Virus record (IMG/VR): IMGVR_UViG_3300031992_000005
Span: 256,001-320,000 of that record
Source: a virus
Length of the DNA: 64,000 nucleotides
Strand: one strand, 5' to 3'
The notes below the pieces were generated by a model. It was not told the DNA's origin. It ran no database searches and saw nothing but the letters and a program-made list of their open reading frames with translations. The translations under genes were made by a program, and so were the position numbers. Every line of letters begins with the position of its first letter. The first letter of the stretch is position 1. Below, piece after piece: positions 1 to 64,000 of this stretch.

Positions 1-6828: not shown

Positions 6829-8115
6829 ATGGAAGTACGTGTGAGATGTTGTGGTGTTGGACCCCAGTCTTTCGCATCAGACGGTTCTCACATAAGTGAA
6901 GAGGTAGTTAGACAGTACTTAAACTCAGAAGACTATAGACTTTCTATTGACGGTAAGTTAACGATGGGTTATCTTACTCACAGGGGAAGATCGATCGAAT
7001 TCTTACCTAGCTCTATTGGTAATCCTGGAGTAAAAAAGGTAATTGGTAGAGATGATGCAGGTCTTTGTGTTGGTGAAAATCTTCCTACTTTTACACACTA
7101 TGTGAAAGAATTTTACATCGAAGATGTTCCGGGTCAAGGTCCTTGGCTTTGTGCATTGGTACATATTTTTGATGAGAAGGATGGGTTTGATCAAATTGCA
7201 ACAGAAAATATTAAGCGATTAAAAGCTCTTATTCGGAGTGGTGTTCGTCTTACCTGCTCATTAGTAGTTCTTGCTTTCTGGTCTTCTGAAAATGGTAATG
7301 GAGTAGATGAGTGTAAGAAGATTAAGGCAATTAAGAGTCTGGATTGGACTGTTAATCCTAGTTTTGGCCCATTAGCTCGTATTACCGAAGTCTATGACGA
7401 TGACCAACCTATGAAGGATGACCTTATTAAAACTTTTTCTGAGGTAGAGGGAGACAGTGATTTTATTAAGTCTCAGCCTAACAAGGAAGGTGAAATTAAG
7501 GTTAAGGTATACTCAGACCTAAGTAGTTTCGGAGATATGCCAAAAACTTCGAAGATTGGCGGTAGATTTACTGAATTAAAGGCAAAAGAATTTTCTAGTG
7601 TATGTACGATTACAGTAGATTCCTCTTCACCAGCAGTACAGAAAGAATTTACAGTTGCTACTATAAAAGAGCGTGTAAGATATGCTAAGTTTTCTCCAAG
7701 AATGAGATTTAGAAGATTATTCTTGGAATATAAGCAGTACGTTAAGCAATCGGGGGGTGCAGATAAGATCGATCCTGAGACGCTTAAAATTTTAAAGTCG
7801 CTCTTCTTATCTGATATTAATCAGATCTTCACGGGTCTTACTTCAGAAATTATTGCCGGAAAGCAGATTAATACACTCATTGGTGCAGCTTCTCTAGGTA
7901 AAGGTGTTAGACAGGCAGCTCAAAAATTACAGCTACCTTATAGAATGGCTTTCCAGGAGATGCAGAAAACTGGTAAAATTACTCCAATGAGATTTGAAAA
8001 GATTAAGACTGCTTATACAGAATTTTCTAAGGCAATGGTTGAGGAGGTATTTGGTGAGGGTCCTATCCCAGAAGGTTTGGAAGAAGAAATTAAAAATGAG
8101 GAGGGAAAACAATGA
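6829..8115 (+). CDS. Prohead serine protease (HK97/S78-like N-terminal domain) with C-terminal scaffold-like extension
   Basis: It sits between the terminase and the scaffold/capsid genes. The N-terminal ~190 aa follow the S78 pattern: candidate His in GYLTHRGRS, DDAGLCVGENL, and candidate Ser in IRSGVRLTCSLVVLAF. The C-terminal half is helical/charged with several K-x-F-S/T motifs. Confidence 0.45.
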   Translation: MEVRVRCCGVGPQSFASDGSHISEEVVRQYLNSEDYRLSIDGKLTMGYLTHRGRSIEFLPSSIGNPGVKKVIGRDDAGLCVGENLPTFTHYVKEFYIEDVPGQGPWLCALVHIFDEKDGFDQIATENIKRLKALIRSGVRLTCSLVVLAFWSSENGNGVDECKKIKAIKSLDWTVNPSFGPLARITEVYDDDQPMKDDLIKTFSEVEGDSDFIKSQPNKEGEIKVKVYSDLSSFGDMPKTSKIGGRFTELKAKEFSSVCTITVDSSSPAVQKEFTVATIKERVRYAKFSPRMRFRRLFLEYKQYVKQSGGADKIDPETLKILKSLFLSDINQIFTGLTSEIIAGKQINTLIGAASLGKGVRQAAQKLQLPYRMAFQEMQKTGKITPMRFEKIKTAYTEFSKAMVEEVFGEGPIPEGLEEEIKNEEGKQ

Positions 8116-8966
8116 AAAGATTAAAGATTTTCTCTAGTCCAGATCGCATTATTTTCCCTAGAAGGAAAATTTTCTCAGGAGATGCTCCAACAAATGAAGG
8201 TGGAATGGTATTAAGAGAACTGGTTTGTAGAGACTGTGGTACAGTTATTACCTCTTCTCAGCATCCAAGTCATGCGATTTGCCCTAATTGTGGAGGTACT
8301 CGCCTCGATATTAAGTTTTTATCACCAAGACAAGATACCGAAAGAGATCCACATAAAGAAGAGAATATTAAGCCAGAGGAGTATAGAAAGCCTATCTTTG
8401 GTGATGCAGAATATCAAAAGAGTCTTAGGGAATTCAGCGGAAAAACTATTCCAAAGTCTACTTTTGAAAAAAGATTTTCTGAAACACAGGCAGAGGGCTT
8501 AATAGAGAAGGGATTTGCTACGGTTGAGGGTGATTATGTAATTATTGATCCTATCAGCTATGAAGCAGAGAAGACATTCTCTAAATTGATTATATCAGTA
8601 ACTAAAACACTAGAGTTAGATCCTGATATAGTTAGCGGAAAGATTGATAGAAGTAGTGTGATCGATCATCTGGAGGAGGATCATAGACTGCCAGAGAAAG
8701 GAATTATGGTTATCAAGAAGGCTCATGGGCTACCACTTGAGAGTCATATGTTCTGCGAGGATTCTTGGGTAGAAGATTCTGGCATTATTCCAGATCTTGA
8801 ACTAGAATATAATAATCAAAGTTTTGGCGTAGATCAATTTCTATCGATCCTACATGACCGTTATCCAGATGCCCCAGAGAATATTTTAGATATTCTTATA
8901 AAAGAGGGTGTTGTTCGATTAGACGGTACTCAAGTAACAATTCAGAGTAATAGTATTAAAAACTAA
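8112..8966 (+). CDS. Zinc-ribbon protein of the head module
   Basis: ATGA overlap with the upstream gene. Contains CRDCG-x15-CPNCGG. The N-terminus has two leader-like copies (RLKIFSS, RRKIFSG). Confidence 0.55.
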   Translation: MKRLKIFSSPDRIIFPRRKIFSGDAPTNEGGMVLRELVCRDCGTVITSSQHPSHAICPNCGGTRLDIKFLSPRQDTERDPHKEENIKPEEYRKPIFGDAEYQKSLREFSGKTIPKSTFEKRFSETQAEGLIEKGFATVEGDYVIIDPISYEAEKTFSKLIISVTKTLELDPDIVSGKIDRSSVIDHLEEDHRLPEKGIMVIKKAHGLPLESHMFCEDSWVEDSGIIPDLELEYNNQSFGVDQFLSILHDRYPDAPENILDILIKEGVVRLDGTQVTIQSNSIKN

Positions 8967-8969
8967 AAT

Positions 8970-11759
8970 ATGAAAAATACTCGTTTTATGGAAGCTATGT
9001 TCTCCAATACTGATGAAGAACTAGCAAAGCAGGTAGATAGTGACATTAAGTCTGCTCAGGCAGGTAATGTTGTTGATACCGATGAAGTGAAATATGAAAG
9101 AACCGGAAATGGCAATGATGTTGCTATTACCGATAAGGCTAATGGTGAAGTAACTATTGCTCAAAAGAGTGCTGACGAAGCTGATACCTATGACCTCATC
9201 GCTGTTCCGGATGAACAACTGGAAAAGTATGTTCACCCGTCTTCTGATGGAGTTACTCCAGGTAATCAGGTTGGTGCTCCAGATGAGTATTTTAAGACTC
9301 ACCTTGATGGACGTTCTGTTATTTCTCCAAATCTTCCAGATGGAGGTTTAAATCCAGACGCCGGACACGAAAGAAGCGTGACCGAAGTAGATGATGAGCA
9401 TCAGGATGCTTGTCCTGCCTGTGGTCAGAGTCCTTGCGAATGTGAAGAAGAGGGTAGAGAGTTTTCAGTAACTTCCGACAATGATGCTTGGCAGAAGATT
9501 TTCTCCATGCCACAAGAATTCGTAGACTATCTCTTCAGTGAAGTTATCGAATCTGAGGAAACTTCTAAGGTAGGTGACCTGAAAGTAGAGAAGTTGGCTG
9601 ATGAAGATAATGCGGTTATCGTTACTAGCGAATCAACTGGTGATCAGGTTAAAGTTAAATTAGAAGGAGACGAAATGGAAGTTACAGAACTTAACAGTAA
9701 GAGTTTTAGCAACGATGAGCAATTCATGCCATTGTTTGTTATAGGCGTTCAGCCTTATGACCATATCATTGTAGATGCACAGGAATATGGTCAGGAAAGT
9801 GCAGAGGAATTAAAGGCACAGCTTGAAGAGGATGGTGTAGAGGCAGTTCAGATTTTTGATAATCAGGATGAAGCTCGTGAATATGCTATTAATCTTCTTA
9901 ATAATCTAGGTGCTAATCCGGCTGCAGGTGATGTAGATGAACCAGAACTACAGAAGGAATATAGTGAAGCAGTAGGTTCTACAGTTTATACTACATCATA
10001 TAGAACAGATGACAGTGTTTTAATGAGTCGTATGTTCTCTGAGGAAGCTCTCGGTGTAGCAGATACTCAGGACACTGTAGAAGACGCAATTAAGTCTGGT
10101 CAAGAGACCGATATGGATGGCGCAATCGTTATTCCAGTAGATGCTACTAATGCAATTATTCAGGATGGTGATGAATTTACTAAGGCTACTTTGAATGGTG
10201 AAGATATGATTCTTGAAAATATCGATCCAGAAGAAGCACAGGCTATTCTAGGCGATTCTGATATAATGGAATATGAGGCATACGATGATGACGAGGATGA
10301 TTACGACGATGAAGAAGAAAGGGATTATTCTGACATTTATACGGATGAGTATGGAACTAAGTTCTTCTCTGAATACGAAGACTTCACCGATTATATGGAA
10401 AGACTCTTCTCTGATGAATCTGACCAAGAGCATATTGAGGATGCTATTGAGAATGGTGAGGAAATCGAGAATGAAACTGAAATCATCACACCAGTTAGCG
10501 CAACCACTGCAGTAGTAGAGGATAAGGAAACTGGTGAGTTTACTAAGGCTGTTCTTGATGACGGTACTATTGATGTTCATCCAATCGATAAGGGTGAAGC
10601 AAATGAGTTAATCAAGGACATCAAGGTAGAGGATGAAGTTGATGACGACGAGGAAGACGAAAAGGAATACTCTGATATTTATACGGATGATACAGAAACT
10701 AGATTCTTCTCTGGAGATGAAGAGTTTACAGACTATATGGAAAGACTCTTTACAGGTGAATCTGATCAAGACGTTATCGAAAGTGCTATCGAAGGCGGTC
10801 AGCAGGTAGAAAATGAAGAAGAAATTATTACTCCTGTCGACAGAAAGACTGCTGTCGTAGAAGATAAGGGTAATGGCGAATTCTCTAAGGTAACTATTCT
10901 CAATGATGATCAAATTAATGTTCATCCAATATCTGAAGATGAAGCTGATGAACTTACTGGTGATCTAGTAGTAGACGATGAAGAGGAAGTTGAACCTGAG
11001 CAGGGTGAATTCTCTGATATTTACACAGATGAAACAGAAACTAGATTCTTCTCTGAATATGAAGACTTCACTGATTACATGGAAAGACTCTTTACTGGTG
11101 AAGCAGATGAGGAACTTATAGAGAATGCTATCGAAGATGGTCAGCAAGTAGAAAATGACGGTGAGGTAATCACCCCAGTTGACTCTAAGACTGCAATAGT
11201 AGAAGATAAGAAAACTGGTGAATTCACTAAGGCAATTCTCAGTGATGATGACATCGACGTAGAACCTATCTCTGAGGAAGAGGCTAATGAGCTCACTGAA
11301 GATCTTAAAGTAGAGAATACTAAGGAAGAAGATGATGAAAGAAAGTTCTCTGAGAACAATGAACTTCTCGCTAGATTCTTTGCAGATGCAGGTATTCAGC
11401 AAGCACAGCCACAACAGGCAGTAGCCGCTCAGCCAGTTGCTGCAGCTCCAGCAGAGCAGGCAGCTGTAGACCCTAATGCAGTTCCAGTAGACCCTAATGC
11501 AGTTCCAGCTGAAGAAGGTGCTCCTGCTCCAACAGTAGAAAACATTGAAGATAAGGCTCTCGCTGCAATTCAGAGCATTAAGGCTGCAGTAGAAGAGGGT
11601 GCTGCTCAGATTATGGAGGCTAAGGCTGCTCCAGCTCCAAATGCAGAACCACAGATTCAGGAAGCTCAGTTCTCTGATTTCGAGTACTATGACGACGATG
11701 ATGATCAAAGAACATTCAGTGAGAATGATACCTTAATCTCTTGGCTAGCTAATAAATAA
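8970..11759 (+). CDS. Highly acidic repeat protein, scaffold-like (function inferred from position)
   Basis: 929 aa, visibly D/E-rich, immediately upstream of the capsid gene. It has three 114-aa tandem units plus degenerate copies, a Cys knuckle CPACGQSPCEC, and an A/P/Q-rich C-terminal region. Confidence 0.45.
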   Translation: MKNTRFMEAMFSNTDEELAKQVDSDIKSAQAGNVVDTDEVKYERTGNGNDVAITDKANGEVTIAQKSADEADTYDLIAVPDEQLEKYVHPSSDGVTPGNQVGAPDEYFKTHLDGRSVISPNLPDGGLNPDAGHERSVTEVDDEHQDACPACGQSPCECEEEGREFSVTSDNDAWQKIFSMPQEFVDYLFSEVIESEETSKVGDLKVEKLADEDNAVIVTSESTGDQVKVKLEGDEMEVTELNSKSFSNDEQFMPLFVIGVQPYDHIIVDAQEYGQESAEELKAQLEEDGVEAVQIFDNQDEAREYAINLLNNLGANPAAGDVDEPELQKEYSEAVGSTVYTTSYRTDDSVLMSRMFSEEALGVADTQDTVEDAIKSGQETDMDGAIVIPVDATNAIIQDGDEFTKATLNGEDMILENIDPEEAQAILGDSDIMEYEAYDDDEDDYDDEEERDYSDIYTDEYGTKFFSEYEDFTDYMERLFSDESDQEHIEDAIENGEEIENETEIITPVSATTAVVEDKETGEFTKAVLDDGTIDVHPIDKGEANELIKDIKVEDEVDDDEEDEKEYSDIYTDDTETRFFSGDEEFTDYMERLFTGESDQDVIESAIEGGQQVENEEEIITPVDRKTAVVEDKGNGEFSKVTILNDDQINVHPISEDEADELTGDLVVDDEEEVEPEQGEFSDIYTDETETRFFSEYEDFTDYMERLFTGEADEELIENAIEDGQQVENDGEVITPVDSKTAIVEDKKTGEFTKAILSDDDIDVEPISEEEANELTEDLKVENTKEEDDERKFSENNELLARFFADAGIQQAQPQQAVAAQPVAAAPAEQAAVDPNAVPVDPNAVPAEEGAPAPTVENIEDKALAAIQSIKAAVEEGAAQIMEAKAAPAPNAEPQIQEAQFSDFEYYDDDDDQRTFSENDTLISWLANK
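10320..11345 (+). repeat. In-frame tandem repeat, 3 x 342 nt (114 aa), inside the acidic protein
   Basis: Units start at 10320, 10662 and 11004 (RDYSDIYTDEYGTKFFSEYEDFTDYMERLFS / KEYSDIYTDDTETRFFSGDEEFTDYMERLFT / GEFSDIYTDETETRFFSEYEDFTDYMERLFT). More degenerate copies lie upstream, around 9510-10260. Confidence 0.85.
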
Positions 11760-11787
11760 TAACTATTAAAATAATTAATATAATAAT

Positions 11788-13239
11788 ATGACTGATTTTT
11801 CGTATCTCATGAGTAATCCTGACATGCAGGTTGCTCTTAGAAATAGTTCAGTATCTGCAGAAGATGCTGCAATTCGTGGTAGAGAATATGCAAAGATGTT
11901 CTCTCGTAATGCGGAGATGTTGGATACTCTCGGTATGGGCCGTAATTCTAACCTCCTTCAGAAGACTTTCTCTGGCTATGCAGAGACTCCACTTCTTAGC
12001 ACTCAGTATTTTAATGCATCTGTTGCTTCTTATGTAAGCTCTTTTGCAGGTTACATGAGTATTGAACGTGACTTCGACCAGCCTAATGGCTTGTTCTATT
12101 GGTTCGATGTTCTTGGTGTAACAGACCTTCGTCCAGTTATTCCTAACCTCGGTCCAGATAACTATCAGGATATTCAGACTATGGGTTACTTCGAGCTTGA
12201 CAATCAGATCGAAGCTAGCGGTAGCTATGCTCCAATCGTTGGTCGTAAGTTGATCCCAGGTACAGTACGAGTTAAGATCGTTAACAATGATGATACTAAG
12301 TCTGAACTCGTAGATGACGGTCAGGGTCACTTCATGGCTGTTCCAGGCGTACTTGATGCTGCAACGGACGCTACAATCAACTATCTCAGTGGTAATATTA
12401 CCTTTAAGCTTGCAAACCCAGCAGTAAAATCTGTTAAGGTCGTAGGTAAGGAAGATGTAACTGGTACTCCTAGTTGCACAACTGGTACTGCAAGTACTCA
12501 TGCAAATGACAAGCGTTTCATCGCTAAGATGCAGCAGCTTGGTCTTAGCACAGTTCCTGATATGCTCGTAGCTGAATATAACATTGCAGCTCTCGGCGCA
12601 CTCAAGAAGGCAACTGGCTCTGATATGGCTACATTCTTGTTCACTAAGCTTCGCGAGATCTATACTAAAACTATCAACTATAAGCTGGTAACTACTCTTG
12701 AGAATGGTTATACCGGTAACACTATTGATGATCTTGATCTTTCTAATGGTCCTACTTCTGGTCTTGCTCAGAATTTCTACGATTATCGTTCTCGTGTAGA
12801 CCTCTTTGACTCTTTCTTGATCAACGTTGAGTCTGCACTCGCTACAAAGGCAGTTAAGGGCGTTAAGACCACTGCTTATGTTGCAGGTAATCGTGCAAGT
12901 AACCAGTTCCAGAAGGGTGGTATCATCGGTAAGTGGGAATCTAACACTAAGATGTCTTATATCAATGACCTCCTTGGCTGGTACAATGGTATTCCAGTAC
13001 TACGGAGTACAGATATTGCAGAGGAAGATGGCGAAGGTACATTCTACGCTATTCACAAGACTGCTGATGGTCAGATGGCTCCACTTGCACGTGGTATCTA
13101 TATGCCTTTGACTGATACTCCAACTATTGGTAACTACAACAACCCTACTCAGATGGCTGCTGGTATCTACTACCAGGAAGGTGTTCGAGTAATGGCTCCT
13201 GAACTTGTTCAGAAGGTTACATTCAAGGTTGGTTTCTAA
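11788..13239 (+). CDS. Major capsid protein (candidate)
   Basis: 483 aa, directly after the protease and scaffold-like genes. Codon choice looks biased toward CGT/CTT/GGT/C-ending codons relative to neighbours, suggesting high expression. A strong hairpin terminator lies downstream. No family-level motif was recognised by eye. Confidence 0.6.
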   Translation: MTDFSYLMSNPDMQVALRNSSVSAEDAAIRGREYAKMFSRNAEMLDTLGMGRNSNLLQKTFSGYAETPLLSTQYFNASVASYVSSFAGYMSIERDFDQPNGLFYWFDVLGVTDLRPVIPNLGPDNYQDIQTMGYFELDNQIEASGSYAPIVGRKLIPGTVRVKIVNNDDTKSELVDDGQGHFMAVPGVLDAATDATINYLSGNITFKLANPAVKSVKVVGKEDVTGTPSCTTGTASTHANDKRFIAKMQQLGLSTVPDMLVAEYNIAALGALKKATGSDMATFLFTKLREIYTKTINYKLVTTLENGYTGNTIDDLDLSNGPTSGLAQNFYDYRSRVDLFDSFLINVESALATKAVKGVKTTAYVAGNRASNQFQKGGIIGKWESNTKMSYINDLLGWYNGIPVLRSTDIAEEDGEGTFYAIHKTADGQMAPLARGIYMPLTDTPTIGNYNNPTQMAAGIYYQEGVRVMAPELVQKVTFKVGF

Positions 13240-13290
13240 TCCTAGGAATTAATTTCCCTTAAGTATTATATAGGATTAATATAATATAAA

Positions 13291-13340
13291 GGAGAGGAAT
13301 TCTTTTGGTTAATGCTGAAAGTTTTCCTCTCCACTTTTAA
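13291..13340 (+). terminator. Rho-independent terminator after the capsid gene
   Basis: GGAGAGGAA (13291-13299) pairs with TTCCTCTCC (13324-13332), 9 bp, followed by ACTTTTAATT. Confidence 0.6.
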
Positions 13341-13423
13341 TTGTAATATATAAATATTAGGTTATATAAGTGTCGAACTTAAATTAATTTAATTTTCTAA
13401 CTATTTAGAATAAATTTTTATTT

Positions 13424-14506
13424 ATGCCTAATGAGATAATATATAAAGGGCTTCGCTTAGTAACTGATTGTAAATATTTTCAAGTAAAAGAGGGAGCTAT
13501 TAATTCTATGATGGAGGACCCAGTTACCTCTACTTTGAAGATTACCTATTCTCCAGGGAATACAGCGAAATCCTTATCAAATTCCTTAGGCATACCAGTA
13601 GTAGGAAAGGGTGATCAACAAATGGAGTCAATGAGTACTCCATCTAGAATTAAGTACACCTATCTTACAATAAATGGACTGAAACTTAAGAAGATATCCT
13701 ATGGATCACATATATTCAATATGATTATCGTGGATGACTGTGAATCTAGGGTAGTTCAAAGTACAGGTTATACTACAATAGTAGTTTCAAAAGATGACTA
13801 TAAAAATCCAGAATTTATAAATTTTTTATTTTATTCTGGGAATCTCTTATATCTTAAGCCTGAGGGACAGAAAATTCAAGGTTACCAGATAAGGAATTTT
13901 CCAAAGATTTTAATAAAGGATTCTAATATAACAGTTGAATCCGAAAATATAAATATATATACTCTTCGGCGAAGATATAACGATTACTTAATAAGGGCAA
14001 TAGATTATCAAGACCAATTCCTATTGGAAATACGTAGAATTTTAGATGATTATGGCATAGAATTAGTTAGAACTAATAAAGAAACGACTCTATCTAAAAC
14101 ATCATATGTTACGTATCAATTAAATCAGACTCCAATAGAATATCAGCACCCGGGACGGAACGATTATATCAGACAGATATTACCTAGAAAATTACCTATA
14201 GAATTTTCATTACATTCGACTGACATGGTTTTATTTCATGATTTTAAAAATAAATTTATAAATGTAAATTTATTAACAAATTTTACAGAATTTAAAACTA
14301 TGGATAATGCAGGAGATAAATGGTCCGCAGCTATTAAGTGGGGGCAAATAACAGAAGATTTTAACCACGTTTATCAGCCGGATGATAATTCTAACTTTGC
14401 CTTACAATGTCAATTTAGGTGTGAATTATACTTCTACGAAGTATTAGATACGAGGCATGAGTTTCTAAAAGACATATTAACTAGAATAGAAGCTACTGAA
14501 AAATAG
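13424..14506 (+). CDS. Hypothetical protein (possible head/neck component)
   Basis: 360-aa intact ORF after the capsid terminator. No leader and no recognisable motif. Confidence 0.5.
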   Translation: MPNEIIYKGLRLVTDCKYFQVKEGAINSMMEDPVTSTLKITYSPGNTAKSLSNSLGIPVVGKGDQQMESMSTPSRIKYTYLTINGLKLKKISYGSHIFNMIIVDDCESRVVQSTGYTTIVVSKDDYKNPEFINFLFYSGNLLYLKPEGQKIQGYQIRNFPKILIKDSNITVESENINIYTLRRRYNDYLIRAIDYQDQFLLEIRRILDDYGIELVRTNKETTLSKTSYVTYQLNQTPIEYQHPGRNDYIRQILPRKLPIEFSLHSTDMVLFHDFKNKFINVNLLTNFTEFKTMDNAGDKWSAAIKWGQITEDFNHVYQPDDNSNFALQCQFRCELYFYEVLDTRHEFLKDILTRIEATEK

Positions 14507-14518
14507 ATCAAATGGGAT

Positions 14519-14905
14519 ATGATTACATTTAAGAGGAAAACATTTGAAACTGATATGATTCCGGAAGCTATTAAGCACCTAGAGTCTGAAAAGATAGATT
14601 TTAATGTTATTTCCCAAAAAGAAGCGGAAGCCGCTAGCAAAGTGAATGCTAAATCTATGGTTCTCATGTCTTTTGTTAAAACAGAGAAAGGATTTTACCA
14701 GATTACGGTTAAAGATAAGGAGTTTTATAATTACACTAAAAAACTCTTAAGTGATCCTAACTATTGTAGAATGAGAATCGTAGATGAAGACAAAAATAAG
14801 AGAACTGTTACTGTAGAAACAAATCACCTAGGCATAGTCCTAGATGTGATTGAGATCTTAGGTATCAAATACAATTTATCTATAGTAAAGAATGATAAAG
14901 TTTAG
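14519..14905 (+). CDS. Leader-tagged hypothetical protein
   Basis: N-terminus MITFKRKTFETD. Confidence 0.55.
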   Translation: MITFKRKTFETDMIPEAIKHLESEKIDFNVISQKEAEAASKVNAKSMVLMSFVKTEKGFYQITVKDKEFYNYTKKLLSDPNYCRMRIVDEDKNKRTVTVETNHLGIVLDVIEILGIKYNLSIVKNDKV

Positions 14906-15575
14906 ACAAAAGATCTTCTCTGAATATGATGCAATGAGAAGTCTTTATGTAGAAATTATGAAACGAACGAAGGGAGATAAAAAGAAATTTCCTGTTATAA
15001 CTACAAGCGAACTACCTGCTATTCTTAGAGGAAATAACGTAGTAGTCGAGCGTTTCGTAATTAGTACGTCCTTTTTTAATAAGGATAAGTATAGAATGTA
15101 TATTAAAATAGGGGCAAAAGCAAAATTACCTGATGAAGTGAGATTGCCTGGAGCATACTATGAAAAGAGGATAGCGAATACCAAGCTTAATCTAAATCCA
15201 GCAATAATGTATCCTAAACCTTTTGATGATCGACAACAAAGTCAACCGAACGGTAATGGTAACGGTAATGGTAACCAAAACAATCCAAGAAGACAAGGCC
15301 AAAGACAAAAGGAACAATCTGATGTTGGACCATTATTAGGAGGATTAGTTCAGAAGGAATTTGGTAAAGATAAAATTTTTCCTTATTTATCTGCTAATGT
15401 AGATCCTTATGTGGATTTATCTTATACAGTTCACAAACTCCTAGGAGAAGCAATTAAGTATGATAAGAAAGCAAGAACGTTGGTCCTTGAATTTGACTCT
15501 ATCTCAGATGCCATAGATGCCCTTAATGTCTTACCATTTGGAATAAATTACAATATTTATCTATTGAATGCATAA
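14892..15575 (+). CDS. Leader-tagged hypothetical protein with NG low-complexity tract
   Basis: N-terminus MIKFRQKIFSEY. Contains QPNGNGNGNGNQNNPRRQGQRQ, encoded by an AACGGT/AATGGT repeat near 15250-15276. Confidence 0.6.
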   Translation: MIKFRQKIFSEYDAMRSLYVEIMKRTKGDKKKFPVITTSELPAILRGNNVVVERFVISTSFFNKDKYRMYIKIGAKAKLPDEVRLPGAYYEKRIANTKLNLNPAIMYPKPFDDRQQSQPNGNGNGNGNQNNPRRQGQRQKEQSDVGPLLGGLVQKEFGKDKIFPYLSANVDPYVDLSYTVHKLLGEAIKYDKKARTLVLEFDSISDAIDALNVLPFGINYNIYLLNA

Positions 15576-15800
15576 ATGATCTTATTGCGAAATAGAAATT
15601 TCTCTGGAACTAATATATTAAACACTAGTGGTGTTACCGGATTTATTAGGGGAAGAAAGTATGACACTGACTTAGATAGATTAGGTAGGATGAATACATC
15701 TCACAGAGAGATGACTAGAGTAGGTGATTTATCCAGAGAAATGAGAGAAATGTCTTCTGAATTAAATAGGGGACTTAGACAGAAAGATTTAAGAGATTAA
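15576..15800 (+). CDS. Leader-tagged small arginine-rich protein
   Basis: N-terminus MILLRNRNFSGT. Confidence 0.5.
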   Translation: MILLRNRNFSGTNILNTSGVTGFIRGRKYDTDLDRLGRMNTSHREMTRVGDLSREMREMSSELNRGLRQKDLRD

Positions 15801-15804
15801 TAAT

Positions 15805-16107
15805 ATGGCAACATACAGACTAAAGAGAAAAACCTATGGAATAGCAGAAGCTGCTAGTAATACTCTAGGTGGTGTAGTAGGTGGTACCGGTAAAGCCCTA
15901 GACTCAACTCCTGCTGCAATGGCCGGTGGTTTAGCTGGAGGTCACTTTATTGGTGGAGCAATTACAAGTGGTCTTGCATCTACGGGAGTCCTTGGATCAG
16001 CCCTAGCCGGACCACTGGGATGGATAGTAGGTGCTGGTATTGGTGCAGCTGCTACAAGAGGACTTGGTAAAGGTCTTAAGAATGCTGCTAACGAACTACA
16101 ATCCTGA
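15805..16107 (+). CDS. Glycine-zipper protein with extended leader variant
   Basis: N-terminus MATYRLKRKTYGIA. Almost entirely GxxxG/A repeats (GGVVGGTG, GGLAGGHFIGGAITSGLASTG, GWIVGAGIGAAATRGLG). Confidence 0.6.
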   Translation: MATYRLKRKTYGIAEAASNTLGGVVGGTGKALDSTPAAMAGGLAGGHFIGGAITSGLASTGVLGSALAGPLGWIVGAGIGAAATRGLGKGLKNAANELQS

Positions 16108-16125
16108 TAAATAATAGGCAACGTA

Positions 16126-17295
16126 ATGATTAAGTTTAGACAAAAAAATTTTGTAATTCCATTGGCTGCAGCTACAATTCCACTTACAGTGGCATCTACG
16201 GCATTACCTATGATACAGGCTAGTAAGCAGGGAAAAGAAGCTAAAGAGCAAGCAGAACAAAATGCTATGCTAATGGAAAAACAAAATGCATTAATTAAAC
16301 AGCAAAACAGACAAATTGAAAAACTAGCTATGAAAAATCCTCGTGCATCTGCAGAATTTGGACGAATAAAACAGGCAACGTATTCAGTTGGATCTACACT
16401 GATGGGAATAGGACGTGCAGGTAAAGCTGCCTTTGGGTCAGGATTAAAAGGCAATATAGTATCCGGTTTAGGCATTGCAGGAACTACATATGCCGCAGGA
16501 AAATATATAAGTCATGACATGAAAAAGCAAGGACTTGATTATGATCAGAATGGAAATCTTGTCTCCGCTACTGCACCTTCTCCAACAACCAAAAGCTATT
16601 CAGATCCAGTCACTAGTGCCACAGGTACCGTTGCAAAAAAATCTTTCAAAAATAGAATACTAGGTGGTTTTGGTAAAGTAGGTTCTGCAGTACTTATGGG
16701 AGGGGGACCGGATCTAATGGGATATCACGCTGATAAAAAAGCATTAAGGGATCAGGTAGCAGCAACACAGAGTATGCAACAATCCCCACAAATGACTACA
16801 TATTCATCCACTTCAGTAAAAATATCTAGGCCAAAGAATAGACCTACGCAAAAAAATTTTGCACTAAATCCTATGGGATTGGTAAAATCTGTCATGCCAA
16901 AAGCTGGTTCTATGAACTTAACTGGATCCATAAGATCTCTGGGGACTAAAATGAGTAACATGAGGACGGATTGGGCTAAAAACTGGAAAACAAAAACTAC
17001 AGGCGGTCTTTCATCTCTTACAAGCTTTGGCTTAGGTGGAACAGAGAGTGTTCAAAAATTTGGGCAAAGCTTAAAAAATGAGGGAGGTTCATTAGCAAAA
17101 GTAGGAAACTGGATAGAAAAACATCCAGCTAGAGCTAATTTAGCTTCGACTGTTCCTCTTGCGGCAGCTGCATCTCTAACATGGGATGGAACAGTCAAGG
17201 CAGGAAATGCTATAGGCAAGAAAGTAGATCCATCCGCTTATAAATATAAAGATGCTAAAGCAAAACTTGAACAGCAACAACTACAACAGTATTAA
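16126..17295 (+). CDS. Leader-tagged protein with N-terminal hydrophobic segment
   Basis: N-terminus MIKFRQKNFVIP, followed by LAAATIPLTVASTALPMI and a coiled-coil-like QNAMLMEKQNALIKQQNRQIEKL. Confidence 0.6.
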   Translation: MIKFRQKNFVIPLAAATIPLTVASTALPMIQASKQGKEAKEQAEQNAMLMEKQNALIKQQNRQIEKLAMKNPRASAEFGRIKQATYSVGSTLMGIGRAGKAAFGSGLKGNIVSGLGIAGTTYAAGKYISHDMKKQGLDYDQNGNLVSATAPSPTTKSYSDPVTSATGTVAKKSFKNRILGGFGKVGSAVLMGGGPDLMGYHADKKALRDQVAATQSMQQSPQMTTYSSTSVKISRPKNRPTQKNFALNPMGLVKSVMPKAGSMNLTGSIRSLGTKMSNMRTDWAKNWKTKTTGGLSSLTSFGLGGTESVQKFGQSLKNEGGSLAKVGNWIEKHPARANLASTVPLAAAASLTWDGTVKAGNAIGKKVDPSAYKYKDAKAKLEQQQLQQY

Positions 17296-17300
17296 TTATT

Positions 17301-17705
17301 ATGATCTTATTCAGAAAATATTTTACCCAATGGGATGAAACGGACCAGCTTAAGGGGATGAAAGATTCTGATATATTGGCAGAGAAGAAAAGAAGTACGT
17401 CCTCGCTTGGACCTATGGTCGGCTCAGGCTTGGTGGGTGCATCTATTGGAGGTATTACCGGCGCAGTAAGTGGTGCCATTTCTGGCAGAGGTGCACGAAT
17501 CGCTACTGCAGGTAAAGTGGCTAAAAAGGGTGCAATCTTAGGTGCTGGTATAGGGGCTGCTACTGCTTATCTAAGGAATAAGAAAAAAGCAGATGAAAAC
17601 AAATTCTATAATCAGCGACTTGAATATGCTCAACGTCAAGCCTTAAGAAGAGAGCGAAAGGACTGGAAAACTAACATGACCCAGAGAGATGGCTATTCGT
17701 ACTAA
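17301..17705 (+). CDS. Leader-tagged glycine-zipper protein
   Basis: N-terminus MILFRKYFTQWD. Contains GSGLVGASIGGITGAVSGAISG and GAILGAGIGAATAY. Confidence 0.6.
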   Translation: MILFRKYFTQWDETDQLKGMKDSDILAEKKRSTSSLGPMVGSGLVGASIGGITGAVSGAISGRGARIATAGKVAKKGAILGAGIGAATAYLRNKKKADENKFYNQRLEYAQRQALRRERKDWKTNMTQRDGYSY

Positions 17706-17985
17706 AGCAAAATCAGTGTTGAGTTACGTAAATAAGAACCCAGCATTGATATCTATTCCCGCACTAGGAATTGCGGGAACAAACTTAGCAGTAAATGTTA
17801 ATAAACAAAATAAAAATATTGAATTACAGGGACAACAACTTAAAGCAATGAATAACTTAACAAAATCATTGAATAATGTTGATGGAACTATAAAGAAAAG
17901 TATTAATAATACTGGGACAGTAAAACCTGAACAGAAGAGAGATGGAAGTATTTTATCCAATCTTTTTAATAAAAACAAAAGATAG
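17689..17985 (+). CDS. Small membrane-type protein with weak leader
   Basis: N-terminus MAIRTKAKSVLS. Hydrophobic NPALISIPALGIAGTNLAV. Overlaps the upstream gene by 17 nt. Confidence 0.45.
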   Translation: MAIRTKAKSVLSYVNKNPALISIPALGIAGTNLAVNVNKQNKNIELQGQQLKAMNNLTKSLNNVDGTIKKSINNTGTVKPEQKRDGSILSNLFNKNKR

Positions 17986-17987
17986 CA

Positions 17988-18230
17988 ATGGAAGAGAATG
18001 AAGTTGAAGTTGTAGTTAATGACTTTCTTTCGTCAGCCGACGATCTATTAAAGAATGAGAACTCTACGTTTGTGACTAGAACTGCACAAAGAGTTGAGCT
18101 CGATTATGAGGTACCTGTAAATAAGGATCTCGTAGGTGAACCTATTCATGCAGGTATTTGGGATGAAACATTGGGTGAGGTAGTATCTTCTGTTTCCAAT
18201 GAAGAAACAGAACCTGAGCCTGGACAGTAA
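17988..18230 (+). CDS. Small acidic hypothetical protein (no leader)
   Basis: 80-aa ORF, E/D-rich, followed by a hairpin terminator. Confidence 0.45.
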   Translation: MEENEVEVVVNDFLSSADDLLKNENSTFVTRTAQRVELDYEVPVNKDLVGEPIHAGIWDETLGEVVSSVSNEETEPEPGQ

Positions 18231-18245
18231 ATCCATAAAATAATC

Positions 18246-18276
18246 AGGGAAATTAATTTCCCTTACTGAGATTTTT
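18246..18276 (+). terminator. Palindromic hairpin plus T-run
   Basis: AGGGAAATTAATTTCCCT is a perfect palindrome (18246-18263), followed by TACTGAGATTTTT. Confidence 0.5.
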
Positions 18277-18960
18277 ATGATAAAATTTAAACGAAAAGAG
18301 TTTAGTAATTATATTTTATCTAATACTATAAAAGGGGCAAGCATTGGTGCTACTATAGGTACTGGAATGGCTGGTTTGAACTTATCTGATAATATGAGGG
18401 GAGATAATTGGTTTGCAAGAACATATAATAGTCAGGCCAGAAATAGCAATGATAGAAGTTACCCCAAACAAACCACCAACCAAAAACTCCTTATTGCTGC
18501 TGCAGGTACCCTAATCGGAGCTGCTCTTGGTGCTATTGTAGGTACTGTCAAGGCTGTTACAGAAAAAACATCTCAGCATGGTACTGATCATAGACTTCTT
18601 AAAGATGTAATGAAAACATTAAGTTCCCTAGGTTACAAAGAAGGTATTGACTATACAAGAGATCCTGAAACTGCAAATAGGCTAAAAACAAGGGTTTGTC
18701 TGGTTATTACAAGAGATGCAGCTAATATCTCCCTCCTAGTAAATATGGTGAATGATAATAAGCTCTCTAAGGATGCAGATAAAATTCTTAGAAGTTTACC
18801 AGGAAAACCTCAGATAAGATATAGTAGAACAACTGATAAATATAATGACATTACAATCTCTACTATTTCTAAGTCCGGCTCAAATGCAGACTTAGTGACG
18901 AATATAGTAGATGGATTTATTAAAGCAGGTTATCCAGTTTACCTAGTTGAAGTAGGATAA
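18277..18960 (+). CDS. Leader-tagged protein with two glycine-rich hydrophobic segments
   Basis: N-terminus MIKFKRKEFSNY. Contains GASIGATIGTGMAGL and LLIAAAGTLIGAALGAIVGTV. Confidence 0.6.
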   Translation: MIKFKRKEFSNYILSNTIKGASIGATIGTGMAGLNLSDNMRGDNWFARTYNSQARNSNDRSYPKQTTNQKLLIAAAGTLIGAALGAIVGTVKAVTEKTSQHGTDHRLLKDVMKTLSSLGYKEGIDYTRDPETANRLKTRVCLVITRDAANISLLVNMVNDNKLSKDADKILRSLPGKPQIRYSRTTDKYNDITISTISKSGSNADLVTNIVDGFIKAGYPVYLVEVG

Positions 18961-19002
18961 AGGATAACAAAAAACATGTTAAAAACTATTTAAAACATAA
19001 AT

Positions 19003-21228
19003 ATGGCACAGTGGAAAGAAACTCTTGAACCCTATATTAGAGTTCATGAGAAAATTAAGGTTGCAGCACTTAACCCAGTAGCAGGTGAAGATTTAATCAT
19101 CGGGTGTGCATTTATTTCCGATGCAGGACCATCTCTACCTACACTTATTACTAGTCAGAAGGAATTCTTAGAGACTTATTCTTCTCAGGATATTACCGAG
19201 GATTATATTACTAGTCTCGATGATTTCTATACAAACGCTACGACAGGTGGTGATCCTCATCTAGGATCTACTATGTGGCTTAATGCATATCGTTTGGCTG
19301 GTTCTAATACTCTCTTGGCAGTGCGTGCAACAAAAGCAAAGGACCTTTATTACGCTAAGACAAGCGCTTACCCTAACGACGATTATATAGTACGTGATGG
19401 GCAAGTATTAAAGAAGATAAACGTAGGTGACGGATTAAAGATTTGTTACGATAGCGATGAAGATAGTGCAGACTGGAAGAAATTAGGTTGGGCTATTAAA
19501 CTAAGAAATATCGGTATAGTAGGTAACCTAGTAACTGAAGATGGAGTTAAATATGATTATTACGTAGATAATTTGTTTGACCTAGTTGAATATCTCAATG
19601 ATACTAGTGTATTCTTTAGTCCTAATTATGAATTTCACGACAATATTAATCAGGATGACGGAACACCCCAAACCCCAAGTACAACTAAAATATCAGAAGA
19701 TGCACTTCGAAACGGTGACAAGGAGAAAAATACTGTAAAAGCAGTAGTATTTAAGGAACTTTACTTAGGTAGTCGTATCCTAGATGCACTCGACCTTACC
19801 GGCTCAACTACTGAAGAAAGCAATGCTGAATATGGACTCATGAACATAATAGTTGGTCAATCTACTTGGACATCAGGTAATGAGTCACAGCCAGTTATTG
19901 CACTAAATGATGCAAATCATTCAGGTTTTGATCAGAAGAGTACTCTTGATAAAGGCTATGTAACTAACGTGTATAATTCAGCTACTAAGCTAGAAGTTAG
20001 AATTAGACGTTTTAATCATGATGCTGTAGCTACTAAACAGTTAACTAAACCAGATTCTAGTAGGGGCGGAAATTCTCCATATACAGTAGTATTACCTAAT
20101 TCTCTTTCGGCTTTAAACGTAAAGAGGGATTTTTACGAAATTGCCGTTTTTGATCCAAGTGTTAGTGGAGAATCCTTGTATTTTAACCTAGGTACTGTAC
20201 TGAGCTTAGGTGATATGGAATTAGTTGATATAAATAATTCCCTTAAGATGGTACAGATAACTTTGCCTGATAAACTTAGTGATCTTGGATTAGATTATTA
20301 TGGCTCAGCAGGTTCTACTCAGGAGTACTATTACGATTTAAAGCTAGATCCCGATAACACATCTCTTCTAGATGTATCCAACTCTGATATACTCAAGGCA
20401 TTAGATCAGATTCCTCTTAACGAAGTTTATACTGTAGAGGGACTCACTGACCTTGGTTGTACAGAGCCAATGGTTCAGTCTTACATGGCTAATATGGCTA
20501 TTAACGATAACTTCTTCTATCCAATTTCAACAGTTAATAGCACAAACTACTTAGCTATCGCTAATTCTATCCTACGTATTAGTCAGGATTTCTATAAGCT
20601 GTATGCAAGTGCACCTTGGGACGTGGATACTGGCACAATGGGTTGGAAGTTCTATTGCTCACCTAGTGTTCTTTACTGGGAAACCGTAGGTAGAAACAGA
20701 CGTCTTGGTAGAGAGTTTGCTCCAGTTCTTGGTCAGACTAATGGTATTGCACAATATCAGAAGCCTGTAGCTGAATTCAATAAGAAGACCCGTCAGCTAC
20801 TCCTTTCTAAGAAGATCAATACTGTTCTTTGGGATGTTCAGACTCAAGCTTGGGATTGGAACGACAACTATACAAAGCAGACTGAAAACAACATTATGTC
20901 TGATGAGGCTAATAGCCGCCTGATGATTCGTATTAGCAAGGCTATGCCAGTACTTCTCCGTCAGTTTATTGGTAGAAGAATTGGTGCTGTCCTTTGGAAT
21001 GACATGTATAATGTAATCGACTACTGGTTTAAGACTACTATTCTAGGCATGACTTATACAATTGATGGTTATAGAATTACAATTGATGAGTCTAACAATA
21101 CCCCAGAAGATGCTCGTGCAAATCGAGTGAACGTCTTAGTGGAAGTTCGTTATCAGAGAGCTGCTAAGTATATTGAAGTTTATAACAACGCATTCGACGT
21201 TGGTATGGAATTCGACGGCATTATGTAA
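19003..21228 (+). CDS. Tail sheath protein paralogue 1 (T4 gp18-like)
   Basis: 741 aa. The N-terminal pattern ITSQKEFLETYSS ... WLNAYRLAGSNTLLAVRATKAKD parallels T4 gp18 NEVDLVNTFG ... NFLQYGNDLRVVRAVDRD. The C-terminal YRITIDESNNTPEDARANRVNVLVEVRYQRAAKYIEVYN parallels gp18 YRVVCDTTNNTPSVIDRNEFVATFYIQPARSINYITLNF. Confidence 0.7.
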   Translation: MAQWKETLEPYIRVHEKIKVAALNPVAGEDLIIGCAFISDAGPSLPTLITSQKEFLETYSSQDITEDYITSLDDFYTNATTGGDPHLGSTMWLNAYRLAGSNTLLAVRATKAKDLYYAKTSAYPNDDYIVRDGQVLKKINVGDGLKICYDSDEDSADWKKLGWAIKLRNIGIVGNLVTEDGVKYDYYVDNLFDLVEYLNDTSVFFSPNYEFHDNINQDDGTPQTPSTTKISEDALRNGDKEKNTVKAVVFKELYLGSRILDALDLTGSTTEESNAEYGLMNIIVGQSTWTSGNESQPVIALNDANHSGFDQKSTLDKGYVTNVYNSATKLEVRIRRFNHDAVATKQLTKPDSSRGGNSPYTVVLPNSLSALNVKRDFYEIAVFDPSVSGESLYFNLGTVLSLGDMELVDINNSLKMVQITLPDKLSDLGLDYYGSAGSTQEYYYDLKLDPDNTSLLDVSNSDILKALDQIPLNEVYTVEGLTDLGCTEPMVQSYMANMAINDNFFYPISTVNSTNYLAIANSILRISQDFYKLYASAPWDVDTGTMGWKFYCSPSVLYWETVGRNRRLGREFAPVLGQTNGIAQYQKPVAEFNKKTRQLLLSKKINTVLWDVQTQAWDWNDNYTKQTENNIMSDEANSRLMIRISKAMPVLLRQFIGRRIGAVLWNDMYNVIDYWFKTTILGMTYTIDGYRITIDESNNTPEDARANRVNVLVEVRYQRAAKYIEVYNNAFDVGMEFDGIM

Positions 21229-21240
21229 TTATAATTTAAT

Positions 21241-21285
21241 GGGTAATACCTCATTTTGATGGTGGGGTATTACTCAATTTTTATT
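21241..21285 (+). terminator. Hairpin terminator after sheath paralogue 1
   Basis: GGGTAATACC (21241-21250) pairs with GGTATTACTC (21266-21275), including one G-U pair, followed by AATTTTTATT. Confidence 0.55.
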
Positions 21286-21291
21286 CAATAT

Positions 21292-22089
21292 ATGGATAAG
21301 ACATTATTAGTAGATCTCAAAAAGAAGATGTTCATGAGATCTGCCTTAATCTCCTTAGAGGATTCATTGGATGATGTTCTATCGCTTAGTGCTTCATTGA
21401 CAGCGGATGAGATTCTCCTAGAGATTATCAAAAAAGCTCTAAGGGAATTCGAACTAACTAATCCACTTATCCTTGAAATGCCAATGTCTAGGGAACAGAT
21501 GTTAAGTTGTACTGCTCCCAATGGCTTCCTAGAAGTAAAAAGTAATTTTACTCTATACTTAAAGTGCATGATTCCGGAATATAGGATTATCCTAGTTCCA
21601 GTATCAATGCCATGTTGGAGAGTAGGAGATAATTCTGTAACAACTAATTTCTCCTCTTATATAGGAGGTACTAGTATTCCTCAACCAGGTGCTTATACTT
21701 ACTTTACTGAATATAGAAAACCTTATGTCTTTGTAGGTGACTTAGGCTTATTGCAAGGATTGGGGGGTAGTGGTATTATAATGAAAGGTATTTGTAGCAG
21801 ACCAATAACTCCGGATTGGACAGAAGATAAGAAGTTTAATTCAGCATCGGAAACATCTGCCGTATATTGGATGGATGTAGAGACTGGAGGTGCAAGAGGT
21901 AACTACTTCATGGATCTCTGTATGGTTCATCTCTTAGACTATATCCGTCAATTAAAGGCATCTATTTCACTCAACAATGTATCAGTTGATGTTATGGGTA
22001 ATGTTGATTCAGCTTATCAAGAGCTTCGAAGTAGGTGTGACCAATATGCATTACAATCTGGATGGTATGGCGAACTATTATATAACTAG
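21292..22089 (+). CDS. Hypothetical structural protein
   Basis: The ORF track starts at TTG 21256, inside the terminator hairpin. The in-frame ATG at 21292 (MDKTLLVDLKK) is the more plausible start. Confidence 0.5.
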   Translation: MDKTLLVDLKKKMFMRSALISLEDSLDDVLSLSASLTADEILLEIIKKALREFELTNPLILEMPMSREQMLSCTAPNGFLEVKSNFTLYLKCMIPEYRIILVPVSMPCWRVGDNSVTTNFSSYIGGTSIPQPGAYTYFTEYRKPYVFVGDLGLLQGLGGSGIIMKGICSRPITPDWTEDKKFNSASETSAVYWMDVETGGARGNYFMDLCMVHLLDYIRQLKASISLNNVSVDVMGNVDSAYQELRSRCDQYALQSGWYGELLYN

Positions 22090-22092
22090 TAT

Positions 22093-22647
22093 ATGATTAT
22101 ACTCAGACAAAAAGAATATGCTTCGAGATTATTGAAAGCTGTAAGATCAGTCAAACGAGCAGGAAATAGTGCTATGACTGTGATTGACAATGCAGGTTTA
22201 AAAACAGGTAATACTATTAAAAAGTTCGTTACCGGTAAGAGTATTCCTGCACAAGTAGAGGCTAATTTTAAGCCTAAAACCAACTTCCAAATTAACAGAG
22301 AAACGGTTAAAGCAAAAAACGTCGTAAAAGATGCTGCAAACGCAGTTAAAGAACGCCCCGGTGCAGTACTCGATGATGGTATAAGTTTTGCAGCCAAGAA
22401 TCCAATTGCAGCTGCAGGGCAAGTGGGAAGTGTTGCTCTTCCTTTGGCTGATCCAGTATTTTTGGGCGTCCCTATAGGCACGCCTTCAGCTGTTATTGAC
22501 GTAACAGCAAAGAAGTTTATTAAGCCATATGATAAATATACAGAAAGAATTTCAAGAGCATACGATAGATCCAATTTCAGTAGGAATCTTAGAAGAATGC
22601 CTAATGCAACTGAAGTGATTGATAACATAAAGAGGAAATTTAAATAA
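22093..22647 (+). CDS. Leader-tagged hypothetical protein
   Basis: N-terminus MIILRQKEYASR. The mirror ORF on the minus strand (22086..22628) is rejected. Confidence 0.6.
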   Translation: MIILRQKEYASRLLKAVRSVKRAGNSAMTVIDNAGLKTGNTIKKFVTGKSIPAQVEANFKPKTNFQINRETVKAKNVVKDAANAVKERPGAVLDDGISFAAKNPIAAAGQVGSVALPLADPVFLGVPIGTPSAVIDVTAKKFIKPYDKYTERISRAYDRSNFSRNLRRMPNATEVIDNIKRKFK

Positions 22648-22666
22648 TAAACATGAAGAAAGGTGT

Positions 22667-24274
22667 ATGATAAAATTTAAAAAAAAAGAATTTACCATAC
22701 CTGAAGGACATTACACTGGCCCAAAAGACCTAACTGAAATTCCCGGAACTGTTGAAATGATAAAGAAGGGTATTGGTATTGGGGCGGTTACTGGTGGAAT
22801 AGCTGGAGGTGTAGTAAAGGATTCTTCTATAATTGAAGGAGCCTTATCAGGAGCTAAAGTAGGAACTATCGGTGGAATAGCTGCAAAACTCTTGTTGAAT
22901 TATATACATAAACCAATGACTACGATTAAATACCAAGAGGTAGATAAGACTATACGTAGACAATTCGGTATTTATCAGATTTCTGGATTTACTTTAGGCG
23001 ACAATACAATTAATAAAGGAAATATAAGGGATAAGTTCAGTTATAATGACAGAAATGTAAGTGACTATAAAATAAATTTTGCGATTTACAACAATAAGGT
23101 CACTATGTACACCTTTGGAATTACAAAAAATGAGCTAGACGGTATATCAAAAATTTTGGACGAATATTGTAAGAAATATTATGCAATGGAATATTCAGCT
23201 AAACTCATTAATCAAAAAGTATACTCTTATTCGGTAGATATTACGTTTACTAATTATCAAGTGATCAGTAATTTTATTATGGAATTGAGTAATTTTATTA
23301 ATAGTAAGATTAATCTATTGGATAATAATGCAATAATAGGGCCTAGATTACTAGAGAGTGCTGAACAGAAGAATGACTTAACTGAGGAAGAAAAAACCTA
23401 CTCTGTTAGTTCAATAAATAAATATGATTTAATAAAAATTCTGACAAAAGGTGCCACAATAGGTTTCAATATTGCAAGTTTAGCAAAAGGAAGCGCTTCA
23501 ACTGCAATTTTAGCATTAATTGCGGAAGGAATTAAACACCTTGGAAAAAATGAAATTAATAAAATTGCCGGAAATTCTGGACAGAAAATAGCTGACTTAA
23601 ATAACATATTTTTGGAAAGTGAGCTCAATAAACTTCATTACGTAGATGGTTTTAATTATACTACTGGAAATGAGGCTAATAAATTAAACATATCTCTAAA
23701 TTCAGGAATTTTTATTATAACCGCAGTTAAAGATCTGGAAGAGGAACTTGATAAGAAGATTTGGAAAACTTTTCCTGGAAAAGTGAACAAATCGAAAATT
23801 AGTGGAATTAGTGTTTATTCTTATGTAGTAAAAAATATCAGTGAATTCGAGATGTTACTAAATAAGGTAATGTCTGTAGGTGGTAGTAATGTTAAACCAA
23901 ACTTATTTGATAATTCTGCTTTTAAGAAAAAGAAACTATTTTCAAACAATATGGTAGAAAAATTAACAGATAATTTAGAAAAAGATGGATTAGAGGATTT
24001 TGAAATTAGTGATAGAATCCCCAAGGATGTAATTAGTATTACTACTGATTTAAAGAATATCAGTATTTACATTCCATTTGACCTAGATTATGCCCAGTAC
24101 GAAATTGATGACGAAATCAGACGGAATGCTAAGTTTCTTAGAACAAAAACAGTTCTAGATAGAAATATATATAGAATGACATTAATAGGTGGAACACTAA
24201 CCTTTAGCCAGTATTACAATGTCGTTAAATATATAATAAAGGAGCTAGGATTTTGTACTTTATTAGATCAATAA
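22667..24274 (+). CDS. Leader-tagged 535-aa protein with N-terminal glycine-zipper segment
   Basis: N-terminus MIKFKKKEFTIP (an in-frame A9 run encodes KKK). Contains GIGIGAVTGGIAGGVV ... GAKVGTIGGIAAKLL and an internal leader-like KKKKLFSNN. Confidence 0.6.
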   Translation: MIKFKKKEFTIPEGHYTGPKDLTEIPGTVEMIKKGIGIGAVTGGIAGGVVKDSSIIEGALSGAKVGTIGGIAAKLLLNYIHKPMTTIKYQEVDKTIRRQFGIYQISGFTLGDNTINKGNIRDKFSYNDRNVSDYKINFAIYNNKVTMYTFGITKNELDGISKILDEYCKKYYAMEYSAKLINQKVYSYSVDITFTNYQVISNFIMELSNFINSKINLLDNNAIIGPRLLESAEQKNDLTEEEKTYSVSSINKYDLIKILTKGATIGFNIASLAKGSASTAILALIAEGIKHLGKNEINKIAGNSGQKIADLNNIFLESELNKLHYVDGFNYTTGNEANKLNISLNSGIFIITAVKDLEEELDKKIWKTFPGKVNKSKISGISVYSYVVKNISEFEMLLNKVMSVGGSNVKPNLFDNSAFKKKKLFSNNMVEKLTDNLEKDGLEDFEISDRIPKDVISITTDLKNISIYIPFDLDYAQYEIDDEIRRNAKFLRTKTVLDRNIYRMTLIGGTLTFSQYYNVVKYIIKELGFCTLLDQ

Positions 24275-24278
24275 TATT

Positions 24279-24716
24279 ATGTCAGCAGAAAGTATGACCT
24301 CCAGACTATTTGATAAAGCCCAATCTTTATATCAAATAGGTTTAAAACAAATAAAAGTTCAGTTAGCCCTCAATGGCACTAAATTCATTGTCCTCAGACC
24401 AAAAGATAATTCTAAGTGGAAGAGTGTATTTGGGGGTTCATACTCCTCTGATAGTACCTTAGAAAATGACTACGAGCAATTTGATACAGTACTTGTAGTT
24501 AATACTGGTGATATGAAGGATGTATGGAATAGAAACCGAGATTCCTTAGATGCTTGGACAAACGATGGATCTTTGGAAGTTGGCGATGAACTTCAGTATA
24601 CCAGAGATGGGAGAACTTATAGATTCAAAATTTCTCTAAAACAAAGTTTTAGTGAAGCTGCATCATCGTTATTTGAATATACTCTTATGAGTATCATTGA
24701 AACATTGGATATGTAA
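24279..24716 (+). CDS. Hypothetical small structural protein (possible head-tail joining/neck component)
   Basis: 145-aa ORF just upstream of the giant tube-fold protein. The assignment rests on position and size only. Confidence 0.35.
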   Translation: MSAESMTSRLFDKAQSLYQIGLKQIKVQLALNGTKFIVLRPKDNSKWKSVFGGSYSSDSTLENDYEQFDTVLVVNTGDMKDVWNRNRDSLDAWTNDGSLEVGDELQYTRDGRTYRFKISLKQSFSEAASSLFEYTLMSIIETLDM

Positions 24717-24717
24717 A

Positions 24718-27700
24718 ATGGATAAAGAGGTTAAGAGAGATAATATGATCCCAGGGAGTTGTGAAGAATTTACAAGACCTGAGGAAATAAAAGCTCTAAG
24801 TAAATATCTTCGAAAGGTAAAAAAAGATCTTGAGGACAATACTTATTTAATTCGAGATAACCTAGAACTTTATGGTAGAGCAGATGGTAGAACAATGAGG
24901 CATATAGATGAGCTACCCGATAAAGTTGAATCCTTACAAAAGGGAGATCATCCTGAAGTTTCTACCCTCCCTGGATATAAAGAAGTATTAGGTGCTAAGG
25001 ATACTATCGAAGAATTACCTGGAGATAAAATTTCATTAGATGATGTAAGCCAAGAAACCTCCTTAAGTGATCATATAGAAACAATAGAAGTAACTGATAA
25101 ACCTTTTCTCGAAAAGAGACTAGAAATTTTAGAGAATGCTATCAGAGAAGCAGAACTTGAAAATGAAAAGGTATTATTAGAGGACAATACAGAAACTAAG
25201 CTAGATAATTATAAGTCAAGGCTACAGGATACAGAACAAGATATAGAGCTTTCTTCTACTAGAGAAGACCTGGGTAATACTGATAAACCTATAGACCTGC
25301 CAAAGAAAAAAGAAATACTGGAAGATAGCAATAGTAATCCGGACAAGTTAGGAGATTACGTAGAAACACTACATCCAAGCGTAGAGCCACCTCACCTAGA
25401 AGATCATAGAGAGGATCTAATTGTAAAAGACGAAACTAGTTTAAGTAACATTAGTGAGGTTCTTCCTAAGGATGTTGTACTACAGGAACACGAACAGTTT
25501 GATCCTAATAGAGATACTCTTTATGATGCAAATATTGCACGACCTGGAGGAGACAATGATGGGGATTCTACACTAGAAGACTATATAGATCCACTACTAG
25601 GAAAGAGAGAGGATCCTAAGCTTCATGATGAATCAACTATTACAAAAATTCAACCTAAACCTGAAGAAGTTAAACTTCACGACGATTCAACTATCACAAG
25701 AGTTAAGCCAAGTCCGGAGGAGGTTGAATTACATGATGATTCTACTATCACAAGGATTGAACCTAGTCCAGAAGAAGTAGAGTTACATGATGAATCAACT
25801 ATAACAAAAATAAAACCTAGACCTGAAGAGCCAGAGATTCATGATGACTCAACCATAACTCCTATCTTAGGAAAAATACCAGAACCAGAATTATCAGATA
25901 AATCTGAGCAAATTGTTGGTAAAATTCCAACCCCCAGATTAAATGATGATTCAACAATTACAAAGATTCAGCCAGGACCCACCTATCCAGAGCTACACGA
26001 TGATTCAACTATTACGAAGATTCAGCCCAGACCTGAGGAAGTTGAATTACACGATGAGTCTACTATCACCAAAATTCAACCAAGTCCAGAAGAAGTTGAA
26101 TTACACGATGAGTCTACTATCACAAAGATTCAGCCTAAACCTGAGGAAGTAGGGCTACATGATGAATCTACAGTAGTTCAAATAGAACCTTCTCCCGAGG
26201 AAGTAGAGTTACATGACGAATCAACAAGAACATCCATAGATGATGCAGCTTCAGGAGAACATGCGCAGTTTAATCCGAACGGAGATTCTTTATACGATGC
26301 TAATATTATCCTCCCAGGTAATATAGTAGATCCTGAGTTACATGACGATTCAACAGTAACTAAAATTCAACCAAGTCCGGAGGAAGTAGAATTACATGAT
26401 GAATCTACTGTAACTAAGATAGAACCAAGTCCTGAAGAAGTAGAGCTCCACGATGAATCTACTATAGTTCAGATAGAGCCTGGACCTGAGGAAGTTGAAC
26501 TTCACGACGATTCCACTATTACAAGAATAGAACCTAGTCCAGAGGAAGTTGAATTACATGATGATTCTACTGTAACTAAGATAGAACCTAGTCCAGAAGA
26601 AGTTGAATTACATGACGAATCTACTATTACTAGGATTGAACCTAGTCCAGAAGAAGTTGAATTGCACGATGATTCTACGATAACTAAGATAGAGCCTAGT
26701 CCTGAAGAGGTAGAGTTACATAATGAATCTACAGTAACCAAGATAGAACCTAGTCCAGTTGATCCTGAACTTCATGATAATTCTACTATCACTAAAATAG
26801 AACCTAGTCCTGAAGGGGTTGAACTTCATGACGAATCTACTATTACTAAGATAGGTCCAAATCCAGATCCTGAGTTACATGATGATTCAACAGTAACTAA
26901 AATTCAACCCGAACCTGAAGAGGTAGAGTTAACGGGTAGTTCGTCTATTTCTCACTTAGATATTCCAAAAGAACTATCTACAGAAGTACAGGTTAAGTTT
27001 GACCCAAATATAAATAAGCATACCGCTAGAACCAGTGGTATCCCATCAGAGAATCCTATCGGTTGGGGAGAAACTTTAGATGATATTGTAGAAGATATTG
27101 TAGGTGATATTCCGGAAAATTCACTATCAGAGAAAAAGGTCGAATTAGAGGATACTAGTCCTGAGGATAGCATTGAAAAACATAAAGAACTCTTAATAGA
27201 TACTAGCCCTGAAGATAGTATTGAAAAACATAAAGAACTTCTGATAGATACTAGTCCTGAGGATAAGTTGGTCAGCAAAAAGATAATTGAGGAAAATAAT
27301 ATAGAGGCTGATGAGGAAAAGTTTGTACCATACTTAGAGGCAAAAAGAAAGAAAAAACTAGAAGGCTGGGTAAAAGAAAAAAGAAGACAAGTTGACCTAG
27401 AAACTAAAGTAGTTCCTGGTATTCCTGCCCCTACTAATTCTCTTGCAGATGGTCCAGTAGAAGATTTAATTAGGGATATTAGTATGTTAAGGGATAAAGA
27501 TCTCAATGTTTATTACCAAAACATACTTAAGTTCGCGAATGACAATGTAAAGAATTTAGGGAAATGGGGAGAAAAGGCCAGAAGTATTATGTCATCCCTT
27601 GCATCTTCTAAAATGACTTCTGAAGATCTAGAAAACTTTGAAAAAAGACTGTATGGTTCAATAATTCTAGAAGATTACGCAACTAGAAAAGAGGATAGAA

Positions 27701-29328
27701 CAGACGAAGCAGATAATACTGGACTAGATGCCAAACTCAAGAAAACCTTTGAGGATGATAATCTTTTCTTTGAAGGTATTCCTTTATCTAATCTTCCTAA
27801 GAATTACTTTAACTCAGCACATGGTATAGGGTCAAGTGCATCTAATCCTAGCACATATCTTAGATGGTTAGCTGAGCGGTCCGTAGGTAGTGCTCTTAGG
27901 CATGATAAGTCTGGAAAGTTATCAAGCACAAAGAGTAGTCTTAGACAAATAGCACTTGATGAGACTCTATCACTCTTAGTTCTAGCTAGAGATAAAATGG
28001 AGAAGTTGACTAAGAGTAATCGAGATAGACTTCCAGGAAACGAAGGACTCTTAGGTGATGTGGGTAAACTTATTAGTCAAGGTGCTACTGCTGCAGTCAC
28101 TTCACTCGCTAAGAAAGCCGTGAAGGGAATGTTTGGTGCTAATAAACTAGACTACACTGTTCCTCAGAATAGACCTACCGATAAGCAAGAGACTTCTAGT
28201 TTCATTGCCATGAATGATAAGGGTAGAGATAACTCATCTGAAGGTATTGAAGGAAAAGAGTATGGTTTTCAAGAAAATTATCTAAATCCAATTAAGAAGG
28301 ATTATACAAAAGTTATTCCAGGCTTTAACTGGTCATTGGACGGTGTAAATCTCTCTAATAAGAAGTGGAATTCAACAACATATAGATTGAGAGTTCCAGA
28401 TAAAATAGAATCGGGCACTCGAGTATATCCTAGAGCCGGCATAATGACTACTTTAAGTGAACTCTGTGGGCAAGAAAATACTAGTGAAGTTGATACAGTA
28501 GATAAATTATTCAATCTACTAAAAAATAGTCCTTATATATCAACTGCAGGTAAGGTAACTTCGTCAGATGAACATCCATTAAAGGTAAGTACATTAGATT
28601 CTAATATGAGATGGGAAATAATATTTACACCTTTTGTTGGATTAGAAAACGGTGAAATATCTTTTTTACCACCAATAGAAGAAATCAATGTTTGGAATTT
28701 GGTTTACCACGGAATAAAAACGGGCTATAACTATTTTGCACCAATCAATTCGTTTGAATTAGGAAAAGCAAAATTAAATTCAAAAACAGTTCCACTATTC
28801 GAAGGAGAAATTAGTTACCCTACATCAATGGAATTCACTAATGAACTTAGACTTACTTTTGTAGACGATCAATTTAAATCGTGGAGAACTTATTTTGAGA
28901 GATGCGTAGATGCTAGTATATACAATAGTACTGTTCATAGAAAAGAAGATTATGACGGCACTTATGACATACAAGGTAAACTAACTGCCATAGATAAAAC
29001 TTATACTTGTATAGCTCCCTATAAAAATATAGCTTTTAGGTGTACTATCTATTCAATGACTCCTCAGTACAGTACAGTATCAAAGTATGATCTTCTCCTA
29101 GTAATGAAAGATTTCGCGGAAGAGAGATCGGGTGATATTGACGCCAGTGGACAAGATCTAACGGTTAATTTTAGTATTGTTGGTGAAAACCCTAGAAACG
29201 AATTAACTAAAGTTACTACACCTAACGCTATCAAATCAAATGTTTATGCACCTCCTAGAAATAATAATAGAGGGGAATATGAATCCATTATTAACGGCGG
29301 AATCGATAACATGGTTAAATTACTTTAA
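24718..29328 (+). CDS. Giant repeat protein with C-terminal T4 gp19/gp48/gp54-like tube-fold domain
   Basis: The likely start is ATG 24718 (MDKEVKRDN), just after the upstream stop; the track start at 24697 overlaps the upstream gene. There are about 23 copies of an 18-aa unit (ELHDDSTITKIEPSPEEV). The C-terminal MRWEIIFTPF ... NELRLTFVDDQFKSWRTYFERCV parallels the 197-aa tube protein (MWEFHFLTAP ... GTLTLGFVDREDQAITYFADDWRQKI). Confidence 0.6.
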   Translation: MDKEVKRDNMIPGSCEEFTRPEEIKALSKYLRKVKKDLEDNTYLIRDNLELYGRADGRTMRHIDELPDKVESLQKGDHPEVSTLPGYKEVLGAKDTIEELPGDKISLDDVSQETSLSDHIETIEVTDKPFLEKRLEILENAIREAELENEKVLLEDNTETKLDNYKSRLQDTEQDIELSSTREDLGNTDKPIDLPKKKEILEDSNSNPDKLGDYVETLHPSVEPPHLEDHREDLIVKDETSLSNISEVLPKDVVLQEHEQFDPNRDTLYDANIARPGGDNDGDSTLEDYIDPLLGKREDPKLHDESTITKIQPKPEEVKLHDDSTITRVKPSPEEVELHDDSTITRIEPSPEEVELHDESTITKIKPRPEEPEIHDDSTITPILGKIPEPELSDKSEQIVGKIPTPRLNDDSTITKIQPGPTYPELHDDSTITKIQPRPEEVELHDESTITKIQPSPEEVELHDESTITKIQPKPEEVGLHDESTVVQIEPSPEEVELHDESTRTSIDDAASGEHAQFNPNGDSLYDANIILPGNIVDPELHDDSTVTKIQPSPEEVELHDESTVTKIEPSPEEVELHDESTIVQIEPGPEEVELHDDSTITRIEPSPEEVELHDDSTVTKIEPSPEEVELHDESTITRIEPSPEEVELHDDSTITKIEPSPEEVELHNESTVTKIEPSPVDPELHDNSTITKIEPSPEGVELHDESTITKIGPNPDPELHDDSTVTKIQPEPEEVELTGSSSISHLDIPKELSTEVQVKFDPNINKHTARTSGIPSENPIGWGETLDDIVEDIVGDIPENSLSEKKVELEDTSPEDSIEKHKELLIDTSPEDSIEKHKELLIDTSPEDKLVSKKIIEENNIEADEEKFVPYLEAKRKKKLEGWVKEKRRQVDLETKVVPGIPAPTNSLADGPVEDLIRDISMLRDKDLNVYYQNILKFANDNVKNLGKWGEKARSIMSSLASSKMTSEDLENFEKRLYGSIILEDYATRKEDRTDEADNTGLDAKLKKTFEDDNLFFEGIPLSNLPKNYFNSAHGIGSSASNPSTYLRWLAERSVGSALRHDKSGKLSSTKSSLRQIALDETLSLLVLARDKMEKLTKSNRDRLPGNEGLLGDVGKLISQGATAAVTSLAKKAVKGMFGANKLDYTVPQNRPTDKQETSSFIAMNDKGRDNSSEGIEGKEYGFQENYLNPIKKDYTKVIPGFNWSLDGVNLSNKKWNSTTYRLRVPDKIESGTRVYPRAGIMTTLSELCGQENTSEVDTVDKLFNLLKNSPYISTAGKVTSSDEHPLKVSTLDSNMRWEIIFTPFVGLENGEISFLPPIEEINVWNLVYHGIKTGYNYFAPINSFELGKAKLNSKTVPLFEGEISYPTSMEFTNELRLTFVDDQFKSWRTYFERCVDASIYNSTVHRKEDYDGTYDIQGKLTAIDKTYTCIAPYKNIAFRCTIYSMTPQYSTVSKYDLLLVMKDFAEERSGDIDASGQDLTVNFSIVGENPRNELTKVTTPNAIKSNVYAPPRNNNRGEYESIINGGIDNMVKLL
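25612..26925 (+). repeat. In-frame 54-nt (18-aa) tandem repeat array, about 23 units in two blocks
   Basis: The unit is (E)LHD[DE]ST[IV]T[KR]I[EQ]PSPEEVE. The array is interrupted at about 26220-26335 by QFNPNGDSLYDANI, which echoes QFDPNRDTLYDANI upstream of the first block. Confidence 0.9.
27151..27267 (+). repeat. In-frame 48-nt tandem repeat, 2.4 copies
   Basis: DTSPEDSIEKHKELLI occurs twice, followed by DTSPEDK. The copies differ at synonymous positions. Confidence 0.85.
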
Positions 29329-29333
29329 TAATT

Positions 29334-31484
29334 ATGTACATTAAATTAGGATCAACAACATTAAATTATCCTTCTATACCGTACGATGATTTTATGGTAT
29401 TTTCCGAAGTTATCGACTCTCAAGTAGGATATGAAAAGCCAGTATTGGTTAGAACAATAGAGCAATTAGATAAATGGTTTGGTAGAGATTTTACTAGTAG
29501 AGATTATTTTGAGGAACTAATCAATAGTGGAGTAACTCTCTTACTAACAAAACCCCTAGGATCCTATTCCAATGATCTCGGAATAGAGTTCTCTGGCGAT
29601 GGTATCACGGTTGTGGATGATATTTATACATACAATAGTCTACCCACTACTACGGATCAGACCAAAGTTTATAAAGTCTATAATCCAAATGGCACTGGTG
29701 AATTTACAGGTACCCTAGGTGATACTGAGATAACTTATGACTTATATCGATGGATAGCAGATAATGAATCTATACCTAATGGCTATTACAAAAAGGATGA
29801 TTTACCTAATATCATTAAAGCAGATTCACAGTCACTGAATAATAGGGATACTCTTAGGTTATTTTCCACAGACAATACTACCGTCTACACGCATTTCGTA
29901 TATAGTGAACGCGAAAATACAGGATCAACAGAAGAGGGTTCATTGAATCTAAGTAACTTGAACTTGGAAAGAATAGAATTAGGTTATCAGACTCTAGTCT
30001 TTGATATAGTAGAGCGTGAAGATCCAGGTAATACTCTTCAAGAAAACTCTTATATAATTTTCCCTAATGAACCTACGTCAGATAAGACTGAAAATACTTT
30101 ATACTATCACGGAAATGTAGATGAGCTAGGGGTTGATAGTAAATATTATGAAGAAGGCGCTGAGATAAGCTTTGATAGCTTAGATGATCTTTTTGGGAAA
30201 TTAGAAGGAGTAGAAAAAGTAGGTAATAAGTTAGTTGCAAACCGACCTATCGATACTACATTCTTTTATGAAGGTCTCGGGATAGATCTTATACCAAATT
30301 ACCTAGAAACTCATCATATTCTTGATAAATATGAGAACTCTAAGGATAGTTCTACAGATGAACCAATCAATAATCGTATTGTAGATTTTTGGTCTAAAAC
30401 TATTGGTACTGCCGGTATTGACGGTAATATAGCTGTGACTATAGAGGAATCTTTAGATGAGGGAAATTATAGAATTATTATTGAGAGATTTGGTCACCTA
30501 GAAATTTTTGAGGGACCTATAAAAGTTACCGCAGGAATAGAAAGACTAGATTATCGAATAAGTAGATTATCTGAACTAGTGTACTGTGATTTCGCTGAAG
30601 GAATAGAAGAATTACCGTTAGGTACATGGACTTTGAAAGGAGCCATTGAAGAAACGTATAATTATGAATCTTATAACAATGGCTTAGATGAGATCTTTGA
30701 GGAAGCTGATAGAACTTTTCCAGATTTTTTCTTAATACCTGATTCTTCTTTATATGTACCGGAAAGAAATACATTAGATGAGAATATAGAGGAACACGAA
30801 AAGTTCTATAAAAAAATACTAGGATATGCCAAAGAGTCTGGATGTCAAGTATTAGTTGAGAATGAAGACACTAAAAATAATTATAAATGTAACTACACGG
30901 GTGATGTGTTTAATAGATTAGTGTACTTTTATAGATCAATGATGCTAGGTGATGTCCCTAGACCAGGCTACTATATATTTATTAGGGGATTATTAAGAGA
31001 CATTTATTCAATGTCTACTGATATAATCTACTATAAAAGCATAAAGGATCTGAGCAAAGATAAAAATTCATATGAAGAAACAGAGGAATTCGAGGATCTG
31101 AAAAAATATAAATGCAATTATTTAATAGACAACGGATTAATGTACTATTATAAAGAGTATCAGAACGGCGATAAGTATGAGACTTCAATATGGATGAGAT
31201 TTGTTCTCGGAAAAATCAAAAGAGAGTTAGAAAAGAATAAGTGGAAATACCTAGGTGAAAAAAATCAGGGAAAAATAAGAGAAAATATTTCTGCAATTCT
31301 CAATAAAGTTTCCTCTAATTTTGGAATAATTAGAGACTTAAGCATACTAGACATTAGATTCCACTTAGAAAGTAATAAGGTTGATGTTGATATTGAAACA
31401 ACAATATCAGACCTTGTAAAAAATCACATGATAGTTAATTTTACTATAAATTATAATAAGCAAGATGGCAAATACAGTATCTGA
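29334..31484 (+). CDS. Tail sheath protein paralogue 2
   Basis: 716 aa, directly upstream of and overlapping the tube gene. It has a sheath-like N-terminus (VLVRTIEQLDKWFGRDFTSRDYFEELINSGVTLLLTK) and C-terminus (SIWMRFVLGKIKRELEKNKWKYLGEKNQGKIRENISAIL ... NKVDVDIETTISDLVKNHMIVNFTINYN). Confidence 0.6.
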   Translation: MYIKLGSTTLNYPSIPYDDFMVFSEVIDSQVGYEKPVLVRTIEQLDKWFGRDFTSRDYFEELINSGVTLLLTKPLGSYSNDLGIEFSGDGITVVDDIYTYNSLPTTTDQTKVYKVYNPNGTGEFTGTLGDTEITYDLYRWIADNESIPNGYYKKDDLPNIIKADSQSLNNRDTLRLFSTDNTTVYTHFVYSERENTGSTEEGSLNLSNLNLERIELGYQTLVFDIVEREDPGNTLQENSYIIFPNEPTSDKTENTLYYHGNVDELGVDSKYYEEGAEISFDSLDDLFGKLEGVEKVGNKLVANRPIDTTFFYEGLGIDLIPNYLETHHILDKYENSKDSSTDEPINNRIVDFWSKTIGTAGIDGNIAVTIEESLDEGNYRIIIERFGHLEIFEGPIKVTAGIERLDYRISRLSELVYCDFAEGIEELPLGTWTLKGAIEETYNYESYNNGLDEIFEEADRTFPDFFLIPDSSLYVPERNTLDENIEEHEKFYKKILGYAKESGCQVLVENEDTKNNYKCNYTGDVFNRLVYFYRSMMLGDVPRPGYYIFIRGLLRDIYSMSTDIIYYKSIKDLSKDKNSYEETEEFEDLKKYKCNYLIDNGLMYYYKEYQNGDKYETSIWMRFVLGKIKRELEKNKWKYLGEKNQGKIRENISAILNKVSSNFGIIRDLSILDIRFHLESNKVDVDIETTISDLVKNHMIVNFTINYNKQDGKYSI

Positions 31485-32058
31485 TCTGGTGAGAGGAAGT
31501 AATGACTTACACCAAAAATTTATTGATTACGAAAAATCCTATAAGGATGGTAATAAAGAATTTCTTCGTGGTGATATGTGGGAATTTCATTTTCTTACCG
31601 CACCGAAGATTGTTTACTATCCAGGAGACGACTTAATTAACAAACGCCTAAATTCAGTGCAGGTAGGTATCGATTATAGCGTAATCGGTTTTGAAAAGAG
31701 AATGAGAAATAACTATGTAATCTATCAACAAGCTGACCAGTCTACGTACGGTACACTCACGCTTGGCTTTGTCGATCGTGAAGACCAGGCAATCACTTAC
31801 TTTGCAGATGACTGGAGACAAAAGATTGCTGACCGTGATACTAAGTATTCTTTCAGAAAGGATGATGTAGTAGCAGACTGTGAACTTTACATTACAAACT
31901 CATCTCGTATTGACGTTCGTTACTTACGTTTCTACAACTGTATCATAACTGATGCAACTACTGATGAAAGTGGTGCAACTGACCCTGGTACAGATCGTGC
32001 TGATATTAATATTAGCATGAAATTCGAACATTACACAAGAGAGTTTAAGAATCTTTAA
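31465..32058 (+). CDS. Tail tube protein (T4 gp19-like)
   Basis: 197 aa. Shows the gp19-family pattern: DMWEFHFLTAP ... GTLTLGFVDREDQAITYFADDWRQKIAD. It sits immediately after a sheath gene. Confidence 0.7.
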   Translation: MANTVSDLVRGSNDLHQKFIDYEKSYKDGNKEFLRGDMWEFHFLTAPKIVYYPGDDLINKRLNSVQVGIDYSVIGFEKRMRNNYVIYQQADQSTYGTLTLGFVDREDQAITYFADDWRQKIADRDTKYSFRKDDVVADCELYITNSSRIDVRYLRFYNCIITDATTDESGATDPGTDRADINISMKFEHYTREFKNL

Positions 32059-32070
32059 TTTACAGGGTTT

Positions 32071-32095
32071 GGGGTTAATGATTACAATTAACCCC
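32071..32095 (+). terminator. Stem-loop after the tube gene
   Basis: GGGGTTAAT / ATTAACCCC, 9 bp with a 7-nt loop. No strong T-run follows it. Confidence 0.4.
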
Positions 32096-32117
32096 TTACC
32101 TCAATAAACTTAGAAAA

Positions 32118-32534
32118 ATGATATTCAAACAAAAAACATATAGCCTTGGTGATAAGATTCACTTTACTAAATTTATTGGCATTTTAACTGGATTTAGCAA
32201 TAAAGCTAAGAACTTACACTGGGCAGCCCCTGCTAAGAATATTCACACTTATCTGGATGACCTATATGGAATTATAAATGATTTTACAGATACTATAGCA
32301 GAGGGGTACATGGGAATCCTAGGTAAAATGGGACCTAAGGATATAGTAGTCGTACCTTGTGAGGTAGGAGACGCTAGAACATTTATAGACGAACTCATAG
32401 ACCAGACAAAAAAGTTTTATGAAGGTATCCCAGATTCAACTGAATTTAAGGGAATAACTAGTGAAACAGAAACCTTCATGCAGAACTGTCAAAAGTATCG
32501 CTACTTGTTCAGCTTGTGCAGTAATGACTTCTAA
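32118..32534 (+). CDS. Leader-tagged Dps/ferritin-like four-helix-bundle protein (tentative)
   Basis: N-terminus MIFKQKTYSLGD. KAKNLHWAAPAKNIHTYLDDLYGIINDFTDTIAEGYMGILGKMGP resembles the Dps pattern HW..G..F..LH..LDE.Y.....D.IAER...LG..P, although the spacing differs. Confidence 0.35.
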   Translation: MIFKQKTYSLGDKIHFTKFIGILTGFSNKAKNLHWAAPAKNIHTYLDDLYGIINDFTDTIAEGYMGILGKMGPKDIVVVPCEVGDARTFIDELIDQTKKFYEGIPDSTEFKGITSETETFMQNCQKYRYLFSLCSNDF

Positions 32535-32540
32535 GATAAA

Positions 32541-33470
32541 ATGATAATACTTAGACAAAAAGAGTTTTCCATTCTTCCCACATTAGATCTAGAGTATCAA
32601 AGGTTTAGAAATAACCAGGCAATAAAAAAAGCCTATAAATCAAGGGATATAGATTGGGATAAAGAAACTTTAAAAAAACTTAAGGATCGAATTAAAAGAA
32701 CTACCCCTATAAAAGAAAGTCCAGATCCTAATGCGCAAACTCAATTTGGAGGACCCTATTACACCAATAAATTTATCTTCGGTAAACTTAAAAGGGAAGA
32801 TGTCATCCCTGGCCGTCAAACTCATTTAGGTGAAATCTTGGTTAATAAAGCTGACAAGGATAACCTAAGTGCAATATCACATGAATACGGGCATGCATTA
32901 GATTATGCATCTACAGGAGGTAAAGATCGGTTCGTTGAAGGTATTTTATCAGGAGATGGGGTTGGTAATAAAAATTTCTTTGAAAGACCTTATAAGCAGC
33001 GCCTAAAATGTGAAAAACTTAATATAAAATCGGAAGGAACTGCTACAAAAAACGGGTTAAAAATTTTAAAGAAAATAGGTGCCAAACCAAAAGATATGGT
33101 TGAAGCTAGAAGAGCAGGAAAAGCTGCATTAGAATCTCATTTTAGAGCTAAGGAATTTGATCTAGCTAATAAGGCTATAGAAGACGGTTTAACTAACAAA
33201 GAGTATTTAAAACAATTACTTACTGATAGAAGACGACTCAGAAGAGATTATAGAAAAGCCGTTAGAGGCATTGAAATTTCCGGTAGAACAGGTGCAGAAA
33301 GACTTTACGATGCTTCTAAAATGTCTAAGGCTAGAAAAATGGGAAGAGCAGTAAAAGCAAATCTTCTAAAGAATGATACCCTCAGACATGCAGTAATAAA
33401 AGCAAATCGAACGGGAGAAAGAGCTAAAAAGAAAATAATAAAAAAAGCATTTAAACAACTAATTAAATAA
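32541..33470 (+). CDS. Leader-tagged protein with HExxH metallopeptidase-like motif and basic C-terminal half
   Basis: N-terminus MIILRQKEFSIL. Contains AISHEYGHALDYASTGG. The C-terminus is K/R-rich and helical. Confidence 0.4.
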   Translation: MIILRQKEFSILPTLDLEYQRFRNNQAIKKAYKSRDIDWDKETLKKLKDRIKRTTPIKESPDPNAQTQFGGPYYTNKFIFGKLKREDVIPGRQTHLGEILVNKADKDNLSAISHEYGHALDYASTGGKDRFVEGILSGDGVGNKNFFERPYKQRLKCEKLNIKSEGTATKNGLKILKKIGAKPKDMVEARRAGKAALESHFRAKEFDLANKAIEDGLTNKEYLKQLLTDRRRLRRDYRKAVRGIEISGRTGAERLYDASKMSKARKMGRAVKANLLKNDTLRHAVIKANRTGERAKKKIIKKAFKQLIK

Positions 33471-33874
33471 TGATAATTAGACAAAAAGAGTTCGGAAAAA
33501 AGACTGCGCGACTAACCAATAGGGATAAAAACTTTATTAAGAGTCTTGCTGAGGAAAAAGACCATAATAAAGTTTATAATAAACAGTCCTATAGAGCACT
33601 CCAGGGTTTTGGCGCTTTAACAGGTGGCGTAGGTGCAGCAGCTTTAATCAAAAAGCTAAGTAAAAGTAAAAAAGCCGGACTAATTGGTGGTGGAATCGCT
33701 AGCATTGGTACAGGTATTGCGCTAAATAAGCCTATTAAAGCTGCTATAGATAGAGCGAATTACAAGGAAGACGTTAAATACGTAAAGCGAAGAGGCGGTT
33801 TTATTTTCAGAGATCGTATCGATCGAGACCGTCTAATAGACAAACGTGAAAAAGAATTAAATCATCAAATATAG
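33470..33874 (+). CDS. Leader-tagged glycine-zipper protein
   Basis: N-terminus MIIRQKEFGKK, with a TAATG overlap to the upstream gene. Contains GFGALTGGVGAAALI and GLIGGGIASIGTGIAL. Confidence 0.6.
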   Translation: MIIRQKEFGKKTARLTNRDKNFIKSLAEEKDHNKVYNKQSYRALQGFGALTGGVGAAALIKKLSKSKKAGLIGGGIASIGTGIALNKPIKAAIDRANYKEDVKYVKRRGGFIFRDRIDRDRLIDKREKELNHQI

Positions 33875-34116
33875 TTAGAGAAGCGAGGAAGGGGCTCACA
33901 AAGTAGGACTTAAAGGGGAAAAGCCGGATCGTTTGTGGTGTCAGTTGCCCGCATCAGTAAGTATCATAAAGTAAAAAATTTAGAAAAAAAATCACATTTT
34001 TAAATGAGATTTCTTTAAATAAAATTAGAACTAATTCTTACTTTAAAAAAAATGTCAAAGGAAAGTACGAATTAGAATTAAACATAACACAAATCCTTTG
34101 ACTCATTTAATGAAAT

Positions 34117-34629
34117 ATGTTGATTAAAAGAAGAGTTTATTTTTCGGCAATAGATGAAGAAACCGGAGAAGAAAGATTATTTAGTACTAACACTATTATG
34201 TCAGAAGAAGACTACCTTAAGACATTTTCTGATACATTAGAACAAAGAGAGTATGGTTTGAAATCTAAGGCACTAGCACTGGTTGCTCCTGGTGCTTATC
34301 AGGCAAAAGAAGCTGCTAAGTATGGATACGACGATGAAAATGAGTATAAGAAGGTAAGAGGCAAGTATGCATTAAAGGGTGCTTTTGCTCCTGGCGTTTC
34401 TACTTATATGAAGAAAGCGGCAGAAAAGATGCACAAAGAGGGTAAGTCTACAGAAGAGATTCGCGAATTTCTAGAAAATAAGGGCAAATACCATAACAAT
34501 GCTCGAGTAGCTGCAGGTATAGGTGAAGCACTTACTGGTAGTATGGGTGGAATTGGTCATGCTGCTGCTACGGCTGTAGGTGCATACGATGCACTGGAGA
34601 AGAGTAGAAAGAAATTCAATAAAGATTAA
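34117..34629 (+). CDS. Protein with long-variant leader (paralogous N-terminus to 5539)
   Basis: N-terminus MLIKRRVYFSAIDEETGEERLFSTNTIMSEEDY, versus MLIKRNVYFSAIDEDGEERLYSTTEVMDEQDY at 5539. The C-termini differ. Confidence 0.6.
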   Translation: MLIKRRVYFSAIDEETGEERLFSTNTIMSEEDYLKTFSDTLEQREYGLKSKALALVAPGAYQAKEAAKYGYDDENEYKKVRGKYALKGAFAPGVSTYMKKAAEKMHKEGKSTEEIREFLENKGKYHNNARVAAGIGEALTGSMGGIGHAAATAVGAYDALEKSRKKFNKD

Positions 34630-34704
34630 AATTGAATTAACCTAAGAATTACCCTTCTAGCTGAGTAATATATAGAATAACAGATCAATATTTAGTTTCA
34701 TTGG

Positions 34705-34741
34705 GGGAATTAGGGTACATGTAAGTTATATCCTAATTCCC
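34705..34741 (+). other. Intergenic 10-bp stem-loop
   Basis: GGGAATTAGG (34705-34714) pairs with CCTAATTCCC (34732-34741), followed by TTTCACG. Confidence 0.4.
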
Positions 34742-34756
34742 TTTCACGAACAAAAA

Positions 34757-35143
34757 ATGGTAATATTAAGAAATAAATTTATTCATCTTCCTTGGACAAA
34801 AAATAATATTAATCTCTTTAAAAGAAAGGACAATCTTCTTTGTCATGCGAGAATAGGGAAGGACATTGATGGGGTTATTCTTACAAAGAATAATTTACTT
34901 GTTGGATATATTGCCTGGTCAAAAGAGTATATTATAGCTCTAGAAGTAATGCCTGAGTGGAGAAAACAAGGAATTGCAACATACTTAATTTCCTTATCTC
35001 CTGTTCAGAGACTTACCGTAAATAAAAATAACAATGAGGCTATAAAACTTTACCTAGATCTTGGATTCAGAGTAATTAAAGAAGATAATAGAATTCTCTA
35101 TATGGAAAACATTAACGCAGATAAAAAATGCGGAAAAAATTAA
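34757..35143 (+). CDS. Leader-tagged GNAT-family N-acetyltransferase
   Basis: N-terminus MVILRNKFIHLP. GNAT motif A in LEVMPEWRKQGIATYLI (R-x-x-G-x-A) and motif B-like NNEAIKLYLDLGFRV. Confidence 0.65.
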   Translation: MVILRNKFIHLPWTKNNINLFKRKDNLLCHARIGKDIDGVILTKNNLLVGYIAWSKEYIIALEVMPEWRKQGIATYLISLSPVQRLTVNKNNNEAIKLYLDLGFRVIKEDNRILYMENINADKKCGKN

Positions 35144-35254
35144 TAAAAACAGATAAATATATGGGCTTCTCAGATTGGGAAGACTCGGAAAAATATCATG
35201 TTACTTATGCGTGGTGTATTGTTCCAGGAACTACATGGAGAGATGACATAAAGA

Positions 35255-35437
35255 ATGGATTTATATATAAAAACGATGGAAGTAAATGATGGTTTTTCTA
35301 ACGGATTAGGGGGAGATACCTTAATAGAATCGTTCTATAATAAAATAAAATTAACTATGGGGGACTGGGAATTCCCACTAAAAAATAGCAAAGATTTAAA
35401 AGGAGTTGATAATTCCTCGAAAGAAAATAGGGAATAA
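35255..35437 (+). CDS. Doubtful small ORF in a 358-nt gap
   Basis: A 60-aa ORF with no leader. It overlaps an alternative 42-aa ORF (35161..35289, MGFSDWEDSEKYHVTYAWCIVPG). I cannot tell which, if either, is real. Confidence 0.2.
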   Translation: MDLYIKTMEVNDGFSNGLGGDTLIESFYNKIKLTMGDWEFPLKNSKDLKGVDNSSKENRE

Positions 35438-35501
35438 ATTACTCTAATACACTAAATACCAGATATAAATCTGGCAAAAAATATTAATAAAACAATTCAG
35501 G

Positions 35502-36488
35502 ATGTCATTAATAGTTAGATTGAAAAGAAAGATGTTTGCTTGGAATGACAATAAAGCAAACACTTATGAGTATTGCCTAAGAAATCCAGATAAGGATGAA
35601 AATGCCCAAAGAATAAAGGGGATGGAAGAAAAATATCCTGAAGAGACCGCTAGATTAAAAGAAAAATTGAAAGATCCTAACTTCACTACAAATAATACAA
35701 AAGCTAATAATAGTCAGAGGAATTCCTATTATGAAAATTATAAAGCGACAACTCCAGAAGGAATAAAGGTAGATAAGGATCTTAAAAGTGGTTTAGATAG
35801 TCTTAATAAACAGGCAAGAAAAGAAAATAAACAACTACTAAAAGCTATTCAAAGAAAAAAGAAAATAGCTAATATTGCAGGTATTGGAGGAGGAATTGCT
35901 GCAGCAGCAGGTTTAGGATATGGCCTAAAGAAAGCTCATGATAATAAAAAAGCTTGGGAAGAAGAGAAAAAGAATATTAAAGTAACTGATCCTTCTGGGA
36001 AAAAATTGACCCAAGAAGAACAAGACTATTTCAGAGGCAAGGAAACAAATAGTCAAAAAAATAGCCGCAAAGGTACTTCAAGTAGAATTCTTGGAGCTAC
36101 GGGAGCCGCAGGAAGCATGCTCGGAGTTGTTAGAGGCAAGAAAATAATAGATGGAGCTAATGATACAATACTTAGGCACATGGACCGTATTAGTAAAGAA
36201 CAAAACCTAGTTAATAGTGTTAAAGGTAAAATCAATGCTGATGTTGCTGCAGTCCAAAATAAATATATGCAAAAAATAGCTAATAAATCTATCAGCAAAC
36301 GAGCAGCTGCTGAACGTTTACAAAAAAGAGTTTTGAAAAAGGTAAATAAAAGTATGATAGGCGGTGTTTCTGCAGGATTATTAGGCGGTGCAGCATTAGC
36401 AGCTATGTATAATACTAATAAAAAGATTAAGAACGAGCGTCTTAATTCTAAAAGAAGATTGGCAGCTTTACAGAAAAGTGAAGCATAA
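35502..36488 (+). CDS. Extended-leader membrane-type protein, tandem paralogue A
   Basis: N-terminus MSLIVRLKRKMFAW. Shares IAGIGGGIAAAAGLGYGLKKAHDNKKAWEEEKK and a C-terminal GGVSAGLLGGAALAAMY segment with 36504. Confidence 0.65.
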   Translation: MSLIVRLKRKMFAWNDNKANTYEYCLRNPDKDENAQRIKGMEEKYPEETARLKEKLKDPNFTTNNTKANNSQRNSYYENYKATTPEGIKVDKDLKSGLDSLNKQARKENKQLLKAIQRKKKIANIAGIGGGIAAAAGLGYGLKKAHDNKKAWEEEKKNIKVTDPSGKKLTQEEQDYFRGKETNSQKNSRKGTSSRILGATGAAGSMLGVVRGKKIIDGANDTILRHMDRISKEQNLVNSVKGKINADVAAVQNKYMQKIANKSISKRAAAERLQKRVLKKVNKSMIGGVSAGLLGGAALAAMYNTNKKIKNERLNSKRRLAALQKSEA

Positions 36489-36503
36489 AAGAAAATTAAC
36501 ATT

Positions 36504-37346
36504 ATGTCATTAATAGTTAGATTGAAAAGAAAGTTGTTTGCTGCTTGGAATGAAAATCTCAGAACCGTATACGAACATGCATTAGATAACCAGGATAAAG
36601 AAGCTGAAAGAGAATATAGGTCATTGTTAGAGGAGAGATTCCCTAAACAAACATCTGGTATAAAAGATACGAGGAGATTCGTTAAAGACGTAAAAGACTC
36701 TTTTAGAGACATAGATAAGGCAGCAAGAAAAAAGAATAAGCGACTACTCAAAGTGGCTAAAGCAGCTAAAATTGCAGGTATTGGAGGAGGAATTGCAGCT
36801 GGAGCGGGATTAGCATATGGCTTAAAGAAAGCTCATGATAATAAAAAAGCTTGGGAAGAAGAGAAAAAAGGAATAACGGATCCCAATAAAATAAATTCAC
36901 TGAAAGAGAGCAAAGATCAGAAAAAAAATAGACAACTGGGTGAAGGGGCTATTGTAACTGCAGGAACACTTGGTGGTGCATTAACAGGTGCAGCTATCGT
37001 AGGTAGACAAAAAGCTAGAGCAGATAAGCTATATGATAGAAAATTCGATATCTACGGAAAGAAGATGCTCGAACGACATAAAAAATTTGATAGTTATGCA
37101 AGATCTTCACCATATGGCGTTGATAGGATAATAGATGCTGACAGCAAATTTGTGAATAAGCTATCTCAAGATTGGCGAAGTAAAGGTCTAGCTCTTGATC
37201 GACTAAATAGAAAGATAGGTAAAAAAGCTCCTGGTAAAGTACTAAAAGCTGCAGGATTAGGTTTAGCTGGAGGTGCTGCATTGGCTACTATGTATGGTAT
37301 TAATCAAAAAGTTGCCAATGAAAAGAAAAACTCCACGAACAAATAA
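36504..37346 (+). CDS. Extended-leader membrane-type protein, tandem paralogue B
   Basis: N-terminus MSLIVRLKRKLFAAW. Contains IAGIGGGIAAGAGLAYGLKKAHDNKKAWEEEKK and a C-terminal GLGLAGGAALATMY. Confidence 0.65.
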   Translation: MSLIVRLKRKLFAAWNENLRTVYEHALDNQDKEAEREYRSLLEERFPKQTSGIKDTRRFVKDVKDSFRDIDKAARKKNKRLLKVAKAAKIAGIGGGIAAGAGLAYGLKKAHDNKKAWEEEKKGITDPNKINSLKESKDQKKNRQLGEGAIVTAGTLGGALTGAAIVGRQKARADKLYDRKFDIYGKKMLERHKKFDSYARSSPYGVDRIIDADSKFVNKLSQDWRSKGLALDRLNRKIGKKAPGKVLKAAGLGLAGGAALATMYGINQKVANEKKNSTNK

Positions 37347-37384
37347 AAAATTGTACAAAAAATAAACAATAAATACACTAAATT

Positions 37385-37798
37385 ATGATTATACTAAGAA
37401 CTAAAACTTATTCACGATTAGAAGATGAAGATTATCGTGATAAAATGTATGAAAAGAAGAGAGGCGTTAAGCACGCAAAGGCAACCGGTGCACTGGTAGG
37501 AGCCGGATTTGGAGCAAGTCTAGGTGGAACACTTGGTAGTGCAGCAGGTGGTAGAGGTGCACTAATTGGTGCCGGTATAGGAGGAGTTGCCGGAGGTGTA
37601 GGTGGTTATCATCTAGGCAGGAAAGAAAAAGATAGAGTTGAAAAAGAAGTTGCCAGAAAGCTAGATCGTTATGAAAATGCTAACGAAAAGGATAGAGCTT
37701 ATTTGAGAAGAAAAGAGGAAAAGGATGAAGAGATGGCACTTCGTAAACAGCAGGTAGCTGCTCAGACTCAAATGGCGATGAATTCTTATAGATGGTAA
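37385..37798 (+). CDS. Leader-tagged glycine-zipper protein
   Basis: N-terminus MIILRTKTYSRL. Contains GALVGAGFGASLGGTLGSAAGGRGALIGAGIGGVAGGVGGY, followed by a charged helical tail. Confidence 0.65.
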   Translation: MIILRTKTYSRLEDEDYRDKMYEKKRGVKHAKATGALVGAGFGASLGGTLGSAAGGRGALIGAGIGGVAGGVGGYHLGRKEKDRVEKEVARKLDRYENANEKDRAYLRRKEEKDEEMALRKQQVAAQTQMAMNSYRW

Positions 37799-37836
37799 AT
37801 TTAAAACAAACTAATTAAGAAAAATTAAAGGTAAAG

Positions 37837-37868
37837 TAAGAGTAGGCGTCTAAAGTACCCTACTCTTA
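37837..37868 (+). other. Intergenic 10-bp stem-loop
   Basis: TAAGAGTAGG (37837-37846) pairs with CCTACTCTTA (37859-37868), with a 12-nt loop. Confidence 0.4.
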
Positions 37869-37899
37869 TCCCAAACAAAATTAATCAAAATTAACGAAA

Positions 37900-38655
37900 A
37901 TGAATATAGATGTTTCATTGTTACCTAGCGGAGGCATTGGGTATAATTTTCCCAGTGTGGTAATTAAGCCTCTCAATTTCTTAGAGATTACGCAATACTT
38001 ATCTAACCTACCAGGGGAGGATGATCCGTTAGGACGTTACCTATTCGATATGAACATGCTGAGGGATGATGATCCTAATATAGAAAATTGTTATATTATG
38101 GATATAGACTTTCTCATCTTCTATAAAAAGTTATGTACTGTCAGTGAAGACTTATCTTATCAAATTGAAGTTAGTTGTCCACATTGCGGTGCTACAATAA
38201 AGAAGACCATTTCCTTTGATAAGGATGTTCATTTCAAACAGATTGACCCTAATATTATGAATGGGGCCAAGATAGAACTAAATGGTCATCATTACGATAC
38301 TATTGTTCCTACATACAAAGACTTTATGAAAGTTTTTTCACTTTATCTTAGGTATAGAAAAATACAAGATCTAAAGATGATTAAAACGATTGCTCTTATT
38401 AAAGACTTTGATGTACAGGGAAATCAGATCGAAGATGACGTATTACACGCAAAGCATAACGACATTACCCTTCTTATGGCTCTAAGAGACCTCTATTATG
38501 ATAGAGTGGAACCAGTAGAGTTATTTTGTCCTAAATGCGATAAGCCCGAAGAAAGGAGGAGTGTGACAGTGAGTCTTGAAGGTCTCATTGTCGATTTCTT
38601 TCGAGAGCTCTATGTCAATAGCCCAATTGATGGAACTAAAATTCTTTTTAAATAA
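37900..38655 (+). CDS. Tail assembly chaperone / baseplate hub assembly protein (T4 gp26-like, tentative)
   Basis: First of two genes immediately upstream of the tape measure. The N-terminal LLPSGGIGYNFPSVVIKPLNFLE resembles the LPS.G..Y ... V.V+P motif I recall for gp26-type hub proteins. There are two distant CxxC pairs (CPHCG, CPKCD). Confidence 0.4.
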   Translation: MNIDVSLLPSGGIGYNFPSVVIKPLNFLEITQYLSNLPGEDDPLGRYLFDMNMLRDDDPNIENCYIMDIDFLIFYKKLCTVSEDLSYQIEVSCPHCGATIKKTISFDKDVHFKQIDPNIMNGAKIELNGHHYDTIVPTYKDFMKVFSLYLRYRKIQDLKMIKTIALIKDFDVQGNQIEDDVLHAKHNDITLLMALRDLYYDRVEPVELFCPKCDKPEERRSVTVSLEGLIVDFFRELYVNSPIDGTKILFK

Positions 38656-38656
38656 A

Positions 38657-38893
38657 ATGTTAAAAGCGGATAATATAGAATATTATACGTTAGATGCATT
38701 AATTAAACTTAGAAAAGTCTATGACGAATTCTTAAGCAACAGTGATGGTGTAGATCCAGATTTTCCACTCATGAAGTTTGGAAATGGTGAAAAGAAAATC
38801 GCAGGTGTTAATAAGGCAAAGATAGAATTAGAGAACCAAGAACGTGGAATAGAGGAGCCACTGGGCATGAATAATTTCCTCAATAAACGATAA
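38657..38893 (+). CDS. Small protein upstream of the tape measure (possible second chaperone product)
   Basis: ATG at 38657, one nt after the upstream stop (38653-38655). This frame is also open from 38576, overlapping the end of the upstream gene. Confidence 0.4.
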   Translation: MLKADNIEYYTLDALIKLRKVYDEFLSNSDGVDPDFPLMKFGNGEKKIAGVNKAKIELENQERGIEEPLGMNNFLNKR

Positions 38894-38895
38894 AT

Positions 38896-41800
38896 ATGGC
38901 TAATAACAATCAAAATCAGCCAAAGAAAGACGAATCCTACGCTAACTATCAACAGGCAGGTCAGCAATTGCTTCAAATGAATGCTGAAAGACAGAAGAAC
39001 ATAGCTCTTCAGAGACAGGCTAATGCCAATCAGCAAGGGACTACTGAATTACTGTCACAAGCGGGCGCAATGGCAACTATGGGAGGAGGTGGTGCAGCAA
39101 TAAATCCACAGACTCAAGCTATGTTAAGGAAATATGGCTATGGTCAGCCTAAGGTACAAAGGGCTCAAGGTAGAGAAGTAAAAATTGTTCCGAATAATAT
39201 TGTTATTAATAACAACTATAACACAGTATCCAATAACAATGTTATTCCTCAACAAGGTGGTGGGAATGACGCTGCTAATAGTCAGAGTAGATTCAAGACT
39301 TGGATTAGTGGGATTTTTGCTAGACAGAAAGAGGAAACTGCTAAGAGAGACCGAGAATATCAAAAGCAAGAGTGGGCTATCGGTAAGAGCACTAATAGAA
39401 TGCTCAGACAGATGACTGATGCTGGCCGTAATGTAGCAAATGCAATAAATCCTAGAAATTTAGGTTCTTCTTTAGGTGGTCAAATAAAAACACTGCTCTT
39501 CCTATTTGGTATGAGATTTTTGTCTAAGAACTGGACTAAAATCTTGGATATAACTACTACCATAACTGGATATATAAAAGAAGGATTGGCCTTTTTTGGT
39601 ATAGGTGATGAAACTAGAGTAAAAGCCCTAGCAGCACAAGGTAAGGATTTTCGAGGCAGATTTATTTCATTTTTCACTGAACCTGCTAGAGCCAGGGATG
39701 GAAAAACTACAGTAATCAGTCTCATGAGGGAAATGATACAAAGCTTTGGAGATTACATTAAGACTTTCATTGAAGGTCAGATGGAACTTCGAGGTATCGC
39801 CATGAGAAGTATCAAATTCCCAAAAATAGACTTTAAACCTGCAGATTCGTCTGGTTGGAATCCATTAGCTAGTGCTATAAATAGTGCAATATCTAGTTTA
39901 GGTGATTCGTTGACAAATGCTCTTTCTGGCATGGGAACCTACATTGGTGATATATTTACTGCCTTTGTAAATCCTAAAGCTGGTGCAAGAAGAGCAATTG
40001 TTTCTAATGTTAGAAACTTAGGTACAGAAAATTCAAGAAAAAATCAGGAATACTATAGAAATGTAAATAGATTTACTGCAGTCAATGTATGGGATGGCGA
40101 TAAAGCAAATGGTTGGGCAGTAAATGCTGGAGACGCAGCGAATGAATTAGTAGGAGAAGATTATTATGATGCAGCGAATCATAGATACTTAAAGGGTAGT
40201 AGAAGATACGCACTCTTGGAGAATGCTCTAGAAGGTAATAGGTTAAGAAATACAGCTGGTTCTCAAATTAGCCAAGGTCGAGACTTGTTAGGTGCTATTA
40301 ATAATGCGAAAACACATGGTAGAATAGATACTGCTAGATTTGCAAGTGGTGTATCTAGACTCTATGAAGCAGCTAAGGAAAATGAAAATGGCGTAGTAGT
40401 TGACCAGGAATTTGTAAATACACTGATTGGAGAGAAACTAAAGAGAGATCTTACCTCAACTAGGGACTTAGTACCTGTTAAGATGAAGTATGTCGTAGCT
40501 GACCTAGATGCTTCAGAATACGGAAATCGAGGTTCAGAGTTATATAAGGAGGCTGCTGGAACTTCAGATGACTTGTTAGTTGGAAAAGTTCCATTATTAG
40601 GTTGGGGATTAAATGTAGCTACCGCAGGTATACAAAAATTAGGGAATTCACTTGCTACTCACCTTAATTCTAAAAAACTAATATTAGTTCCTGAATCAGA
40701 TCCTAGACCTGCAGTTACTAAGATTAAGGATGTTTGGGGTGCTAATACAACTGGTGATGTAAAAGACCTAGGAAAACCTGTCAGTACTTATTACCGATTG
40801 ACTCCAACTGCCATAGAGAAGATAATGCAACACCGCATTAGTAAGGACGCAGATATAGATAACTATGAAACATTCTTACCAGGTGTTGATAAGTTCTTAG
40901 TTCGTGCAGGTGGTGGAGAAGCAGCAGTTAATAAAAAATGGAGTGAAAGCCAGAAGAAAAACCTTCAGTTTACTCAAGAGCGTTTTGGAGGTAATCAGCG
41001 AGATTATGATATTACAAGCGGTTTTAATGAAATAAGACGTATTGAACTTGCTGAACAAAAATTACGATCTAAGATGGAGAATCATCCATTTATGGGTTAT
41101 GTTAATCGTGCTGTTAATAATGCAGAAAAACTGGTTAATAAAGGAGTTGAAGGTGTTAATAACGTTGTAAGGTGGTTTGGTACAACAGATCTTGGTAGAA
41201 ATCTTGCAACTGAGAGAGTTACTAATAAAACTGTTAGAGCTAATGCCCAAAGAATAATGGATTTCCTCATTAATGAGGGTGGATTTACTCCAGATCAAGC
41301 GATAGGAATTCTTGGAAACTTGTATATAGAATCAGGCAGATCCCTCAGTCCACGAGCAATAAATCCCAACGATAGTGGAAAAAGGTCTGTAGGCCTAGCT
41401 CAATGGAGAGACGATCGTGATAAGGCTCTTCAACAATTTGCTTCCAGTCGAGGAAAATCTTGGGATGATTTCGATACTCAGCTAGAGTTTCTTCTATGGG
41501 AACTTGGGAACAAAGAAAGAGCTGCAAACAATGCCGTTAGAAAATCGAATAATTTCCAGGAAGCTGCATATGCTTGGAGACTTTTTGAGAGATATGATGG
41601 CTGGGATACTGGCGGAAGAACTACGGGCTTGCATAAAGAACGACAGAAGGCCGCTTGGTCTATGTATAATATGCTCAAGAACGATGGATACTTTGAAGGA
41701 AAGAGATTAAGTGTTAATGGTTCTACAAGTAATGACGGCAGTGATCTAATGAATTCAAATATACCAGAAGGCTCTATCTTCATATCTACTGCACGCCCTG

Positions 41801-44490
41801 GAGCAAATACTTCGGGCGGATACAATTATTATAATTCACCTGGATCGTTCTCTATGCCTTCTACAGCAGCTGCTCCAAGCAATAATGGCTATTACTTACC
41901 ATTACAGAATAACTCTATGGTTATAACTTCACCTTTTGGTAATCGTGCAGATCCCGTTAATAAAGGTAAAGTACAATTTCATAAAGGTATCGATATTCGA
42001 GCTAATAATGAGAATATTTACGCCACAGAGAACGGAGGTAGAGTTGTTAAGGTAAACAATAATGCTGGCTCTGGTGGTGGAAAGTCTGTAACAGTAGAGT
42101 ATGATCGTGGTAACGGTAATAAAATACAAACCACCTATAGACACTTATCTAGCATTGGTGTACGAGAAGGTGAAGGTGTTCAGGCAGGTCAACAATTAGG
42201 TGTATCAGGAAATACTGGTCGTAGATCAACAGCACCACACTTACATTTCGAAGTTAGTACTATAGATAGTAACGGCAATTCACAAAAGGTAGATCCTACT
42301 GCATATCTTGCAGATATAAGTCAGGCAGGAGGATTATCTTTGAATATGTCTTATAAAAACGGAAGTGGAGGTATAGTAGTAAATGGTAGTTCTGAATCTA
42401 TTTTCGAAAATGATACTATTGAACGCCCTTTCGGTAAAGAAGATATCAAAACTGAAAAAGAACTAAAGCAACAAGAGGTAAAATCAGCCGTTGCTAGAGA
42501 AGCAATGAGGGTTTGGGAAAAATATCCGGAACTAAAAGAAGCTTTTGATGATTATGATCATTTCGAAAATTATTGGATTACAAAAGGTCCTAGTAAAAGA
42601 AAAAAGCTAATGAAAGGCTATATGGCTTATCATAATCATAAAAAAGCCATTGATGCAGACCCGAACCTATCTAAGTTAGGCGTACATCATTTTGCTGAAA
42701 TATGGGCTAGTAAATCAACAGAACCTTGGGAAGTGATAAACAGAGCTGAACAAGGTCGACAGTTTGAAAAGATAGAAGAAGGTGCTGATGCTTTTGCAAA
42801 GAAAATAGAAGAACAATCGAAAGACACTCTTTGGATAAGAAATGATTATAAGAGAGGTTCGGACAAAAAATGGAAAGATGAAGTAGATGCTATAGGAGAA
42901 AGCGGGGCCTACAAGAGACTTTATAAGGATATTCTAGAGGGAAGAAAAGGCTCTGGTTATGATGATAAGATAGCAGCATCTATTCTATTTGGAGATGATT
43001 ATAATAAATTACGAGAAGAGCTAAACGATACTAACACAGCTATTACTAATGCAAAGTACAGAGGCATTAATCACGACAAGGAAATTACGAAGAAAGACTT
43101 CCTGCAAAAAAAGTTAAGAAATTTTGAACAATCTGCATATAACTATACAACGCTAGCAAATAATGAAAGTAAATCTAAGAGAAAACAACTCTTTTCACAA
43201 AATCAAAAAATAGCCCAAATAAAAAATCAAATTTTAAGTTATGAGGAGGAGAGAAAAGCTATTACTGCAAAAGCTGAAAGACAACTACTTAATTGGCCTA
43301 ACATGACTGCAGAAGAGATTAATGAGCTAGAATTAAATACTGTAGCAGATATTGCTTGGATCAATGATAAGCAGGATAGTCTCCGACAACAACTATATAA
43401 GATAATGGATGGGCTAGGTGAAGATCAAGAGGAGTTTAAAATCAAGCTAGAGCAAGAAATTAAATTACAAACAAAGACAGGAGAAGAACTTTGGGGTGAA
43501 TTTAATAATATTATGGATAGCGGTAAATCTCAGATAGAGGCATTAGGTGAAATGATGCGTGAGTATGGAAAAGAAGTTCTTGAAAAAATGAGGAATGAAT
43601 TAGCAAAAACTATAACATTCTTCCAAGATCATGAACTTACTGAAAACATGTTCGATCCTAATTATAATCCTACTGCACAATTAACCGCCCTTGAAAAAAT
43701 ACAAGAACAGAAGAAAGCTTTAGTCGAAGAATATGGATCTTGGACAAAAGTTCTAGACGATAAAAGAATTCCACTTGAACTTGCGGAAAAAAATATAAAA
43801 CAAAACGCTGCAAATGTTCAAGTTACTATTCAAGGTAATCAAGCTCTATCTGAAAATGGATTGGCTGAACCTATAAAAAATGCAGATGAACTCAATACAA
43901 AAGCACAGGGAGTAATTAATAAAGTTGATAAGCTCTCTAATAGAAAAACCACTATGGAAATACTTCCAAAAGGTTGGGGAGGAACTGGGTATGATGAAAA
44001 TTATACAAGTAATAAGCCAGATGAAAAACCAGTCTTTACGTCTAAATATTATAATTCCGGATACATTGATGAGAAAACTGGTAAGATAAATGGTCCTCTG
44101 ACAGATTCCTCAGGATTTAATAAAAAGAGAAAAACGCCAGTCAAACTATCTAGTGGTAAAACTGTAGGAGGCTATACTGAACCGGGTAATCCACTAACCC
44201 CTTCTGGATATGTCCTTCACAAAGATGAGTTTGTAGTTAATTCTAAGTCTCTGAAAAACCCATTGATTAGTGATATTGTCCGAGCAATTGATGTTTATCA
44301 GGGAACTAATAAGGACTCAGTTAAGACACCAATCTCTAAAGAATCGATATTAACTGCAGAATCTTCAAAAATTACTGCAATTAACACCGCAGAAACAAAT
44401 GCTAGATTAGAGCAGTTAACTCAAGCTGTATTAAATTTAGGAAGAAGTGGAGGAACACCAAAAACTAAAGTTCCTTCTTATACACCATGA
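38896..44490 (+). CDS. Tape measure protein with embedded tail-lysozyme and M23 peptidase domains
   Basis: 1864 aa, between the chaperone pair and the baseplate genes. The lysozyme-like segment (nt ~41236-41610) reads GILGNLYIESGRSL ... SVGLAQWRDDRDKALQQFA ... QLEFLLWELG. The M23 segment (nt 41929-42255) reads FHKGIDI ... GNTGRRSTAPHLHFEV. The C-terminal third is long and coiled-coil-like. Confidence 0.8.
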   Translation: MANNNQNQPKKDESYANYQQAGQQLLQMNAERQKNIALQRQANANQQGTTELLSQAGAMATMGGGGAAINPQTQAMLRKYGYGQPKVQRAQGREVKIVPNNIVINNNYNTVSNNNVIPQQGGGNDAANSQSRFKTWISGIFARQKEETAKRDREYQKQEWAIGKSTNRMLRQMTDAGRNVANAINPRNLGSSLGGQIKTLLFLFGMRFLSKNWTKILDITTTITGYIKEGLAFFGIGDETRVKALAAQGKDFRGRFISFFTEPARARDGKTTVISLMREMIQSFGDYIKTFIEGQMELRGIAMRSIKFPKIDFKPADSSGWNPLASAINSAISSLGDSLTNALSGMGTYIGDIFTAFVNPKAGARRAIVSNVRNLGTENSRKNQEYYRNVNRFTAVNVWDGDKANGWAVNAGDAANELVGEDYYDAANHRYLKGSRRYALLENALEGNRLRNTAGSQISQGRDLLGAINNAKTHGRIDTARFASGVSRLYEAAKENENGVVVDQEFVNTLIGEKLKRDLTSTRDLVPVKMKYVVADLDASEYGNRGSELYKEAAGTSDDLLVGKVPLLGWGLNVATAGIQKLGNSLATHLNSKKLILVPESDPRPAVTKIKDVWGANTTGDVKDLGKPVSTYYRLTPTAIEKIMQHRISKDADIDNYETFLPGVDKFLVRAGGGEAAVNKKWSESQKKNLQFTQERFGGNQRDYDITSGFNEIRRIELAEQKLRSKMENHPFMGYVNRAVNNAEKLVNKGVEGVNNVVRWFGTTDLGRNLATERVTNKTVRANAQRIMDFLINEGGFTPDQAIGILGNLYIESGRSLSPRAINPNDSGKRSVGLAQWRDDRDKALQQFASSRGKSWDDFDTQLEFLLWELGNKERAANNAVRKSNNFQEAAYAWRLFERYDGWDTGGRTTGLHKERQKAAWSMYNMLKNDGYFEGKRLSVNGSTSNDGSDLMNSNIPEGSIFISTARPGANTSGGYNYYNSPGSFSMPSTAAAPSNNGYYLPLQNNSMVITSPFGNRADPVNKGKVQFHKGIDIRANNENIYATENGGRVVKVNNNAGSGGGKSVTVEYDRGNGNKIQTTYRHLSSIGVREGEGVQAGQQLGVSGNTGRRSTAPHLHFEVSTIDSNGNSQKVDPTAYLADISQAGGLSLNMSYKNGSGGIVVNGSSESIFENDTIERPFGKEDIKTEKELKQQEVKSAVAREAMRVWEKYPELKEAFDDYDHFENYWITKGPSKRKKLMKGYMAYHNHKKAIDADPNLSKLGVHHFAEIWASKSTEPWEVINRAEQGRQFEKIEEGADAFAKKIEEQSKDTLWIRNDYKRGSDKKWKDEVDAIGESGAYKRLYKDILEGRKGSGYDDKIAASILFGDDYNKLREELNDTNTAITNAKYRGINHDKEITKKDFLQKKLRNFEQSAYNYTTLANNESKSKRKQLFSQNQKIAQIKNQILSYEEERKAITAKAERQLLNWPNMTAEEINELELNTVADIAWINDKQDSLRQQLYKIMDGLGEDQEEFKIKLEQEIKLQTKTGEELWGEFNNIMDSGKSQIEALGEMMREYGKEVLEKMRNELAKTITFFQDHELTENMFDPNYNPTAQLTALEKIQEQKKALVEEYGSWTKVLDDKRIPLELAEKNIKQNAANVQVTIQGNQALSENGLAEPIKNADELNTKAQGVINKVDKLSNRKTTMEILPKGWGGTGYDENYTSNKPDEKPVFTSKYYNSGYIDEKTGKINGPLTDSSGFNKKRKTPVKLSSGKTVGGYTEPGNPLTPSGYVLHKDEFVVNSKSLKNPLISDIVRAIDVYQGTNKDSVKTPISKESILTAESSKITAINTAETNARLEQLTQAVLNLGRSGGTPKTKVPSYTP

Positions 44491-45710
44491 CAAGTAAAGA
44501 AATTAACTATAGCAATGGAGCTGACTTAGGCGATGGAGTTTCTGGTTTCTATTATGATAGCCAGTTGAATCTTGAAACTATGTCAGCTTCTCTTCACCCA
44601 AATTCCATCCTAGACAAAGATGGAATAAAATGGATATCTATACCAACAGATGAACAGGAATCTACGGATAATCAAATATACAGTGACACTAGAGTAACAA
44701 CCAAAACAGAGGAACAATACCCATATAGAGAGAAGCCTATTTGTAAAGCCATAATAAATGAAGAATTTCAAGTATCAATTGCCAATACTTATACGGGTTT
44801 TGGTGAAGATTTTATAGGCGGACTCTGGAGTAACCTAAAACCACTTGCACCATATGCCGGCGAAGCTGCAAAGTTCCTTGCAGATATAGCCAATCAAACG
44901 GAAAATTACTTTGCCGACAAAGTAGGTGAAGGCAAAAATATGAGCGAAAATGGAAATAAAGCCCTAAGTGCCTTTCTTAGTGTTATGAGGAATGCCTCAA
45001 ATTTTGCTGGTCAGGCTGGGGATTATTTAAACAGATCATTGGTAGTTCAAGGTAGTAGATTTTCTTATTACAATGGTACTGGTATTGATTTTGGTAATCT
45101 GGTTATGAAATTTACAGTATTCTCGGGATTTCATACTGTGGATGAATATGATGGGGAGAATCACAAGGTTATCAAAAAGGTTATTGAGTATAATAGTGTA
45201 TATAATCAAATTGCTGAAATTCTTCCATATGTAATAGGTGAATTTGTTCCTATAACGGACATAACGAAGAATTCTTCAGAGGAGGTAAAGCAGTTTGTCA
45301 GTGAATTCGCATCCTGGCAAATGCCGCCTGGTGGATATGTACCTTACTACAAGGACGTAGATACTGTTCACCCAGGAACGCTAAAACTTAGACTAGGCCC
45401 TTACTTTTCAGTAGAAAATCTTGTTATTAAATCCGCTCAGTTTACTTACTCTAAGGCTATGTCAAAAAATCCTACATATAGGGGTGATTCAAAAATATCT
45501 AAGGATACTCAAAATTATCTAGTACCATTATCCTGTGAGGTATTATTAAATCTAAGCCCTATTACTAAGCACTCAAGACAATCTCTTGAAAGATATATAA
45601 AGGGAACTTCCTCTAGAGGTACTAAGAAAATTTTAGAGGGAAAAATGGAAGATAGTCTTAGTAAAATAGAAGAAAGAACAAACGACATATCTAAGATTAG
45701 TAGAATTTAA
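44487..45710 (+). CDS. Tail/baseplate-associated protein (position of Mu gp43-type protein)
   Basis: ATGA overlap with the tape measure; 407 aa. The assignment rests on position only. Confidence 0.4.
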   Translation: MTSKEINYSNGADLGDGVSGFYYDSQLNLETMSASLHPNSILDKDGIKWISIPTDEQESTDNQIYSDTRVTTKTEEQYPYREKPICKAIINEEFQVSIANTYTGFGEDFIGGLWSNLKPLAPYAGEAAKFLADIANQTENYFADKVGEGKNMSENGNKALSAFLSVMRNASNFAGQAGDYLNRSLVVQGSRFSYYNGTGIDFGNLVMKFTVFSGFHTVDEYDGENHKVIKKVIEYNSVYNQIAEILPYVIGEFVPITDITKNSSEEVKQFVSEFASWQMPPGGYVPYYKDVDTVHPGTLKLRLGPYFSVENLVIKSAQFTYSKAMSKNPTYRGDSKISKDTQNYLVPLSCEVLLNLSPITKHSRQSLERYIKGTSSRGTKKILEGKMEDSLSKIEERTNDISKISRI

Positions 45711-46018
45711 TGTTTACCAAGTCATCTAAAATAAATTCTAGTAGAACAGATTTTTCAAACTATATTGAAGGATTTGATGTATATAATGCGAGGGTCTTTG
45801 ACTTAATGAAAGAATATGATGACCAGCGTGTTCTCTACAAGATTACAACAAAAAGCTACAGACCTGATCTCATAGCAAAAGATATTTATGGAAGTACTGA
45901 TTATCTTCCATTTCTTCTGATTGCATGTGCATCAGGTCTTAGTTATTATACAAAAGGAAATACTATCAGTATTTTCCCAAAAGATATTATTGATAAAGTT
46001 ATTGCCAGGTTAGCATGA
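45710..46018 (+). CDS. LysM-like tail protein (P2 gpX-like, tentative)
   Basis: 102 aa. YKITTKSYRPDLIAKDIYGSTDYLPFLL ... GNTISIFP resembles the tail protein X / LysM pattern (Y.V..GD.LD.IA...YG ... G..I.IP). Confidence 0.4.
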   Translation: MFTKSSKINSSRTDFSNYIEGFDVYNARVFDLMKEYDDQRVLYKITTKSYRPDLIAKDIYGSTDYLPFLLIACASGLSYYTKGNTISIFPKDIIDKVIARLA

Positions 46019-47157
46019 GGATAGAAACGTCACATAAAATTTCAGTATTCTTTAGTCCTTGGTTTGGTGAAACTCCAGATGATGCTGGCGATTTTAGTTT
46101 TACAAAACTACATCTATATGAAGAATTAGGTGGTAGTATTGCCTATGGAGACATAGACCTAGTATCTCTAGGTACTGACAGAGCAAACGAGCTCCTACAA
46201 AAACAAAGAACTGGAGTAATACAAATTGAACAAGAGGAAAGAGTTTCTTATAATATTCCAGTCTGTATTACAAAAGTATCTATGTATAGTAATTTAATTT
46301 CGTTAGGTTTTGTTTGTTGTAAATCAAAAGATTTCTTCTCTAAGAGAAAAACAGATACCTTAGAAATGGATATCTCAAGTGCTATACAGAATCTCTATTC
46401 TGGGAATAGTGATATTAGGTGTGAATCTGATGTTCAAGGAAGTTTGAAATTTTATCAACAAATGGAAACTGACTTAAGTCTTTTGACTAGGTTATGTTAT
46501 TCCTATAAAAAAGATTCTATCTTTGGCCTGGGTTGGAATGGATTAGTTATAAAAGAAACTTTTGGCGAGAAGAATAGTAAAGGGAATAAAGAACCTGATG
46601 AAAATATGATTCTCCCATTAGATGCAGAAGTTTTCCAAAAAGAGGAAAGAACTGAAACTTATTATCCACAAAACTATAAACCCCCAGTTAATGTTTGGGA
46701 AGACACTGAAGGAAAAATAGCCACACAGGATTATACTCAGGATGAGCCTATTAATCCAAGGGTCATAATGAAGCAGACAGAAAATGGTATGCAAACTTTA
46801 ATGATGCATAAGGATTATTACCAAATGCACGAGAATTATACATACAATACTAATTTTATGGCCACTAAGATGTACTCTTCTATAAAAGTTGTTGATCCGA
46901 TTGCTATTCCTAAATATATGCTAGGAGATGTAGTAGAAGTAGATAAACAAAGTCTTAAGGCTGATAATCTAAATTGGCCTGTTAAGTACTACTTAGTTAA
47001 ATCAAATGAATTCTTCATATCAATAGACGGTTCTCAGTTTGTTGATGAGAATGGTGCTAATTTCTCATGGACATCAACTCTCTTAGGACTAGAGGAAATT
47101 GATGGTACGGTTGCTATTGGTAGTGAAGAAGATCCAAGGGATAAAGAAGAAAAATGA
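46015..47157 (+). CDS. Baseplate hub protein (P2 gpD / Mu gp44 position)
   Basis: 380 aa, translationally coupled on both sides, directly upstream of the spike gene. Confidence 0.45.
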   Translation: MRIETSHKISVFFSPWFGETPDDAGDFSFTKLHLYEELGGSIAYGDIDLVSLGTDRANELLQKQRTGVIQIEQEERVSYNIPVCITKVSMYSNLISLGFVCCKSKDFFSKRKTDTLEMDISSAIQNLYSGNSDIRCESDVQGSLKFYQQMETDLSLLTRLCYSYKKDSIFGLGWNGLVIKETFGEKNSKGNKEPDENMILPLDAEVFQKEERTETYYPQNYKPPVNVWEDTEGKIATQDYTQDEPINPRVIMKQTENGMQTLMMHKDYYQMHENYTYNTNFMATKMYSSIKVVDPIAIPKYMLGDVVEVDKQSLKADNLNWPVKYYLVKSNEFFISIDGSQFVDENGANFSWTSTLLGLEEIDGTVAIGSEEDPRDKEEK

Positions 47158-47849
47158 AAAAGAATTTTGGAGTAATAAAAAAAGTGATCGACCCGGATTT
47201 ATTTACAGTTGAGGTAGACATTCCGGGCGAAAATGAAGCGCTTAGAGCTTTTCCAAAAAGAGGAGAAGTGGATGAACCTAGGGTGGGCGATGTCGTTTGG
47301 TTAGAGGAAGTTGACCCACTCTATCATTCATACTACCTTTATGAGAAATTGAAGGAAAATAACTTCATCGGAATAAGAGCTCGTGGAAAAGTACTTAGAC
47401 TTAGTTCAGATGAGATATCAGTTGGCATTTTCGATCCATCTGACGAGTCATGGTATGATAAGCAAGACGGGGCCGATCCAACACCAGAGCCAACATCATG
47501 GATCAAGCTAGACAAGGACGGTAACATTGATATTAATGGGGAGAAAAATACTACCATTAATATAAAAGGTAATGTTACTATCAACGTAGATGGAGATGCA
47601 AAGATCGACGTAAAAGGTAATGCTGAAACTAACGTAGGTGGAGATTCAAAATTAACTGTTTCAGGGGACACTGAAATTAAATCACCTAATGTGAAGATTA
47701 ATAGTTCTTCTCAAGTTCAGATTACTGGAGGTGGATCATTTAACATGAGAGGTACTGCATCACCTAGTGTGAATGGACCAATGAATTGTCTTAAAATGTG
47801 CGTTTTTAGTGGAGCCGTACATGGCTCAGATACTTGTACAGGAATTTAA
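47154..47849 (+). CDS. Baseplate central spike (gpV / Mu gp45 / gp5-like)
   Basis: N-terminal OB-fold pattern GVIKKVIDPDLFTVEVDIPG ... PRVGDVVWLEE. Beta-helix repeats INIKGNVTINVDGDAKIDVKGNAETNVGGDSKLTVSGDTEIKS. Cys/His-rich apex CLKMCVFSGAVHGSDTC. Confidence 0.75.
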   Translation: MKKNFGVIKKVIDPDLFTVEVDIPGENEALRAFPKRGEVDEPRVGDVVWLEEVDPLYHSYYLYEKLKENNFIGIRARGKVLRLSSDEISVGIFDPSDESWYDKQDGADPTPEPTSWIKLDKDGNIDINGEKNTTINIKGNVTINVDGDAKIDVKGNAETNVGGDSKLTVSGDTEIKSPNVKINSSSQVQITGGGSFNMRGTASPSVNGPMNCLKMCVFSGAVHGSDTCTGI

Positions 47850-47859
47850 AATATAGATT

Positions 47860-48849
47860 ATGCTATTAAATAATATAGAAGTAAAAATACTATCTACTGC
47901 CAAATTAATAGATGTATATAACAATAATTTTCCTGAGGATTTTTTAATGAAAAACGTCATTTACTGTATACATAATGAAGTAAATGGAAAAAATTATATA
48001 GGGCAAACTATAAAAGTTAAAGATAGATTTAGTAGAACTTATGTCGGTCACTTTAAGGACTATGATAGGTTTATTAATGGAGAAATTAATGAAACTCGAG
48101 CTCTATATAGGGCTTGGAAAAAATACGGACTAGAATCGTTCACTGTTTTTGTTATTGATGTAGGTTCTAACAGAGAGGAATTAAATAAAAAGGAAATTTA
48201 CTGGATAAAAACACTACATACTTGCGTTAAAGATTCAGAATGTTTTGGATATAACTTAACATGGGGTGCTGATGATATGAGCGTTACTTGTAGGGAATCT
48301 ATTCAAAGATCTCTGGAGACAAGGAAGAATATGTATGGAGATTATTTTCCCAAATGCCACACTCAAGAAGCCTATAAAAAAGGAGACGAGACTAAAAAAG
48401 ATAGGTATGGTTATACTGGATTTATCAATGCATTTACGCCAGAAGCTAATTCAAAAAGAAAGCAAACTAATCTAGAAAGATATGGAACTTTACATGGGCC
48501 TAATATGTCTAAAGAGGCTATCAATAAGATGGTAGAAAAGAAAATAGATAAATATGGAGACCCTATGGGAGTTTGCAATACTCCAGAGAATCGAGAAAAA
48601 GCAAAAAAGAATTCAAGAATTACAAGAATATTTAATTCAATCTCTCGGAACTTAAATCTTCTTAAAGAAAAAGGTATCGACATTCAAAGTTGGGAACAGT
48701 ATAGCTCGTATATGATCCATAGATATCATAGTGTCAATCGTACAAACCTTCATCTAGAAAAGATAATGGAAAATATTACAGATCTTAGGTCAGATAGAAG
48801 GTGGTCAACTACTTATGAAAAGATATTTGTAGAATCTATAAACAAGTAA
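47860..48849 (+). CDS. Free-standing GIY-YIG homing endonuclease
   Basis: VIYCIHNEVNGKNYIGQT (GIY ... YIG), DRFSRTYVGH, YRAWKKYG, and NKKEIYWIKTL (catalytic Glu context). The C-terminal half has four [KR]xx[KR]YG repeats (RKNMYG, KKDRYG, NLERYG, KIDKYG) typical of HEG DNA-binding modules. The gene splits the baseplate module. Confidence 0.8.
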   Translation: MLLNNIEVKILSTAKLIDVYNNNFPEDFLMKNVIYCIHNEVNGKNYIGQTIKVKDRFSRTYVGHFKDYDRFINGEINETRALYRAWKKYGLESFTVFVIDVGSNREELNKKEIYWIKTLHTCVKDSECFGYNLTWGADDMSVTCRESIQRSLETRKNMYGDYFPKCHTQEAYKKGDETKKDRYGYTGFINAFTPEANSKRKQTNLERYGTLHGPNMSKEAINKMVEKKIDKYGDPMGVCNTPENREKAKKNSRITRIFNSISRNLNLLKEKGIDIQSWEQYSSYMIHRYHSVNRTNLHLEKIMENITDLRSDRRWSTTYEKIFVESINK

Positions 48850-48863
48850 AAAATTACAGAACA

Positions 48864-49367
48864 ATGATGACTATAAGTTCAATGGCAGACCACATAATCA
48901 GTAGTATAAATAAAACAACTGACCCTGCCACTGCAAATAATAGCTTTTATAGTGCCCTTTGTAGTTACGTAGAAGCAAATGCAGAAGTATATTATTCCTG
49001 GAAAGCAGCACTTACTAGTCCACCCTATTCGGTAGACCCAGTAGTAGTTATAAAACCCACTATTAAGACGAGTGGTACTTTAACTCCATCTGGGGCAACA
49101 GATCCTGGGGAGGCCATGAGTATATTTACACAGACATTAAATGCTAATATAGCAACATGGACAATGGTTTGGCCACCGGGTTTTACATTAACTCCTTGTT
49201 TTATACTGCCGTCGGTTACAATAACTCCATCTGGTGCCACTGATCAGAAATCTGCAATGGAGGCTGTCTGTGCACAAATTATAGCAGGGATATTATTAGC
49301 GACCCCTGCAGCTACTGGATCACATGCATCTTTTGTAGGGGCTGCCACTTTTACAAGCATATCTTAA
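48864..49367 (+). CDS. Baseplate-module hypothetical protein with internal duplication
   Basis: TLTPSGATDPGEAMSIFTQTL and TITPSGATDQKSAMEAVCAQI are repeated about 50 aa apart. It lies between the HEG and the gpW-like gene. Confidence 0.45.
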   Translation: MMTISSMADHIISSINKTTDPATANNSFYSALCSYVEANAEVYYSWKAALTSPPYSVDPVVVIKPTIKTSGTLTPSGATDPGEAMSIFTQTLNANIATWTMVWPPGFTLTPCFILPSVTITPSGATDQKSAMEAVCAQIIAGILLATPAATGSHASFVGAATFTSIS

Positions 49368-49368
49368 T

Positions 49369-49695
49369 ATGAAATACTTACTCAGTACTGGAAGAAGTAC
49401 TACAAAAATAGAAAAATACATCCTAGACTTAATTAGACTACACATGAGTATTCAGCCAGGAGATATTCCTTTTTCTGATGCAGGTTTCAATTTTATTCTA
49501 ACCGACGTTAAGAAAGATCAAGCTGCCAGAGAAATTAAGTCTAGGATAACTAGTCTCATTGAAAGAATAGGCTCTAGATTCAAGGGAATTAGTATTAATT
49601 TAACCAACTTAGCCATAGTGGATGAGACTAGGGCTGAAGTTACAATAAGTATTGATGATTACAGTGATACTTATTCAATTAACTTATATGATTAA
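49369..49695 (+). CDS. Baseplate wedge protein gpW/gp25-like
   Basis: 108 aa. LIRLHMSIQPGDIPFSDAGFNF fits the GPW/gp25 pattern (t..GeR...P.fG..l). It is directly upstream of the gpJ-like gene. Confidence 0.55.
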   Translation: MKYLLSTGRSTTKIEKYILDLIRLHMSIQPGDIPFSDAGFNFILTDVKKDQAAREIKSRITSLIERIGSRFKGISINLTNLAIVDETRAEVTISIDDYSDTYSINLYD

Positions 49696-51389
49696 TGAAA
49701 ACAATTCAAGATTACATAGACCGTTATAGCACTGTAGCAAAAAACCTTGGATATAAAGGAGATGGAGTAGATGTATTAATACAGTTATTGGCAAATGCAT
49801 CTTATATCAGTGAAGTAGAAAATATATCCTATGTAACGGAAGCTTCATTGGAGAAAGCCACTCTCCTTAATTCAAAGATTCAGCATTGTGTAGATAACAT
49901 GTATTCCGTATTTAGAGGTTCTTGTCCGAGAGTGGTTCTGAACATTAAGCCTACTAAATATATAGCCTTAAATCCATACGATCTCATCATTTCCTCTAAT
50001 AACTTCAATGTATATTATCTTGGTTATTTTACTGAAAAGCCAGATGAAGATAAAGAAGAAACTCCTGGACAAGGTGAAGAGACGGATAAAGGAGTTATCA
50101 ACGAAATTACAGATACGAGTGGAAATGTCATTGATATAACTAATGGAACTGAGACTACTCCAGATGAAGGAGAGGATGAGGAAGGAGATGATAGCAGTAC
50201 TACTTCAGATATCTCTGGTGTTTGGGTTTATAATAGAACATTCTACTGCGATCCTGCACTAACAGATAAAGATACTCAGGTTATTATAGGTTTTATAGCT
50301 CCAAAAAGAACAGGAGAGAACTTAACAATAGATACAACAATAGGTGAAACAAATACCTATTATGTAGATTGTCCTGTAAATAACCTAAGTGATGATATGT
50401 ATATTAAAATAGGTAATGAGATAGTACCTAGGACAAGAATTTTTGCAGAACATATTCTAAATACTGGTGGAAAGAAAAGAATTTTTGATCTAACTCTACC
50501 ATCATTTGGTTCAAGATTATATCTTGCAAATTTCTACAAAGATGCTCAAGGAAGAGATAGTAGAGCAGTAGAAGGTATTGATACGAATACAAAAGTATTT
50601 GCTCAATACTTTGGATATTCTACTCTGGATGAATATAATGAACCAGAACTGAAAAGAATTCAATTACGTGGTGCAGAATTAATGCCATTCAGTGAGGAAT
50701 TCTTGAGAGCAAATTGTTTAACTCAATTAAATACTGGAATTTGTTATATAGATGCTACTCCAAGAGATGGATTAAACACTATTCATTACAAGGCTAACAG
50801 AGATAGATATGTAAGTAGCATTATTAGAAGTAACTCTGATATTGGTGTTGTCCTAGAAGAATGCTACCCAGAAATTGTAAGAACAGGAGGTACAAATTAT
50901 CTATTTGTTGCTAGTAGTGCAGAATCTAGAAATAGCTCAGTTACTATATTTTATATACCAAAGGTTGATGAAATATACTTAACTTCTGATCAAATTAGAA
51001 AATTTGCTGAAGATTACAGAGCATACTACATTATCACTAGTACTATTACAGTAACACCTGGAGAGAAATACTATGCCTATTTCAATATAGACCTAGAACT
51101 ATTCCAATCACTAAGTTCTGATAATTTTGATCAAACTATTGGAGAAGATATCTTAAAAGTTTCTTACGGAGAGAAATTTAATGTTAAGTTCGATGAAAGT
51201 ACTTTAAAAGAGATAGAGTCTTTAATCAGTAAACTATCTAATGTTAAAAAAATATCTAGCCTATCTGTTACATTTACTGATAGTAGTGGTAGAACAGCAG
51301 ATGTGTCCAGTCTTGATCCAGGTAGAATATATTATATTATAAAATATTCGATCAGAACCACTGTATCTCAAACTATAAATAATATATGA
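49695..51389 (+). CDS. Baseplate J-like protein (gp6/gpJ position) with acidic insertion
   Basis: 564 aa, following the gpW-like gene with a TAATG overlap. It carries an acidic low-complexity insert KPDEDKEETPGQGEETDKG ... TPDEGEDEEGDDSS. Confidence 0.5.
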   Translation: MKTIQDYIDRYSTVAKNLGYKGDGVDVLIQLLANASYISEVENISYVTEASLEKATLLNSKIQHCVDNMYSVFRGSCPRVVLNIKPTKYIALNPYDLIISSNNFNVYYLGYFTEKPDEDKEETPGQGEETDKGVINEITDTSGNVIDITNGTETTPDEGEDEEGDDSSTTSDISGVWVYNRTFYCDPALTDKDTQVIIGFIAPKRTGENLTIDTTIGETNTYYVDCPVNNLSDDMYIKIGNEIVPRTRIFAEHILNTGGKKRIFDLTLPSFGSRLYLANFYKDAQGRDSRAVEGIDTNTKVFAQYFGYSTLDEYNEPELKRIQLRGAELMPFSEEFLRANCLTQLNTGICYIDATPRDGLNTIHYKANRDRYVSSIIRSNSDIGVVLEECYPEIVRTGGTNYLFVASSAESRNSSVTIFYIPKVDEIYLTSDQIRKFAEDYRAYYIITSTITVTPGEKYYAYFNIDLELFQSLSSDNFDQTIGEDILKVSYGEKFNVKFDESTLKEIESLISKLSNVKKISSLSVTFTDSSGRTADVSSLDPGRIYYIIKYSIRTTVSQTINNI

Positions 51390-52012
51390 ACATATTTATC
51401 CCGAAATATTTAAGAGAGCGAGTAAAAATAATAGACCAGCTCTATAATATGATTAGGGCATATTATGAAGAATATTCTCAAACAAAAGAGGAAGATAGTT
51501 TTGATCAATTTAGATTCAGTCGAAGAAATGACTACGTAGTTAGATTTCTGGATTATGTAATTCCAACAAAATACATAACAACTGAAGTTAATGGAGAAAC
51601 TATAACAGTAGAAGATAAGACTACTAGAGAAACAGCTCTAAATTATCTCAGCAAGTTATTTTATAGTGTAAAGGGAACTTATAAAGTATTAGATTATCTT
51701 ATTGACTATAATATCTTAAATGCTGATGAAAATTGGTGGAATCTGAATAGCCTCAATAACAATAAAGTAGATATTTCCTATACGGCCAGAAGTATTGACA
51801 TTAAAGTCGATAAATTACCTGACGGATTAGATAGAGAATTATACTGTGATTACTTAGAGAAATTCTTATGTGCTCTCTTATATTTTGAATTTCTAACGAT
51901 AAACATTGGCAAGATGAGTACCTCCATGTCAGAAAAAACAGAAGTTTATCTTAATAGAGGACAATCATTTTATCAAGCCTTTGAAATAAATGCAGAGGAG
52001 GTAGAATTATGA
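51386..52012 (+). CDS. Baseplate/tail protein (gpI position)
   Basis: 208 aa, with ATGA coupling on both sides. The assignment rests on position only. Confidence 0.35.
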   Translation: MNIFIPKYLRERVKIIDQLYNMIRAYYEEYSQTKEEDSFDQFRFSRRNDYVVRFLDYVIPTKYITTEVNGETITVEDKTTRETALNYLSKLFYSVKGTYKVLDYLIDYNILNADENWWNLNSLNNNKVDISYTARSIDIKVDKLPDGLDRELYCDYLEKFLCALLYFEFLTINIGKMSTSMSEKTEVYLNRGQSFYQAFEINAEEVEL

Positions 52013-53856
52013 GAATAACCTATCCAGGAGCAACAAATAATATTCCTCGATTTACTACGTTAGATAAAGTAATTCTATCTGGAGGAGAAGGCTTAGATAA
52101 CTTAACTTTATACTACGGAAGTGATACTAGCCTCTTAGACTTAGATGACTTCAATGAATATGGTTGGGAATTCTTAGTAAAGAAATATAGATATAACTCT
52201 TTCTGTCCACTAGGTCTTTTAACTACTCATGACAAAAAAGAGGTCGTAGGTTATAAGTCAACCGATATAGAAAACGTTAGTAAATGCTTTTTCCCATCTT
52301 TAGTAGAAGAGGAAGATACAACAGAGGGGGATCTTATTCAGTATTTTGGAACATTATCAGTGGGAAGACAAAAACTCACTATGATAAGAATTCCTCCAGG
52401 ATACTCTAATGCTGACATTCAGGATACAACTGATGAAAATCCTAGTAAGATAAACATTGAGTTTGAGGATAATGAGATCAAGTATTATAAAATAATCTGG
52501 TTTATCCTGACCCCAGGTGAAAAAAATAGATTAGTTGATATTAACCTATCCTATATCTCCTGGGAAATTAGCAATAATCCTTTCAGAAATCAAGATAAGT
52601 ATCTTCTTAGAGAAGAAGACAAGTTTGATATTGTTCATAACATAGATGTTGTAGAGAATATTGGAACAGTTTCTAACCCTCATTGGTTAGACCAAAGCTC
52701 AGGTACTATAATAGGTAACAGAAATACCAGCTCTCACCCACTTTTAGATTTAATTTGTAATTATTATAGGAATAATACTGATTGGGACGAGAACGTTTCT
52801 TATAAACGAGGCCAAGTTTGTTCGTATAACAATAATACCTGGATATCCTTAGAAAACAATAATAGGGGAAATAATCCCATCTTCAGTAACTTATGGTCAT
52901 TAGAGAGCTTATTCTCCAAGGATTTTACAATATCTAGAGCAGTAGTTACTACTAGACTGGAAGTGGATAATGAAACCGTTGATTATGGAGAAGTTACACC
53001 TACTATCCTAATTGCTACAACTTCTATAGAAGAGTATGAGCTGACTATATACTGTAGAAATGGATACGTGCCCTCTACTATAGAGAACGATCAAACAAAG
53101 GAGGTGATTGATCTCACTGGAGGTGATCCTGATGGTACCTCTATGTATTATTGGGATGCTTATACATCAGGGAATGGATTTTGTAAAGTTATTATTCCTA
53201 CATCTTTTGTTGAACATGCAGAGGAAATTATAATAACTTATAAACAATTTGTAGCTGAATGTTTATCCTTCTATGAGAATACCAATACCAACACTACTAC
53301 AGTTAGAGGATATGATATTTTCCATATTGGGGACATAGTCACTTTAAATTTCAACCTGGATTCTGGGAAAATTATAAAGGATATCCTAGTTGAGTGTACG
53401 GTAAATCAGAATGTAATAAAAACAGAAGTATTGCCAGTACCCGATGAATCCTCTGATGAACCAAATAAATATACCTTAACAGACTTTGAGATTAAATATC
53501 CAGCAATTTATCGCATTACTTGTAGATATATTGAGTCTGAATATTATACATTTAAGGTTCTTGAACATGAGGGATTCTTTGTAGATAGTATGACAAAGAA
53601 GACGCCTATTAATAATGTAGAAGTAGTTACGTTTAGTTTCTATCCAGAGGATGGTAGGTTTAGTAACTTTACTATAAACATTAAAGAGGGAGATACGCCT
53701 TATGTTAATTGGCCAGTCGACAATGAACCTAATCCTGGTAGTGTACTCATTGATGACACAATTTCTCTGAAATATATAAAAGATAAATGTTTCCAATTAA
53801 TCTTTGGAGAACCGTCAAATAATTATACTATAACATTCAATAAAAATGATAATTAA
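52009..53856 (+). CDS. Tail fibre/receptor-binding protein with CBM5/12-like motif
   Basis: 615 aa, first gene after the baseplate. WDENVSYKRGQVCSYNNNTWISLENNNRGNNP fits the W..Y..GD.V.Y.G..Y.......P carbohydrate-binding pattern. Confidence 0.5.
   Translation: MRITYPGATNNIPRFTTLDKVILSGGEGLDNLTLYYGSDTSLLDLDDFNEYGWEFLVKKYRYNSFCPLGLLTTHDKKEVVGYKSTDIENVSKCFFPSLVEEEDTTEGDLIQYFGTLSVGRQKLTMIRIPPGYSNADIQDTTDENPSKINIEFEDNEIKYYKIIWFILTPGEKNRLVDINLSYISWEISNNPFRNQDKYLLREEDKFDIVHNIDVVENIGTVSNPHWLDQSSGTIIGNRNTSSHPLLDLICNYYRNNTDWDENVSYKRGQVCSYNNNTWISLENNNRGNNPIFSNLWSLESLFSKDFTISRAVVTTRLEVDNETVDYGEVTPTILIATTSIEEYELTIYCRNGYVPSTIENDQTKEVIDLTGGDPDGTSMYYWDAYTSGNGFCKVIIPTSFVEHAEEIIITYKQFVAECLSFYENTNTNTTTVRGYDIFHIGDIVTLNFNLDSGKIIKDILVECTVNQNVIKTEVLPVPDESSDEPNKYTLTDFEIKYPAIYRITCRYIESEYYTFKVLEHEGFFVDSMTKKTPINNVEVVTFSFYPEDGRFSNFTINIKEGDTPYVNWPVDNEPNPGSVLIDDTISLKYIKDKCFQLIFGEPSNNYTITFNKNDN

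Positions 53857-64000: not shown

Follow-up and report, generated by a model that had tools for sequence, protein, structure and literature searches.

Why do the last four residues of a short N-terminal leader, carried by about 25 proteins of a phage, reappear inside the proteins of its head module? The question arises in a 64,000-nucleotide stretch of a viral genome (IMG/VR record IMGVR_UViG_3300031992_000005, positions 256,001 to 320,000), here called the window. The leader is ten residues long, M-I-I-L-R-x-K-x-[FY]-[SATG], and its genes lie within 853..37798 on the + strand:

853, 1366, 1673, 2507, 4976, 5192, 5539, 6214, 14519, 14892, 15576, 16126 (+), starts of leader-bearing genes, first part
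17301, 18277, 22093, 22667, 32118, 32541, 33470, 34117, 35502, 36504, 37385 (+), starts of leader-bearing genes, second part
306, 15805, 34757, starts of genes with a leader variant

The leader ends in the motif [KR]-x-[FY]-S, where the residue after the aromatic is small, with the preference S>T>A>G. The leader appears to be under selection at the peptide level because its synonymous codons vary freely and both serine codon families (AGT and TCN) are used, and the same leader is found at related loci. Its bearers include a GNAT acetyltransferase, an alpha/beta-hydrolase-like protein, DUF5856 and glycine-zipper proteins, a cargo-like content. Several of the genes stand among tail genes (14519-18960, 22093-24274 and 32118-37798), and the head location of their products is an assumption.

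A preliminary description of this DNA had proposed that one motif links the leaders, the protease extension, the scaffold-like proteins and a capsid propeptide of about 60 residues. We found all of its listed instances at their places in the protease, zinc-ribbon, acidic and capsid proteins, and the results below support the core idea indirectly but strongly.

Motif sites in the head module

The head module opens with the candidate protease, encoded at 6829-8115.

6829..7413 (+), protease domain, residues 1-195 (AF2 pLDDT mostly 75-91; Foldseek/BFVD matches)
7414..7683 (+), disordered linker, residues 196-285, with four conserved sites (pLDDT <50)
7429-7440 (+), linker site 1, KTFS (KTFSE, 201-205)
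7504-7515 (+), linker site 2, KVYS (KVYSD, 226-230)
7585-7596 (+), linker site 3, KEFS (KEFSS, 253-257)
7642-7653 (+), linker site 4, KEFT (KEFTV, 272-276)
7684..8115 (+), C-terminal helical domain, residues 286-428 (all-helical, pLDDT ~90; conserved in homologues)

A Foldseek search of BFVD matched the product to the T4 prohead protease ('Peptidase U9, T4 prohead protease', E 1.8e-8), to capsid maturation proteases and to COG3740 'phage head maturation protease'. Nine residues (D18, S20, H51, R54, D76, S144, W151, D172 and T174) are the same in all of 32 diverse homologues, and His51 and Ser144, in the order His then Ser, are candidate catalytic residues. The product has no match in Pfam or PHROG even at E<=10, the S77/S78 families included, and no sequence match among PDB chains, while the PDB fold search returned helical-bundle matches to the C-terminal domain only. 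The label 'S78-like' given earlier is thus without sequence support; judged from the model, the protease would be a very divergent one that has the fold class, not the sequence, in common with prohead proteases. In several relatives of the window, the protease gene appears split.

The protease domain contains no K-x-F-S site. The linker, with AF2 pLDDT <50 at residues 193-231 and 256-275, has all four sites in 21/21 homologues, its motif columns being 100% conserved compared with 48% for the remaining linker columns. KVYSD was overlooked in the earlier listing. Two listed instances in the C-terminal domain, AKFS at 288 (AKFSP, 287-291) and TEFS at 399 (TEFSK, 397-401), are not conserved among homologues and, like TDFSY at capsid residues 2-6, are taken as chance for that reason. 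The C-terminal domain is probably released by linker cleavage and may serve to bind scaffold or capsid.

Two genes for scaffold-like proteins follow.

8112..8966 (+), zinc-ribbon protein with five conserved sites (weak zinc-ribbon Pfam matches at residues 36-67)
8124-8135 (+), KIFSS, residue 5
8166-8177 (+), KIFSG, residue 19
8427-8438 (+), REFSG, residue 106
8469-8480 (+), KRFSE, residue 120
8571-8582 (+), KTFSK, residue 154
8970..11759 (+), acidic scaffold-like protein, 929 residues, ~30% D+E, 13 strict sites
10311..11336 (+), three tandem acidic repeats of ~114 residues, residues 448-789 (units aligned in register)

The zinc-ribbon sites are kept in 28-31 of 31 distinct homologues, and the first two give N-terminal peptides that resemble the leader (MKRLKIFS and RRKIFS). 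Extra copies occur in lineage-specific insertions of these homologues, for example QKEFSE, ENKTFSRR and RKLFSA. The acidic protein had been estimated to hold about 18 [FY]-S dipeptides; the number is exactly 18, with K/R two residues upstream in 13. Both of its termini are conserved: the N-terminus is leader-like (M..TRFMEAMFS, site at 8994-9005), and the C-terminal sites QFS and RTFS (11709-11720) precede a conserved DTL[IV]SWL tail. Each repeat opens with [KRG]-[DE]-[YF]-S-DIYTD, followed by T-[KR]-F-F-S and R-L-F-[ST]; the motifs are spaced by 13/14/87-114 residues. All 49 distinct homologues have 2-18 sites (9-18 if longer than 600 residues), compared with ~0.2 expected.

The module ends with the capsid gene.

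11788..11973 (+), candidate N-terminal propeptide of the major capsid protein, residues 1-61/62
11893-11904 (+), KMFS within the propeptide (KMFSR, 36-40)
11962-11973 (+), QKTFS boundary site, motif residues 59-62
11974..13239 (+), predicted mature major capsid protein (tblastn and Foldseek)

The capsid assignment comes from tblastn against annotated major capsid proteins (27% identity over 63% of the query, E 7e-7) and from a low-confidence model (pLDDT 49) whose top Foldseek/BFVD matches are major capsid proteins (E 2.9e-14). Variable sequence with indels occupies the first ~55 residues, and near-invariant sequence begins at NLLQKTFSGYAETPLL. The motif stands at this junction: QKTFS ends at residue 62 (11971-11973), as previously described. 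The sites at 36 and 59 are invariant in 30/30 distinct homologues, and residues 63-483 contain no motif site.

Enrichment, placement and conservation

The preliminary description had suggested comparing head with tail and baseplate proteins and with composition-matched shuffles, and both comparisons set the head module apart. In the four head-module proteins we counted 23 strict motif sites, where composition predicts ~1.07; when two of the three acidic repeat units are dropped, 20 remain against 1.01 (Poisson P 2e-19). In the tail and baseplate proteins (n=22, 12,238 aa), there are 6 sites against 9.0 expected, and in all 56 proteins outside the four of the head module, with the first 12 residues of each left out, 16 against 12.4. 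Taken singly, the protease has 3 sites (shuffle mean 0.40; fraction of shuffles reaching 3, 0.0066), the zinc-ribbon protein 5 (0.20; fraction 0), the acidic protein 13 (0.21; fraction 0) and the capsid protein 2 (0.29; fraction 0.034).

The enrichment in the head module is ~20-fold and is confined to flexible or variable segments. In the protease this is the disordered linker, in the zinc-ribbon protein the N-terminal two-thirds, a variable part, and in the capsid protein residues 36-39 and 59-62; the acidic protein has sites along its whole length. Such segments are expected to be accessible or removable. Conserved sites are absent from the protease domain, the C-terminal helical domain and the mature capsid protein. 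With sites scored as [KR]x[FYM][SAGT], conservation across 21-31 distinct homologues is 97-100% in the motif columns compared with 47-67% in the columns around them, and additional copies arise inside lineage-specific insertions.

The motif also accompanies the protease family. In 29 distant protease homologues (below 50% identity), every linker contains the motif. The 101 sites (13.9 expected) cluster at 30-50% of protein length, the first lying ~10 residues past the end of the protease domain. In an unbiased scan of the linker, no gapped tetrapeptide was shared by more homologues than K.FS (27/29), and FS was the commonest dipeptide. Genes near these proteases start with MTKTFS, MGLTKTFS, MSNSLKEMFRTFS, MNIIDKAFS, MSVNKFYS and MQFNIEERQFS. 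This tracking of the protease family, in its own linker and in neighboring N-termini, is, as far as sequence can tell, a signature of autoprocessing.

A proposed cut site and its alternatives

We consider it likely that the prohead serine protease encoded by the phage itself (6829-8115) recognizes [KR]-x-[FY(M)]-[S(TAG)] and cuts there. The scissile bond is probably K/R(P3)-x-F/Y/M(P1)↓S/T/A/G(P1'), by analogy, because proteases of the same fold read P3 and P1, often with Ser at P1': T4 cuts L/I-x-E↓, SPN3US A-x-E↓S and herpesvirus assemblin V/L-x-A↓S. We infer cleavage by this enzyme at this bond, together with the targeting of proteins to the capsid by the leader. The front half of the leader, hydrophobic and basic, would bring the ~25 cargo proteins into the prohead during assembly, and the cut site would be the final four residues of the leader. 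Inside the prohead, the protease would cut its own linker at four sites, so that the catalytic and C-terminal helical domains come apart. It would then dice the zinc-ribbon and acidic proteins at many sites, the start of each ~114-residue repeat included, and trim ~61 N-terminal residues off the capsid protein, KMFS being a second cut site within the propeptide.

The motif could instead be a docking peptide that binds a pocket of the capsid interior, the scaffold or the protease C-terminal domain with no cut, cargo attaching by one copy and scaffold-like proteins by many, like encapsulin cargo-loading peptides. Short conserved islands in disordered acidic segments are typical of binding motifs, the many copies in the acidic protein would give avidity, and the T4 targeting sequence has a binding role too. 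We nevertheless regard docking alone as unlikely. The junction of the capsid protein and the spot just past the protease domain in the distant homologues are positions typical of maturation cuts (as in SPN3US), the small residue after the aromatic is typical of P1', and two capsid-docking motifs on the capsid protein itself are hard to explain. Docking and cleavage roles are not exclusive.

There is a slim chance that a different enzyme cuts the motif, either a protease of the host or one that the phage encodes beyond the window, which covers 64 kb of a genome of maybe several hundred kb (relatives reach 400 kb). In Staphylococcus phage 80alpha, the host protease Prp takes the N-termini off the capsid and scaffold proteins at an L27-like ...F↓A motif, and a short leader with an aromatic and then a small residue is likewise common to head proteins; the ten-residue leader here superficially resembles the Firmicute L27 N-terminal extension. 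However, the 80alpha enzyme is a host cysteine protease, whereas the present motif is found alongside a serine-protease family encoded by phages and fills the linker of that protease. Pfam scans of the window found no Prp-like and no other maturation-type protease. To our knowledge, L27 in Bacteroides/Phocaeicola hosts has no Prp-processed extension. The predicted hosts of the related Jug (jumbo gut) phages are Bacteroides/Phocaeicola, of the Bacteroidales (PMC12880540), unlike that of 80alpha.

A recurrence with no common function, through composition, tandem duplication, spread of a leader cassette or a nucleotide-level gene-start signal, is barely credible and already contradicted: the acidic repeats do multiply some sites and three listed instances are chance, but the enrichment outlasts repeat collapsing, sites are conserved where flanks are not and originate independently in insertions, synonymous codons vary across both serine families, and the distant homologues have the same motif.

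Relation to known maturation systems

In T4, likewise, one short protease motif (L/I-x-E for gp21, compared with K/R-x-F/Y-S here) ends the ~10-residue N-terminal leader of otherwise unrelated packaged proteins and recurs in the scaffold (gp22), the protease (gp21) and the ~60-65-residue capsid propeptide (gp23), and the gene order, from protease through scaffold-like genes to capsid gene, is alike. The T4 capsid targeting sequence (CTS) is the sole conserved part of diverse internal proteins (PMC3012670). Unlike T4, the present phage has ~25 leader genes in 64 kb rather than a handful, a protease whose multi-site linker leads into a helical C-terminal domain of ~145 residues, and a 929-residue acidic repeat protein as the scaffold-like component; its protease has no similarity to gp21 at the sequence level (Pfam, PHROG and PDB).

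The phiKZ-like jumbo myoviruses (SPN3US gp245, phiKZ gp175) process many head and ejection proteins at a three-residue motif, A/S/G-x-E in place of K/R-x-F/Y-S. In SPN3US, gp245 cleaves behind A-x-E and favors Ser at P1'. It also takes off a C-terminal propeptide of its own and cleaves long propeptides repeatedly; 9 substrates are known, and 42 head proteins stay uncut (PMC10052503). The phiKZ-like propeptides are mostly long (111-254 residues) with no common short leader, whereas a uniform ten-residue leader marks the presumed substrates here. HK97 gp4/Peptidase_S78 and herpesvirus assemblin belong to the same fold class, in line with the COG3740 and 'capsid maturation protease' fold matches, and the candidate catalytic His precedes Ser here too. 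However, Peptidase_S78 gave no Pfam match even at E<=10, and the capsid protein is without a long HK97 delta-domain-like scaffold, separate scaffold-like genes being present.

We found no literature on this phage clade, proteomic or biochemical data for any member included. Relatives of the window (75% capsid-protein identity) are on gut-metagenome contigs of 340-400 kb. Fragmented prohead protease and portal genes are reported for Jug phages, comparable to the apparently split protease gene in several relatives of the window, while GC is ~35% here and 27-30% in Jug phages; the Jug phage paper mentions no leader and no cleavage motif (PMC12880540). Overall, uncultured jumbo gut phages seem to mature their proheads in the style of T4 and phiKZ, with a specificity that is new. 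If so, these phages would follow the same logic as T4 prohead maturation with a different recognition sequence.

Concentration of the K-x-F-S motif in head proteins

The window is a phage structural region of ~35% GC with all genes on the + strand. Its head genes run in the order protease, zinc-ribbon protein, acidic protein and capsid candidate, an order that is kept in 78-80 related loci.

Principal features of the structural region
3106-4971, +, terminase-like protein
6829-8115, +, head-maturation protease candidate
8112-8966, +, zinc-ribbon protein
8970-11759, +, acidic protein, 929 residues
11788-13239, +, capsid candidate
19003-21228, +, tail sheath (phrog_23, E 6e-9)
38896-44490, +, 1864-residue protein with tail-lysozyme and M23 domains
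47154-47849, +, gp5-like spike

The zinc-ribbon start overlaps the protease stop codon (ATGA at 8112-8115), and genes 14519-14905 and 14892-15575 share 14 nt (14892-14905); these overlaps suggest translational coupling within the head module.

The preliminary description had listed instances of [KR]-x-[FY]-S in the four head proteins and proposed them as maturation cleavage sites. All of its instances were found where it had placed them, including the one that ends at S62 of the capsid candidate (nt 11971-11973), and one more, KVYSD at protease residues 226-230, had escaped it. Counting the strict motif showed a bias toward the head: the four head proteins together hold 23 sites against 1.07 expected, compared with 6 against 9.0 in the 22 tail and baseplate proteins (12,238 residues). 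After two of the three repeat units of the acidic protein were removed, 20 sites remained against 1.01 expected (Poisson P 2e-19). The other 56 proteins, taken without their first 12 residues, contain 16 sites against 12.4. Expectations for single proteins are means of composition-matched shuffles, and pooled expectations are composition-based.

Strict [KR]-x-[FY]-S sites in the head proteins (observed; expected)
Protease: 3; 0.40
Zinc-ribbon protein: 5; 0.20
Acidic protein: 13; 0.21
Capsid candidate: 2; 0.29

The placement of the sites is also non-random. All protease sites lie within residues 196-285 and both capsid sites within the first 62 residues, while the protease domain and the mature part of the capsid protein contain none. 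The motif observation itself is solid. Elsewhere in the window, three internal sites each were seen in the terminase-like protein (0.61 expected) and in a 535-residue protein (22667-24274; 0.44 expected) that starts with the leader described below; these may be chance occurrences or additional substrates. The 1864-residue protein contains no K-x-F-S site; it has phage tail lysozyme (E 2.6e-28) and M23 peptidase (E 4.4e-20) domains and probably serves as a tape-measure protein or a tail-associated cell-wall hydrolase.

The sites are retained in close relatives

We aligned the products of the four genes taken from 80 related loci, using distinct sequences only. In 30 homologues of the capsid protein, the first ~55 residues are variable and contain indels, while KMFS (36-39) and QKTFS (58-62) are invariant and the sequence becomes near-invariant from residue 56, continuing after the sites as NLLQKTFSGYAETPLLSTQYFNASVASY.... 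This pattern is indirect evidence for an N-terminal propeptide that would be removed on maturation. A third capsid instance of the preliminary description, TDFSY, is not conserved.

The protease shows the same pattern. Among homologues of 37-72% identity, the linker differs in both length and sequence, and the islands KTFS, K-x-[FY]-S at 226, LKAKEFS and QKEF[ST] are kept in 21/21 sequences. AKFSP and TEFSK, which the preliminary description had counted with them, fall inside the conserved helical domain, where the homologues do not retain them as motifs. In the zinc-ribbon homologues (32-51% identity), all five sites are kept in 28-31/31 sequences, and lineage-specific insertions hold extra copies, such as QKEFSE, ENKTFSRR, RKLFSA, QREFSD and EREFSI. 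The K, F and S columns are 97-100% conserved, compared with 47-67% for the neighbouring columns.

Each homologue of the acidic protein longer than 600 residues carries 9-18 sites against ~0.2 expected, and the termini are conserved (N-terminal M..TRFMxxMFS; C-terminal QEAQFS-EKxFS...DTLVSWL). In the window protein, an Ala/Pro/Gln-rich segment (aa ~800-900) comes after three tandem acidic repeats of ~114 residues (10311-11336; aa 448-789). Total length ranges from 623 to 982 aa among relatives, so that the number of repeats probably differs between them.

The protease and capsid candidates

The AF2 model of the 6829-8115 product (mean pLDDT 76) contains a well-predicted alpha/beta domain (residues 1-190; pLDDT 75-91 in the N-terminal domain) and a helical domain modelled with confidence (276-428), joined by a disordered linker in which residues 193-231 and 256-275 fall below pLDDT 50. 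Foldseek matched the model in BFVD to 'Peptidase U9, T4 prohead protease' (E 1.8e-8), 'capsid maturation protease' (6e-5) and COG3740 head maturation proteases (5e-4), all with probability 1.0, and further to prohead core scaffold/protease proteins. The whole-chain TM-scores are low because of the extra domains. A fold search of the PDB with the full model returned no protease and only helical-bundle matches (talin and similar), which came from the C-terminal domain.

At the sequence level, the full protein matched no Pfam family at E<=0.01 and no PHROG, and the PDB profile search was empty; the isolated protease domain of the window protein and of three distant homologues had no Pfam match even at E<=10. 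The label 'S78-like' given in the preliminary description could not be upheld as family membership, since neither Peptidase_S78 (Pfam, E<=10) nor any PHROG was matched. The Peptidase_S77 / MEROPS U9 profile (T4 gp21 family) also had no match in these scans, and the likeness to that family is limited to the structural match in BFVD. Across the alignment of 32 diverse homologues, the candidate catalytic pair H51 and S144 never varies (32/32), nor do D18, D76 and D172, and the histidine lies N-terminal of the serine. H90 was ruled out as the catalytic histidine since it is not invariant in the distant homologues. The gene adjoins those of the scaffold-like and capsid proteins, as expected of a prohead protease. 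The predicted structure thus supports membership of the product in the prohead-protease fold class (HK97/T4/assemblin). We detected no other maturation-type protease in the window, where the sole other peptidase domain is the M23 cell-wall hydrolase domain of the 1864-residue protein.

The 11788-13239 product had no Pfam or PHROG match, and its PDB profile search was empty. With tblastn it shows 27% identity to annotated capsid proteins (E 7e-7). Its AF2 model is of low confidence (pLDDT 49) because the alignment is too shallow, all homologues being >=72% identical; the top BFVD matches of this low-confidence model are major capsid proteins (E 2.9e-14). Together, the tblastn identity and these matches make the product a candidate major capsid protein, which may have the HK97 fold.

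Resemblance to jumbo gut phages

No GenBank phage matched positions 6800-13300 by blastn, no cultured phage is similar at the DNA level, and tblastn with the protease found no match either. The related IMG/VR contigs (capsid-protein identity 68-100%) are as long as 340-400 kb and derive from metagenomes of the gut and of other host-associated origin. In size and habitat they resemble the Jug jumbo gut phages, although the GC content reported for those is lower than the ~35% of the window. The Jug paper mentions a divergent, fragmented prohead protease and does not mention the leader or the motif (PMC12880540).

In many of the ~360-400 kb relatives (loci L023-L058, e.g. L024 5607-6260 and L031 5471-6259), the protease ORF is truncated or split; its N-terminal part is absent, or it ends early at ...GKNVRK. 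This agrees with the report that prohead protease genes of Jug phages are fragmented by group I introns or endonuclease insertions (PMC12880540). In the baseplate module of the window, a GIY-YIG endonuclease domain protein (47860-48849; E 1.2e-6) directly follows the gp5-like spike gene and is probably a homing endonuclease insertion.

A uniform leader on diverse candidate cargo

Between 853 and 37798, ~25 genes open with the ten-residue leader M-I-I-L-R-x-K-x-[FY]-[SATG], which ends in the motif. The leader codons vary synonymously (Ile ATA/ATT/ATC; Leu CTT/CTA/CTC/TTA/TTG; Arg AGA/AGG/CGT/CGA; Ser AGT/TCN), and selection therefore acts on the leader peptide; a nucleotide-level signal as its cause is ruled out. 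The residue that follows F/Y is, in order of frequency, S>T>A>G. Several leader-bearing products have recognizable domains, and Gly-rich hydrophobic proteins are also among them.

Leader-bearing proteins with domain matches
306-830, +, UPF0227 alpha/beta-hydrolase-like protein (E 1.2e-4)
32118-32534, +, DUF5856 protein (E 9e-9)
34757-35143, +, GNAT acetyltransferase (E 3.6e-7)
37385-37798, +, glycine-zipper protein (E 1.7e-6)

This mix resembles packaged or ejected cargo, and the domain-bearing proteins are candidates for enzymes and membrane-active proteins that are packaged in the head and delivered to the host. Two paralogous pairs were also observed. The pair 5539-6132 / 34117-34629 starts with MLIKR[NR]VYFSAIDE.. 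and has a second site ~10 residues downstream (RLYS or RLFS), and the adjacent pair 35502-36488 / 36504-37346 starts with MSLIVRLKRK[ML]FA. These pairs suggest that the leader stays fixed while the cargo genes behind it duplicate and diversify.

The motif accompanies distant members of the protease family

A profile search of 1.8 billion representative proteins (E<=1e-3) yielded 236 relatives of the protease. The 29 full-length distant proteases contain 101 sites where 13.9 are expected, with a concentration at 30-50% of protein length. When gapped tetrapeptides in these linkers were counted without bias, K.FS came first (27/29 proteins); the commonest dipeptide was FS. The first site usually lies about ten residues after the conserved end of the protease domain, D-[FI]-T-x-N-P-S-F, and reads K-x-[FYM]-S; there are subclades in which it is K-x-M-S.

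The contigs of the distant proteases are short (2-14 kb), and IMG/VR searches with two of these proteases as queries found no related loci. Genes near the distant proteases begin with MTKTFS, MGLTKTFS, MSNSLKEMFRTFS, MKLIIRQGNFS, MNIIDKAFS, MSVNKFYS and MQFNIEERQFS. No BLASTP homology was found between the window capsid and zinc-ribbon proteins and the genes adjoining the distant protease of L082, a locus of a distant phage with this protease family. The presence of the motif in the distant linkers and at the neighbouring N-termini argues that the four-residue core predates the MIILR part of the leader, has a wider distribution than that part and travels with the protease family.

A DUF5856-containing protein near a distant protease has 12 internal sites. 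At two distant loci (L081 5880-7298; L082 11700-13619), a large protein with an MTKTFS start and 6-12 internal sites has DUF5856 as its C-terminal domain, whereas the window encodes DUF5856 in a gene of its own (138 residues) that starts with a leader. In each case the aligned DUF5856 is preceded, at a distance of 24-40 residues, by a K-x-F-S site, which is the leader in the window and an internal site in L081 and L082. This is a hint that an internal site and a leader can take each other's place at a domain boundary; the comparison is only suggestive because the alignments are weak (E 0.008-0.016).

A proposed processing scheme and its alternatives

In T4, a capsid targeting sequence (CTS) of ~10 residues is the sole conserved part of diverse internal proteins (PMC3012670). 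The SPN3US protease gp245 cleaves behind A-x-E, preferably with Ser at P1'; it also takes off its own C-terminal propeptide, and long propeptides receive several cuts from it (PMC10052503). With a different sequence, the motif pattern of the window reproduces this established scheme of T4 and phiKZ-like phages. Like the T4-type CTS, a short N-terminal peptide that ends in the motif is common to unrelated proteins (~25, including the GNAT, UPF0227, DUF5856 and glycine-zipper proteins), and the same motif recurs in the scaffold-like proteins, the protease and the candidate capsid propeptide.

On these precedents, we propose that the window protease would recognize K/R(P3)-x-F/Y/M(P1)↓S/T/A/G(P1'). 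It would remove the leaders from cargo proteins and cleave its own linker at four places, which would set the helical domain free. The zinc-ribbon and acidic proteins would be diced, and the capsid protein would lose 61 residues and receive a second cut after F38. The scissile bond is placed between F and S by analogy with the P3/P1/P1' habit of the fold class; alternatively, the cut may fall after S. The internal sites have only the four-residue core in common with the leaders, and their upstream context is acidic rather than hydrophobic and basic, which fits a division of labour in which the MIILR part would target and the K-x-F-S part would be cut. The proposed mechanism as a whole is plausible.

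The motif could instead be a docking site that is bound without cleavage, as a conserved short motif in disordered regions would fit; we consider this improbable, since docking explains less well why the motif marks the junction of the capsid propeptide and the stretch just behind the protease domain, and why a small residue is preferred after the aromatic one. Cleavage by another enzyme, for example a host Prp-like protease, is more doubtful still: everywhere this protease family occurs, its linker is filled with the motif. Chance, duplication or a nucleotide signal is contradicted by the synonymous codons, the sites in distant homologues, the column conservation and the enrichment after repeat collapse, and hardly deserves consideration.

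Implications for head assembly in uncultured jumbo phages

A system of this kind is already known. What is new is the sequence recognized, the strong divergence of the protease family, a leader that is uniform across ~25 genes and an acidic substrate built from repeats, for none of which a description was found in the literature searched, including searches with the leader strings and the motif.

Taken together, the leader and K-x-F-S might constitute a readable packaging and processing code for a large group of uncultured jumbo gut phages, a joint reading that we offer tentatively and rate slightly short of an even chance. Under this code, any M-I-I-L-R-x-K-x-F-S protein would be loaded into the prohead and trimmed, and each 64 kb structural region would encode an effector set of ~25+ proteins, including an acetyltransferase and a hydrolase, that would be packaged and probably injected. 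The 929-residue acidic protein would be a polyprotein diced into acidic modules of ~114 residues, and the assemblin-fold protease would have a specificity not described before, with an aromatic P1 and a basic P3.

Conserved motif islands in variable linkers can disclose the specificity of a protease without experiment. If the proposal is true, the head protease of an abundant, uncultured jumbo gut phage clade (Jug-like) would have its first rule of substrate specificity. The boundaries of mature proteins would become annotatable, the leader would allow the packaged (ejected) proteome to be predicted directly from metagenomes, and one could design a short tag with which foreign proteins are loaded into such capsids, as has been done with the T4 CTS. 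It would also mean that the T4/phiKZ scheme, in which leader, scaffold, protease and capsid share one motif, has arisen anew around a quite different recognition sequence.

Follow-up and report, generated by a model that had tools for sequence, protein, structure and literature searches.

The tail module of an uncultured jumbo phage encodes two proteins with a predicted sheath fold, ORF A (741 aa) and ORF B (716 aa), which are inherited together throughout a clade and are unequal in conservation and codon bias. In the reading we prefer, and to which we give about an even chance of being right, ORF A and the 197-aa tube protein form the main tail and ORF B is a low-copy sheath-fold component with a different job, perhaps a terminal adaptor ring.

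Gene order around the two sheath-fold genes

The source of the DNA is a complete 353-kb uncultured jumbo myophage, with direct terminal repeats in its record, and the window (the whole stretch of 64,000 nucleotides analysed) is its head-tail structural region. Shine-Dalgarno sequences are absent from the genes of the large clade in which the phage falls. Both ORFs were found exactly where the initial annotation had placed them, each as a single copy in the 353-kb genome, among the following features:

19003..21228, + strand: ORF A, 741 aa, gp18-type tail sheath by PHROG_23, hhalign and Foldseek, proposed major sheath subunit
21240..21276, + strand: intrinsic-terminator-like site, a 16-bp hairpin and then ATTTTTATT, directly 3' of the ORF A stop
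21292..22089, + strand: p277, 265 aa from the ATG at 21292, conserved, without leader tag
22667..24274, + strand: p535, leader-tagged (MIKFKKKEFT), conserved protein
24279..24716, + strand: p145, small, very conserved protein
24697..29328, + strand: 1543-aa giant protein with acidic 18-aa repeats and a conserved C-terminal ~300 aa (28366-29325)
29334..31484, + strand: ORF B, 716 aa, sheath-type by predicted fold and highly divergent, proposed low-copy accessory sheath subunit
31465..32058, + strand: tail tube protein, 197 aa (PHROG_45, E 1e-6)

The order ORF A-p277-p535-p145-giant-ORF B-tube is kept in every related contig that reaches far enough (80 loci), and in ENA contigs as well. As had been proposed, only ORF B adjoins the tube gene, whose start overlaps the 3' end of ORF B by 20 nt, and this adjacency is preserved both in relatives and in ENA contigs. 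ORF A ends at 21228, the tube gene starts at 31465, and all relatives show the same separation. A hairpin lies downstream of the tube gene at about 32068-32095, and the tape measure gene is at 38896-44490. Two of the intervening proteins carry leader tags, p535 and p184, which starts with MIILRQKEYAS. Protein p277 is present at 78 of the 80 loci with 46-65% identity across 16 relatives, and searches of PDB, Pfam and PHROG gave no match for it. Identity among relatives reaches 63-73% for p145, for which a PDB search returned no match.

The giant protein always lies directly upstream of ORF B. Its total length ranges from 845 to 3093 aa in relatives, with 45-58% identity over the C-terminal ~300 aa. 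The initial annotation had described ORF A as separated from the tube gene by leader-tagged genes and by a giant protein with a tube-fold C-terminus. The leader-tagged genes are there; the tube fold, and with it a second tube-fold protein, could not be confirmed. BLASTP, PHROG and profile-against-PDB searches with the giant C-terminus gave no tube signal, and hhalign against the tube family and gp19, as well as PF06841, gave no match. The 197-aa protein is the only tube detected at the sequence level.

Two divergent sheath-fold proteins

ORF A matched the PHROG_23 tail sheath family (E 6e-9), and no Pfam sheath model matched it. In hhalign, the A family aligned end to end with the last 150 residues of gp18 from the T4-like phage Acj9 (residues 505-654, E 5e-5), and the motif DE[ST]NNTP is common to the A family and the Acj9 gp18 C-terminus. 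A tblastn search of cultured phages with the C-terminus of ORF A gave a gp18 as its sole match. Although the predicted model of ORF A is poor (pLDDT 61) and weak in its core, Foldseek placed T4 gp18 at the top (E 3e-9), with the KP1 sheath within E 3e-9 to 9e-8 and further matches to PVC, phiKZ and pyocin sheaths. The model thus identifies ORF A as a predicted sheath fold. The conserved core spans residues 1-110 and 476-741, around variable inserted domains at ~111-475, and homologues fall into more than 423 clusters. By sequence, ORF A is a gp18 homologue and, we suggest, the canonical T4-type sheath even though it is not tube-adjacent. The initial annotation had instead treated the tube-adjacent ORF B as canonical, a view at odds with the gp18 homology, conservation and codon bias of ORF A.

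ORF B gave no such signal at the sequence level. Pfam and PHROG searches with ORF B and 24 family members found no sheath match, neither its sequence nor its family profile matched anything in the PDB, and hhalign against gp18 returned a probability of 0.1%. Its AF2 model (pLDDT 74.5, pTM 0.75) was compared with known structures by Foldseek. This revealed 13 PDB matches at E ≤ 0.001 plus a 14th, all to sheath chains, with T4 gp18 at the top (1.6e-8) and the Lin1278, KP1 and phi812 sheaths in the range 1.6e-8 to 1e-5. A search of BFVD returned 33 viral sheath models at E ≤ 0.001, among them the PaBG sheath. The structural alignment with gp18 covers ~840 columns, in which the N-terminal segment, the inserted domains and the C-terminal core are all kept. 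On its predicted structure, therefore, ORF B is a sheath fold too. The initial annotation had named a non-sheath fold for one of the two proteins as an outcome that would undo its proposal; since the models of both are sheath-type, this objection does not arise.

The core of ORF B consists of residues 1-75 and 351-716, with a variable insert at 76-350. Within the N-terminal MYIKLG, M1, Y2 and L5 are invariant and G6 is nearly so, and both the N-terminus and the core are under clear purifying selection. In pyocin and T4 sheath structures the extreme N-terminus is an inter-subunit arm. ORF B has diverged past sequence recognition, and automated annotation therefore leaves it hypothetical; its family (255 clusters at 50% identity) would be a new sheath family for annotators.

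The pairwise profile alignment that had been suggested for the two proteins revealed no detectable relation (hhalign probability 0.2%), and BLASTP found no similarity between them. The survey of relatives, also suggested at the outset, bore out the pair: ORF B is present in 16 of the 18 related records that hold ORF A, and the two misses are contig-end fragments. Pairwise distances of the A and B cores are correlated (r = 0.76). Throughout the clade the two genes occur together in conserved order and descend vertically as a pair, the second sheath-fold gene having become fixed in hundreds of lineages of uncultured jumbo phages.

Conservation of the two genes is unequal. Across the same 16 genomes, identity is 60-72% for the tube, 44-74% for ORF A and 28-38% for ORF B. 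Both A and B carry hypervariable inserted domains, and when only cores were compared the mean identities were 0.64 (tube), 0.58 (A) and 0.40 (B), the core p-distance of B being 1.6 times that of A. By this measure the core of A is about as well conserved as the tube.

As proxies for copy number, which is all that codon bias and conservation can be, we scored codon usage with capsid-derived weights and ranked the 358 ORFs. ORF A (0.97) and the tube gene (0.96) ranked near the top, while ORF B showed average usage (0.36); PCA of codon usage agreed with this ranking. In 16 of 16 relatives the scores of A and tube were alike and both well above that of B. The hairpin after ORF A is the only strong + strand terminator-like site in 11000-30900, and the capsid gene likewise has hairpins downstream. 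Group I introns occur in the A and tube genes of relatives, and none in B. Taken by its sequence features, ORF A looks like an abundant virion protein.

Proposed role of ORF B in the tail

ORF A is gp18-like, conserved and codon-biased, and ORF B is unrecognisable by sequence, faster evolving and average in codon usage. This favours a regionally specialised or accessory ORF B over an equal two-component sheath, so that of the three options offered by the initial annotation the former gains and the latter loses ground. In our preferred reading, ORF A, as the putative T4 gp18 orthologue, and the gp19-type tube would build a long contractile tail with hundreds of copies of A. ORF B would be made in far lower amounts and would enter the virion as a single specialised ring, or a small number of them, at either the baseplate end or the neck end of the sheath. 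It would join the A lattice through the ordinary sheath 'handshake' core, and its variable inserted domains, perhaps with the help of the giant protein, would lend particular properties to that end. In function, ORF B may resemble Afp4 or Pvc3/4 of extracellular contractile injection systems (eCIS).

We also considered an extension of this scheme, which is speculative and rather unlikely. [quoted passage not shown] Such a structure would be the phage counterpart of the layered sheath/tube adaptor of eCIS, and might anchor an elastic fibre or whisker apparatus of a kind as yet undescribed in phages.

Several observations run against the preferred reading. ORF B, not ORF A, holds the canonical sheath position, upstream of and overlapping the tube gene. 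In other myophages this tube-adjacent, overlapping position marks the main sheath, and it suggests coupled synthesis. Purifying selection on ORF B and its large family (255 clusters) would also fit an abundant subunit, and the model of ORF A is poor in its core. Both sheath proteins of phage PaBG are major virion bands (PMC7412058).

The PaBG bands are a precedent for a true heteromeric sheath (PMC7412058), in which A and B, both plentiful, would polymerise together over the full length of the tail, perhaps in alternating rings or strands. We regard this as unlikely. In its favour, both are predicted to be full-length sheath folds whose N- and C-terminal cores are conserved, the two genes are retained and inherited together across the clade, ORF B overlaps the tube start, and hypervariable inserts in both are as expected of surface-exposed subunits. 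However, the PaBG pair is 38% identical (PMC7412058), whereas sequence comparison detects no similarity between A and B. Quasi-equivalent lattice positions should moreover impose similar constraints on the two proteins, yet the core of B evolves ~1.6 times faster and its codon usage is average or low-copy-like, in this genome as in each of the 16 relatives.

ORF B might instead be a repurposed sheath fold with no part in the contractile lattice; it could help assembly, act as chaperone to the giant protein or the tube, or decorate the baseplate or neck. Its rapid divergence and low codon bias would fit this explanation, and so would two further features: no sequence search connects ORF B with a known sheath family, and its gene always accompanies that of the giant repeat protein. 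We consider it improbable, as the whole sheath architecture is kept (the ~840 columns aligned to gp18) and the extreme N-terminus is conserved. It is very doubtful that ORF B, encoded with the tube in overlapping order and better modelled by AF2, is the working main sheath. ORF A, which adjoins capsid-module and leader-tagged genes, would then be the accessory, serving as a collar, as an outer layer or, encoded as it is among head genes, as a structure close to the head. Against this, A and not B is the gp18 sequence homologue, the tube being gp19-type (PHROG_45), conservation and codon bias track the tube for A and not for B, and ORF A is followed by a terminator of its own, as is the capsid gene.

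Comparison with known contractile systems

The closest parallel for ORF A is T4. ORF A has the predicted fold of gp18 and, in its C-terminal domain, a similarity to gp18 that shows at the sequence level; both have a conserved core with exposed inserted domains, and the tube protein matches the gp19-type PHROG_45. T4, however, has one sheath gene, adjoining gp19, whereas here the gp18-type gene lies 8 kb from the tube gene and the place next to the tube gene is taken by a second sheath-fold gene that looks unrelated. To our knowledge, the solved myophage tails compared (T4, phi812, phiKZ and Goslar) have one sheath protein each. The only two-sheath phages we know to be reported are those of the PaBG group, layered sheath paralogues being otherwise found in bacterial injection devices.

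Afp2 and Afp3 form a two-component sheath in which both co-polymerise. At least one eCIS sheath paralogue is reportedly confined to baseplate-proximal layers, as described by Desfosses and by Jiang in 2019, and this is the role proposed here for ORF B. Several sheath-fold proteins are contained in such devices (Afp2/3/4, Pvc2/3/4) (PMC12961389). The parallel with eCIS drawn in the initial annotation is a resemblance and no more. The second tube-fold protein is putative, and the phage has a capsid, a tape measure and T4-like head genes. The Afp/PVC paralogues are, furthermore, neighbouring and mutually recognisable, and A and B are neither.

Pseudomonas phage PaBG has a two-component sheath of gp76 and gp213, encoded by non-adjacent genes (Kurochkina et al. 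2018, Virology 515:46; Evseev et al. 2020, PMC7412058) and similar in size. Both PaBG and the phage analysed here are jumbo myophages whose two sheath genes lie apart and are conserved within the group, and a PaBG sheath model is among the structural matches of ORF B. PaBG differs in that its sheath proteins are recognisable paralogues, whereas the present pair is unequal in conservation and codon bias. Should ORF B prove to be a terminal adaptor ring, phages would have arrived at the eCIS way of attaching a sheath to a complex baseplate or neck; should it co-polymerise with ORF A, no heteromeric sheath known would be more divergent. Both cases have consequences for our view of how contraction waves begin and spread.

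A gp18-type sheath and a divergent sheath-fold protein

The two-sheath locus lies in the head–tail structural region of a jumbo myophage. The record spans 353,025 bp with direct terminal repeats, and its bases 256001–320000 carry all long ORFs of the window on the + strand. The initial annotation had assigned two sheath paralogues, here ORFs A and B, and a 197-aa tube protein to this region, and all three ORFs were recovered with the positions and lengths that it reported.

Features of the tail region (window coordinates)
19003–21228, + strand: ORF A, 741 aa, gp18-type sheath
21240–21276, + strand: terminator-like site, a 16-bp hairpin and T-run directly 3' of A
29334–31484, + strand: ORF B, 716 aa, divergent sheath-fold protein
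31465–32058, + strand: tail tube, 197 aa (PHROG_45, E 1e-6)
38896–44490: tape measure, 1864 aa, with peptidase domain

Judged by its sequence, A is homologous to gp18. Its C-terminus (residues 587–737) matches PHROG_23 'tail sheath' (E 6e-9), and hhalign with a 30-sequence A family profile aligned residues 590–741 end to end with residues 505–654 of gp18 (658 aa) from the T4-like phage Acj9 (E 5e-5). The motif DE[ST]NNTP is common to the A family and Acj9 gp18. The AlphaFold model of A was poor (pLDDT 61), yet in a Foldseek search it scored best against T4 gp18 (E 3e-9) and the sheath of KP1, and next against PVC, phiKZ and pyocin sheaths. Homologues of A form more than 423 clusters, on contigs of up to 391 kb.

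Neither B alone nor its family profile gave a sequence match in Pfam, PHROGs or PDB (phmmer, hmmsearch), and hhalign of B against gp18 was negative. The AlphaFold model of B was usable (pLDDT 74.5, pTM 0.75), and all 13 significant matches in a PDB fold search were sheath proteins, among them T4 gp18 (E 1.6e-8), Lin1278, KP1, a haloarchaeal contracted sheath and phi812. A BFVD fold search gave 33 significant matches, of which the named ones were nearly all annotated as sheath, that of phage PaBG included. Since both A and B match sheath structures, the claim of two sheath-fold proteins holds. A profile search of 1.84 billion representatives placed the B family in 255 clusters at 50% identity; among the 150 matches listed, all were family-like and none bridged to classical sheaths. 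B keeps the whole sheath topology and strong conservation at its extreme N-terminus, where M1, Y2 and L5 do not vary and G6 hardly does. A missing C-terminal arm in B was also weighed and dropped, as both A and B end shortly after three terminal beta-strands. The family varies in size: a 183-kb relative with terminal repeats encodes a minimal B of approximately 459 aa (G008:C1:59555-60931, L090/L043), a core-only form without the inserted domains (B residues ~102–338), and in other relatives, uncultured phage contigs of the same clade, B is expanded up to 1160 aa.

Comparing A with B by BLASTP gave no match, and hhalign gave only a 38-column N-terminal match with a probability of 0.2%, in which the aligned pattern, 'hydrophobic strand ... 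P-x-L-[IV] ... [EQ]-[EL]', is common to sheaths in general. These two results rule out a recent A/B duplication; they fit an ancient duplication as well as an independent acquisition. According to the A and B profiles, the genome has one copy of either gene; PHROG_23 and PHROG_45 likewise find one gene each, and no further copy.

B was present in 16 of the 18 A-holding IMG/VR records searched whole, and the two exceptions break off just past A. Across 80 A-centred loci, the order p929-capsid-p360-...-p227-A-p277-p535-p145-giant-B-tube was invariant wherever the DNA reaches ('giant' being a 1543-aa acidic-repeat protein directly upstream of B, and p numbers naming other ORFs). Two ENA contigs also carry the block from p277 through giant-B-tube, and a more distant contig carries it from p535 onward; the flanks of all three stop short of an A homologue. 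Pairwise distances between A cores and between B cores correlate (r = 0.76); A and B are therefore inherited vertically as a pair. No cultured phage lies within BLAST reach of the proteins studied: when 50,697 phage records were searched by tblastn with A, B, the tube and the C-terminus of the giant, a single match came back, of the A C-terminus to gp18 (E 0.9).

Unequal conservation, codon usage and introns

Across one set of 16 genomes, the tube was 60–72% identical to its counterpart in the window, A 44–74% and B 28–38%. Mean identity in the conserved cores was 0.58 for A, 0.64 for the tube and 0.40 for B, and in the inserted domains 0.39 for A and 0.19 for B; the core p-distance of B was 1.6 times that of A. 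Codon usage followed the same division: on its main axes of variation, A and the tube lie with the capsid gene at one extreme, and B among average genes. When only the capsid gene supplied the codon weights, A ranked at 0.97, the tube at 0.96 and B at 0.36 among 358 ORFs. In 16 of 16 relatives, the scores of A and the tube were alike and far above that of B, which resembles the giant and other neighbours. Codon bias, like conservation, serves here only as a proxy for copy number.

No terminator-like site other than the hairpin 3' of A lies on that strand within 20 kb. The capsid and tube genes, too, are followed by hairpins; B lacks one, and at its 3' end it overlaps the start of the tube gene. 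The listed TTG start of p277 (21256) falls within the hairpin after A, and its start is more likely the ATG at 21292 (MDKTLL..., kept in relatives). Ribosome-binding signals were rejected as a discriminator between genes, the leaders being uniformly AT-rich and devoid of Shine-Dalgarno motifs: in the 40-nt leaders of 19 genes from 6829 to 38896, the motif is near-absent, with one exception, a GGAGG-like stretch at the gene at 8112. This lack would fit a Bacteroidota-type host but no more than hints at one.

Group I introns typically home into highly conserved sequence. In relatives, short group I introns interrupt the A and tube genes, and B of those genomes is an unbroken open frame. The window tube gene is uninterrupted. 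In several relatives, inserts of 155–220 nt break up this gene at positions that recur (after residues ~49, ~117 and ~168), as at L086:2900-4200 (relative G003) and likewise in L084, L089, L092 and L095. Rfam models of group I introns match L086 at three places (E 9e-7 to 5e-5, under the gathering score), two on exon gaps and the third just past the last aligned exon. In gene A of L062, the exon gaps hold group I-like introns without ORFs (11815–11988 and 12312–12519; RF00028, E 1e-5 and 4e-5, below gathering score), and the A orthologues of L021 and L055 likewise carry such introns. In many relatives, a stretch of approximately 1.8 kb separates p277 from the end of the match to A, and tblastn did not find the last ~36–68 residues of A there.

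The giant protein and two conserved genes nearby

The giant consists of long acidic 18-aa repeats and a C-terminal part of ~300 aa. Its N-terminal ~1200 aa (24697–28365) are acidic, proline-containing repeats with a consensus of roughly EEVELHDESTITKIEPSP, and may form an elastic or fibre-like element. Repeat number varies greatly among relatives, as does total length (845–3093 aa); only the C-terminal part is conserved, 45–58% identical in all relatives. This C-terminus had been proposed as a second tube-fold protein, a claim for which we found no sequence link: BLASTP against the tube, hhalign against the tube family and gp19, searches of PHROGs and PF06841, and its family profile against PDB were all negative. 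These negatives are weak, because the positive control, hhalign of the tube family with gp19, failed too.

Two conserved genes between A and the giant probably encode core tail or neck parts. In relatives, p145 (24279–24716) is 63–73% identical, as conserved as the tube, and p277 (21292–22089) 46–65%. Both are without a leader tag and without a match in Pfam, PHROGs or PDB. Comparisons of both with tail terminator and neck proteins, by profile against PDB and by hhalign to Acj9 gp15 and gp14, were negative.

A possible accessory role of B and known two-sheath systems

We propose that A and the tube would build the stoichiometric tail, with B as a lower-copy component. The whole sheath topology and conserved N-terminus suggest that B would still be built into a sheath lattice. 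Most plausibly it would form one ring, or a few, at an end of the lattice, and the giant, its constant neighbour, would be a candidate partner. We consider this accessory-ring reading about evenly balanced between right and wrong; the main argument against it is position, since the place beside the tube, classically that of the sheath gene, belongs to B and not to A.

A heteromeric sheath like that of PaBG, the studied case of two sheath proteins, is unlikely. Both sheath folds are present here as there, but the PaBG proteins are recognisably related at 38% identity, which was attributed to duplication (PMC7412058), whereas A and B have no recognisable relationship. That B was repurposed for a role outside the lattice is more doubtful still: it would suit the rapid divergence of B, and the retained topology and N-terminus speak for lattice membership. 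The inverse assignment, with B as main sheath and A as accessory, would fit the slot beside the tube and is the least probable, as it is A that shares the codon usage of the tube.

In extracellular contractile injection systems, paralogues such as Afp4 or Pvc3/4 form baseplate-proximal layers. A single sheath protein has been reported for each of phiKZ and Goslar, and the Afp sheath is made of Afp2, Afp3 and Afp4 (review, PMC12961389). The present case adds to these systems two non-adjacent sheath genes, without sequence similarity to each other, whose evolution has been clearly asymmetric throughout a very large clade of uncultured phages.

Follow-up and report, generated by a model that had tools for sequence, protein, structure and literature searches.

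A huge-phage tail protein with a predicted tail-tube fold and a long acidic repeat arm

The 353-kb genome of an uncultured gut/rumen phage codes for a 1536-residue tail protein, here called P0001, in which a C-terminal domain of predicted tail-tube fold is joined to a giant acidic arm built from repeats. This fusion recurs across a clade of huge phages and is previously undescribed. The protein is best explained as a structural component of the tail. Our preferred reading, which leans on modelled structure and to which we give about an even chance, is that six copies of P0001 make up one ring in the tube stack, with the baseplate junction as its likeliest site, and that this ring bears long polyanionic tether arms.

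Ring proteins with the tail-tube fold are central to starting, capping, and triggering contractile tails. If the arms of P0001 are external, they would represent a new type of virion appendage, the length of which varies by gain and loss of repeats; arms that follow the tube would amount to another length-related system in addition to the tape measure. In both cases structural biology gains a defined target, and the tails of these phages have yet to be imaged.

Architecture of the gene and its protein

Positions refer to the window, the 64,000-nucleotide stretch of the genome that was analyzed, and all features described here lie on its plus strand. The original prediction of a single open reading frame of 1536 amino acids at 24718–29328 is borne out: the coding sequence opens with ATG at 24718, its frame ends at 29328, and its start codon lies 2 bases past the stop of an upstream 145-aa gene. 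The N-terminus of the protein reads MDKEVKRDNMIPGS..., and residues 1–45 (24718–24852) form a conserved tip with the family consensus motif IPG(S)C..FTRPEEI.ALSKYLK, which almost every full-length relative carries, in weak form in L067.

Following the tip, residues 61–259 (24898–25494) make up a degenerate acidic repeat region (pI 4.4, net charge −31), which falls in the disordered class of a charge–hydropathy plot and shows recurring L....E units in the family consensus. A first punctuation element, QFDPN..LYDANI, starts at residue 260 and with its spacer occupies residues 260–301 (25495–25620). Two blocks of an 18-aa (54-nt) repeat come next, with 12 units, some of them degenerate, at residues 302–515 (25621–26262) and 11 units at residues 541–737 (26338–26928); a second element, QFNPN..LYDANI, lies between them (residues 517–540, 26266–26337). 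About 23 units of ELHD[DE]ST[IV]T[KR]I[EQ]PSPEEV in two blocks had been predicted, and 23 were counted across residues 302–737 (25621–26928). The third element, a degenerate KFDPN (residues 760–789, 26995–27084), begins where it had been placed. As had also been noted, a 16-aa repeat, DTSPEDSIEKHKELLI, follows the 18-aa arrays at residues 812–850 (27151–27267); Tandem Repeats Finder reports 2.4 copies of it at 27151–27265, with a period of 48 nt and 88% matches.

The first ~930 residues are probably a very acidic, flexible arm that is built from repeats and has a conserved tip. Residues 1–927 have a net charge of −141 and a pI of 4.2–4.6 and belong to the disordered class; the proline content of the array is 11%, and no hydrophobic or transmembrane segment was found in these residues. 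Beyond the arm lies a conserved basic region that is predicted to be helix-rich (residues 928–1150, 27499–28167, pI 8.9), marked by the motifs YLRW.AE..VG and LDETL.LLV.ARD..EK.TK.NRDRLPGN. It leads into a variable linker (residues 1151–1250, 28168–28467), which is mosaic when compared with the near-identical relative L001. The predicted tail-tube-fold domain follows at residues 1296–1494 (28603–29199), extending from ...MRWEIIF to FSIVGENP..., as placed by structure prediction and Foldseek.

Distribution of the family and its place in the tail module

At 50% identity the P0001 family falls into 313 clusters. The family is confined to uncultured huge phages (200–430 kb, from gut and rumen), a large clade in which it is universal, and its place in the tail module is constant. 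Its architecture consists of the ~45-aa N-terminal motif, a repeat arm whose unit and copy number are specific to the lineage, the helix-rich region, the variable linker, and the tube-fold domain. Conservation is found in the N-terminal motif and in the C-terminal ~610 aa, with the C-terminus the most conserved part, and the middle varies; across the family the arm ranges from roughly 200 to >2000 residues. With three family members as queries, tblastn found no relatives among 50,697 deposited phage genomes. Of the catalogued families, phrog_4332 alone, a PHROG without annotation, matches recurrently; it weakly matches the C-terminal domain in 10 members out of 18 (lowest E 7e-4), P0001 itself having no match.

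This distribution of variation bears on the proposal that P0001 might be an extended, receptor-binding fibre, which is unlikely because both ends of the protein are conserved and the middle alone varies. Tail fibres and receptor-binding proteins combine a conserved anchor with a variable distal end, a pattern that P0001 does not fit.

All lineages examined keep the same gene order: sheath, 277-aa, 184-aa, 535-aa, and 145-aa genes, P0001, a 716-aa gene, and a tube-like gene. The 741-aa tail sheath protein (19003–21228) was recognized through phrog_23 (E 6e-9), the only sheath match in the genome, and seven small genes (13424–18960) separate it from the capsid genes. P0001 is always adjacent to the 145-aa gene upstream (24279–24716; 59–79% identity, no family match) and to the 716-aa gene downstream (29334–31484). 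The 197-aa tube-like protein (31465–32058; phrog_45 ‘tail tube’, E 1.3e-6) comes from the most conserved gene of the module, at 59–71% identity across lineages, and is the probable major tube protein. Also downstream of P0001 are a gp5-like spike, with candidate hub and spike genes at 44487–47849, and a candidate tape measure or tail lysin of 1864 aa (38896–44490), in which Pfam detects Phage_lysozyme2 and Peptidase_M23 (E 2.6e-28 and 4.4e-20, respectively) and the M23 segment is matched by tape-measure PHROGs. Two overlapping reading frames at 37900–38893, of 251 aa (37900–38655) and 105 aa (38576–38893), are candidate tail assembly chaperones, and a like arrangement is seen in the relative L072, with frames of 253 and 91 aa and then a giant gene.

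Comparison of the conserved neighbour genes with PDB and PHROG profiles gave no identification. The 716-aa gene was considered as a second sheath, for which BLASTP, hhalign, PHROGs, PDB, and a genome-wide search with phrog_23 provided no support. A P0001 domain fused to the 716-aa gene was also rejected: in relatives whose copy of the domain is internal, the C-terminal extensions are unrelated, and a Cys/His hydrolase suspected in two of those extensions is unsupported by Pfam.

A predicted tail-tube fold at the C-terminus

On the evidence of structure prediction, the C-terminal domain of P0001 is tube-fold, without demonstrable membership of the gp19/gp48/gp54 family by sequence. The tail tube fold superfamily is defined by a β-sandwich core, a flanking α-helix, and a long β-hairpin, and these features are present in the predicted structure of residues 1217–1536 (model 2), which shows long paired strands and one long helix, with a core pLDDT of 80–90. 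When model 2 was compared with the PDB by Foldseek, the best 50 matches were all of the tail-tube family (probability 1.00, E down to 1.7e-6), and they include the T4 gp19 tube, chains of the T4 baseplate-tube complex, and T4 neck chains. In BFVD there were 134 matches at E ≤ 1e-3, the named ones being T4 gp19-type tube proteins. An independent, weaker model of residues 928–1536 (model 1) returned the same family, with a phiKZ neck chain as its top PDB match; both are AlphaFold models, and nearly all of their matches belong to the tail-tube family. Within model 1 the helix-rich region (residues 928–1150) appears as helices at pLDDT <50, and no structure matches this region by itself. The tail-tube-fold domain contains 40 invariant columns across 18 lineages.

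Profile searches of the sequence gave a different result. The Pfam family PF06841 (Phage_T4_gp19, gathering score 28.2 bits) has no match in the whole 353-kb genome at E ≤ 10, no tube family of Pfam was detected among 18 family members scanned at E ≤ 1, and the whole of P0001 has no tube-family match in Pfam or PHROGs. An hmmsearch of the PDB with the full-length profile returned only coiled-coil and low-complexity matches, which came from the arm; the C-terminal profile found no tube protein there, nor did family profiles find one in PHROGs. Nor did hhalign reveal a link to any of the neighbouring genes, each compared as a profile and the tube-like gene among them. The domain had been predicted to be of the T4 gp19/gp48/gp54 type, and this stands at the level of predicted fold, in both PDB and BFVD, but not in the sequence profiles of Pfam, PDB, and PHROGs. 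The prediction had named a lack of tube-family similarity in profile searches as evidence against itself; such similarity is lacking, while structure prediction of the C-terminus supports a tube fold.

The proposed ring and its position in the tail

The E-values that Foldseek assigns to tube, initiator, and neck/terminator chains differ by no more than a factor of ten; the fold therefore leaves the position of the ring unfixed, and gene order is no guide to it here. We propose that six copies of the C-terminal module (residues ~928–1536) would form one ring of the tube stack, and that this ring would sit at the tube–baseplate junction, either as an initiator or as a ring that links or spaces the tube. 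The helix-rich domain may pack against the hub or the wedges.

Several junction rings of well-studied phages provide a basis for comparison, such as gp48 and gp54 of T4, Tub and PmgG of P1, and the initiator gp88 and spacer gp182 of phiKZ. P0001 is likewise encoded in a contractile-tail module, its predicted C-terminal domain finds some of its best structural matches in chains of the baseplate-tube complexes of T4 and P1, and accessory parts on a tube-like core are normal in the known rings. However, P0001 has no detectable sequence similarity to the junction rings of T4, P1, or phiKZ. Known junction proteins have roughly 170–360 aa (a range taken partly from solved-chain lengths), whereas P0001 has ~1300 residues N-terminal to its tube-fold domain. 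A long acidic, proline-punctuated extension on a tube domain had been described as unusual, and this is correct in that known ring proteins carry only modest extra domains; for known junction rings we found no description of a polyanionic tandem-repeat arm or of strain-level variation in repeat number. The phiKZ spacer gp182 does have an N-terminal extension (PMC13250141).

A further parallel is offered by Mu gp43, in which a flexible loop connects a tube-like to a helix-rich domain and which is located between hub and wedges (PMC11915804). P0001 resembles it in that a variable linker separates its predicted helix-rich region from its predicted tube-fold domain. It differs in that the order of domains is reversed, the tube-like domain being C-terminal in P0001, and in having no detected LysM and no sequence similarity to gp43, which for its part has no repeat arm.

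The predicted fold would also suit a ring at the proximal, neck end of the tail, in the manner of the terminator or tail-completion proteins T4 gp3 and gp15 and phiKZ gp98, with the six acidic arms serving as whiskers or collar fibres. T4 portal-neck-tail chains (9mkb_q3, q5, and AC) rank level with the baseplate chains, and the phiKZ neck chain at the top of the PDB list for model 1 points the same way. P0001 lies upstream of the probable tube gene, a frequent site for terminators, and in phiKZ an extension of the terminator reaches as far as the sheath, and the neck bears whiskers (PMC13250141). Against this, neck and terminator proteins are more usually encoded where the seven small genes lie, between capsid genes and sheath, and the pairing of helix-rich and tube-like parts resembles that of an initiator, Mu gp43. 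We regard the neck position as unlikely.

The arm: tether, ruler, or cargo

For a ring at the baseplate junction, the polyanionic, proline-punctuated arm of ~930 residues, which is probably extended or disordered, would leave the ring and end in a docking motif of ~45 residues. It would more plausibly lie outside the tube than in the lumen, and may act as a length-tolerant spacer or tether, similar to an entropic bristle, and not as a precise ruler.

The original prediction had raised the idea of an element related to tail length. Here the arm would follow the tube, either within the lumen or on the tube surface, anchored at both ends, as a second tape measure or as a vernier with one repeat per ring. 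The layout of P0001 is that of a classic tape measure, with conserved ends and a variable, repeated middle, and its ring domain is C-terminal; in tape measures, too, it is the C-terminus that lies at the baseplate. Large size and the possible presence of tandem repeats are shared with λ gpH, T4 gp29, and Mu gp42. Units of 15–18 aa could, if largely extended, span about one ring rise, which is ~35–38 Å in Mu and phiKZ (PMC11915804, PMC13250141). With the size of the lysozyme/M23 protein from each genome standing in for tail length, the P0001 homologue and the tape-measure candidate increase together in some clades (845/956, ~1140–1324/1088–1176, 1557/1826, and 1536/1864 residues).

This covariation breaks in other clades (1204/1786 and 1414/1193), and strains with tape-measure candidates of equal length have P0001 homologues that differ by two repeats (36 aa). 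There is also a separate, conventional tape-measure candidate, and the chaperone-like pair of reading frames precedes that 1864-aa gene and not P0001. The arm is acidic, proline-punctuated, and of the disordered class, and not helix-like. Hydrophobic periodicity exceeds that of shuffled controls in three of 17 arms, which come from two lineages and have differing periods; no hydrophobic period common to the arms of all lineages was found in this comparison. The lumen of the tube is negatively charged in Mu (PMC11915804). A chain fixed to the ring would, furthermore, block the exit of DNA, and a putative [KR]-x-[FY]-S protease motif is absent from P0001 and unconserved at any domain boundary of the family. 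We know of no tape measure that ends in a tube-fold domain. The length-related idea has found no robust support, with covariation confined to some clades, and we consider a ruler along the tube improbable. Its more specific version resembles nebulin, in that each 15–18-residue unit would bind one tube subunit of successive rings, six chains would line six protofilaments, and repeat number would set or stabilize tail length in steps of a single ring; this seems to us slightly less probable again.

High negative charge density (−141 over 927 aa) could alternatively suit a protein, or a released arm, that is injected into the host with or ahead of the DNA, where the polyanionic repeats might act, for instance, as a DNA-like decoy or bind the DNA ends. 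Mu gp43 provides a precedent as both tube initiator and DNA circularization protein, and has been discussed in relation to entry into the host cytoplasm (PMC11915804). The missing protease motif argues against release, no similarity to known DNA mimics or DNA-binding families was found in Pfam, PHROGs, or PDB, and the sequence of the repeats is unconserved between lineages apart from its acidity. Injection appears highly improbable, and the tether at the baseplate junction remains the reading that we prefer.

Evolution of the repeats

The repeats of the arm are functional, and its length is tolerant, changing by gain and loss of repeat units. Tandem Repeats Finder detects periods of 54, 108, and 162 nt in the gene (scores ≤581), and copies of the 18-aa repeat have 74% DNA identity. 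Pairwise differences among the units number 452, 230, and 1464 at codon positions 1, 2, and 3, respectively, and the NG86 method gives dN of 0.13–0.14 and dS of 2.5–3.8, with dN/dS between repeat copies of ~0.04–0.05. It follows from this pattern that the peptide is conserved and that synonymous sites are saturated. The copies are old and under purifying selection at the peptide level, and the proposal that the peptide repeat is maintained although its copies differ is confirmed by dN of 0.13 against dS >2.5.

Changes in copy number had also been suggested, and they are found in one part of the family and not in another. In the close relative L001, which comes from another metagenome, the number of units is equal and the array is without indels, and so the two assemblies of the P0001 lineage give no sign of such change. 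The linker does differ between these two, at 41 of 92 aligned residues (dS 1.16, dN 0.39) and with an indel of 8 aa, and its flanks are nearly identical. In strains of a sister clade, the array contains indels of 18, 36, 51, 69, and 174 aa, and proteins range from 1103 to 1369 aa through indels of whole units. The units themselves differ by lineage (15, 16–18, 36, 42, and 69 aa).

That the long reading frame is an artefact of assembly or annotation, such as a collapsed or expanded repeat or two fused genes, has a negligible chance of being correct: many related contigs end within the array, suggesting that assemblers struggle at this locus, but an independent metagenome assembly agrees in architecture and copy number, the N-terminal motif, the arm, and the C-terminal module share one frame in hundreds of homologues, repeat collapse is unlikely because the copies are just 74% identical in DNA, and the apparent short form is explained by recoding of TAG. 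The repeat array is nevertheless a practical warning, in that assemblies of these huge phages often break inside the P0001-family gene. The short form, in which the arm seemed to be missing, had a single clean case (L065, 354 aa) and proved to be an artefact of TAG being read as sense: the frame contains no stop codon other than TAG, which occurs in it 13 times, and its true protein includes an array of 15-aa repeats.

Repeat array in the 1536-amino acid protein

The reading frame at 24718-29328 (plus strand) encodes 1536 amino acids, and the 18-amino acid repeat array described in the original prediction is borne out. It comprises 23 units of ELHD[DE]ST[IV]T[KR]I[EQ]PSPEEV in two blocks (amino acids 302-737), each preceded by a QF[DN]PN..LYDANI element, with a third, degenerate element from amino acid 760. 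In Tandem Repeats Finder the array scored up to 581, at periods of 54, 108, and 162 nt, and a further 48-nt repeat was detected at 27151-27265. Copies of the 18-amino acid repeat share 74% identity in DNA and 78% in protein, with 452, 230, and 1464 differences at codon positions 1, 2, and 3. Synonymous divergence is saturated (dS >2.5), compared with a dN of 0.13. These values indicate that the copies are old and that purifying selection acts on the peptide, as had been suggested from the pattern of substitutions. The orthologue P0002 in the related contig L001, from another metagenome, is 94% identical and has an equal number of units without an indel in the array; since this is a separate assembly, the agreement counts against an assembly artefact.

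Predicted fold of the C-terminal domain

The proposal of a T4 gp19/gp48/gp54-type tube domain was supported at the level of fold but not of sequence. Profile searches of Pfam, PHROGs, and the PDB, and hhalign comparisons with neighbouring proteins, linked the domain to nothing; PF06841 matched nothing anywhere in the genome, and sequence did not place the domain in the gp19 family. A first model, of amino acids 928-1536, had a low mean pLDDT of 48.8 but reached 60-80 over the last 200 residues, and its Foldseek matches were almost exclusively tail-tube-family chains. A second model (amino acids 1217-1536), built from a 48-sequence alignment, had pLDDT of 80-90 across amino acids 1296-1494. Its 50 best Foldseek matches in the PDB were all tube-family proteins, including a T4-type tube (E 1.7e-6) and the tubes of particles of the pyocin, AFP, PVC, and diffocin types, as well as chains from the T4 neck, the T4 baseplate-tube complex, and the P1 baseplate. 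In BFVD there were 134 matches at E <= 1e-3, the named ones being gp19-type tube proteins. Given the matches of both models, the predicted structure of the domain has a tube fold.

A protein family in huge phages

A word-indexed search identified >700 homologues, most of those listed being on contigs of 100-430 kb. With the last domain as query, an exhaustive profile search recovered 313 clusters (50% identity), of which 193 had E values below 1e-30. The architecture is widespread across a clade of uncultured huge phages, and no relatives were found in deposited phage genomes. In the exhaustive search the tube-fold domain was nearly always the C-terminus of a 900-3000-amino acid protein. Two regions are conserved across the family: a ∼45-amino acid motif at the N-terminus, IPG(S)C..FTRPEEI.ALSKYLK, and the C-terminal ∼610 residues. 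Between them there is invariably a repeat array, whose unit is lineage-specific: 18 amino acids in the window and 15, 16-17, 36, 42, or 69 elsewhere.

A short form lacking the arm was rejected, the one apparent case, in contig L065, being explained by TAG recoding. This orthologue (L065: 5403-9107) is broken by 13 in-frame stops, all 13 TAG, its downstream genes look normal, and the phage probably reads TAG as sense; the code of the phage in the window is standard. In some relatives the tube-fold domain is followed by a further 200-1400 residues. The metagenomic relative P0279 (2419 amino acids) has a Pfam Gelsolin-repeat match at amino acids 1967-1998 (E 1.9e-7, above cut-off), which is odd in a phage protein. 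The C-terminal extensions of two relatives have a Cys...His motif of cell-wall-hydrolase-like appearance, for which Pfam gave no hydrolase support.

Genomic context in the tail module

The virus record, of which the window covers bases 256001-320000, is 353,025 bp with direct terminal repeats, and plus-strand reading frames (translation table 11) form an unbroken series in the window. The tail sheath (19003-21228; phrog_23, E 6e-9) is followed by four genes without family assignment, the repeat protein, a 716-amino acid gene, and a 197-amino acid tube-like gene (to 32058; phrog_45, E 1.3e-6). After these come a run of small genes, a chaperone-like pair of overlapping frames (37900-38893), an 1864-amino acid protein (38896-44490; Phage_lysozyme2, E 2.6e-28; Peptidase_M23, E 4.4e-20), and a gp5-like spike (47154-47849). 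Synteny around the repeat gene is constant in every lineage examined.

Six genes and ∼10 kb lie between the sheath gene and the sole detectable tube gene (19003-32058), a spacing unusual among myoviruses. The 277-amino acid gene directly 3' of the sheath has a consensus that is helix-rich by eye, and did not match tube families. A 138-amino acid DUF5856/Dps-like protein (32118-32534; Pfam E 9.2e-9; phrog_858) directly follows the tube gene and is kept in several relatives, and a homing-endonuclease-like gene (47860-48849; phrog_314, E 3.9e-20) lies directly 3' of the spike, within the baseplate module.

Possible roles in the tail

Tube-fold rings stack at the baseplate junction of contractile tails in T4, P1 (Tub/PmgG), and phiKZ (gp88/gp182), and gp182 is extended at its N-terminus (PMC13250141, PMC12810830). 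The Mu initiator gp43 has a tube-like domain, a flexible loop, and a helix-rich domain between hub and wedges (PMC11915804); the C-terminal module described here likewise combines a variable linker with a predicted helix-rich region and a predicted tube-fold domain. From these precedents and shared ingredients we infer that the protein forms a ring within the tube stack, with flexible polyanionic arms acting as a tether or bristle, and give this reading, including ring position and arm role, roughly an even chance. The ring would most likely sit at the baseplate junction, with the N-terminal parts forming six long arms, each ending in a conserved docking tip, that could serve as a length-tolerant tether or bristle. 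Such a protein, with its giant repeat arm, would be a new architecture on a known tail-tube fold.

The predicted fold alone does not separate tube, initiator, and terminator, and T4 neck chains are among its matches. We consider a neck-end ring with whisker-like arms rather unlikely. Still less probable is an arm acting as a lumen or vernier ruler, the length-related role suggested originally. The candidate for a conventional tape-measure is the 1864-amino acid protein 3' of the chaperone-like pair, an arrangement repeated in the relative L072. Lengths of the repeat protein and this candidate, paired by genome, are 1536/1864, 1529/1867, 1557/1826, 1414/1193, 1139-1324/1088-1176, and 845/956, but also 1204/1786, and in the closely related sister clade the former shifts by two repeats at constant candidate length. 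The arm (amino acids 1-927) is of the disordered class with a net charge of −141, its array is 11% proline, and no hydrophobic period common to arms of different lineages was found. The separate candidate, the uneven pairs, the acidic disordered arm, and the lack of a shared period or cleavage motif therefore do not support a strict ruler. An injected polyanion would suit this charge, but no conserved cleavage motif able to free the arm was found, and we consider it very improbable. No transmembrane-like segment was found in the arm. Within the tape-measure candidate, Phage_lysozyme2 spans amino acids 783-927 and Peptidase_M23 1027-1134; among the relatives of this candidate, which are 956-1867 amino acids long, the shorter ones align only to its first ∼500-970 residues.

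Copy number variation and a mosaic linker

The suggestion that the array is prone to copy number change holds in the sister clade but not in the window's own lineage, where it is stable relative to L001. Among close strains of the sister clade, orthologues vary from 1103 to 1369 amino acids through indels of whole repeat blocks (18, 36, 51, 69, and 174 amino acids), with further indels of 31 or 74 amino acids from a second repeat. Many related contigs end within the array. Among IMG/VR contigs of 250-400 kb, at least eight (L013-L015, L028, L032, L037, L063, and L068) start or stop inside the gene, in or just past the repeat arm; these frequent assembly breaks are probably due to repeats or strain heterogeneity.

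Differences from L001 cluster in the linker at amino acids 1151-1250 (28168-28467), which shows 41 differences over 92 aligned residues as well as an 8-amino acid indel, the remainder of the protein being near-identical. Here dS is 1.16 and dN 0.39, compared with a dS of 0.08-0.41 elsewhere, and the linker is a mosaic, recombined patch. Nearby, the genes at 22093 and 22667 are 83% and 78% identical to those of L001, and the sheath, 21256, and 24279 genes 99.9-100%.
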